Below the pieces are notes generated by a model. It ran no database searches. It worked only from the letters and a program-made list of their open reading frames with translations, and was not told where the DNA came from. A program made the position numbers and the translations under genes. A stretch of 35,835 nucleotides of DNA, taken from Deltaproteobacteria bacterium (GTDB lineage Bacteria > Desulfobacterota > Desulfobaccia > Desulfobaccales > 0-14-0-80-60-11). The stretch is from NCBI GenBank assembly GCA_019308625.1, contig JAFDHU010000012.1:1-35835 (forward strand), read 5' to 3'. How positions within the stretch are numbered: position 1 is the first letter of the stretch; each line of letters opens with the position of its first letter. Of the stretch, positions 1 through 35,835 are shown one piece after another.

Positions 1-1038
1 CTCCCTTTGCTGCCGGCTGCTGCCGCACTCTCTGGTGAAGGAAACTTCGGAGATATCAGGGGCTGCTGGTTGGACTCTCGGGCAGTCATGGTGCGGATCG
101 CGCCGGAAATCCCCGGCCAGAAACGGACGGCCTGACGGATCAGCTCCCAGTGCTCCCGAAACCAGGCCACGGTCTTGGCCAGACCCTCGGCCAGGGGAGT
201 GCGGGGCTCATAGCCGATGAGCCGCCGGGCCCGCTCCACCGAAGCCCAAAGCCGCGTCTTGGTGTCCCACCTGCGCCTGGGAGTGAACCGGAGGCCTGCC
301 GGGTTGCCCGTCTGGACGTTAATCATCTTAGCCAAATCAATGATGCGGGTCTCCACCCCGGAGGCCAGATTGAACTCCTGCCCCACCGCCGCCTCATAAT
401 AGCCCGCCCTTAGGAGGCCGTCCACGATGTCCCCCACATAGGTGAAATCCCGGGTCTCCTGGCCGGTGCCGGTGATGGGCAGGGATTGGCCCTGCAGGGC
501 CCAATAAATGAAATTGGGAATGACGTTGCGGTAGGGGCCGGGGATCTCCCCGGGGCCATAGGAGTTGAAAAACCTGGCCTTCACCACCGGGAGCCGGTAA
601 TGGCGCAGGAAAAAGTTGCCATAAAGCTCCCCCAGCATCTTGGTGATCTGGTAGGGCGTGCTCAGATACAGGGACATGTACTCCTCCCGCAGGGGCAGAG
701 GGGCCTCGCTGCCGTAAATGGAGCAGCCGGAGGAGGCATAAACAAAGCGCTCCACTCCAATGAGGCGGGAGTATTGCAGGAGCTTCAAGGTCCCCAGGCC
801 GTTGACCAGGAGATCGGTCTCCGGATGGTCCAGGGAATTCTGGTTGGCGAACAGGGCGGCCAGGTGAAACACCATCTGGGGCTTTGCAAAAAAGACCCGC
901 TTCAGCTTCACCTCATCCAGAATGCTGCCTTCCACAAACACTACATTGGGAAGCCCGGGGATATTCCACTGGGCCGCGGCAGACAGTGACCAGCACGGTT
1001 TTCCCTTGGTACGATTCAAGGTAATCTGGCAGTGTCAT
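1..1038 (-). pseudogene. NAD-dependent epimerase/dehydratase (extended SDR), apparently disrupted near its 5' end; 3' end runs off the window
   Basis: The minus-strand ATG at 1038 overlaps the upstream gene's stop by 23 nt. It gives MTLPDYLESYQGKTVLVT, then reads VCRGPVEYP... to a TGA at 913-915. The conserved SDR body is in the +1 frame and continues without a stop past position 1: NIPGLPNVVFVEGSILDE, VFHLAALFANQNS, YASSGCSIYG, catalytic STPYQITK, FFNSYGPGE, TGTGQETRDFTYVGDIV. The GxxGxxG NAD-binding loop expected right after VLVT is missing. Confidence 0.5.
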
Positions 1039-3265
1039 GACCTGCCTCCTGCTCAACAAGCAATGTCGGGCCCATCCCCCCGGACGGTCGGCCTTGCCAG
1101 GAGAATTCCATAGTTCTGCCGGTTTTCAAAGCCTCCCAGGCCTTCAGGGCGGCATGGGTGGAGGCGGCGTAATCCTCAAACCGCTCCCACAGGCTGGGGG
1201 CATCCAGGGGGGCGGAGAAGAAGCATTCCAGCTCCCCCACATACCCCATATCGCTGCTGAAGCGGCTTATCTTGGCGGTTCTGCGGCCCTTGACGAACCG
1301 GGCCCGCCGGAAGTCCTCCAATACCGCCACTGACTCCTCGCTGAAGACTTCTATCCGCTCCCGGGAAAAGGCCTTGGACCCCTTGGCGGTGTAGACAATG
1401 CTGCCGATGGAGCCGTCGGCAAAGGCAAGGGTAAGGAGCAGATTGTCATCCGGCCGGTATTTGCCCGGGCTGGCACCCAGGGGCGTGACGCTCAGCCTTA
1501 CCGGGGGAGCACCGCAGATGAACTGGAGAAAATCAATGAAGTGGCAGACTTCCCCCAGGAGCCGGCCGCCCCCCGCCCGCGGGTCATGCACCCAACTGTC
1601 CGCGGGGAGATATCCGGCATTGACCCGGTAGACCATAACCAGCGGGGAAAGCCGGCCCTTCAGGAAAGCTTTCAGCCGCTGGGTCAGAGGAGCAAAGCGG
1701 CGGTTGAAGCCCACCATCAGCAGACGGGAGCCGTCATAGGCCCGGCAGATGGCCTCCAGCTCCTCTTCTTTCAGGCACAGCGGCTTCTCCACCAGGACGT
1801 GCTTGCCTGCCTTCAGGGCCTCCACCACTAGGCGGCCGTGGGAGTCATGCCGGGTGGCGATGAGCACGCTGCCGATGGCTGGGTCTTCCAGAATCTGCCG
1901 GTAATCGGTGGTGGCGTAGGCAAAGCCGAATTTCTGGGCCAGATGCCGGGAGCTTACGCCGGTGGTGGTGGCCACGCCTGCCAGTTTTACTGCCGGGATT
2001 TTTTTCACTGCAGGCATGAGGATGCTTTTGGCGAACAGGCCGCCGCCGATGAGGCCCACCTGCCGGCGGTTCGCCGCCCCGGCCCGGGGGGCTGCCTGCT
2101 TCAGCCGGATGCTCCGGGTGGGCGGAAAGGAGGCGGCCGGAGAAGCCGGCTGCGGCGGATATTGCAGCACCACCCCGATGTAGGGCTCTTTCCCGCCCAA
2201 AATCAGGTCATAGGCTCTCAGGGCCTCGGCCATGGGAAAGCGGTGGGTAATGAGCCGGTCTACCCGCACCCGGCCTTGGGCCACCAGCTCCAGAAACGCG
2301 GTCAGATTGCGGCGCTCGGTCCAGCGCACCCGGCCCGGGGGATAATCCAGGCTGCCGCCCCCTGGGTGCAGCGCCGGCCCTGCGGCTCTGGACACCCGGA
2401 AGCTCAGCTCCTTGGTCCAGAAGGTCTGGCGGGTGAGGCTGAGGTTCACTACCCCCACCAGCACCAGGCGGGCCCGCTCCCGGGCCACCGTTTCGGCCAG
2501 TCGCAGGGGGCGGTTGTCCCGGCTGGCCGCGGTGATGAGCACCCCATCCACTCCTAGGCCCCGGGTGAAGTTGGCCGCGGCCTCCTCCACCCGGTCCCGG
2601 CCGGGGACTAGGGCCAGATCGGCGCCCAGCTCCCGGGCCAGGTTTACCTTGTTCGGCTCCAGGTCCACCCCGATGACCCGGCAGCCCTGGGCTTTCAGGA
2701 TTTGCAGGCTGAGGAGGCCCAGAAGCCCCAGGCCGATGACCATGACGGTCTCTCCCAGGGTGAGGGCCGCCTCCCGCACCCCGTGCAGGGCAATGGCCCC
2801 CAGGGTGCCGAAGGCGCCGGCTTCAAATTCCAGGCCGTCGGGGAGAGGAACGCAGGCGCCCTCCGGGGCCCATACTATCTCGGCATGGGAGGCATACCCC
2901 GGACCAGCCACCGCCACCCGGTCGCCGGGCCGGAATTCTGTGACCCCGTCACCGATGGCCAGTACCACGCCAGCGGAACTGTACCCCAAGGGTACCGGCT
3001 CATCCAGGCGGTGCCAAGCCTCTTGGAACACGTTGACAAAGCCCTCTCGCCGGGCCTTGTCCCAGGCCTGGCGTACCAAGTCGGGGCGGGCCCGGGCCTT
3101 GCCCAGCAGGCTTTTCCGCCCCATCTCCAGCATCAGCTTCTCCGTGCCCGGGCTGATAAGGGAGGCCACCGTGCGCACCAGCAGGCCGCCGGGCTTCAGA
3201 GCCGGCTCCGGAACCTCGGCCAGGAAAATCCGGCCATTTTTGTAGCTTTGGATCACCTGCTTCAC
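1016..3265 (-). CDS. bi-domain oxidoreductase (MDR/zinc-type alcohol dehydrogenase-like N-terminal half fused to Gfo/Idh/MocA-like C-terminal half)
   Basis: Long ORF 1016..3343. The N-terminal half has the MDR pattern (SLISPGTEKLM, GYASHAEIV, Rossmann VMVIGLGLLGLL). The C-terminal half has the Gfo/Idh/MocA pattern (VGLIGGGLFAKS, HVLVEKPLCL). The family-typical start VKQVIQSYKNG corresponds to the GTG at 3265; the ATG at 3343 would add an Arg/Gly-rich unlikely leader. Confidence 0.8.
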   Translation of the reverse strand: MKQVIQSYKNGRIFLAEVPEPALKPGGLLVRTVASLISPGTEKLMLEMGRKSLLGKARARPDLVRQAWDKARREGFVNVFQEAWHRLDEPVPLGYSSAGVVLAIGDGVTEFRPGDRVAVAGPGYASHAEIVWAPEGACVPLPDGLEFEAGAFGTLGAIALHGVREAALTLGETVMVIGLGLLGLLSLQILKAQGCRVIGVDLEPNKVNLARELGADLALVPGRDRVEEAAANFTRGLGVDGVLITAASRDNRPLRLAETVARERARLVLVGVVNLSLTRQTFWTKELSFRVSRAAGPALHPGGGSLDYPPGRVRWTERRNLTAFLELVAQGRVRVDRLITHRFPMAEALRAYDLILGGKEPYIGVVLQYPPQPASPAASFPPTRSIRLKQAAPRAGAANRRQVGLIGGGLFAKSILMPAVKKIPAVKLAGVATTTGVSSRHLAQKFGFAYATTDYRQILEDPAIGSVLIATRHDSHGRLVVEALKAGKHVLVEKPLCLKEEELEAICRAYDGSRLLMVGFNRRFAPLTQRLKAFLKGRLSPLVMVYRVNAGYLPADSWVHDPRAGGGRLLGEVCHFIDFLQFICGAPPVRLSVTPLGASPGKYRPDDNLLLTLAFADGSIGSIVYTAKGSKAFSRERIEVFSEESVAVLEDFRRARFVKGRRTAKISRFSSDMGYVGELECFFSAPLDAPSLWERFEDYAASTHAALKAWEALKTGRTMEFSWQGRPSGGMGPTLLVEQEAGHDTARLP

Positions 3266-3615
3266 CGCCGCCACTCCCAACTTTGGGGCGGACTGCCTTG
3301 GGGTCCTCCCGCCACCCAAGCCTCGGCAGCCATTATCCCGCAAACATGCGCCGTAGAAAGATCATGACGGGCGATATCGTGACATTCTGGGACAATTTGT
3401 ACCGACTTGGCACAAAAAACGGCAGGGCAAGGCGGCAATGCTCTGGCCGTCCCCTGGGTTATCAACCCGAGAATCTCTCTTGTCTTGTACGCTGGATAAG
3501 TGTAAATGACGGAAGAGAGGCCGGGTCGGCCTGGGGCGGGCGGCTTCCGGCCGGGCGGACGCCGCGGATATTCAGGGGAGCTCCCCCTTATTCCTGACGC
3601 TTAAGGAGGGCTGGC

Positions 3616-4080
3616 ATGCGTCTTTATTTGGTGCAGCACGCGGAGGCCAAAAGCGAAGCCGAAGACCCTAGGCGGGACCTCACGGACAAGGGTCGCGCCG
3701 AGGTGGCCAAGGTGGCGAATTTCCTGGAACCTTTGAACCTCAACCTCAGCCGGGTCCTGCACAGCGGCAAGACCCGGGCCCAAAGCACGGCCGACATTCT
3801 GGCGGCTTCCCTCAAGCCTGCCGGAGGGGTGGCCCAGACTGACGGGCTGGCCCCCCTGGACGACCCCCAAGTCTGGGCCGACCGGGTCTTGGGACTCGCT
3901 GAAGACACCATGCTGGTGGGCCACCTGCCCCATCTGGCCAGACTGGCCTCTCTGCTTTTGTGCGGCGACCCGGAGAAGGGGGCCGTCAACTTTAAAATGG
4001 GCGGGGTGGTCTGCCTGAGCCGCTCCCCCGAAGGCCGCTGGGGGCTGGAGTGGATGGTGGTGCCGGAAGCGCTCCCTTAG
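3616..4080 (+). CDS. sixA: phosphohistidine phosphatase SixA-like (histidine phosphatase superfamily)
   Basis: 154 aa. N-terminal MRLYLVQHAEA carries the catalytic His motif and a second His motif is MLVGHLPHL. Size is typical of SixA. AAGGAGG RBS lies 6 nt upstream of the ATG. Confidence 0.75.
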   Translation: MRLYLVQHAEAKSEAEDPRRDLTDKGRAEVAKVANFLEPLNLNLSRVLHSGKTRAQSTADILAASLKPAGGVAQTDGLAPLDDPQVWADRVLGLAEDTMLVGHLPHLARLASLLLCGDPEKGAVNFKMGGVVCLSRSPEGRWGLEWMVVPEALP

Positions 4081-4256
4081 CGTTCCGGCAGGAGGCTGAA
4101 GCCTGGAGAAAAACAGCAAAGGTAACGGGCCGGCGCCCTAAGGGGTGGGAAGTCCCGCCTCCCCTTCAGTGACTTGGGAGCCCAGAGCGGCGCGTATGCC
4201 CCTGCGGAGCGCTCGGCCCTCCCCTGGCTACCGTCCCCCCGCAGGTGAAAAACCGA

Positions 4257-4529
4257 TTACATTTTCGCCAGTTTGTCTTTCAACTGGGCCAGAAAATAGG
4301 ACTCCCGAAAAAGCTGATTTTTGATATCGGCCATTTCCATCCTGACTTCCGCTACCTGCTTTCTCAGGGTCCGGACGGCCTCTTCCAGTTGCTCCAGGCG
4401 CTCTGCGGCAGCCTCCGGCGTGTCAGGACCGGCCCTTTCCCGGCCCGCTTCGGGAACCACGGCATCCAGAGGACTTTTGGAGACCGCCAGGTCCAGGGGA
4501 TTTTCCCCGATGGTGCGGCGTTTTGACAT
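4257..4529 (-). CDS. small coiled-coil protein, candidate ParA partner/adaptor
   Basis: 90 aa. Basic N-terminus (MSKRRTIGENPLDL), an acidic/Pro-rich linker, then a heptad-like coiled coil (ERLEQLEEAVRTLRKQVAEVRMEMADIKNQL). The start is 9 nt after the parA stop, with a GGGGGA RBS inside the gap. Confidence 0.65.
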   Translation of the reverse strand: MSKRRTIGENPLDLAVSKSPLDAVVPEAGRERAGPDTPEAAAERLEQLEEAVRTLRKQVAEVRMEMADIKNQLFRESYFLAQLKDKLAKM

Positions 4530-4538
4530 GTTTCCCCC

Positions 4539-5303
4539 TTACGGCTGCTTTTCTTGGGCAATGATTTCCTGTGCCAGGGCCCGGTAGTCCGCCGCCCCGG
4601 AGCTTTTGGAGTCATATCGGGTGATGGGTTGGGCAAAGGACGGACATTCGGCCAGACGGATGTTTTCCCGGATCACTGTCCGGTACACCAGTTCGCCGTT
4701 GTGCTCCCGGAGCTGCTCCACCACCTCCCGGGCGTGCCGGGTGCGGGCGTCCACCCGGCAGGCCAGGATGCCGGAAACACGCAGGTCGTTGTTTAAGCGC
4801 TCCCGCACCACCTCCACCGTGTGCAGCAGATGAGCCAAGCCGGTCAGGGCCATGACATGCGCCTCCACGGGCACCAGCACCTCCTGCACCGCGGCCAGGG
4901 CGTTGACGGTCAGGAGCCCCAGAGTGGGGGGACAGTCCACCAGCACGTAGTCCCAGGTATCGGCCGGTAACTTCGCCAGGTTCCGCCGCAGAATCTGCTC
5001 GGCCCCCACCTCACCCACCAGAATTCGCTCCACCCCCACCATCCAGGGGGAAGAGGGTGCCAGATCAACCCCCGGAACCCCGGTGGAAGTGATGACCCTG
5101 CTGAGGTCGCCGTCTCCCACAAAGAGGTCATACAGGCCCCGGCCGGTGTCCCGGACTCCCAGCCAGGCAGTGGCTGAGTGCTGCGGATCCAGATCCACCA
5201 CCAGTACCCGGCGGCCTGCCTCTCCCAGGGCCGCGGCCAGATTAACGGCGGTGGTGGTCTTGCCGCTTCCCCCTTTCTGATTGGCAATGGCGAATTTCCT
5301 CAT
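4539..5303 (-). CDS. parA: ParA/Soj-family ATPase (deviant Walker A)
   Basis: 254 aa. FAIANQKGGSGKTTTAVNLA (KGGxxGKT deviant Walker A), VLVVDLDPQ, and DYVLVDCPP Walker B-like. No parB gene is adjacent. Confidence 0.9.
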   Translation of the reverse strand: MRKFAIANQKGGSGKTTTAVNLAAALGEAGRRVLVVDLDPQHSATAWLGVRDTGRGLYDLFVGDGDLSRVITSTGVPGVDLAPSSPWMVGVERILVGEVGAEQILRRNLAKLPADTWDYVLVDCPPTLGLLTVNALAAVQEVLVPVEAHVMALTGLAHLLHTVEVVRERLNNDLRVSGILACRVDARTRHAREVVEQLREHNGELVYRTVIRENIRLAECPSFAQPITRYDSKSSGAADYRALAQEIIAQEKQP

Positions 5304-5374
5304 AGTCCCCCCCCCGCATTTGAGAAAATTTCACGAAGCCCTACCGTCTAACCGGAGCCGGCTCACACTCAGCC

Positions 5375-5408
5375 AAACAAAAAAACCAGCCTGAGGCGCT
5401 CCGGCTGG
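5375..5408 (-). terminator. Rho-independent terminator
   Basis: The minus strand reads CCAGCC-G-GAG-CGC-CUC-A-GGCUGG followed by UUUUUUUGUUUGG. This is a 6+3 bp GC-rich stem followed by a U7 tract. Confidence 0.7.
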
Positions 5409-5591
5409 CGCGCCGCCTTCTGGTCGCGGACCGCTGCAGGCTGGTGTTTGACGAACCCTCTCACTTCGAGCCTTACGCTCCAGGGAGTTTTCCTCACTTT
5501 GCCACAACGGCACAAGCAAGTCAATGACCTGTCTTTTGGGAGCCTCAGGTCTCCACACCTACTGGGGTCGGCCTGCCGCCGCAGCCGACAG
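5409..5591 (-). ncRNA. candidate structured small RNA (long imperfect rod; possibly 6S RNA-like) or structured 3' UTR
   Basis: About 185 nt lie between the lipoprotein stop (5598) and the terminator with no credible ORF. On the minus strand the 5' arm CUGUCGGCUGCGGCGGCAGGC pairs with the 3' arm GCCUGCAGCGGUCCGCGACCAG. Inner arms GGAGACCUGAGGCUC and GAGCGUAAGGCUCG pair. The apical hairpin is CUUGCUUGUGCC-GUUGU-GGCAAAGUGAG. Confidence 0.3.
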
Positions 5592-5597
5592 TGCCTC

Positions 5598-6077
5598 TTA
5601 CTGGTTAAAATCAAGGGCCAGAAACTCCTTCTCGGTAATCCCCCATCTTTGCTTCACCTCGGTTTCCGTGGTCTGCCCATGACAGACCTCGCCCCGCTCC
5701 AAGGTCTGTACTATCAGCTCGTAGTCCGAGTAATAGCGGGGATATTTCTTTTTGCGGGGATAGACCGCCAGGACAATGCCCTCCTCATCCAAAACACCGA
5801 TCATGAAGGGACAGGCTCGGCACAACTTGATGGACTCCGGCATGAGCTTTTCCAAAACCGCCTGGATGGCCGGCACGTCTGACCGCGACACTGGCTCAAG
5901 CAGGGATCCCGCCAGCATTTCAAAGCTTCTTTGCACTTCCTGTTTGAAGGCCGCGGCCTCCGGAGTTAAGGCCTTCTCCCTTTTCTGTTGGCATCCCCAC
6001 AAAAGCGCCAGTCCCAGAAGAAAAACGCCGCACCCCCAGATTACCTGGGAAATTTTCAGCTTCTCAGCTCCAGGCAT
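5598..6077 (-). CDS. hypothetical lipoprotein
   Basis: ORF 5598..6107. The internal ATG at 6077 has a GGGGGA RBS. The signal peptide ends in the lipobox LLWGC (MPGAEKLKISQVIWGCGVFLLGLALLWGC). No recognisable family. Confidence 0.6.
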   Translation of the reverse strand: MPGAEKLKISQVIWGCGVFLLGLALLWGCQQKREKALTPEAAAFKQEVQRSFEMLAGSLLEPVSRSDVPAIQAVLEKLMPESIKLCRACPFMIGVLDEEGIVLAVYPRKKKYPRYYSDYELIVQTLERGEVCHGQTTETEVKQRWGITEKEFLALDFNQ

Positions 6078-6640
6078 AAGTTCCCCCGATGAACAAGAGA
6101 TGAACATTGCCGGCCTGATGGAAATTGTCTGCGGCTCCCAGTGCAGTCCGGCAGAGCAACCCCGGCACCCGCCAAGCTATACCTGCCCGGCCTCAATATG
6201 GGCGGGGGAGGTGCCGGTCTTTGGATTAACCTATACAATAAAAGTCCCGAAAAAATCTAAACAATTTTTCACGGGCTACAGGTGTTAAAGGGCGGGTCCG
6301 CCTCCAGAAAATGAAAAGTTATCCGCAGTCCCCGGCGCCTGTTGTCTGCCCGGCACGAACTTCTCCCGGAACATTGCTGAAAAAGTATGATTTGGTTAAA
6401 GTTTGAGAAGCGTCCAGACACCCGGGGGCTTGCTCGGGACTGGCGCCTCCGGTGGCATCCGGGTCAGGGCGGTTTGGCCCGTTTATCTCCCGCATATTTT
6501 CCTTCCCACTCCTGAGGCCCAAAGCCAGCGGCCTGCCATGCCCTGGCTTCCGGGAAGGTAGGCTTGTGGAGGGAGCCGGGTAAACCTGCCCCGGGGGGCT
6601 TTGGCTGCCGGCACGGAAGGGATTTTCAGGCTGAACGGTA

Positions 6641-6904
6641 ATGGCATATTTTCGCACCAATCTTTCGCCCGTTGAGGTCACTCGGTTTTTAAAGCTCGTC
6701 GCGGAACTGACAGAGAACCTGTCTGTTCGCTTCTGCTTCAAGGTACCGGCCCCCTGCCCCCGGTGCGGCCATCCGGAGCTCTGCCGTAGCGGGGCGGTAA
6801 GTTTCTACACCACCAGCTTTGACAAGCTGACCCACGAAATCATAGTCTGCCTGCACTGTGGCTACAGGGAACTAACCCCCCTTTTGACCTGCGAGCGTCT
6901 CTAA
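6641..6904 (+). CDS. small zinc-ribbon protein (hypothetical)
   Basis: 87 aa with CPRC ... CLHC pairs 26 residues apart. Codon usage resembles neighbouring genes. The RBS is weak. Confidence 0.5.
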   Translation: MAYFRTNLSPVEVTRFLKLVAELTENLSVRFCFKVPAPCPRCGHPELCRSGAVSFYTTSFDKLTHEIIVCLHCGYRELTPLLTCERL

Positions 6905-7013
6905 CTCCTGTTTGCCGGTGCTCCTGGGGCCTGTTGGCGGAGGCTTGAGCAGGAGGGGGGCGCGGCTTTTAGGGTCTTGCCTCGGCAGGCCAGCCGGGTC
7001 GGTCCCCCAGGTT

Positions 7014-7040
7014 TTGAAAAATGCCTAAAAAGCTTATAAT
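7014..7040 (+). promoter_or_regulatory. sigma-70-like promoter candidate for the Cys/His-repeat gene
   Basis: TTGAAA (7014-7019), a 15-nt spacer, then a perfect TATAAT (7035-7040), about 35 nt upstream of the start codon. The spacer is shorter than optimal. Confidence 0.4.
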
Positions 7041-7075
7041 GGGATAATTACGGCCAAGGAAGGGAGGTGGCCCAG

Positions 7076-7516
7076 GTGGCGGAAAAATGGTGTGAATCGT
7101 GTCTGATGGCTGGCAAACGGGTTCCCGCGACCACCAGGAGCATCAACCCGGATTATGCCAAATATGACTTGTGCGAGGAGTGCGCGGCGAAGTTTGACGC
7201 CATGGTGAGCGATACCGAGTACCACCGGCCTCCGGTCAGCTATCCGGTAGGGGGAGGAGGTTCCGGCTCCATGCCGGGTTTCGGCTATCATCACCGTAGC
7301 GAAATGCCGGTCAAGATGGGAGGTCGGCACTTTAAAGGCTGCATCTGCCCCATCTGCGGGGGTCTGGACGGCAAACACACCCATCTTTGCGTGTGTCCTA
7401 TTTGCGGCGGCCGGGGGGGCAAACATACCCCTGACTGCACCTGCCCCCAGTGTTCGGAGAAGGGAGGCAAACACCATCCCTATTGCGAATGTCCCGTGTG
7501 CCATCGCCTAGGCTAG
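7076..7516 (+). CDS. Cys/His-rich protein: N-terminal zinc ribbon plus four C-terminal GKH-x3-CxCPxC repeats
   Basis: The ORF opens at GTG 7067. The in-frame GTG at 7076 is better spaced from the AAGGAAGGGAGG RBS. N-terminal WCESC-x23-CEEC, then a Gly-rich linker. The four repeat units are GRHFKGCICPICGGLD, GKHTHLCVCPICGGRG, GKHTPDCTCPQCSEKG and GKHHPYCECPVCHRLG, reaching the stop. Confidence 0.7.
   Translation: MAEKWCESCLMAGKRVPATTRSINPDYAKYDLCEECAAKFDAMVSDTEYHRPPVSYPVGGGGSGSMPGFGYHHRSEMPVKMGGRHFKGCICPICGGLDGKHTHLCVCPICGGRGGKHTPDCTCPQCSEKGGKHHPYCECPVCHRLG
7322..7513 (+). repeat. four tandem 48-nt (16-codon) coding repeats
   Basis: Protein-level periodicity is G-[RK]-H-x3-C-x-C-P-x-C-x4, four times. 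The nucleotide sequences of the units are diverged, so this is not a recent DNA duplication. Confidence 0.85.
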
Positions 7517-7648
7517 TCACAGGTTGCGGGGGTGTTAGGATTCCGGCGCCGCTTGCCGCCTGCTTGGCCATTGTCGTGCCTTCCCAGTTGTTCCCCGCAG
7601 GAAACTAACTTTCGGCTTGTTGCCCCATCTGCCCACCGGGAGCAGCCC

Positions 7649-8677
7649 ATGCCCAGGATAAGGGTGCCCCAGAGCTTCTCCGCCGGCTTGTTCCTGACCT
7701 ACTGCTGCCCCTCTGCCTGCCGCCACTGCCTGTATGCCTGCTCTCCTGCCTGGCCTGCCGACTGGCCTGGATTGGAGGAGCTGGAAGCCTGTCTGGCTGC
7801 CCTGAGTCGTCGCCTCCGGCCCCACCCCTGGGGCCCGCGGACGGTCGGCTTCAACTACGGACTGCATTTCACCGGAGGAGAGCCCTTTTTGAACTTTGAG
7901 CTGCTGTTGGATGGGGTGCGCTTGGCTTCCGAGTACCGCCTCCCCTCCCTGTTTGTGGAAACCAACTGCTTCTGGTGCCGGGACGATGACCTCACTCGGG
8001 ATCGGCTCCTTGCCTTGAAGGGGGCCGGGTTGCATGGACTTCTTGTTTCCGTAAACCCTTTTACCGTAGAGCGCATTCCCTTCGAGCGCCTGGAGCGGGC
8101 CATCCGCTTGGGCCAGCAGGTATTCGGGCGCAATCTTCTAATTTATCAGGTGGAGTTTTACCACCTTTTCCGGCAACAAGGCCTCCAAGGAACCCTTCCT
8201 TTGGAAGATTTTTTGACCCTGTTCGGCCCTCGGGCCTTCGCTGGCACGACGGAGCTGTTGCTTGCTGGCCGGGCCGCCTACCGCCTGCAGCACCTGTTCC
8301 CTGTCCATCCTGCGGAGCGCTTCCTGGCCCAACCCTGCCCCACACCTTTATTGCGTAACTGGCACAACCATGTGGACAACTACGGCAACCTCCTGCCGGG
8401 CTTTTGCGGCGGCCTGTCCCTGGGTCACTGGCGTGACCTGGACCGCCTGGAAACGGAAGGCCTGGAGCTTCAAGAGTACCCCATCCTGAAGTACCTCATT
8501 TCCGGGGATATGGCCGGACTGCTGGACCTGGCCCGGGCTCATGGCTACCGGACGCGTCCAGCGGGCTACATTTCCAAGTGTCATCTCTGTCTAGATTTAA
8601 GAAAGTGTTTGGCGGATCAGGGGGACTTCCGGGAACTCCGGCCCCGGGAATTTTATAAACATCTGGAGAATGACTGA
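7649..8677 (+). CDS. radical SAM enzyme with C-terminal SPASM/twitch-like cysteine motif
   Basis: CPSACRHC (Cx3Cx2C) immediately follows the probable start MPRIRVPQSF (ATG 7649, GGGAG RBS). The SAM-binding-like FTGGEPF is present. The C-terminal part has C-x15-G-x6-C and then CHLCLDLRKC (Cx2Cx5C). The ORF as listed opens at 7532. Confidence 0.85.
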   Translation: MPRIRVPQSFSAGLFLTYCCPSACRHCLYACSPAWPADWPGLEELEACLAALSRRLRPHPWGPRTVGFNYGLHFTGGEPFLNFELLLDGVRLASEYRLPSLFVETNCFWCRDDDLTRDRLLALKGAGLHGLLVSVNPFTVERIPFERLERAIRLGQQVFGRNLLIYQVEFYHLFRQQGLQGTLPLEDFLTLFGPRAFAGTTELLLAGRAAYRLQHLFPVHPAERFLAQPCPTPLLRNWHNHVDNYGNLLPGFCGGLSLGHWRDLDRLETEGLELQEYPILKYLISGDMAGLLDLARAHGYRTRPAGYISKCHLCLDLRKCLADQGDFRELRPREFYKHLEND

Positions 8678-8814
8678 GCCGGGTCCGAACGCCCCAAAAA
8701 TCTCCCCGGAAGGTGGTGGTGGCGGAAAGGAAGCCTTACAATATGTGCAAGAAAAAAACTGCGGCAGGCCCGCGGATCAAGTCCCCGGTTTGCCGCCATG
8801 AAGTGGAGCCGCTG

Positions 8815-8988
8815 ATGAGATTCCGAATGGTGCTCCTGACTCTGTTATTGCTGGTTTTTCTGAGTTGCGCCGGTTCCAGGGATTACGTCAATCCCACCGG
8901 CGATCCCTACGGCGCCGGCCGCTCCTGGTGGGGTACCGACGCCATCTGCGCTCCGGGCTGTCCGGTGGGTATGTCGGGCTCGTGGTGA
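8815..8988 (+). CDS. small secreted lipoprotein (57 aa precursor)
   Basis: MRFRMVLLTLLLLVFLSCAG has the lipobox FLSC. A GGAG RBS lies 6 nt upstream of ATG 8815. The mature part is Gly/Pro/Trp-rich with CAPGC. Confidence 0.55.
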   Translation: MRFRMVLLTLLLLVFLSCAGSRDYVNPTGDPYGAGRSWWGTDAICAPGCPVGMSGSW

Positions 8989-9074
8989 GGGCCGGAATTT
9001 TCCCAGCGACCTCTTAGTCCGGAGTATGCTTCACAGCCTTGGGTTCCTCTGTTGCGCGTCTAGCCCAAAGGGCT

Positions 9075-9824
9075 CTATTGCGGCTTGGGAAGGGTCATAA
9101 AGAGGTGAGTGAGACCCCTTTCCAGCCGCTCATAGGCCACCACCTGCTCGGGGGCTAGGCCGAACCCGACCACAGACTTGAGCCCGGTGGCAAGATCCAG
9201 ACTGGTTTCCATTTCCCCGTGCCAGCGGCAACTGCCGTCGGCGGCCACCAGAATGGCCTCCAGGATCACATCGCTTTCAGCATCCCCCAGGATCCGACGG
9301 GCTTCCCGATCCATATCCCGCCGGCTCAGGGCCAGGCGGTTGCCTTGGCCCTCCGACTCATGGATGCTGAGCCCTTCGGATTCAGAGAGCTTGAACCCCC
9401 CGATCATGACGGCGTCCACCTGTTTCTCCCGGGCCAGGGCAATAACCTTGGTTTTATTCACCACGGCCGATTCTCGCCGAACTTCCGTCTTAAAGGTCAG
9501 GCAGGGCTCGCCTCGGCGTCCCCGGGTCACCAGCCCCAGATCGCTGAGATCCCGGGGGTCTGCCTGAACCTCGAAATTCGAGGCCGCGGCCAGTTTGGTC
9601 GCGGCCAGGGTCAGCACCGGGGAGGGGTTGTTCTGCTCATCATAGACTTGGCCGGGGAATCCCACCAGCAGCACCCTTTTGATACCGACTGCCGAGGGCC
9701 GATAAGGCGGCGTAGCGGCGCAGCCCAGGCAGAAGACCAAAGCAGCCAGTAGCGCCCCGGTGAGGCCCTGCTTGCCAAATGAACTTCTCCGATAATACAA
9801 GTTTACCTCCTGAGCCCGAGACAT
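9075..9824 (-). CDS. hypothetical lipoprotein
   Basis: ORF 9075..9899. The probable start is MSRAQEV at 9824. The hydrophobic segment ends in the lipobox FCLGC. No family recognised. Confidence 0.6.
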   Translation of the reverse strand: MSRAQEVNLYYRRSSFGKQGLTGALLAALVFCLGCAATPPYRPSAVGIKRVLLVGFPGQVYDEQNNPSPVLTLAATKLAAASNFEVQADPRDLSDLGLVTRGRRGEPCLTFKTEVRRESAVVNKTKVIALAREKQVDAVMIGGFKLSESEGLSIHESEGQGNRLALSRRDMDREARRILGDAESDVILEAILVAADGSCRWHGEMETSLDLATGLKSVVGFGLAPEQVVAYERLERGLTHLFMTLPKPQ

Positions 9825-10043
9825 TTCACCAGGGACGGGTAAAGGGGCTGTCCCTGCCCCTCTAAGACTATCAATTTCCGCCGGGGAGGCGAAAGACAAT
9901 TTTCCGGGAGTTCCACCCCGGTGACCGCCCCGGTTTCCGAGCCAAACTCGGCCAAGGCCCGCTCCTATCCCGGTTCAGCCAGGCAACCACACCAAAAAAG
10001 GGCTCTGAAATGGCCTCCTGGGCTTTGGCGTACTGAGCTTAGC

Positions 10044-11630
10044 CTAAAAAAACCACTGGGCCAAAAACCGGAAGCGGTAATCTTCCTGGTCGTTGGCGTT
10101 GTAAAGATCCCGCCTGAGCAGGCTGAAATCCGTCATGTACTTGTGGCGGTGGCCGTTCACGTAGTAGTTCAGGCCGAAGGTGTATTCCCGCAGGATGCCT
10201 TCCACCGCATTGTTGACCAGGACGCCCTTATCGTTCCGGGCCATGATATTGGTAGTATTAGGCAGCAGCCACTGGTTCTGGGGATTCCGGTCCTTCAGCC
10301 GGTTGGCGTAAGCGTAACGGGCCACCACCTCCAGCCGCTTGGGCAAAAGGAAGTAGCCGGCGGCAATGTACCAGGCCTCCCGGTGGGCGGCCAGGTCTGC
10401 GCCGTTGGGGAACCAGTTAAGGAGCCGGTAGGTTTCCCGCGCTCCTTCCCACTGCAGGGAGAAGCCCCGCCACTTGAAGCAGGCCGCCAAGTCATAGCCA
10501 TAACTTTCGGCGTTTGTCGCCCTACCCTGATAGGATACCCGATCCGCATTGGTATACATGGAATAGAGGATGTAGAACATGGGCCAGGATTTGTGGTAGT
10601 TGTAGTCCCCCTGCAGAAACAGCTCCGAATCGGTGGGACCACCGTTGGGTAAGGGGGCGAACAGGATGCGTCCGGAGTAGCAGAAGCGGTCGTCGTTCAT
10701 ATTGTCAAGGCCCCGGGTATTGACGCCGTTCCAGATGCCGAACCAGTAGCGGAAGTTGCGGGGAGCCCAGAGATTCACGTCCCCCATGAGCATGACCCCC
10801 TGGGACCGGTACAGAGTGAAGCCGCCGGTGTGGAACTTGTTGTTACTGCCGGGGGCAGGGCCGCTAAAAGGCGCCACGTTGTCGGGCCAGTTGCGGTCGT
10901 TTTCCCCGGAGAAGATGGAACGCTCCACGAAGTTAAGCTTGAACCCGGAGTTCCAGAACTCCAGGGAGTAGGGGATCTTGCCCCGGCCCACCCAGGGAAT
11001 AATGCTGCCATATTCATTTTTTATTCCCGTATAGTAGACGTTAGCGTCGTGGACATTAACCCCCCGGTCGGGCTCCAATTGGATGTGCAGGAAGTACTTG
11101 AGGTCTTTGTGAAAGGCGTTGCCATCGAAGAATAGACGTAGCCGCCGCATGCGGAAGTAAGAGGTGTTGATGGCGTCTTCGTTCACATTTTTGCCGTCAA
11201 GATATTGCCGATGGATGTCCGAGTCCCGGTCGATGTAGGTAAACCGCGGCTGGAAGGCCAGACGAATGCGGGTCCGGAATTTGCCGTCGGGCGTCTGCAT
11301 GAAGAAGCCTTTCCGGTAACCCACGATCACCTTGGGCTTGGGAACGGCTTTCGCGGCAGCCACCTGGGCCTCCTTCACTGCCTCTCGTTTGGCCTCCTCT
11401 TTGATGCGCTGCAGTTCTCGGGCGCGCCGGGCCTCCTCCTGCGCCTTCCGCGCCTTCTCCTTTTCCCGGACCTTCTGTTTCAGCTTCGCAGCCTTCTCGG
11501 GCGTGATAACCTTCTCCTCCACCAGAAGTTCCAAAAGGTCATCGGCAGAAATGGCAAGAGCCGCCCGAGGAGTAAAAGCCAGAAACAGGGCCAGGAGCAA
11601 AACGCTTACCCCTAAAAGAATCGTCCGCAT
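10044..11630 (-). CDS. outer-membrane porin (phosphate-selective porin O/P-like) with N-terminal coiled-coil segment
   Basis: AAGGAGG RBS 8 nt before ATG 11630. Signal peptide MRTILLGVSVLLLALFLAFTPRAALA. Lys/Glu-rich helix (KLKQKVREKEKARKAQEEARRARELQRIKEEAKRE). The body is Tyr/Gly/Asn-rich and beta-barrel-like. The C-terminus is aromatic (FLAQWFF). Confidence 0.8.
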   Translation of the reverse strand: MRTILLGVSVLLLALFLAFTPRAALAISADDLLELLVEEKVITPEKAAKLKQKVREKEKARKAQEEARRARELQRIKEEAKREAVKEAQVAAAKAVPKPKVIVGYRKGFFMQTPDGKFRTRIRLAFQPRFTYIDRDSDIHRQYLDGKNVNEDAINTSYFRMRRLRLFFDGNAFHKDLKYFLHIQLEPDRGVNVHDANVYYTGIKNEYGSIIPWVGRGKIPYSLEFWNSGFKLNFVERSIFSGENDRNWPDNVAPFSGPAPGSNNKFHTGGFTLYRSQGVMLMGDVNLWAPRNFRYWFGIWNGVNTRGLDNMNDDRFCYSGRILFAPLPNGGPTDSELFLQGDYNYHKSWPMFYILYSMYTNADRVSYQGRATNAESYGYDLAACFKWRGFSLQWEGARETYRLLNWFPNGADLAAHREAWYIAAGYFLLPKRLEVVARYAYANRLKDRNPQNQWLLPNTTNIMARNDKGVLVNNAVEGILREYTFGLNYYVNGHRHKYMTDFSLLRRDLYNANDQEDYRFRFLAQWFF

Positions 11631-11647
11631 ACCATTATCCTCCTTTC

Positions 11648-11661
11648 TCCCCATGATAAGG
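11648..11661. repeat. 14-nt exact direct repeat, copy 1 (TCCCCATGATAAGG on plus strand)
   Basis: Identical to 11855-11868. It sits immediately upstream of the porin RBS on the minus strand (CCTTATCATGGGGA). Confidence 0.9.
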
Positions 11662-11703
11662 CTTCCGGCTAACCCCACGCAAAATCCTTACCGGACAGCA
11701 GTA

Positions 11704-11720
11704 ATTCAAGCTGTATACCA
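11704..11720 (-). promoter_or_regulatory. weak sigma-54-type promoter candidate upstream of the porin gene
   Basis: The minus strand reads TGGTATACAGCTTGAAT, against the consensus TGGCAC-N5-TTGC. GG to TTG spacing is correct but the -12 C is replaced by A. An AT-rich tract lies just upstream (11745-11800). Confidence 0.2.
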
Positions 11721-11854
11721 CGGTAGGGAGAGACAGTTGTGAGGCTATCTATCTGAAATAAAATGGTAAATTAAAATATAAATAAATCGGGGTAGGCCAT
11801 TTCGGAGGACCCCCGCCAAGTTTTTTTACAGGGTGTAAAATGAAGAACTGAGAT

Positions 11855-11868
11855 TCCCCATGATAAGG
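11855..11868. repeat. 14-nt exact direct repeat, copy 2
   Basis: TCCCCATGATAAGG, identical to 11648-11661 and 207 nt away, within the long non-coding spacer. Confidence 0.9.
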
Positions 11869-12149
11869 TCGCGACCATCTGATAGCTGATTGCCGCATTG
11901 AATCAAGAACACCGCTTGGAGACATCCATGCCCGACCACGGTTCGCCGCCTTTGCCCAGGGTGGAAGGACTGCCTCTCTCGGGGAGGCGTTACAGCAATG
12001 GGGCGACGCTGTCCTTTATATGGGTTCGGGGGATAAAAAGATTCTTCATGGCCATATCACTCTTGCTCCAGGTTCTTTTCTTCCTAATTCCAAACCGGCC
12101 ATAACCGCACTACCTGGGGTGAAGTTAAAATTTCATCCCCTTTACCGGA

Positions 12150-14984
12150 TCAGGCCTTGGTTACCTGGGCTTTGACCAGTTTCAACGGGGGGGTTCCGGC
12201 ATAAATATCCGAAACGTTGGGAGGCAGTAATGCCCCCACCCCTTTGGTGCCCCCCATGCGGGGATATTTGGGGTCAGCCTCCAAGCCCCGGATATGGCCA
12301 AAACCGCCGCCCATGCCCATTACTCCCTGGCGGATAAACCAGGTGACATGGGCCTCGGTGGTGATGCGCCCCCAAGGCGACTCCACCATCACCATATCAC
12401 CGTTCTTAATGCCCCGGGCCTTGGCGTCCAGATAATTAATCCAGACGGGGTTTTTCCCTACCTGGGACATGAGGAAATAGTTGTTCTGGGTGCTGGTGTG
12501 CTCGTGGAGAGCAAAGCGGAAGTTGCCTAGCAGCAAGGGAAAGTCGGCGTCGGGCCTGAGATCCGGCCAGTCGGCATATGGATCTTTATAATCCGGCAGC
12601 GGATCAATGCCTTTTTCCTCCGCCACCGGGTTTTTGAAGTTGTACTTGCCGGTTTTGGTCTTGCCCGAAGCGCCATACCCCTCCGGCGGATTCAGACTTC
12701 CCCATTTCTTATACTTGTAGTATTCAGCCGTATCAGTAATCAGATAGCCCTTGGCTTTCAAATCTTCCAGGCTCCAGGGGGTGCCAGCCAGTTGGTTGGC
12801 CATGGCCTCTTCATCGCTTTTCCAGGGGAGGTATTGTCCCATACCCAGGCGCTTGCCGATCTCGGTGAAGATGTAGAAATCCGGGCGGCTGTCATACAGG
12901 GGCTCGATGCACTTCTGGGTGATACAAATGGCGGCGTCATAGCCCCATTCGGAATACACCCGGCTCATCTCCATGGTGGACACCGACGGCAGCACTATGT
13001 GGGAGAGGACCGCAGTATTGCACATAAAGGCATCAATGGTGACCACAAACTTGAGTTTTTTTATGGCCTCTTCGGTGGCTTGGCAATTGGTCCAGGAAAG
13101 GACCGGATCGCCCCAGTAATTGACCAAGGCCTCAATGCGCCCGGCAGCCACATCCCGGGGGAAGTTGGGATGGACATAACCGGCCCACATCTTCATTTTG
13201 TGCATTTTTTCTGTCTTCTTCTCGGGCGGCTTTTCCTGTCCCGGCCCCCAGGCGCTTTTGAGCTTCCGTTTGAAGGGCAGGCTGGGGCCGCCGGGGGCGT
13301 CATAGGTGCCCAACAGACCGTTGATGGCCCACACTGCCATGGAGCCGTAGAAGGCGTTGGGGCTTTGAGCCACGCCGGTCCAGGAGACCACAGTGGGATG
13401 CTCGGCTTCGGCCAGTTCCCGGGCTATTCTTTCAATGGTGGCCGCCGGCACGTCACAAATCTTTTCCGCCCATTCCGGGGTGCGGGCCACGCCGTCTTCC
13501 TCGCCCAGCAGCCGGCGCTTGAACTCCTCAAACCCATACGTCCAGTTCTCAACGAATTCCTTGTTATAGAGATTATTTTTCACCAGTACATAGCAGATGG
13601 CCATGGCCATGGCGCCATCCGTGCTCGGCTTGATGGGCAGCCATTCCGTGGCCGCGGCTGCAGTTTCCGAGCGGCGGGGATCCACCACCACCAGTTTGGC
13701 CCCCCGATCCAGAGCATCCCTGAGGTATTTGAGTTTGCGTTGCGACTGGCTGCAGGCGAATTCATTGTGGCCGAAATTCAGAATGTAGTCGGACTCCCGG
13801 TAATCAATCCAGGGGCGCTTGTCGTTGAGATTGTGCTCATTGGCCATGCGCATGGGATTGTCGCACATGGTGCGATGGGTCACCATGTGGGCGCCGTAGG
13901 CCTTGAAAATCCCTTCGGTGAGCCAGTTGTTAAAATCATTGCCCCGCAGAAAGACCACTCTTTCTGAGTCAATAGAATTCAAACCGGCACCGACGCGATC
14001 CAGGGCCTCCTCCCAGGAGGCCTTGCGGAAACGGCCGTTTTCCCGGATCAGGGGGGTTTTCAGGCGATAGGCGCTGTAGGTGATGTAATGCGCGCTCCCC
14101 CCCTTGGGGCAGAGGCGACCGAGGCTGCGGATATCCCCTTCCAAGCCTGTGATGCCGGTGATGATCCCGTCTTTGACTTTGACGCTCATGCCACATTGGG
14201 CATTGCAGTGGTAACAATGGGTGGGCACCATCTTGTCCGGAGCTTCCGGCACCGCACCCTCAGCCAAGGTAAAGAGGTCCCGGCTCAGGTTCAGGACGCT
14301 TAGAGCCTGGCCCAGCATGACGAAGGCCTCCTGCCGGCTGGCCTCCGGCGCCAGGGCCAGGGCCCGGTCATGGAAAAAGGTCGCCAGGAGGACATCGGCC
14401 AGGGCTTTGTAGAAAGGACTCTGGGCGCTGTTATCCAGGACGGCGCAAAATTCCGGTAACCAGCCCATCAGGTGCTCCCGGCGAAAATCGTCTAATAGCT
14501 TCACCATTTCCGGAGCGCCGTCGTCGGCGGCGGCAATAATCCCGGCCAGGTGGCTCATAAACTCTAGTTCCACGGCCAAGTGGTCATCCAGGTCAGGATA
14601 AGCAGGAGATTTGTGCACGCCTGCCTGACGGTAGAACTTGCGCACTTCCGGCACCGCCCCCATTACCACCGGCTGCCGCAAAAGGTAACAGGAAGCATAG
14701 GGGAAGGCAGGGTTTGCCCCGGCATTAAGAAAGATATCGGCATATTCGTAACGCCAAGCCGGCCAGTCCTGAGGGCTGGCCTGCTCCAAAGAGGCCAGGA
14801 GTTTTCCCCAGGCGGCCTTGAGGTCAGCCAAGGGGCAGTGGTTGCCAAAGTCTTGGAGGGCCTGGCGGAACTCCGTTCCCCGAAGTTTGTCGAACAATTC
14901 CTGAGAAATTTCGTCCCGGAGTATCGTGGACAAGAAATTATAAATCTGCGACCTGGCCCGGTGCAGTGGTTTGATATCACTCAT
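12150..14984 (-). CDS. molybdopterin (bis-MGD) oxidoreductase catalytic subunit fused to an N-terminal TorD/DmsD/NarJ-like chaperone domain
   Basis: 944 aa with an AAGGAGAGG RBS. Residues 1 to about 215 carry the TorD-family signature (YPDLDDHLAVELEFMSHL). From residue about 252, MVPTHCYHCNAQCGM...GRLCPKG is the Cx2Cx3C...C 4Fe-4S motif of the Mo/W bis-PGD family. A long MopB body follows, with probable Mo-ligand region HRTMCDNP and a C-terminal beta-barrel domain. No twin-arginine signal. Confidence 0.85.
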   Translation of the reverse strand: MSDIKPLHRARSQIYNFLSTILRDEISQELFDKLRGTEFRQALQDFGNHCPLADLKAAWGKLLASLEQASPQDWPAWRYEYADIFLNAGANPAFPYASCYLLRQPVVMGAVPEVRKFYRQAGVHKSPAYPDLDDHLAVELEFMSHLAGIIAAADDGAPEMVKLLDDFRREHLMGWLPEFCAVLDNSAQSPFYKALADVLLATFFHDRALALAPEASRQEAFVMLGQALSVLNLSRDLFTLAEGAVPEAPDKMVPTHCYHCNAQCGMSVKVKDGIITGITGLEGDIRSLGRLCPKGGSAHYITYSAYRLKTPLIRENGRFRKASWEEALDRVGAGLNSIDSERVVFLRGNDFNNWLTEGIFKAYGAHMVTHRTMCDNPMRMANEHNLNDKRPWIDYRESDYILNFGHNEFACSQSQRKLKYLRDALDRGAKLVVVDPRRSETAAAATEWLPIKPSTDGAMAMAICYVLVKNNLYNKEFVENWTYGFEEFKRRLLGEEDGVARTPEWAEKICDVPAATIERIARELAEAEHPTVVSWTGVAQSPNAFYGSMAVWAINGLLGTYDAPGGPSLPFKRKLKSAWGPGQEKPPEKKTEKMHKMKMWAGYVHPNFPRDVAAGRIEALVNYWGDPVLSWTNCQATEEAIKKLKFVVTIDAFMCNTAVLSHIVLPSVSTMEMSRVYSEWGYDAAICITQKCIEPLYDSRPDFYIFTEIGKRLGMGQYLPWKSDEEAMANQLAGTPWSLEDLKAKGYLITDTAEYYKYKKWGSLNPPEGYGASGKTKTGKYNFKNPVAEEKGIDPLPDYKDPYADWPDLRPDADFPLLLGNFRFALHEHTSTQNNYFLMSQVGKNPVWINYLDAKARGIKNGDMVMVESPWGRITTEAHVTWFIRQGVMGMGGGFGHIRGLEADPKYPRMGGTKGVGALLPPNVSDIYAGTPPLKLVKAQVTKA

Positions 14985-15028
14985 CAGCGCCTCTCCTTTT
15001 CGCCAACTGACTTCATTAAATCTGGCCG

Positions 15029-15403
15029 CTACAGGGCCAGAGCCTCCTTCAGATTACGTTTGGTGGCTTTGGCCACCTTGGCCACTTTGCTCTCCAGCTC
15101 TGCCGGATCCAGAGGAGTGAACAGGATTTCCTGGACACCCAGCCTGATGGCCTGCCGCAGGCAGGACAAATCGGGTGCACCGGTAATCATAAGCAAGCGC
15201 AGGTCCGGGCTGAGCTGGCGTAGCTCCTGCATCACTTCCAGGCCGGCAGGTCGGTCCACCTCCACCAAAGCCAACTCCAATTTCTGGGAACGGATGCACT
15301 CCAGGGCCGATTCTTTATCAGTAAAGTTGAAAAGCTTGTGTCCTTTTTTTCCCAGAACCTCTCTTATTTCCGGGTTATCCGCCCAAAGCAGGACGTTAGC
15401 CAC
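15029..15403 (-). CDS. stand-alone receiver-like domain protein (atypical)
   Basis: 124 aa; GTG start with an AAGGAGG RBS 7 nt upstream. CheY-like pattern (LALVEVD, LLMITG), but the N-terminal acidic pair is AD and the conserved Lys position reads FTP instead of KP. Confidence 0.7.
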   Translation of the reverse strand: MANVLLWADNPEIREVLGKKGHKLFNFTDKESALECIRSQKLELALVEVDRPAGLEVMQELRQLSPDLRLLMITGAPDLSCLRQAIRLGVQEILFTPLDPAELESKVAKVAKATKRNLKEALAL

Positions 15404-15517
15404 GGTTTAACCTCCTTTCCTCTCTGACTTTTTCAAGGTCCCAAGTCCCCCGACTCGGAGAAATGCCCTGTCGCCTCCCTTGCACCCAGACCCCAGCCTC
15501 CCGCCTTTACCTGATGG

Positions 15518-16111
15518 TTACTTCACCCTGGTCTTGGATTCCGCCGCCAGATCAACCAGGCTCTTCATCTCCTGGAGCTGCTCCTCATAGGAATCCAGGA
15601 TGACCTTGATGCGGCGGAAAAAGGGCAGCCGGTACTTGACCCGTTTGAACAGGAAGTAGGCCGCCACATAGACCACCAGAAACATCACCATGAAGTTGAC
15701 GCTTATACCGATCAGGGGGATAGGGAACTCCACCTCCAGGAAGCGGAACTGCATCCAGGCCAAAGCGAAGGGGATGGGCCAAAGAAAGGCGGCCGACAGG
15801 GCAATCTGCTGGAAAAAGGATTTGCCGAAGGCATCGTTGGCCAGCTTGTTGGCCGCGGCATAGGCCTGCTCATCTCCGGCCTTGAGGGCATCCACCGAGA
15901 TGTTCTGGTACTTCACCACTTCCCGAGTGAATTGGTCAATATGCCTCTTGTTGGCCAGAAAAGCCAAGGAAATGGAAAACTCCCCCAGAATCAGGACGAT
16001 GACGGCCAGCACAAAGGTGCCGATAAAGAAGTCCGGCAGGGCGTGGCCCGTGAGCCGGTAAAACCAGATCAGGTATGGGTCCAGGACCCTGAAGAAAACG
16101 GGCATGTCCAC
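15518..16111 (-). CDS. hypothetical integral membrane protein
   Basis: 197 aa with about 4 hydrophobic helices and an amphipathic central segment. GTG start with a GGGAG RBS. No family recognised. Confidence 0.65.
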   Translation of the reverse strand: MDMPVFFRVLDPYLIWFYRLTGHALPDFFIGTFVLAVIVLILGEFSISLAFLANKRHIDQFTREVVKYQNISVDALKAGDEQAYAAANKLANDAFGKSFFQQIALSAAFLWPIPFALAWMQFRFLEVEFPIPLIGISVNFMVMFLVVYVAAYFLFKRVKYRLPFFRRIKVILDSYEEQLQEMKSLVDLAAESKTRVK

Positions 16112-16171
16112 GGCTTGCTCCCAAGCGGTGGGGCCGATCCGGCCGGCCCCACCCTATTGCTTTCTCCATTT

Positions 16172-17332
16172 TTAGAACGGAGGGACCACCGAGTAACCCA
16201 GGAAACCCTTGCTGGTATAGCGCACCCCGACGTAAATGGCCAGGACCACGAACAGACGCTTCAGCCAGACGTCAGGGATATACTTGGAGGTGTAGGGCCC
16301 GATGAAGGAGCCGGTGGCGATGCCCACCAGTTCGGCGCCCACCAGCAGAAAGTCCACCGGCACCCCCTTGACAATCATGTAGCTGAAGATGGAGGTGATC
16401 ATCCCCACTAGCACAGCCACCGCCGAGGTGCCGGCCACGATGTACATGGGCAGGCCGGTCACCGAGGTAAGGAAGGGCACGTACAGGAAGCCGCCGCCGA
16501 TTCCCAGGAAGGCTGCCAGGGCGGCGATAAAGAAGCCGCCGATCACCGGCAGGATGGGGTTGAAAGAGAATTCCACCCCGCCGAAGGTAAACTTTACCCG
16601 AGTGGCGGTAAAGCTGGTGATCCTGGTGCCCAGGTCCGCGACGCTGCCACCGGCCTTTTTGGCCTTCACCGACTCTTCAAAGGCCCTGGCCGCCGCCCGG
16701 GCTTCCTTTCTCTTGGCCTGCCCCTTCTCGGTGGTCTCATAAAACAGCACCCCGGCGATGAGGAACACGCACAGGCCGAAATAGCCGATGTAGGCACTGA
16801 GTTTGATTTTCCCGGCCGTCAGCACCGGGATCAGGTAGGCCCCCAGAATGCTGCCGCCGGCCAGAAAGAGTCCCAGCGGCAACACAATTCTCCCCATGCG
16901 ATAGTAGTTGGTGGAGGAAATCAGGGCCGACAAGCCCACCAACCACTGGTTGGACACCCGGATGGAGTCGGTGATCAGTTTATTCAACACCGGGCTGGTC
17001 TTTTTGAAGGCCCGGCCGAAATCCGCCAAGCCGAAAATGGTGATGTGGCCCACGCCGGCCATGATGCCGCCGAAGGCGCCCACCGTGGAAAAAATCCAGC
17101 CTACCCAGATGGCCCACAGAATCCCCCACAGCCAGAAAGGTCTGGGGGCCCCGGGGATTCCCAGAAAGCCCGCTTTGGCGTCCATATTGAGTTGGCCTTT
17201 GCCTGTCCCCTTGGGCGTCATGGCAATGGCATCCTCCAGCTTCACGGCCCAGGAGGGCTCGGCCCACAGCAGGACCGCCACGGCAACCAGGAAAACCAAC
17301 ACTCCCACAAGCAACCACGTCTTTTTGTTCAT
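16172..17332 (-). CDS. TSUP/TauE-SafE family anion permease
   Basis: GGAGG RBS 7 nt before ATG 17332. Two repeated halves carry GAFGGIMAGVG and FLGIGGGFLYVPFL motifs, separated by a charged loop. The protein is multi-TM. Confidence 0.8.
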   Translation of the reverse strand: MNKKTWLLVGVLVFLVAVAVLLWAEPSWAVKLEDAIAMTPKGTGKGQLNMDAKAGFLGIPGAPRPFWLWGILWAIWVGWIFSTVGAFGGIMAGVGHITIFGLADFGRAFKKTSPVLNKLITDSIRVSNQWLVGLSALISSTNYYRMGRIVLPLGLFLAGGSILGAYLIPVLTAGKIKLSAYIGYFGLCVFLIAGVLFYETTEKGQAKRKEARAAARAFEESVKAKKAGGSVADLGTRITSFTATRVKFTFGGVEFSFNPILPVIGGFFIAALAAFLGIGGGFLYVPFLTSVTGLPMYIVAGTSAVAVLVGMITSIFSYMIVKGVPVDFLLVGAELVGIATGSFIGPYTSKYIPDVWLKRLFVVLAIYVGVRYTSKGFLGYSVVPPF

Positions 17333-17395
17333 AAAAAGGCCTCCGTTCAAATTAGGAAATCCGATTATGTCCTTAGTTCCGACATCCGGCTTTCA

Positions 17396-17545
17396 GGGTC
17401 GGGGGAGAGCATGGAGAATTCCCCCTCACCCTTCCCCTCTCCCCCATGGGGGGAGAGGGGATTAAAGAGCATCCGGGGGAGAATCACTGGGAAAGTCCCC
17501 CTCTCCCCCCGGTCCCCGGGGGGAGAGGGCCGGGGTGAGGGGGGT
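17396..17545. repeat. pair of GC-rich palindromic (REP-like) intergenic elements
   Basis: First hairpin: CCCCTCTCCCCC-ATG-GGGGGAGAGGGG (17434-17460, 12-bp stem), preceded by CCCCTCACCC. Second hairpin: 14-bp stem 17499-17512 with 17516-17529, followed by GGGGTGAGGGG. This is the same element in the opposite orientation. Confidence 0.85.
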
Positions 17546-17654
17546 AGACTCTTCCGATAAGGTGCCTGGTTTGACGACTTCCTCATCCGTTTTTCCAGGG
17601 AGCATTGTTTGTTAACTTTTACATTAAAAATTTTTATACTGTCAATAATTTTTG

Positions 17655-17683
17655 TTGACATAAATCCATTTTTGTCTTAACAT
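17655..17683 (+). promoter_or_regulatory. sigma-70-like promoter candidate for the regulator/sensor operon
   Basis: TTGACA (17655-17660), a 17-nt spacer, then TAACAT (17678-17683). It lies in a strongly AT-rich island, about 50 nt upstream of ATG 17735. Confidence 0.45.
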
Positions 17684-17734
17684 GCTAACATAATATTAAT
17701 CATTAACATAAACATATTGCCGGGGGCTGGGAGA

Positions 17735-19102
17735 ATGATCCGTCTTGAGGCAGTTTGCGGCAGGGTATTGGAAACCATGCAGGAAGGAGTGGTGGTGGTG
17801 GACCCTACCGGGATGATTCAATGGGTCAACCAGGCCATGGAGAAGATTACCGGCTATGGTCGCCAGGAACTGGTGGGCCAGAGTTGTGCGGTCATCAGGA
17901 GCGACCGCTGTTTCAGCCCCGAGGGACCCACCCGGCACCAATGCCAGCTTTTCCAAGAGGGTGCCATACCCTCCTCCAAATGCGTTTTGGTGGCCAAAGA
18001 CGGCAGCCTGAAGCATGTCTTGAAAAATGCCGTGCTCCTGCAGGACGAGGCCGGCCAGGTGGCCGGCGGGCTGGAAATTATCCTGGACATCAGCGACCTA
18101 GTGGCCCAAGAACGGCTCATTGCCCGTTATCGCCAGGAGCTTCGCCAGGAACACGGCTTCCAGGGTTTGTTGGGGAGGTCTGCCGCCATGCTCCAGCTTT
18201 TTTCTCTGATTTCCAGCGCCGCCCAGACCGAGGCCCCGGTAATCATTTTCGGGGAGAGCGGCACCGGTAAGGAGCTGGTGGCCCAAGCCATTCACCGCCT
18301 CAGCTCCCGGCGGCATGGGCCCTTTGTCAGCGTCAACTGCCGAGCTCTGCCGGCCTCTCTCCTGGATAGCGAGCTTTTCGGCACCACCCGGGCAGCCTCA
18401 GGGAAGTCCGGTCGCCCAGGCCGCCTGCTGGAGGCCCACAGGGGACACCTCTTTTTGAAAGAGGTGGGGGATCTACCCCTGGCCCTCCAGGCCAGGATTC
18501 TCCGGATATTGGAGGGAAAAAGCCTGGATGAGGAAGGGAAAGAGACGGTGTCAGTGGATGTGCGCCTGATTGCCGCCACCACCCGGGACCTGGACCAGCT
18601 GATGTCCGAGGGCCGCTTCCTCCAGGAGCTTTTCTATCGTCTGAACGTCATCCCGGTGCATTTGCCTCCCCTTCGGGCCCGGCGGGAGGACATTCCTCTG
18701 CTGGCCGAGCATTTCCTGGAGCGGGCCGGCCTCAAGGCCCAGAAGGACATCCAAGGTTTCAGCCAGGGGGCCTTGGAGACGCTCATGACCTATGACTGGC
18801 CCGGGAATGTGCGGGAACTCATCAACGCGGTGGAGTATGCCACTCTACTGTGTCCCGGGGGCCACATTCTGCCGGAGCATCTGCCGGTCCATCTTTTCCT
18901 GAGGAGAGGGACGCACCGACGGCGGCTCACTCGGGCGAAGAGGGCCAGTCCGGCAGGCGACCGGGAATTGCTCCTTCAGGCCATGAAGGAAGCCGGGGGC
19001 AACCAGAGCGAAGCCGCCCGCAAGCTCGGAGTCAGTCGAGTTACGTTGTGGAAATGGCTGAAAAATTATAATATTAACCCCAAAGATCTGGGTTTGTTCT
19101 GA
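17735..19102 (+). CDS. PAS domain / AAA+ bEBP-type (NtrC-family) transcriptional regulator with degenerate Walker B and GAFTGA motifs
   Basis: PAS (VVVVDPTGMIQWVNQAMEKITGY). Walker A is GESGTGKE. The ESELFG-like DSELFG is followed by TTRAASGKS where GAFTGA is expected. LFLKEV replaces LFLDEI. RFLQELFYRLNV is present, and the C-terminal Fis-type HTH is GNQSEAARKLGVSRVTLWKWL. The ORF opens at TTG 17717; ATG 17735 is preferred. Confidence 0.85.
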   Translation: MIRLEAVCGRVLETMQEGVVVVDPTGMIQWVNQAMEKITGYGRQELVGQSCAVIRSDRCFSPEGPTRHQCQLFQEGAIPSSKCVLVAKDGSLKHVLKNAVLLQDEAGQVAGGLEIILDISDLVAQERLIARYRQELRQEHGFQGLLGRSAAMLQLFSLISSAAQTEAPVIIFGESGTGKELVAQAIHRLSSRRHGPFVSVNCRALPASLLDSELFGTTRAASGKSGRPGRLLEAHRGHLFLKEVGDLPLALQARILRILEGKSLDEEGKETVSVDVRLIAATTRDLDQLMSEGRFLQELFYRLNVIPVHLPPLRARREDIPLLAEHFLERAGLKAQKDIQGFSQGALETLMTYDWPGNVRELINAVEYATLLCPGGHILPEHLPVHLFLRRGTHRRRLTRAKRASPAGDRELLLQAMKEAGGNQSEAARKLGVSRVTLWKWLKNYNINPKDLGLF

Positions 19103-20088
19103 TGACCAGAAAGCGCTGTCACTCCCGCGACAGGGCGACCGGGATCTTGGTGGGGGTTGTGGCCTTGGTGCTGGGGGCTGCGATTCTCCTCGGGGGCTGC
19201 GGAGAGAGTGAGCCGGTCAAAAAGGTTGACCTGTCCCAACGGGAAGAAATCACGGTCTACCGCCCGGAGAACGCCGTCACCTATGCCTACCTGCCGCAGT
19301 ATGCCCACACGGTTTCCTATGAGCGCCACCACCTGCTGGTGGAGTATTTGTGCCGCGCCACCGGCCTTAAGTTCCGTCAGGTTTTCCCGGACACCTTTGA
19401 TGAGCATATGCACATGGTGGGTCGGGGCCTCATTGACATCTCCTTCAGTAACCCCTTTATTTACGTGAAAATCGCCGACCGTTACGGGGCCCGGGCTTTT
19501 GTCCGGGTGATTGAGAAAAAAGGCAAGGAAAAATTCCGGGGCCAGATCATTTGCCGGGCTGACAACCGGGAGATCAAGACCCTGGCGGACATCAAAGGCA
19601 AACGACTGATCGCCGTGGACCCCACCTCGGCCGGCGGCTTCCTCTACCCCATGAGTCTGATGATGAAGCACGGCATCCGCCGGGAGGATTTGGCAGAGAT
19701 CGCTTTCTCCCCCGGGCCGGGGGGTAAGCAGGAAAAAGTGGTCATGGCGGTGTATTCCGGGAAATACGATGTGGGCCTGATTCGGGAAGGGACCCTGGAT
19801 GTCCTGGCTGACAAGATTGACATCAAGGAAATCCGCATCCTGGCCCATACCCCCTGGTATCCGGGCTGGGTGTATGCCGCCCGGCGAGGGCTGGACCCGA
19901 AGGTGGTCCAGAAAACCAAACAGGCGCTTTTGGCCCTGGATATAAAAAATCCCCAGCACGCCGCCATCCTGAAAAGGGCCGGTTTCATTCGGGTGATTCC
20001 GGCCAAAGATGAAGACTTTGATCCGGTGCGGGAGCTGGCCGAGTTTGTAAAAGCCCAGGGAGGGCGAACCTTGAAGCCGCCGCCATGA
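19102..20088 (+). CDS. PhnD-like periplasmic substrate-binding lipoprotein (no cognate ABC permease/ATPase nearby)
   Basis: The start overlaps the upstream stop (TGATG). The lipobox is LLGGC. The body has the phosphonate/phosphate-binding-protein-like pattern (YAYLPQY..., GKRLIAVDPTSAGGFLYP). Confidence 0.75.
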   Translation: MTRKRCHSRDRATGILVGVVALVLGAAILLGGCGESEPVKKVDLSQREEITVYRPENAVTYAYLPQYAHTVSYERHHLLVEYLCRATGLKFRQVFPDTFDEHMHMVGRGLIDISFSNPFIYVKIADRYGARAFVRVIEKKGKEKFRGQIICRADNREIKTLADIKGKRLIAVDPTSAGGFLYPMSLMMKHGIRREDLAEIAFSPGPGGKQEKVVMAVYSGKYDVGLIREGTLDVLADKIDIKEIRILAHTPWYPGWVYAARRGLDPKVVQKTKQALLALDIKNPQHAAILKRAGFIRVIPAKDEDFDPVRELAEFVKAQGGRTLKPPP

Positions 20089-20112
20089 GGGCAGACCGAA
20101 CAAATCGGATTC

Positions 20113-22206
20113 ATGCGATTCCTAGCCAGATTATCTTTTAAAGGCAAAATAATCCTGGGCATCACGGCGGTGGTGTTGCTCTTCGGGGTATTGTCGGCCC
20201 TGTTTGTCAGCCGCATCGCCAGCCGGGCCATGCTGGCGGAAATTAAAAAACGGGGCCTGAGCCTGGGCCTGAGTCTGGCCGGGCGGGCGGCTGACCCCAT
20301 GCTGGCGGTGGACTTTCTCCGCCTCAAGAACATGGTGGATGAAATCAAGGAATCCAGCGACGACATTGTTTATGTCTTTATCCAGGACAAATCCGGCCAA
20401 GTATTGTCCCACACCTTCAAAAGCGGCTTCCCGGTCAATCTGAAAGCCGCCAACGTGGTGCCGCCGGGGGCTGAGCGCCACATTCAGTTGCTGGAAATTG
20501 ATGAAGCGGAGCGGGTTTACGACTTCGCCCTGCCGGTGGCCATCGGCAGCGAGCGCTTGGGCACGGTGCGGGTGGGACTTTCCCAGAGGAAGGCCCAAGC
20601 CGCGGTGCAGCGCCTGCTGTTTATTATCTTCAGTGTTTCCGTGGGCGGCGGGGTGGTGGCCGTGGTACTGGGCACTTTTTTTGCCCGCACCGTTACCCGG
20701 CGTCTGGATGTGTTGCGCAAATCCGCCGAGGAGATCGTCAAAGGCAACCTGGATGTCCAAACCGGACCACGGCTCAAAAAAAACTGTTGGGAGATCAAAA
20801 ACTGTCAGAACCCGAAATGCCCGGCTTATGGCGACATCCGCCGCCGCTGCTGGTATCTGGCCGGTACCCTGTGTCCGGAGTGCGCTCCCGGAGCTTTTGA
20901 ACAAAAGATCCAGGCCTGTCGTACCTGCAGGGTTTATTGGGAAAACGCCGGTGACGAAATCCAGAGCCTGGCTGAAGCCTTTGACTTTATGGCCCTCAGC
21001 CTGAATTCCTATATTGAGGACCTCAAGGAGGCGGAGAAAAACATCACCCGGCAGCAGCAACTTTTCAAGACCATCCTGGACGTCACCCCCGACCTGATGA
21101 GCCTCCAGGATGCCGACCTGCGCTTCCGGGCCGTCAATCCCGCCTTCTGCCAATATTTCTCCTTCACCGAAGCCGACATCCTGGGCAAAACCTACGCCGA
21201 TCTTTTCCCGCCCGAGAAGGCCGAGCTTTTCCGAGCCGAAGACCTGGAGATCATGCGGACCGGCAAGCCTCTTTCCAAGGAAATTTTAATCAGCAAAGGG
21301 AAAAACCAGCACTGGTTCCACATGGTGAAGGTGCCGGTTTACGACGAGGCCCGGATTGTGGGTTTGCTGCTCACGGCCCGGGACATTACCGAAATGAAGC
21401 GCTTTCAGGAAAAGCTGATTCAGACCGTGAAAATGGAGGAGCTGGGCAAGCTGGCCGGCGGCGTGGCCCACGAAATCAACACCCCCCTGGGCATCATCCT
21501 GGGCTATGCCCAGATGCTCCTGGAAGACATCCCCCCGGACCGCGAAAGCCATGAGTATCTGAAAATCATTGAAAAACAGACCCAAATCGCCCGCCGCATC
21601 GTGGCCGACCTGCTGAACTTTTCCCGGGTGAGCGAAAGCCGCATGGAGGAAATGGACCTCAACCGGTCCATCGACGAGGTGCTGCAACTGGTGCGGCATA
21701 TCTTCAAGCAGGACTGGGTGGACCTGGAGGTCTCCCTTGACCCTCGGATCCCGCTTATCCGGGGGGACCGGGAGAAGCTCAAACAGGTGTGGCTCAACCT
21801 GTTGAACAATGCCTTTGAATCCATCGGCCGGGACGGTCTTATTCGGATGACCTCCAAGCTGTGCCCCCAGGGAAATCATGTGGTGGTGACCGTCTCTGAT
21901 ACCGGCGCCGGTATCAGCGACCAGGACCTGGAACGGATTTTTGAACCCTTTTTCAGCACCAAGGGCCCGGGGGTGGGCACCGGCCTCGGCCTGTCAGTGT
22001 CCTACGGCATTGTCCGGGAGCACCATGGCAGGATTTTTGCGGTGAGCCCGGCTCCGCCGGAGTTTCTGGGCCATACCGGAAAACCTGCAGGCCCCGGAGC
22101 CCTGTTTGTGGTGATCCTCCCGGTGGATTGGGAGAGGCCCGTAGTGGATGCTTGCGAGGAACTGGCGGCGCTCAACCTGTATGACCACCGCTGGGCCGCC
22201 GTGTAG
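20113..22206 (+). CDS. sensor histidine kinase (periplasmic sensor, HAMP split by 8-Cys module, PAS, HisKA, HATPase_c)
   Basis: Two TM segments flank a periplasmic domain of about 140 aa. HAMP AS1 is [20 protein letters not shown] and AS2 is [21 protein letters not shown] is present. The H-box is [17 protein letters not shown], the N-box [10 protein letters not shown] and the G-boxes DTGAGI/GTGLGLS. Confidence 0.9.
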
Positions 22207-22214
22207 GAGGACTT

Positions 22215-22598
22215 ATGGGACAGATATTGGTGCTGGACGACATCCTGGACGCGGCGGTGATGGTCCAGCGCATCCTGGAGCGCAAAGGCCATCAGGTGGC
22301 GGTTTTCACCGATGAAGAGGAGGCCTTGGCCCACCTGCGGGCCTCTCCGGTGGATGTGGCTATTCTGGATATCCGGCTCAAAAAGATGAGCGGCGTGGAT
22401 GTTCTGGAAGAGATGAAAAAAATCTCGCCCCGTACCCAGGTCATCATGCTTACCGGCTATCCCACCCTGGAGACGGCCCGCCAGGCCCAGGAGTGGGGCG
22501 CTTTTGATTACTGCATCAAGCCCATTGACAAGGACGAGCTGGAGGAGAAGGTGGCCAGCGCGCTGGCTGCCGCCGCCGCGCCCGTCCAGACCCCATGA
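22215..22598 (+). CDS. stand-alone CheY-like response regulator receiver
   Basis: 127 aa with a GGAGGA RBS. Canonical residues are present: LVLDD, AILDIRL, MLTG, IKP. Confidence 0.9.
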   Translation: MGQILVLDDILDAAVMVQRILERKGHQVAVFTDEEEALAHLRASPVDVAILDIRLKKMSGVDVLEEMKKISPRTQVIMLTGYPTLETARQAQEWGAFDYCIKPIDKDELEEKVASALAAAAAPVQTP

Positions 22599-25126
22599 AT
22601 TTCGGCCAGTTCCTGAAATACTGGACCCTCCAGGCCTTCGCGCCAGGCAAACTGCTGCACCACAAATACGCCGCGTTCAAGGAACTCCTGCGCCACGACA
22701 AGAGAAGCCTGGAGCTCATTACCGAACTGGAGGAAATTCGGCACGGGGGGATGCCGGTGGATTGGGCCAGGGTGAGCCGCCTGGTCCGGGCCCTCAACTG
22801 GTCGGTGGGCGGTCTGATCCGCTCCCTGAGGGCCATGCACCCGTTAGCCTACGGGGATTTGGAGCAGCGTTTCGCTGCTCTGGAGTCCTCCCTTCTGGCG
22901 GCCATTTCCCTCCCCCGGGGAGACGGAACCCCGCCCTACGCTTTGACGCTGATGGAGGCCGCCGAGGCGCCGGCCTTGGCCGGAGGCAAGGCCCAGGCCT
23001 TGGGACGGGTTCTCAGGGAAACGAAGCTGCCGGTCCCTCGGGGCTTTGTCATCACCACCCGGGCTTTCCACCTTTTCCTGGCCCACAATAGCCTCTGGCA
23101 CCGGCTGGAAGAGCTTTTAAGTGAAGCCCGCCCGGACCACTGGGAACGTCTGCAGGAACTCTCTCGGGAAATGACCGCCATGGTCCTGGAAGGGGAGATC
23201 CCGAGCCCGGTGAGGCGGGAAATCAGGCAGCGGCTCTCCGAACTTAAACAGGAAGGGGTCAGCTCTTTCAGTCTCCGGAGCAGCGCCGTCGGGGAGGATG
23301 GGGAGGCCTCCTTCGCTGGCCAGTACGCCAGCGTGCTGCAGGTGCCCGCCGAGGCTGTGCTGGCAGCTTATAAAGAAGTCCTGGCCGGCAAATATGCGCC
23401 CCGGGCCGTGGCTTACCGCATCCGGCAGGGTTTGGCGGAGGAAGACACCTCCATGGCCGTGTTGGTCATGGAAATGATTGAGGCCCGGGTCAGCGGCGTG
23501 ATTTACACCCGGGACCGGCCGCCCGGGGGGGAGGTGCCGGAAGCAGTGGCGGTGTATGCGGTCCCTGGTCCGGGACGGCGGCTGGTGGACGGCAGTGCCG
23601 AACCGGAGGTGCACTATTTCACCCGGGAGCCTGAGCCCCGGTTGCTGCAGAGCATCCCCGGCCGCGCTTGTGCGGCGGAGTTTCCCGGGAAGGGCTGCCT
23701 CGCCCCGGAGACTGCGGCCCTTCTGGCCGCCTGGGGCCTGCGCCTGGAAGAGTTGGCCGCTTGCCCCCAGGATATCGAGTGGTGCCAAGACAGACTGGGG
23801 GCCTGCTACATTCTGCAGACACGGCCCCTGGTAACGGAAGATGGTTCCTTCCCCGGGGAGGAAGCCAGGGAGATGCCGTCTGTCCGCCTGCCTGTCCTCC
23901 TGGAGGAAGGGGATACGGCCAGCCCCGGGGTGGCGACGGGCCGGGTTTACGTTCTCCGGAGTGAGGCGGAGTTGGGTGAGGTGCCCGAGGGAGCGGTACT
24001 GGTATGTCCCACCCTGTCGCCTTCTCTGGCGGGGGTGGTGGGGCGGCTGCGAGCGGTGGTGGCGGAGAGCGGCAGTCGGGCCAGCCATTTTGCCTCCGTG
24101 GCCCGGGAATTTGGCCTGCCCGTGCTGGCCGCGGCTTCCGGGGCCGCCCGGCGCCTGACTCCCGGCCAGGTGGTCACGGTGGATGCCGACCGCGGCCGGA
24201 TTTACCAGGGGGAGAGGCCCGGTCCGGCCCGGGAGCTTCAAGGGGCTGCCACCCGGCCGGGCGCGCCGTTTTGGAACCGGTTGCACCGGGTCATGGAACT
24301 GGTGGCCCCTTTGCACCTCCTGGATCCCGCCTCCCCTGAATTTTCTCCGGCCCACTGCGCCAGTGCCCACGATTTTGTGCGGTTTGCCCATGAAAAAGGC
24401 ATGGCCGAGATGTTCTCCCTGGTGGGGCGAAGCGGCCGGGGACTGGGCCGGGCCCGGCAACTGACCACCGATCTGCCCATCACCATTTATGTACTGGACC
24501 TGGAGGGCGGCGTGGCCCCAGAAGCCGCGGACAAAAAGACCATTGAGCCTCGGCATATTACCTCCCCTCTGATGCGGGCCTGCTGGGAAGGGCTCACCCA
24601 TCCGGAGGTGACCTGGCAAAAAGGTCTGGTGCACCTGGACTGGGAGGAGATGGACCGCATTAGCGCCGGCATTGTGAGTTTCAAATCACCCCGTCTGGCC
24701 AGCTATGCAGTAGTGGCCCAGGAATATCTGCATCTAGTGCTGCGGTTCGGCTATCATTTTGCCGTCCTGGACGCCCTGTGTGGAGAGGACTCTGAGGCCA
24801 ACTATCTCACCTTCCGCTTTAAGGGCGGCGGCGCGGACTACGACCACCGGCTGCGGCGGGTGAGGCTCATCCGGGACATCCTGGAGTGGGCCGGGTTCAC
24901 CGTCCAGACCCGGGGGGACCTGCTGGATGCCCGCTTTGCCCGCCGCCCCGCTGCCCCCACCCTGGCCCGCCTGACCCTGCTGGGGATCCTCCAGGGCAAA
25001 ACCCAGCTTTTGGATATGGCCCTGGACAGCGAGCTCCAGGTGGAGGAAATGGCGGCTGACTTCAAGGCCAGGTTTGGGAGATATGCAGCCGACGCCGAAA
25101 TGCCGGAACGCGGGGATAAAGGTTGA
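22595..25126 (+). CDS. PEP-utilising/PpsA-PPDK-like phosphohistidine enzyme with uncharacterised N- and C-terminal domains
   Basis: ATGA overlap with the receiver gene. PPDK_N-type ATP-grasp motifs: GGKAQALG, SLRSSAVGEDGEASFAGQ, MAVLVMEMIEARVSGVIYT, DIEWCQD..YILQTRP. The swivel domain is GVATGRVYV...VLVCPTLSPS...ESGSRASHFASVAREFGLPVL (His498, nt 24086-24088). The last 290 aa or so lack motifs of the PEP/pyruvate TIM barrel. Confidence 0.85.
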   Translation: MNFGQFLKYWTLQAFAPGKLLHHKYAAFKELLRHDKRSLELITELEEIRHGGMPVDWARVSRLVRALNWSVGGLIRSLRAMHPLAYGDLEQRFAALESSLLAAISLPRGDGTPPYALTLMEAAEAPALAGGKAQALGRVLRETKLPVPRGFVITTRAFHLFLAHNSLWHRLEELLSEARPDHWERLQELSREMTAMVLEGEIPSPVRREIRQRLSELKQEGVSSFSLRSSAVGEDGEASFAGQYASVLQVPAEAVLAAYKEVLAGKYAPRAVAYRIRQGLAEEDTSMAVLVMEMIEARVSGVIYTRDRPPGGEVPEAVAVYAVPGPGRRLVDGSAEPEVHYFTREPEPRLLQSIPGRACAAEFPGKGCLAPETAALLAAWGLRLEELAACPQDIEWCQDRLGACYILQTRPLVTEDGSFPGEEAREMPSVRLPVLLEEGDTASPGVATGRVYVLRSEAELGEVPEGAVLVCPTLSPSLAGVVGRLRAVVAESGSRASHFASVAREFGLPVLAAASGAARRLTPGQVVTVDADRGRIYQGERPGPARELQGAATRPGAPFWNRLHRVMELVAPLHLLDPASPEFSPAHCASAHDFVRFAHEKGMAEMFSLVGRSGRGLGRARQLTTDLPITIYVLDLEGGVAPEAADKKTIEPRHITSPLMRACWEGLTHPEVTWQKGLVHLDWEEMDRISAGIVSFKSPRLASYAVVAQEYLHLVLRFGYHFAVLDALCGEDSEANYLTFRFKGGGADYDHRLRRVRLIRDILEWAGFTVQTRGDLLDARFARRPAAPTLARLTLLGILQGKTQLLDMALDSELQVEEMAADFKARFGRYAADAEMPERGDKG

Positions 25127-25148
25127 ATCAGGAGACTGGGTGAGGCCA

Positions 25149-26216
25149 ATGGTCAGGAGCGGCTATCGGATGGACTGGATTACGGACAGCCTGGCGGTGG
25201 GCCAGGCACCCATGTCCTATGCCGCCCTGGACCAAGTGCGAGAGCAGGGCATCGGTGCCATCCTGAACCTGTGCGCCGAGTTTTGCGACCTGCACTGGAT
25301 TGAGGCCGAGGCCGGCTTTGAGGTGTATTATCTCCCCATCCCCGATGAGGAGGCGCCGGACCTGGAGGCACTGGAGAAGGCCCTGGACTGGCTGGACGAA
25401 TGCATTTTTCTGGGGAAAAAGGTGCTGGTGCACTGCCGCTTTGGGGTGGGCCGCACCGGCACGGTGGTGAACGCCTACCTGCTGCGCAAGGGGCTGGGGC
25501 ACAAGCTGGCTGGCCGCAAACTCAAGGGGTTCAAGGCCCGGCCCGCCAGCTTTGACCAGTGGTGGTTCATCCGCAAGTATGGCAAACAGGAGAAGCCCCT
25601 GACCATCCGGGAGCCGGCCCTGGAGACCAAACACCTGGTGGATTTATTTCCCTTTTTCCGGGAGTATGAGGGGCTGGTCCAGGAGGTGGATATGCACCTG
25701 TTGCGGGACGACGGAGAACCCCGGTGCGGCCAGGGCCACTCGGCATGCTGCCGGGAACTGGTGCTCATGCCCTTTATTGAGGCAGTGTATACCCATCATG
25801 TCATCAACACCACCCTGGAGCGCGCCGTCCGCCAGCAGGTCATTCACCGGGCAGTGGAGGCCAGCCGGACGCTCCGGGAGGTGGCGCGGGAGACGGGTAC
25901 AGATTTCCATACTGCGGACTTCGCCGCCGGCTATCGCCAGGCCCGGATTCTGTGCCCTCTGAACGAGGCTGGGGATTGCGTGATTTTTGAGAACCGGCCC
26001 TTGGCCTGCCGCCTCTTTGATCTTCCCGGCCGGGAGCGCCGGGAGGTGTCAGCAGCACTGGCCTCCCGACTGGCCGACCTCTCAGAGAGGGTGTACTCTG
26101 CCTTCGCCTCTCAGCAGCCTGCCGGATTCTCCCTGGACTTTCCCCTGCCCGAGGTGGTCTCCGGCAAGTTTATCCAGGCCTTCTTCCACCATCTCATCAA
26201 GGGCCGGGCCGCCTAG
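25149..26216 (+). CDS. dual-specificity (Cys-based) protein phosphatase domain fused to a YkgJ/CxxCxxCC-type Cys-rich domain
   Basis: The HCX5R P-loop is VLVHCRFGVGRTGTV (Cys at nt 25434-25436), with the upstream Asp loop PIPDEEAP. The C-terminal half has CGQGHSACC and CPLNEAGDCVIFENRPLACRLF, typical of the putative Zn/Fe-chelating UPF0153 family. The start is ambiguous (25074, 25149 or 25170); 25149 follows an AGGAGA RBS. Confidence 0.75.
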   Translation: MVRSGYRMDWITDSLAVGQAPMSYAALDQVREQGIGAILNLCAEFCDLHWIEAEAGFEVYYLPIPDEEAPDLEALEKALDWLDECIFLGKKVLVHCRFGVGRTGTVVNAYLLRKGLGHKLAGRKLKGFKARPASFDQWWFIRKYGKQEKPLTIREPALETKHLVDLFPFFREYEGLVQEVDMHLLRDDGEPRCGQGHSACCRELVLMPFIEAVYTHHVINTTLERAVRQQVIHRAVEASRTLREVARETGTDFHTADFAAGYRQARILCPLNEAGDCVIFENRPLACRLFDLPGRERREVSAALASRLADLSERVYSAFASQQPAGFSLDFPLPEVVSGKFIQAFFHHLIKGRAA

Positions 26217-26368
26217 GGCCGAAACCGCTGGCCCGGAAAAAACCCGGCGGTTGACGGCCTCTCCAGCCTCTCACCCTCCAGACCCCCGGAGGTCAATCCC
26301 GCCTTTATGGCCCGGCATCTGGTTTTTTCCTAAGAACTTTCCCTGATCCCCCTCCGAAGGCAACCCAC

Positions 26369-28639
26369 CTAAGCCTTTAAATTCGGAATTTGGCGCACCG
26401 CCTTGGGATCTTTCCAGGTGAGGCGGATTTCCTCCCCCACGTGATACAGACTCAGGTCCTCACCTTCCTTCAGGATATAGGTGACCTGGTCCTCACGGAT
26501 GTCCACCTCCAGCACCCGGCCCCGCACTCTCAAGGAGAACCGGAGCTGCTGCAGGACCTCCAGACGCTGGGGATGAAAGGAGAGCCGGCCGTTGTAGTCC
26601 CGCATGCCGGCAAAGCCGTTGACCAGAATCATCCACACTGCTCCCATGGAGGCGATGTGGCAGCCGTCGGCCACATTTCCCCCCACGTCGTACAGGTCCA
26701 TCAGCACGGCGTAGCGGGCGTATTCCCCGGCCTTCTGGTGGTGGCCCACCTCAAAGGCTAAAATACTTTGGATGCCTACCGACAGGGAGGAGTCGCCAGT
26801 GGTGAGGGGGTCGTAAAAATCAAAGTTGCGCCTTTTCTGTTCCAGGGAAAATTTGTCCCCCAGAAGAAACATGGCCAGCACGATGTCAGCCTGTTTGACC
26901 ACCCGGTACCGGTAAATGACCAGAGGATGATAATGCAGCAGCAGGGGGTATTTATCCGGCGGGGTGTGTTCAAAGTCCCAGACCTCTTTTTCCAGAAAGC
27001 TGTCGTCCTGGGGATGGATGCCGGTCTGCTGGTCATAGGGGATGTACATCTTGTCCGCGGCGGCCTGCCACTCTTCAATTTCGTCCGGCTGCAGATTGGT
27101 TTTGTCCAGGAGTTCAACGAAGTGCTCAGGCTTCTCCTCCCGGAGCTTTCTTATGGTGTGGGCGGCAAACCACAGGTTTTCCCGGGCCATCAGATTGGTA
27201 AAGGTGTTGTTGTTCACCACGGTGTTGTACTCGTCCGGTCCGGTCACCCCGTTGATGCAGAACTGGCCCTTCTTCCTCTCCGAGTAAAAGCCCAAATCCC
27301 GCCACAGGCGGGCCGTTTCCACCAACATCTCGTTGAGAAAGTCCTCATCGCCGGTTATCTCAGTATATTTCTTTAGGGCGTGCACGATGTCGGCGTTGAT
27401 GTGGTACTGGGCCGTGCCAGCGGCATAGTAGGCCGAGGCTTCCTCGCCATTAATGGTGCGCCAGGGAAAGAGCGCGCCCTGCTCGTTGAGCTCTGCGGCC
27501 CGCCGCCTGGCCTTGTCCAGCATGCCATAGCGATGCTCCAGCAGGTTCCGGGCGATATGCGGCTGAGTATAAATGAGAAACGGCATTATATAGATTTCCG
27601 CATCCCAGAAATAATGGCCCTCGTAGCCCTGTCCGGTGAGCCCCTTGGCGGGAATACCGGCATTTTCCGCCCGGGCAGTGGCCTGGCACAGGTGGAACAG
27701 GTTAAAGCGGATCCACTGCTGGATTTCCTTGTTGTGATGGCGGGCGTGCTCGGGGTTGATAATCACCTGGATATCGCTGCGCTGCCAGAAGTCGTCCAGA
27801 TACTCCCGCTGGCTGGCTAGCAGGACCTCAAAACCATGCTCCAGGGCCCGGTCCAGGGTCCATTCTGCCCGTTCGCACAGCTCTTCCGGGGGCTGGGTTC
27901 TGGATTTGTGGTAGGCCATATACTTGGTGATGGTGATGGGCTTCCCTGGCTGGGCGTCCACATTGTACAGCACCTTGGCGGCGTTCCTGGAGCATTTGAT
28001 CTTGAAAGTGTAAGGGCACTCGGTGGTGATGACATGGTCGGTGGCGCAGGCCAGGGCCATGCGGCTGTTGATGGTCGTGTGGCTCAGCATCAGCCGCTGC
28101 TCCTGGGCGTAGTGGACCTGGGACTCCAGCACCTGTCCCCGCAGGCCGTGGGCCCGCCGCGGGTCGCCGGCGCGGTCCTCGTCGGCCAGGGGAGTGGCCA
28201 TCTCCGAAGAGATGACCACCGGGGCCCGGGCGTTGAGCACCGTCACCTCATAGGCCACCGCGGCCAGATGACGGTACTCCAGGGACACCAGCCGGGTGGA
28301 TTTGATGGACACCAGCTTGCCCGCGGGCGTCTTCCACAGCACCTCCCGGGTGAGAGTCCCGCCCCGGAAGTCCACGACCCGCTCAAAACTCTGCAGGTCA
28401 GCAGCCGGCAGGTAAAAAGGCTCATCGTCCACGTACAGCTTGATGATCTTGGCATCGGTGACGTTGACGATGGTCTGGCCCATCTTGGCGAAGCCGTAGG
28501 CCTCCTCCCCATAGAGGATGGGCCAGGTTTCATAGAAGCCGTTGATGAAGGTACCGTTGTGGTGCACCGGCGCGCCTTCCTCAAAGTTGCCCCGCAGCCC
28601 CAGGTAGCCGTTGCCCAGGGAAAACAGGGTCTCCCTCAC
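26369..28639 (-). CDS. glycoside hydrolase family 65 alpha-glucoside phosphorylase (maltose/trehalose/kojibiose phosphorylase-like)
   Basis: 756 aa with LFSLGNGYLGLRGNFEEG near the N-terminus, GYEGHYFWDAEIY, and the (alpha/alpha)6 body pattern. GTG start. The N-terminus is about 20-30 aa shorter than in family members I recall. Confidence 0.85.
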   Translation of the reverse strand: MRETLFSLGNGYLGLRGNFEEGAPVHHNGTFINGFYETWPILYGEEAYGFAKMGQTIVNVTDAKIIKLYVDDEPFYLPAADLQSFERVVDFRGGTLTREVLWKTPAGKLVSIKSTRLVSLEYRHLAAVAYEVTVLNARAPVVISSEMATPLADEDRAGDPRRAHGLRGQVLESQVHYAQEQRLMLSHTTINSRMALACATDHVITTECPYTFKIKCSRNAAKVLYNVDAQPGKPITITKYMAYHKSRTQPPEELCERAEWTLDRALEHGFEVLLASQREYLDDFWQRSDIQVIINPEHARHHNKEIQQWIRFNLFHLCQATARAENAGIPAKGLTGQGYEGHYFWDAEIYIMPFLIYTQPHIARNLLEHRYGMLDKARRRAAELNEQGALFPWRTINGEEASAYYAAGTAQYHINADIVHALKKYTEITGDEDFLNEMLVETARLWRDLGFYSERKKGQFCINGVTGPDEYNTVVNNNTFTNLMARENLWFAAHTIRKLREEKPEHFVELLDKTNLQPDEIEEWQAAADKMYIPYDQQTGIHPQDDSFLEKEVWDFEHTPPDKYPLLLHYHPLVIYRYRVVKQADIVLAMFLLGDKFSLEQKRRNFDFYDPLTTGDSSLSVGIQSILAFEVGHHQKAGEYARYAVLMDLYDVGGNVADGCHIASMGAVWMILVNGFAGMRDYNGRLSFHPQRLEVLQQLRFSLRVRGRVLEVDIREDQVTYILKEGEDLSLYHVGEEIRLTWKDPKAVRQIPNLKA

Positions 28640-28723
28640 GATGCAGCATGATTTTCTACCTCAGTCTGTCCTCCAGGTTTGGATTGGTTGGCATTTTTAG
28701 GGCCCGGGCTTCCCCGGCCTGGG

Positions 28724-29473
28724 TCAGTCTATCAGTTCCCTCAAGTCCGCCACCACCAGGTCGGCGCCGCCCTCTTTCAGGGCCAGGGCATCGCCCTTGC
28801 GGTCCACCCCGATGACCAGGCCAAAGCCCCCGGCCCGCCCGGCGGCCACCCCGGAGAGGGCATCCTCCACCACCACCGCTCGCTCAGGCTGCACTTGCAG
28901 CATGGCCGCGGCCTGGAGAAAGGTGTCGGGCGCGGGCTTGCCGGGCAGGTCAAGGTCGTCGGCCACGTTGCCGTCCACCCGCACATCAAACAACTCCGCC
29001 AGGCCCACGGCCTCCAGCACCTCCTGGCAGTTTTTGCTGGCGGACACCACCGCGGTTTTCAGGCCTAAGGTGCGCACATGCCGGGCCAGGGCCACGCCGT
29101 CCGGATGGATGTCCACTTCTCCGTGCCTGATTTTCTCTTTGACCATTTCGTCCTTGAGATTGCCCAGGCCGCAGACGGTGGCAGTCCCCGGCGGATCCTG
29201 GGGCGTCCCGAAGGGCAGCTCAATGCCCCGGGAGGCCAGGAAGCTTTGCACCCCGTCATATCTGAGCTTGCCGTCCACGTAATGCTTGTAGTCTGTGGCC
29301 AGGTCAAAGGGTTGCAAGGTCCTGCCGGACTCCACGGCGCGGCGGGACAGGAAGTCGTCAAACATCCTCTTCCAGCAGGCCGCATGGATTTTGGCGGTGG
29401 CGGTGATGACCCCGTCCAGGTCAAAGAGCACCGCGTCAAATTTATCCGGGGTGATGATGGGTTTGGGGCTCAT
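28724..29473 (-). CDS. pgmB: beta-phosphoglucomutase (HAD superfamily)
   Basis: DAVLFDLDGVIT (DxDGV) and the C-terminal VVEDALSGVAAGRAGGF. AAGGA RBS. It is immediately upstream of the GH65 gene, the classic pairing. Confidence 0.85.
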   Translation of the reverse strand: MSPKPIITPDKFDAVLFDLDGVITATAKIHAACWKRMFDDFLSRRAVESGRTLQPFDLATDYKHYVDGKLRYDGVQSFLASRGIELPFGTPQDPPGTATVCGLGNLKDEMVKEKIRHGEVDIHPDGVALARHVRTLGLKTAVVSASKNCQEVLEAVGLAELFDVRVDGNVADDLDLPGKPAPDTFLQAAAMLQVQPERAVVVEDALSGVAAGRAGGFGLVIGVDRKGDALALKEGGADLVVADLRELID

Positions 29474-29517
29474 GAATAATCCTTAACACCAGGCAGAGTC
29501 CGCCCGTCTGGTGGTTC

Positions 29518-31329
29518 TCAAAACGGAAAAATCACTGGCACTGCTGCCAGGGTGACCAGCATGCTCAGGACAATGAGGGGCAGTCCCAGCTTGAGGAAGT
29601 CATTGAAGCGGTAGCCGCCGGGTCCCAGCACCAGGGTGTTCACCGGGGAGGCTACCGGGGTGGCAAACGCGGTGGACGCAGCGATGGCCACGGTCATGAG
29701 CAGGGGGTAGGGGGAGACCTCCAGTATCCCGGCTGTTCCCAAGGCGATAGGGGCCAGCAGTACTGCAGCGGCGGTGTTGGAAATCACTTGACTCAACACC
29801 GCGGTGATGACAAACAGACCCGCCATCAGGACCCAGGGCCCCAGTTGTCCCAGGGCCGCCACCTGGTCCACAATGAGACTGACGCCCCCGGTCTTGTTCA
29901 GAGCCAGGGCCATGGGCAGCATCCCGGCGATGAGCACCAGGCTCTCCCAATTGATGGAGTCATAGGCCTCCTTCATGGTCAGACAGCGGGACAGCACCAT
30001 GGCCAGGGCTGCCAGGAGCACCGCGGCCACGCTGGGCACCAGGTTAAGGGTCATGAGGGCCAACATGCCCCCTACAATGGCCAGGGCCCGGGGGGCTTTG
30101 GCCCGCTCCGGGGCAACCTCGCCCATCTCCTTGGGAATAGTAAGCACCAGGAAGTCGCCGTGCTCCCTCTGGAGTAGCTCAATCTGCCGCCAGCCGCCGC
30201 CCATGAGCAGGGAGTCCCCGAAGGCCAAGGGAAGGTTGATGAGGTCCTCCCGGATGGGCTGGCCCAGCCGCAGGATGCCCAGGACCGTGAGGCCGAAGCG
30301 CTCCCGGAAGCGCAGTTCGCTCAGGGTGCTGCCAATGAACCGGGAGCGGGGGGAGATGAGCACCTCCACCAGTCCCAGCTCCTGGGGGACCAGTTTTCTT
30401 TCCCGTTCGCCGAGGCTCAGGAGCTCAAGCTGCTCCGCTTGGCTGAAGCTTTTTACCTGTTCCGGCGAGCCCACTGCAAAAATGCGGTCTCCCGGCATAA
30501 GCTCGGTCTGAGGCAGGACCGGCATGACCTGGCCGTTCCGTTCCAGGCCTATCAGATTCACGCCATAGCGGGTGCGGACCCTGGCCTGGGCCAGGGTCTT
30601 GCCAGCCAGGGAAGAGCCGGCCCCCAGAGCCAGATAATGGAACTGGTCATTGAGCCGATAGGCATCCGTGAGGTCCCGGAGGGACAGGCGGGAGCGGGCC
30701 TCTTTTTTTTCTCCGGTGTCCCTGGGGAGGAGCCGGCGGCCCACCGTCACCATGTAGCCGATGCCCACCGCCAGAATCAGCAGGCCGATGGGGGTGAAGG
30801 AAAAAAAACTGAAGGGGACCAGGTTGTTGCGGGTGAGCTCGGTGGTCACCACCAGGTTGGGGGGCGTGCCGATCAAGGTGAGCATGCCCCCGATGAGGGA
30901 GGCTACGGAAATGGGAAGGAGCAGCCGGGCCGGGCTGCTTTTGGCCTTGGCCGCCAGATTGATGGCCACCGGGATGAAGATGGCCACGGTGCCGGTGGAG
31001 CTCATAAACCCGGAGAGCGCCGCCACCACCAGCATAAGCAGGACCAGTAGCCGGGTTTCGCTGGTGCCGGCTGCCCGAGTCACCCAGTTGCTGATGCGGA
31101 AGGCCACCCCGGTGCGGAACAGCGCCTCCCCCACCACAAACAGCCCGGCCAGGAGCAGGACCAGGGGGTCGCCGAACCCGGAGAGGGCCTCGCTCGGGGA
31201 GAGAATTCCCCCCAGCATGAGGACCAGCACCACCAGCACCGCCACCACATCCAGGCGTAGCAGGTCGCTGGCGAACAAAGCCACGGTGACCGCCAGCAGC
31301 AGGAATACGTACAGGGTGTCACCGATCAT
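29518..31329 (-). CDS. SLC13/DASS-family permease with two central TrkA-C (RCK_C) domains
   Basis: Multi-TM halves flank two RCK_C-like segments (LAGKTLAQARVRTRYGVNLIGLER...GDRIFAVG and FIGSTLSELRFRERFGLTVLGILR...GDSLLMGG). AAGGAG RBS before ATG 31329. Confidence 0.8.
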   Translation of the reverse strand: MIGDTLYVFLLLAVTVALFASDLLRLDVVAVLVVLVLMLGGILSPSEALSGFGDPLVLLLAGLFVVGEALFRTGVAFRISNWVTRAAGTSETRLLVLLMLVVAALSGFMSSTGTVAIFIPVAINLAAKAKSSPARLLLPISVASLIGGMLTLIGTPPNLVVTTELTRNNLVPFSFFSFTPIGLLILAVGIGYMVTVGRRLLPRDTGEKKEARSRLSLRDLTDAYRLNDQFHYLALGAGSSLAGKTLAQARVRTRYGVNLIGLERNGQVMPVLPQTELMPGDRIFAVGSPEQVKSFSQAEQLELLSLGERERKLVPQELGLVEVLISPRSRFIGSTLSELRFRERFGLTVLGILRLGQPIREDLINLPLAFGDSLLMGGGWRQIELLQREHGDFLVLTIPKEMGEVAPERAKAPRALAIVGGMLALMTLNLVPSVAAVLLAALAMVLSRCLTMKEAYDSINWESLVLIAGMLPMALALNKTGGVSLIVDQVAALGQLGPWVLMAGLFVITAVLSQVISNTAAAVLLAPIALGTAGILEVSPYPLLMTVAIAASTAFATPVASPVNTLVLGPGGYRFNDFLKLGLPLIVLSMLVTLAAVPVIFPF

Positions 31330-31410
31330 GGGACTCCTTGTCCGCTGTCTGGGCCTGTGACCTTGCTTGGGCAAACATCTTCATGATTCAGGAAGTCCAC
31401 GGCGGTCCGG

Positions 31411-33003
31411 CTACAGCACCGCCTCCCGAAGCTCCGGGGGAATCTCCGCCTCAAATTGCCGGAAGTTTTGCCGGAAGTCCGCCAGCAGCCGCAGGGCTCG
31501 CTCCTCAAAGCGGTCCTTGTCCGGGGCCCCGGCCCGGGGGTCCAGGACCTCCGGAGGCACGCCCTCGCAGCTATTGGGCACCAGAAAGCCGAACAGCGGG
31601 TCGGGGGAGAACTCGGCCTGCTCCAGCTTGTCCGTTAGGATGTTCCGGATGATGGCCCGGGAATAGGCGATGCTGATGCGCTCGCCCTCGCCGTAGGGGC
31701 GGCCGGACCAGCCGGTGTTCACCAGCCAGCATTTGACCTCATGCCGCCTGATTTTTTCCGCCAGGAGGCGGCCGTACACGCTGGGGGGCAGGGCCATGAA
31801 GGGGGCCCCGAAGCAGGCGCTGAAAGTGGCCTGAGGCTCCTTCACTCCCAGTTCGGTGCCGGCCACCTTGGCGGTATAACCGCTCAAGAAGTGATACACT
31901 GCCTGGGCGGTGGTGAGCTGGGCCACCGGCGGCATCACCCCGAAGGCATCGCAGGTCAGCATGATGAGGTGGCTGGGATGCCCGGCCACCCCGTCCCGCA
32001 AGGCGCTGGGAATGTGAGTGATGGGATAGGCAGCCCGGGTGTTCTCGGTCAAGGAATCGTCATTTAGGTCCACCCGCCGGGTTAAATAGTCCATGCCCAC
32101 GTTTTCCAGGATGGTGCCGAACCGGCGGGTGCATTCGTAAATTTCCGGCTCCGCCTGGGGATTGAGGCGGATCACCTTGGCGTAGCAGCCGCCCTCAAAG
32201 TTGAAGACGCCTTCATCACTCCAGCCGTGCTCGTCGTCCCCCACCAGCAGGCGATCAGGGTCGGCGGAGAGGGTGGTCTTGCCCGTGCCGGAGAGCCCGA
32301 AGAAGATGGCCACATCCCCGCCCCGGCCCACATTGGCGGAGCAGTGCATGGACAGCACCTCATCCAGGGGCAGGAGGTAGTTGAGCATGGTGAAGATAGA
32401 CTTCTTCATCTCGCCCGCGTAGCTGGTGCCGCCGATTAAGACCACCTTGCGGGCCAGATGCAGCAGGATGAAGGCCTCAGAATTAGTGCCGTCCACCTCC
32501 GGCAGGGCGCTGAACCGGGGGGCGTGGATGATGGTGAACTCCGGCTTGTGGTGGGCGGCCTCCTCGGGCGTCTTCATCTGGATAAACATGTTGCGGGCGA
32601 ACAGATTGTGCCAGGCGTTCTCGCTGATGACCCTGAGATGAATGCGGTATCTGGGCGAGGCCCCGGCATAGCAGTCCTGGACAAAAATGTCCTTGTTCTG
32701 GAGGTAAGCCTGCAGCCGCAGGAACAGGTTGTGGAAGCGGTCCTCCTCAATGCCCAGGTTTTCCTTGCTCCACCAGACTTTGTCCTGGCTGGAGGGCTCC
32801 CGCACGATGAACCGGTCCCGGGGGGAGCGGCCCACGTGCTGGCCGGTTCGGACCACGATGGGCCCCAGGTGAGCGATGAGGCCCTCGTTGCGGCGCACCA
32901 CCTGCTCATAAAGCTGGGGAGTGGTGGCGTTCCAGAAAATCTGGCCCACATTCTTGATGCCCAGGCTCTCCAGTTCCTGCCTGACGGTTTTCGGATCCTT
33001 CAT
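31411..33003 (-). CDS. pckA: phosphoenolpyruvate carboxykinase (ATP)
   Basis: GLSGTGKTTLSADPDRLLVGDDEHGW, FNFEGGCYAKV and VNTGWSG. AAGGGGG RBS before ATG 33003; the listed ORF opens at 33105. Confidence 0.9.
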   Translation of the reverse strand: MKDPKTVRQELESLGIKNVGQIFWNATTPQLYEQVVRRNEGLIAHLGPIVVRTGQHVGRSPRDRFIVREPSSQDKVWWSKENLGIEEDRFHNLFLRLQAYLQNKDIFVQDCYAGASPRYRIHLRVISENAWHNLFARNMFIQMKTPEEAAHHKPEFTIIHAPRFSALPEVDGTNSEAFILLHLARKVVLIGGTSYAGEMKKSIFTMLNYLLPLDEVLSMHCSANVGRGGDVAIFFGLSGTGKTTLSADPDRLLVGDDEHGWSDEGVFNFEGGCYAKVIRLNPQAEPEIYECTRRFGTILENVGMDYLTRRVDLNDDSLTENTRAAYPITHIPSALRDGVAGHPSHLIMLTCDAFGVMPPVAQLTTAQAVYHFLSGYTAKVAGTELGVKEPQATFSACFGAPFMALPPSVYGRLLAEKIRRHEVKCWLVNTGWSGRPYGEGERISIAYSRAIIRNILTDKLEQAEFSPDPLFGFLVPNSCEGVPPEVLDPRAGAPDKDRFEERALRLLADFRQNFRQFEAEIPPELREAVL

Positions 33004-33067
33004 TTGACCCCCTTCTTGGAAATTAGTGAGTTCTGCTTTTAGGTTTGGGTTCTTCTCCGGCTGCCGG

Positions 33068-34354
33068 TCACATGTCCCGAGGCTGGCCGGTGACTGCCAG
33101 GACATTGTTCCACAATTTGTCCGCGGGATCTATGTGCTTGCGCTGGGAGACCGCCAGCCGGATAGGCACATGGGTGAAATCCCGCTTCCAGTTGCCCACC
33201 ACCATACTGGTGCGCCCGGCCATGCCGGCATGCACGGCGTGGTAGCCCAGGAGCAGACAGAAGGCGGAGTCGTGGGGATTGGCGGGCATGCTCCGGATCA
33301 TATAGCTGGGGTCGATGTATTTCAGGTTCACCTCCAGCCCGGCCTGCCGGAAGTCCTCCCGGATGCGGTCCCTTAAAAAGACGCCGATATCCCCGAAGCG
33401 GATGTTGCCGGAGGCGTCCCGCTCGCCGGAGCCGGGAATCAAATACTGTCCCGCCCCCTCCCCGGCCACCACCACGGCGTGGCCCTTTTCGGCCACCCGC
33501 GCTTTCAAGGCCGCCAGAAAGCCTTCCAGAGTGAAGGGCACCTCGGGTATCAGGCAGAAGTCCACCTCCGGGTTGACCAGGGTGGCGACGGCCGCAATGA
33601 AACCGGACTCCCGGCCCATGAGTTTGACTAAGCCGATGCCGTGGCGGTAGCCCGCGGCCTCAGTCTTGGCGGCGTAAATTGCGGCCTTGGCCTCGGACAC
33701 CGCGGTCTCAAAGCCGAAGGACCAGTCTATGAAGGAAATGTCATTGTCAATGGTCTTGGGGATGCCGATGACCGCGATTTTCAGGCCCCGATGGGCGATT
33801 TCCTGGGCCAGGGCCTGGGCCCCCCTGAGGGTGCCGTCCCCGCCGATGGTGAACAGAATCCCCACATGCAGGCGCTCCAGGGTGTCCACCATGTCGCCGA
33901 TATCCTGGGGGCCCCGGGAGGAGCCCAGAATGGTGCCGCCTTCGTGATGGATGTCGTCCACCAGCTCCGGGGTGAGCTCCAGGGGGGTGTGGCCGTGCCG
34001 GGGGGAGAGCCCCTCGTAGCCGTACCGGAACCCGAACACAGTCTTCACCCCGTAGTGGTGCTGGAGCCCCAGAACAATGGCCCGGATGACGTCGTTTAAG
34101 CCCGGACACAGGCCGCCGCAGGTGACGATGCCGCACTTGAGCTTGGAGGGGTCAAAGAAAATCTTCTCCCGGGGGCCGGCCATCTCAAACATCGGGGGCC
34201 TGCGATTGGAGTCCGCGAAGGCCTGCATTTCCATCCAATGGGAATGATAGAGCACGCCTTCATCATCACCCACAAAACTGGTGCCGGACATGGGTGAGGG
34301 AATGCGGCTCTCTCCCAGCCGCGCCACCGTGAGGTCCAAATCTTCGCCGGACAT
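33068..34354 (-). CDS. pfkA: 6-phosphofructokinase, long PfkA-family form (phosphoryl donor ATP or PPi uncertain)
   Basis: GIVTCGGLCPGLNDVIR, TIGGDGTLRGA, IGIPKTIDNDI and MGRESGFIA. AAGGAG RBS. Confidence 0.85.
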   Translation of the reverse strand: MSGEDLDLTVARLGESRIPSPMSGTSFVGDDEGVLYHSHWMEMQAFADSNRRPPMFEMAGPREKIFFDPSKLKCGIVTCGGLCPGLNDVIRAIVLGLQHHYGVKTVFGFRYGYEGLSPRHGHTPLELTPELVDDIHHEGGTILGSSRGPQDIGDMVDTLERLHVGILFTIGGDGTLRGAQALAQEIAHRGLKIAVIGIPKTIDNDISFIDWSFGFETAVSEAKAAIYAAKTEAAGYRHGIGLVKLMGRESGFIAAVATLVNPEVDFCLIPEVPFTLEGFLAALKARVAEKGHAVVVAGEGAGQYLIPGSGERDASGNIRFGDIGVFLRDRIREDFRQAGLEVNLKYIDPSYMIRSMPANPHDSAFCLLLGYHAVHAGMAGRTSMVVGNWKRDFTHVPIRLAVSQRKHIDPADKLWNNVLAVTGQPRDM

Positions 34355-34380
34355 GGTGTCTCCTTAAACTATTTATGGTT

Positions 34381-34480
34381 AGGGGAGGGGCTAAGGGGCA
34401 CCGCCTCTTACCCCTCCCCCAAACCCCCACCCCAATCCCTTGCAGGGGGGTTGGGAGGGGAGTTTGAGGGGAGGGCGGGG
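34381..34480. repeat. GC-rich imperfect palindrome / alternative-hairpin element between fba and pfk
   Basis: The G-block AGGGGAGGGG (34381-34390) and the G-block 34445-34475 can both pair with the C-block 34411-34440. The long arms are about 30 nt around a TGCA centre. Confidence 0.8.
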
Positions 34481-34523
34481 GGACTTTGTTCTCCCGGCCT
34501 CCCTTCAAGCAACTTTCTCTCTC

Positions 34524-35438
34524 TCAGCCCCGGCCGGCGCTGCCCAGCACCTGCCGGTTTTTGTAGCTGACCATGGCGGCCAGCGCCTCCCGGGCCGGAC
34601 CCAGGTACTTGCGGGGGTCAAACTCCCCCGGGTGCTCCGCCAGGAACTGGCGGATAGCCGCGGTCATGGCCAGCCGGCCGTCGCTGTCAATGTTGATTTT
34701 GCACACCGCGCCGGCCGCGGCCCGGCGGAGCTGATCTTCGGAAATGCCCACCGCCTCCTCCATGACGCCGCCGTAGCGGTTGATCAGGTCCACGTACTCG
34801 GGCATGACCGAAGAGGCCCCGTGCAGCACGATGGGGAAGCCTGGCACCCGGCGGGCAATCTCCTCCAGGATGTCAAAGCGCAAAGGTGGCGGCTCCTCCC
34901 CGGGCTTGACCTTGAACTTGAAGGCTCCGTGGGAGGTGCCGATGGATATGGCCAGGGAGTCCACCCCGGTTTGGCCTACGAATTCCTCCACCTCCTCCGG
35001 CCGGGTGTAGTGGGAGACCTCGGAGGTCACCTCATCCTCAATGCCGGCCAGGACCCCCAGCTCCCCTTCCACCGTGACCCCCCGGGCATGGGCGTATTCC
35101 ACCACCTGCCGGGTGAGCCGGATGTTTTCCTCAAAGGGGTGGTGGGAGCCGTCAATCATCACTGAGGAAAAGCCCGAGTTGATGCAGTCCCGGGCCAGCT
35201 CAAAGGTGTCGCCGTGGTCCAGGTGCAGGGCGATGGGGATGGGGGAGTCCAGGGATCGCACCAGCTCCACGCCCCCCCGGACCAGGTGCGGCAGCAGGGC
35301 CGCGGTGATGTAGCGGCGGGCGCTGCCCGAGACCTGGAGAATCACCGGCGACCGGGTCTCCGCGCAGCCCATAAGAATTCCCTGAAGTTGCTCCAGGTTG
35401 TTGAAGTTGTAGGCCGGCACGGCATAGCCGCCGGCCAC
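34524..35438 (-). CDS. fba: class II fructose-1,6-bisphosphate aldolase
   Basis: GYAVPAYNFNNLEQ, SPVILQVS, LHLDHG and AISIGTSHGAFKF. GTG start at 35438, only 18 nt after the in-frame stop of the upstream gene. Confidence 0.85.
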   Translation of the reverse strand: MAGGYAVPAYNFNNLEQLQGILMGCAETRSPVILQVSGSARRYITAALLPHLVRGGVELVRSLDSPIPIALHLDHGDTFELARDCINSGFSSVMIDGSHHPFEENIRLTRQVVEYAHARGVTVEGELGVLAGIEDEVTSEVSHYTRPEEVEEFVGQTGVDSLAISIGTSHGAFKFKVKPGEEPPPLRFDILEEIARRVPGFPIVLHGASSVMPEYVDLINRYGGVMEEAVGISEDQLRRAAAGAVCKINIDSDGRLAMTAAIRQFLAEHPGEFDPRKYLGPAREALAAMVSYKNRQVLGSAGRG

Positions 35439-35456
35439 AGCGTCATAGCCATCCTT

Positions 35457-35835
35457 TCAGGTACCCACGGCGTATGTGGCCACCAGCTCCTCAATTTCTT
35501 GGCGGTAGCGCGCATATTCCGGGGAGTCCGGGGCGCTGTAGTTGTAGTTCTTGTAAATACCGGTCAGGCGGATAAAGAAATCCCGGGCCTCGTCCCGGTC
35601 CTTGAAGGCGTACTCCGTGGTGATCAGCTTTTTGAGCAGCTCAAAGCTCTCTTTTTGCCGCTCCCGGGGCATGGAGATGTCCACCGGGTCAAAGGCGTCC
35701 TGCTGCAGGTATACCATGTCCAGCAAGGTGGCCTTTTGCCATAGGAGATAGTCTTCCATGGTGATGCCCTCCTCGCCGGTGACCTGCATCATCTGGTAGA
35801 TGGTGTCTCCCTGGTGGAGCAGTGCCCGCATTTTC
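35457..35835 (-). CDS. atpA: V-type ATPase subunit A, C-terminal fragment (5' end outside window)
   Basis: The C-terminal helical domain pattern is IYQMMQVTGEEGITMEDYLLWQKATLLDMVYLQQDAFDPVD. The ORF is open to the window edge. Confidence 0.65.
   Translation of the reverse strand, partial: KMRALLHQGDTIYQMMQVTGEEGITMEDYLLWQKATLLDMVYLQQDAFDPVDISMPRERQKESFELLKKLITTEYAFKDRDEARDFFIRLTGIYKNYNYSAPDSPEYARYRQEIEELVATYAVGT

Follow-up and report, generated by a model that had tools for sequence, protein, structure and literature searches.

The locus considered here raises the question of what a phosphohistidine enzyme resembling phosphoenolpyruvate (PEP) synthase is doing between a response regulator and a cysteine phosphatase, and of what it phosphorylates. 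The three genes occupy positions 22215 to 26216 of a 35,835-nt stretch of DNA (the window) from a bacterium of the sulfate-reducer type (Deltaproteobacteria bacterium assembly GCA_019308625.1, contig JAFDHU010000012.1), and follow one another on the forward strand in the order receiver, 843-amino-acid PpsA-like dikinase, and dual-specificity (DSP)-type Cys phosphatase (Table 1). On balance we favor the view that they form a two-component-gated module for reversible phosphorylation. The preliminary description had pictured a phosphotransfer enzyme and an opposing phosphatase under two-component control, a reading to which the novelty of the dikinase C-terminal domain, the conserved synteny, the gene fusions, and the invariance of His498 and the ATP-grasp motifs lend support. 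The cassette has the look of a new switch in which reversible phosphorylation is controlled by a signal.

Table 1. Features of the cassette and of the genes upstream of it (window coordinates)
Feature	Position	Strand	Basis or remark
Divergent pair: TauE/TSUP-family permease (16172-17350) and 197-aa membrane protein (15518-16111)	15518..17350	-	Pfam TauE 1e-23
PAS-AAA+-HTH_8 enhancer-binding protein (bEBP) without receiver domain	17717..19102	+	Pfam; first gene of same-strand run
PhnD-like periplasmic binding lipoprotein (lipobox LGGC)	19102..20088	+	Pfam Phosphonate-bd 1e-59
Sensor histidine kinase (sCache_3_2, HAMP, PAS, HisKA, HATPase_c)	20113..22206	+	Pfam
Single-domain response regulator (REC only, 127 aa; MBW1990760.1)	22215..22598	+	Pfam Response_reg 1e-25
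Receiver phospho-acceptor Asp52 codon	22368-22370	+	
PpsA-like dikinase with novel acceptor domain (843 aa; MBW1990761.1; deposited as "pyruvate kinase")	22595..25126	+	Pfam, NCBIfam, PDB sequence matches, Foldseek
N-terminal four-helix domain (~residues 1-110)	22595..22924	+	AF2; no family assignment
ATP-grasp nucleotide-binding domain (PPDK_N, residues 128-416)	22976..23842	+	Pfam 5e-63
Swivel phosphohistidine domain (residues 464-534)	23984..24196	+	Pfam PEP-utilizers mobile domain 1e-17
Catalytic His498 codon	24086-24088	+	SRASHFAS read in sequence
Novel C-terminal alpha/beta domain (residues 546-843)	24230..25123	+	AF2, conservation; without Pfam family
DSP-type cysteine phosphatase with six-Cys domain (355 aa; MBW1990762.1)	25149..26216	+	Pfam
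Phosphatase catalytic Cys codon	25434-25436	+	HCRFGVGRTG read in sequence
Cys-rich domain	~25707-26213	+	Invariant Cys codons 25725, 25746, 25749, 25953, 25977, 26007

The deposited name of the dikinase, together with the label "pyruvate, water dikinase" carried by its JGI homologues, would make it an ordinary gluconeogenic PEP synthase or a pyruvate kinase, and its best NCBIfam match is the PpsA model. We give this identity practically no weight. The PpsA models score 232 to 243 bits against cut-offs of 598 to 740 and cover only the ATP-grasp and swivel domains; the PEP-utilizers_C TIM barrel is absent; Ala496 stands in place of the regulatory Thr of PpsA and PPDK (for the motif in PEP synthase, see PMC12167813); and only the swivel-like domain resembles pyruvate kinase (2e28, 4e-6). 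Domain content therefore rejects a plain PpsA, the outcome that would have undercut the earlier reading, and the GenBank name is a misannotation.

The part shared with PpsA is as first described, a complete PPDK_N ATP-grasp followed by a swivel domain. Across 75 orthologues the ATP-grasp motifs GGK132, R228-SSA, E234-D235, FAGQ243, E395-W396, and Q408-x-R410 are invariant, as are G493, S494, A496, and H498 of the swivel, and judged by alignment the catalytic residues of both domains are intact. Foldseek matches of the ATP-grasp include PpsA (2ols), RPH (5hv1/5hv6), HpeI (9goj), and PPDK (1kbl). Because no PEP-binding domain is present, the enzyme should be driven by ATP rather than by PEP, which retains one half of the original "ATP- or PEP-driven" proposal and drops the other. 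From the chemistry of the family, ATP bound by the ATP-grasp would give up its gamma-phosphate to water and its beta-phosphate to His498, yielding AMP and Pi.

In place of the TIM barrel lies a domain of about 290 aa that had been called unrecognizable, and it remains so. No Pfam family matches it even at an E value of ≤10 in searches with 15 members, residues 545 to 843 of this dikinase have no Pfam match, and no Foldseek match falls below an E value of 1e-3. A divergent TIM barrel was considered and rejected, as PDB sequence matches of the dikinase end at residue 543 and the AF2 model (pLDDT 72, with 60 residues below 50) has a beta-meander plus helices. The best PDB match is 2plg (E 2.7e-3, TM 0.23/0.37), which with the likewise weak matches 1xkp and 3kxy represents a YbjN/type III chaperone-like fold; provisionally, the predicted fold is considered novel. 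The domain is represented in 1111 clusters formed at 50% identity, nearly always in C-terminal position. It is the most conserved domain of the dikinase (14.5% of columns are ≥97% identical), with motifs such as HEKGMAEMF, LRFGYHF, and FRFKGGG, many invariant Arg, Lys, and His residues, and a Gly-rich loop. As far as sequence can tell, it is conserved in the way expected of a dedicated acceptor site, and the domain is presumed to bind the acceptor and to be the place of phosphotransfer: the swivel would carry its phosphate there, rather than to a pyruvate/PEP barrel, and a non-pyruvate hydroxyl would receive it.

Control by the two-component system is suggested by gene order and translational coupling. 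The receiver stop codon TGA (22596-22598) overlaps the dikinase ATG (22595-22597) in the context CC-ATGA-AT, so that the ATGA junction reported earlier is borne out by the open reading frame coordinates and by the sequence itself; 10 loci have an overlap of this type, and the receiver adjoins the dikinase on its upstream side in 58 of 72. The phospho-acceptor residues of the receiver are canonical and its alpha4-beta5-alpha5 face is conserved: in 39 orthologues, conservation is ≥95% at D8, D9, D52, T80, Y99, and K102 and over the alpha4/alpha5 face. The dikinase, for its part, begins with the extra domain already noted, which has no Pfam match in residues 1 to 127 and is predicted to form four helices (residues 3-15, 17-51, 57-81, and 87-104; pLDDT 70-96). 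The absence of an invariant His rules out an Hpt domain. These helices are kept in all subfamilies, including those lacking the phosphatase, and at loci without an adjacent receiver. We propose that they form a regulatory or receiver-docking module, and it is pure conjecture on our part that the phospho-receiver would bind there, most plausibly, and switch the dikinase on or off.

The same coupling could be read as a non-canonical phosphorelay in which phosphate passes between His498 and Asp52 of the receiver, the dikinase being an ATP-driven alternative phosphodonor and the phosphatase a drain on the relay. Different subfamilies share the kinase-receiver-dikinase order, and PTS Enzyme I docks its protein acceptor with a helical subdomain, to which the helical N-terminal domain may be compared. 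We nevertheless regard a relay as very improbable. At least 14 of the 72 loci keep the dikinase-phosphatase core although no receiver adjoins it, no receiver-dikinase fusion occurs among the 150 best representatives, and a relay ending at this receiver would have no output because the receiver has no output domain. It would also leave the most conserved region of the dikinase, the C-terminal domain, without a role, and we know of no PTP-fold enzyme that acts as an aspartyl-phosphate phosphatase. The receiver-free pairs and the acceptor-site pattern of the C-terminal domain thus disfavor the earlier suggestion that the swivel feeds the adjacent receiver.

In the reversible phosphorylation module that we prefer, the phosphatase would remove what the dikinase adds. 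Its catalytic domain matches Tc-R-P (4e-19), DSPc (1e-12), and PTP-SAK (2e-12) at about residues 34 to 145, and HCRxGxGRTG, a PIPD-E general-acid loop, and the six Cys residues are invariant in 61 orthologues. Translation most likely starts at ATG 25149 (the NCBI model) or at GTG 25140, after an AGGAG at 25130; a TTG start at 25074 was rejected, and the gene therefore does not overlap that of the dikinase. Of the earlier assignment, a DSP fused to a YkgJ-type CxxCxxCC domain, the DSP part holds, the YkgJ type is tentative (PF03692 reaches a sub-threshold 17.1 bits, the cut-off being 23; E 0.009), and the motif is wrong, the first one being C-x6-CC. A metal or an Fe-S cluster is the probable ligand of the six-Cys domain; many orthologues carry the JGI label "Fe-S-cluster containing protein."

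The phosphatase is adjacent to or fused with the dikinase in 65 of the 72 loci, 4- to 8-nt stop/start overlaps are common in such pairs, and at least six independent fusions have arisen in different lineages, including dikinase-DSP-Cys-domain proteins (P0158, 1252 aa; P0206, 1205 aa) and the fusion reading frames in L011, L030, L043, and L069. From this near-obligate association, dikinase and phosphatase would jointly set the phosphorylation state of one target, the phosphatase removing the phosphate with its Cys-x5-Arg loop and Asp general acid and the six-Cys domain possibly adding a second input; alternatively, the two could act at different steps of one pathway. The dikinase family has 1864 full-length homologues and the phosphatase family, of about the same size, 1613 matches; relatives are found in 428 GTDB species, and all 80 inspected loci are from Desulfobacterota. 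Synteny with phosphatase and receiver, on which the earlier reading also hung, extends from Desulfobaccales to Desulfovibrionales. The kinase-receiver-dikinase order recurs in sister subfamilies without any phosphatase. In one sister subfamily an unrelated Cys phosphatase, an LMW-PTP, lies 2 nt upstream (L081; also L101 and L103). Subfamily C has no linked phosphatase, so the opposing phosphatase is not a feature of the whole superfamily. Our literature search found no characterized member of the dikinase family and no biochemical or genetic data on any.

The genes assigned to the same operon, encoding the bEBP, the PhnD-like lipoprotein, and the histidine kinase, share the strand of the cassette with gaps of 0 to 24 nt, behind a sigma70-like TTGACA-17-TAACAT at 17655-17683. 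By tblastn, the bEBP, whose GAFTGA motif is degenerate here, adjoins the cassette only in the Desulfobaccales/Syntrophobacterales-type loci of close relatives. Where flanks sufficed, the lipoprotein was present in 39 of 59 loci and the kinase, which has a conserved Cys-rich insert (20785-20931), was upstream in 41 of 59. The lipoprotein has no ABC transporter partner, also matches the TtrS sensor domain in NCBIfam, and resembles binders of phosph(on)ate, selenate, and tetrathionate; it is likely the ligand sensor of the kinase. Together they would sense an extracytoplasmic anion and phosphorylate the receiver.

No gene of the cassette encodes the target. Of the candidate acceptors, we put a protein or aryl hydroxyl ahead of a small anion transported by the associated TSUP permease, and both ahead of an alpha-glucan. 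A protein target is a specific version of our main model: the C-terminal domain would bind a segment of a protein encoded elsewhere, or of the TSUP permease, His498 would phosphorylate Tyr (or Ser/Thr), and the PTP-type phosphatase would reverse this. Such enzymes would make up a new protein kinase class, a reading that we consider unlikely. Both phosphatases linked to the superfamily (DSP and LMW-PTP) have classical protein-tyrosine-phosphatase folds, and the closest solved relatives of the DSP are archaeal PTPs (9e9l, 8e-15; 5z59, 1e-12; 5z5a), but the substrates of PTP-fold enzymes also include lipids, glucans, RNA, and small molecules. Kinases paired or fused with phosphatases, as here, are typical of regulatory switches (Wzc/Wzb, PtkA/PtpA, HprK/P, AceK). 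The chaperone-like fold suggested for the C-terminal domain is peptide binding, although none of its matches reaches significance (E values are 2.7e-3 or higher, with TM scores of at most 0.4). The neighboring genes include no recurrent candidate for the substrate, and to our knowledge the only proteins phosphorylated by PpsA-fold enzymes are PTS carriers. Characterized relatives do phosphorylate phenolic hydroxyls (PMC12167813).

All characterized non-PpsA relatives are small-molecule dikinases, and the target may instead, though this too seems unlikely, be an anion, perhaps aromatic or sulfur-containing, that is handled by the permease and for which the PhnD-like protein is the sensor. The chemistry would resemble that of phenylphosphate synthase or HpeHI, and the phosphatase would reset or proofread the pool or serve in a switch of a signaling metabolite like PFK2/FBPase2. 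The permease and the 197-aa membrane protein recur near the cassette: of the 56 genome loci of this subfamily whose upstream sequence is long enough, 21 have the permease, which is co-directional with the cassette in Desulfovibrionales; it also occurs in 17 of 47 loci of one phosphatase-less sister subfamily, and a TSUP cluster is found in 21 of 80 sister-subfamily loci. The anion-binding preferences of PhnD relatives and the basic residues and Gly-rich loop of the C-terminal domain suit such a ligand. Against it, a dedicated and often fused phosphatase would make catabolic activation futile, downstream pathway enzymes are not conserved in the cassette, and the dikinase differs in domain order from the small-molecule clade of RPH/HpeH/PpsAB, with NCBIfam scores far below the cut-offs for that clade.

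Phosphorylation of an alpha-glucan (glycogen/polyglucose) is a still more doubtful prospect. The dikinase would parallel plant glucan, water dikinase and the DSP SEX4, LSF2, or laforin, the two-component system would couple mobilization of storage glucan to an external signal, and no cassette gene would be needed for the target. However, the 10-kb neighborhood is free of glucan genes in 75 of 80 genome loci, the subfamily has no recognizable carbohydrate-binding module, and laforin and SEX4 are absent from the top 60 PDB sequence matches of the DSP, whose PTP loop, CRFGVGR, carries Phe at the position of the Ala in the glucan-phosphatase signature. The GH65 and beta-phosphoglucomutase genes that adjoin the cassette in the window (Pfam) are convergent and not conserved with it. 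The only known partnership of a dikinase with a DSP is nonetheless the GWD/PWD cycle with SEX4/laforin (PMC9254107). In lineages without the two-component genes, glucan genes lie directly upstream of the dikinase: an alpha-glucan phosphorylase in L018, L065, L090, and L091 (where a TreT-like glycosyltransferase is present as well), four loci that share ancestry and count as one event, and GH57 and GH13 enzymes in L020. A ConA-like lectin domain (PF21708, 30.1 bits) with weak similarity to the levanase CBM66 occurs in one sister subfamily.

The window is an entire 35.8-kb contig from an uncultured "Deltaproteobacteria bacterium". Six same-strand genes between 17717 and 26216, each overlapping its neighbor or lying no more than 24 nt from it, make up the run that contains the 843-aa PpsA-like protein (hereafter, the dikinase). 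Gene coordinates and Pfam domains agree with the preliminary description in placing an enhancer-binding protein (bEBP), a PhnD-like binding protein, and a histidine kinase upstream in this run, and the ATGA overlap between the receiver stop and the dikinase start is borne out by the sequence. The catalytic parts described for the dikinase were also recovered: Pfam found a complete PPDK_N ATP-grasp domain (PF01326, 5e-63, residues 128-416) and a swivel phosphohistidine domain (PF00391, 1e-17, residues 464-534), whose SRASHFAS motif can be read directly (His498 codon at 24086-24088), while residues 1-127, described as an extra N-terminal domain, drew nothing from Pfam. Downstream, the HCRFGVGRTG motif of the dual-specificity phosphatase (DSP) is likewise readable, with its catalytic Cys at 25434-25436, and Pfam assigns the protein to DSP-type families (1e-12 to 4e-19). 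A sigma70-like TTGACA-17-TAACAT sequence lies 5' of the first gene. A sigma-54 promoter for the operon was rejected because a TGGCAC-N5-TTGCW scan showed no enrichment (15 matches versus 20 expected) and the GAFTGA motif of the bEBP is degenerate.

Features of the receiver-dikinase-phosphatase cassette and its surroundings
Feature	Position	Strand	Remark
944-aa TorD-oxidoreductase fusion protein	within 12150-15403	-	
Orphan receiver, 124 aa	15029-15403	-	directly upstream of the 944-aa gene
Membrane protein, 197 aa	15518-16111	-	beside the TSUP gene
TauE/TSUP permease	16172-17350	-	divergent from cassette; Pfam
Nested inverted repeats	17421-17543		between TSUP and bEBP genes
Sigma70-like promoter sequence	17655-17683		
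PAS-AAA+-HTH_8 enhancer-binding protein	17717-19102	+	
PhnD-like binding lipoprotein	19102-20088	+	
Cache-HAMP-PAS-HisKA-HATPase histidine kinase	20113-22206	+	
Cys-rich insert of the kinase	20785-20931	+	residues 225-273
Stand-alone receiver, 127 aa	22215-22598	+	
PpsA-like protein (dikinase), 843 aa	22595-25126	+	GenBank MBW1990761.1
Phosphatase, 355 aa	25149-26216	+	start most likely here; GTG at 25140 possible
GH65 disaccharide phosphorylase and beta-phosphoglucomutase-like genes	26369-29473	-	convergent to cassette

What separates the dikinase from PEP synthase lies beyond the swivel domain. The PEP/pyruvate TIM barrel had been described as replaced there by an unrecognized domain of ~290 aa, and this description held: Pfam, PDB alignments, AlphaFold2 topology, and Foldseek all gave no barrel. 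NCBIfam PpsA models scored the protein far below their cut-offs (NF005057, 243 bits against 598; TIGR01418, 232 bits against 739.75) and covered only the ATP-grasp and swivel parts, and sequence alignments to solved PpsA, RPH, and PPDK structures stop at residue 543. Pfam assigned no family at E ≤ 10 to the C-domain (residues 545-843) in the 15 members scanned. The AlphaFold2 model (35 homologues; pLDDT 81.6, pTM 0.78) has four long N-terminal helices (residues 3-104), the ATP-grasp and swivel domains, and a C-terminal alpha/beta domain predicted to combine a beta-meander of four strands with a helix, a hairpin, and additional helices, with no beta/alpha barrel. Foldseek matched the whole model to PpsA, rifampin phosphotransferase, HpeI, and PPDK via the ATP-grasp and swivel domains only; because the ATP-grasp domain dominated this full-length search, the C-domain was modeled and searched separately. 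By itself (pLDDT 72) its top matches were YbjN/type III chaperone-like folds (E 2.7e-3, TM 0.23/0.37), and no PDB fold, TIM barrels included, matched below E 1e-3.

The swivel motif points the same way. PEP synthases carry GGxT-S/C-H, with a regulatory Thr at position -2 from the catalytic His, and in PpsA and PPDK this Thr is phosphorylated by PSRP and PDRP (PMC12167813); the dikinase has GSRASH, with Ala496 invariant. A plain PpsA or pyruvate kinase is ruled out by the absent TIM barrel and the below-cut-off scores. Given these scores, the alignments ending at residue 543, the predicted fold, and the lack of the regulatory Thr, both "pyruvate kinase" in GenBank and "pyruvate, water dikinase" at JGI are over-annotations. 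Such mislabeling may inflate gluconeogenesis calls in metabolic reconstructions from Desulfobacterota MAGs. Homologues are also labeled "PEP/pyruvate-binding domain-containing protein", for which the domain content gives no support. Both in sequence and in fold, the protein still resembles PpsA and PPDK most (2ols, 8a8e, 1kbl), sharing with them the order of ATP-grasp, swivel His, and C-terminal acceptor domain and the ATP-grasp and His motifs, and the same products, AMP and Pi, would be expected. The dikinase differs from them in its unrelated alpha/beta domain in the barrel's place, its four-helix N-domain, its Ala for Thr, its dedicated phosphatase, and its two-component control.

The family is large and uniform. 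A word-indexed search returned 1864 homologues; nearly all of the top 120 measure 810-855 aa, with 96-100% query coverage. When the C-domain by itself was searched exhaustively with HMMER, 1111 clusters at 50% identity came up, 512 of them below 1e-30, with the domain almost always in the same C-terminal place in proteins of ~810-880 aa. Short C-domain matches (~380-420 aa) were considered as "split" two-component dikinases but are probably gene fragments; one representative protein, P0244, begins inside PPDK_N. In a scan of genomes, relatives turned up in 428 GTDB species, and the best 80 all belong to the Desulfobacterota (Desulfobaccales, Syntrophobacterales, Desulfobulbales, and many Desulfovibrionales), with cultured Pseudodesulfovibrio, Maridesulfovibrio, Solidesulfovibrio, Desulfofustis, and Desulfovibrio strains among them. 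No dedicated model for the dikinase was found in NCBIfam or Pfam and no characterized member in the literature searched, and the papers mapping sigma-54 and response regulators in D. vulgaris do not mention such a gene. An anti-phage defense role was dropped, as PADLOC had no match for the dikinase or the phosphatase.

Across 75 dikinase orthologues, the C-domain is the most conserved part, with 14.5% of its columns at least 97% identical, against 13% in the ATP-grasp, 9% in the swivel, and 7% in the N-domain. Its invariant residues include D593, R596, H599, E600, W674, D682, D687, S703, Y704, H713, R717-F-G-Y-H721, N736, R741-F-K-G-G-G746, R755, and D775, a pattern that fits catalysis or ligand binding better than a scaffolding role. 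Also invariant in this set are GGK132, RSSA231, ED235, FAGQ243, EW396, and Q408-x-R410 of the ATP-grasp and G493-S-x-A-x-H498 of the swivel. The four-helix N-domain is kept throughout the dikinase superfamily; its interpretation as an Hpt phosphotransfer bundle was rejected for want of an invariant His.

The association with the phosphatase and the receiver proved to be conserved synteny in related genomes. Among 80 genome loci (L numbers below denote genome or metagenome loci, P numbers representative dikinase-family proteins), 72 extend 1.2 kb or more downstream, and in 65 of these a DSP orthologue is directly downstream of the dikinase or fused to it; in two further loci a single inserted gene separates the pair. 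The two genes often overlap by 4-8 nt at start and stop. Continuous dikinase-DSP-Cys-domain frames of ~1170-1250 aa occur in L011, L030, L043, and L069 and in P0158 and P0206, in the last two of which Pfam and the sequence confirmed all parts in one chain. These fusions arose more than once, since they come from both Syntrophobacterales-like and Desulfovibrio lineages.

The phosphatase family, at 1613 hits, is close in size to the dikinase family. The protein has the features of the DSP/PTP superfamily (PF22785, 4e-19; PF00782, 1e-12; an HCx5R P-loop and an upstream general-acid Asp), and 61 orthologues keep, without exception, its HCRxGxGRTG loop, its PIPD-E general-acid loop, and six Cys of the C-terminal part. 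Its nearest solved relatives are the small archaeal PTPs 9e9l (8e-15) and 5z59/5z5a/5z5b (~1e-12), whose alignment includes the PIPDxxAP loop, followed by DUSP10, DUSP23, and PTEN. The C-terminal part had been described as a YkgJ-type CxxCxxCC domain. That it is Cys rich was upheld; the YkgJ assignment is tentative (PF03692, 17.1 bits versus a cut-off of 23), and the motif is C-x6-CC with three further invariant Cys. JGI names orthologues "Fe-S-cluster containing protein" on a COG basis. The Cys domain is an accessory part, because some relatives carry a 149-aa DSP without it.

On the other side of the dikinase, a receiver orthologue (57-87% identity) is directly upstream in 58 of 72 loci with enough flank, and the same 4-nt overlap recurs in ten loci; receiver and phosphatase are both adjacent in 50 of 67. 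With enough flank, a histidine kinase is present in 41 of 59 loci and a PhnD-like protein in 39 of 59. Even the rearranged L080 keeps the link (dikinase-DSP-PhnD-kinase-receiver), and in Maridesulfovibrio loci the set is replaced by a divergent hybrid kinase with its own receiver domain. The receiver is a stand-alone REC protein (PF00072, 1e-25) with no output domain, conserved D8, D9, D52, T80, Y99, and K102, and a strongly conserved alpha4-beta5-alpha5 face. These features bear on the alternative offered in the preliminary description, a phosphorelay from the swivel phosphohistidine to the receiver. Such a relay (His498 to Asp52) is unlikely because no receiver adjoins the dikinase-phosphatase core in at least 14 of the loci that keep it, the receiver itself lacks an output, and the C-domain, the most conserved of all, would be left without a role.

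The bEBP, which has no receiver domain, is peripheral to the cassette, being confined to close relatives and having its GAFTGA decayed to TTRAASGKS (ELFGTTRAASGKS; 18371-18409, residues 219-231); orthologues in L002, L004, L005, L008, and L011 retain the motif, and the protein encoded here may be decaying or sigma-54 independent. The kinase has a Cys-rich insert between HAMP and PAS with no Pfam assignment (CWEIKNC-x4-C-x9-CW-x7-C-x2-C-x11-C-x2-C), six Cys of which are kept in at least 91% of 44 orthologous kinases. The insert, which may be a cytoplasmic module for metal, Fe-S, or redox sensing, parallels the Cys-rich domain of the phosphatase.

With a sister subfamily as seed, a scan of metagenomes added 80 loci: 16 of the DSP-linked type seen in the window (subfamily A), 17 of subfamily B, and 47 of subfamily C. 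Subfamily B (~1050 aa; L081, L093-L109; P0233, P0238, P0254, P0266) has the N-domain, ATP-grasp, swivel, and a C-domain with the variant motifs KFGYHF and QFAGGAGNY, extended by a C-terminal ConA-like lectin domain (PF21708, 30.1 bits scanned alone; similarity to levanase CBM66 is weak, E 0.06). Its gene contexts are heterogeneous and so give weak hints. Subfamily C (~840 aa) has no linked phosphatase and is often preceded by a kinase and a receiver; a ~138-aa receiver is the second-largest neighbor cluster of the scan (26 loci). Since subfamily C again shows kinase, receiver, and dikinase genes in this order, as does subfamily B in one case, regulation through a stand-alone receiver probably characterizes the superfamily as a whole and not just this operon.

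Taken as sequence, then, the ATP-grasp and swivel-His apparatus and the Cys-x5-Arg phosphatase with its general acid are intact, a conserved new C-domain stands in the place of the pyruvate site, and genetic coupling is near-obligate between dikinase and phosphatase, fusions included, and conserved between these enzymes and a kinase and stand-alone receiver. We propose that ATP would be split to AMP and Pi with the beta-phosphate placed on His498, that the swivel domain would carry this phosphate to an acceptor in the C-domain, and that the DSP would hydrolyze the phosphorylated product. The phosphorylated receiver would gate the dikinase, perhaps by docking on the four-helix N-domain, which we propose because that domain, like receiver control, is kept superfamily-wide. 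If this model holds, a large family (1100 or more clusters at 50% identity, 428 species genomes) is being mislabeled as PEP synthase or pyruvate kinase, and two-component systems have a new output route, with a stand-alone receiver acting on a phosphohistidine dikinase and its phosphatase instead of on transcription.

Parts of this scheme have precedents. Rifampin phosphotransferase, the PpsAB phenylphosphate synthase, HpeHI, CreHI, and PigC/RedH reuse the same ATP-grasp and swivel chassis with swapped acceptor domains to phosphorylate hydroxyls, but their substrate domain precedes a C-terminal swivel or their parts are split into two proteins, and they serve catabolism, resistance, or biosynthesis with no partner phosphatase or receiver. 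The dikinase has the opposite order to rifampin phosphotransferase, with the swivel before the acceptor domain (NF041857, 165 bits versus a cut-off of 999), and its Foldseek likeness to that class does not go beyond the ATP-grasp and swivel. PTS Enzyme I and EI-Ntr (PtsP), too, pass phosphate from a swivel phosphohistidine domain to a protein acceptor in a regulatory role; they are driven by PEP through a TIM barrel and lack an ATP-grasp, and Enzyme I, whose swivel has an HPr-binding helical subdomain inserted in it, matches the dikinase in the swivel region only (TIGR01417, 6e-5, residues 458-537); the dikinase is not an Enzyme I. Opposing kinases and phosphatases, co-encoded or fused, set target phosphorylation in Wzc-Wzb, PtkA-PtpA, HprK/P, AceK, and PFK2/FBPase2, although with unrelated kinase folds and chemistry and in no case by a phosphohistidine dikinase mechanism. 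Fusion of a kinase to its phosphatase is a hallmark of level-setting switches (HprK/P, AceK, PFK2/FBPase2), not of catabolic activation. Known here are the dikinase chemistry and two of the four domains, which are those of the PEP-utilizing dikinase superfamily, a recognizable DSP, and an ordinary receiver; new are the acceptor domain, the N-domain, the fixed Cys-phosphatase partnership, and the pair as a two-component output.

As to the acceptor, some evidence comes from the phosphatases. In subfamily B, a low-molecular-weight PTP (LMW-PTP) gene, encoding a Cys phosphatase of a fold unrelated to DSP and of the same kind as Wzb and PtpA, lies just upstream of the dikinase in L081 (2-nt gap), L101, and L103. 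That PTPs of two different folds were recruited speaks for the importance of dephosphorylating the dikinase product and mildly favors a phosphotyrosine-like or aryl-phosphate product; characterized dikinase relatives act on phenolic hydroxyls (PMC12167813). The dikinase might even be a protein dikinase, the first protein kinase on the PEP-synthase ATP-grasp/swivel-His chassis, placing the beta-phosphate on Tyr (or another hydroxyl) of a cellular protein, opposed by the PTP-fold phosphatase and switched by the stand-alone receiver. We consider this rather unlikely; if true, it would convert two-component signaling directly into O-phosphorylation and define a new class of protein kinase.

A link to storage glucan, with reversible phosphorylation of a bacterial alpha-glucan by the dikinase and DSP, is possible. 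Where Desulfobacca-type loci lack the two-component genes, genes for glucan enzymes immediately precede the dikinase. In L018, L065, L090, and L091 this place is taken by an alpha-glucan phosphorylase, joined in L091 by a TreT-like glycosyltransferase; in L020 it is taken by GH57 and GH13 enzymes. The GH65 and beta-phosphoglucomutase-like genes convergent to the cassette and the lectin domain of subfamily B fit this link as well, but 75 of the 80 genome loci have no nearby glucan gene, and the phosphorylase loci represent one evolutionary event. The pattern recalls the glucan, water dikinase and phosphoglucan, water dikinase of plants and animals with SEX4, LSF2, and laforin, the only described case of a His-swivel dikinase opposed by a DSP-fold phosphatase on one target (PMC9254107). 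Those dikinases differ in their order (N-terminal CBM45 modules, His domain, C-terminal ATP-grasp), in being eukaryotic, and in lacking two-component control, and Pfam found no CBM in the dikinase, which does not share their architecture. Glucan phosphatases have CBMs or glucan-binding surfaces, whereas Pfam found no CBM in the phosphatase, and its P-loop has Phe at the position of the Ala that we take to be the glucan-phosphatase signature. No specific sequence relationship of the phosphatase to glucan phosphatases was found, laforin and SEX4 included, and neither these two nor LSF2 appear among its top 60 PDB hits. A glucan acceptor would mean reversible glucan phosphorylation in bacteria, so far described only in plants, algae, and animals; in sulfate reducers, a metabolite acceptor would reveal a novel phosphorylated compound.

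The permease gene is a further clue. Of the 56 genome loci whose upstream flank is long enough, 21 have a TSUP permease, which in Desulfovibrionales runs in the same direction as the cassette; one also occurs in 21 of 80 metagenome loci, including 17 of 47 in subfamily C. This recurrence could point to the compound that is sensed or phosphorylated or to a regulated transporter. No acceptor clue, whether TSUP, LMW-PTP, glucan genes, or other contexts, is decisive. The finding itself is real, widespread, and experimentally tractable: one His, one Cys, and one Asp offer themselves for mutation, and cultured, genetically tractable hosts exist among Pseudodesulfovibrio, Solidesulfovibrio, and Oleidesulfovibrio relatives.

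Several smaller observations concern the surroundings of the cassette. The TSUP permease and small membrane protein recur beside dikinases of three subfamilies (L024-L078, L093-L172). In L015 and L017 (Desulfofustis), the dikinase-phosphatase pair occurs without two-component genes, with a hybrid-cluster protein (prismane) upstream and a 4Fe-4S ferredoxin downstream, which points to redox or nitrosative stress as a setting for the pair in that lineage; the context outside the core is thus variable. In the window, the stretch between the TSUP and bEBP genes has G+C-rich inverted repeats with 30-nt arms 83% complementary, a perfect 14-nt hairpin, and a 34-nt direct repeat with copies 70 nt apart, and is possibly a REP-like element or bidirectional terminator. 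The 944-aa protein beyond the permease fuses a TorD-like chaperone domain (residues ~4-207) to a PhsA/thiosulfate-reductase-like molybdopterin oxidoreductase, and this, with the TtrS-like similarity of the PhnD-like sensor, hints at a sulfur-oxyanion theme near the cassette.
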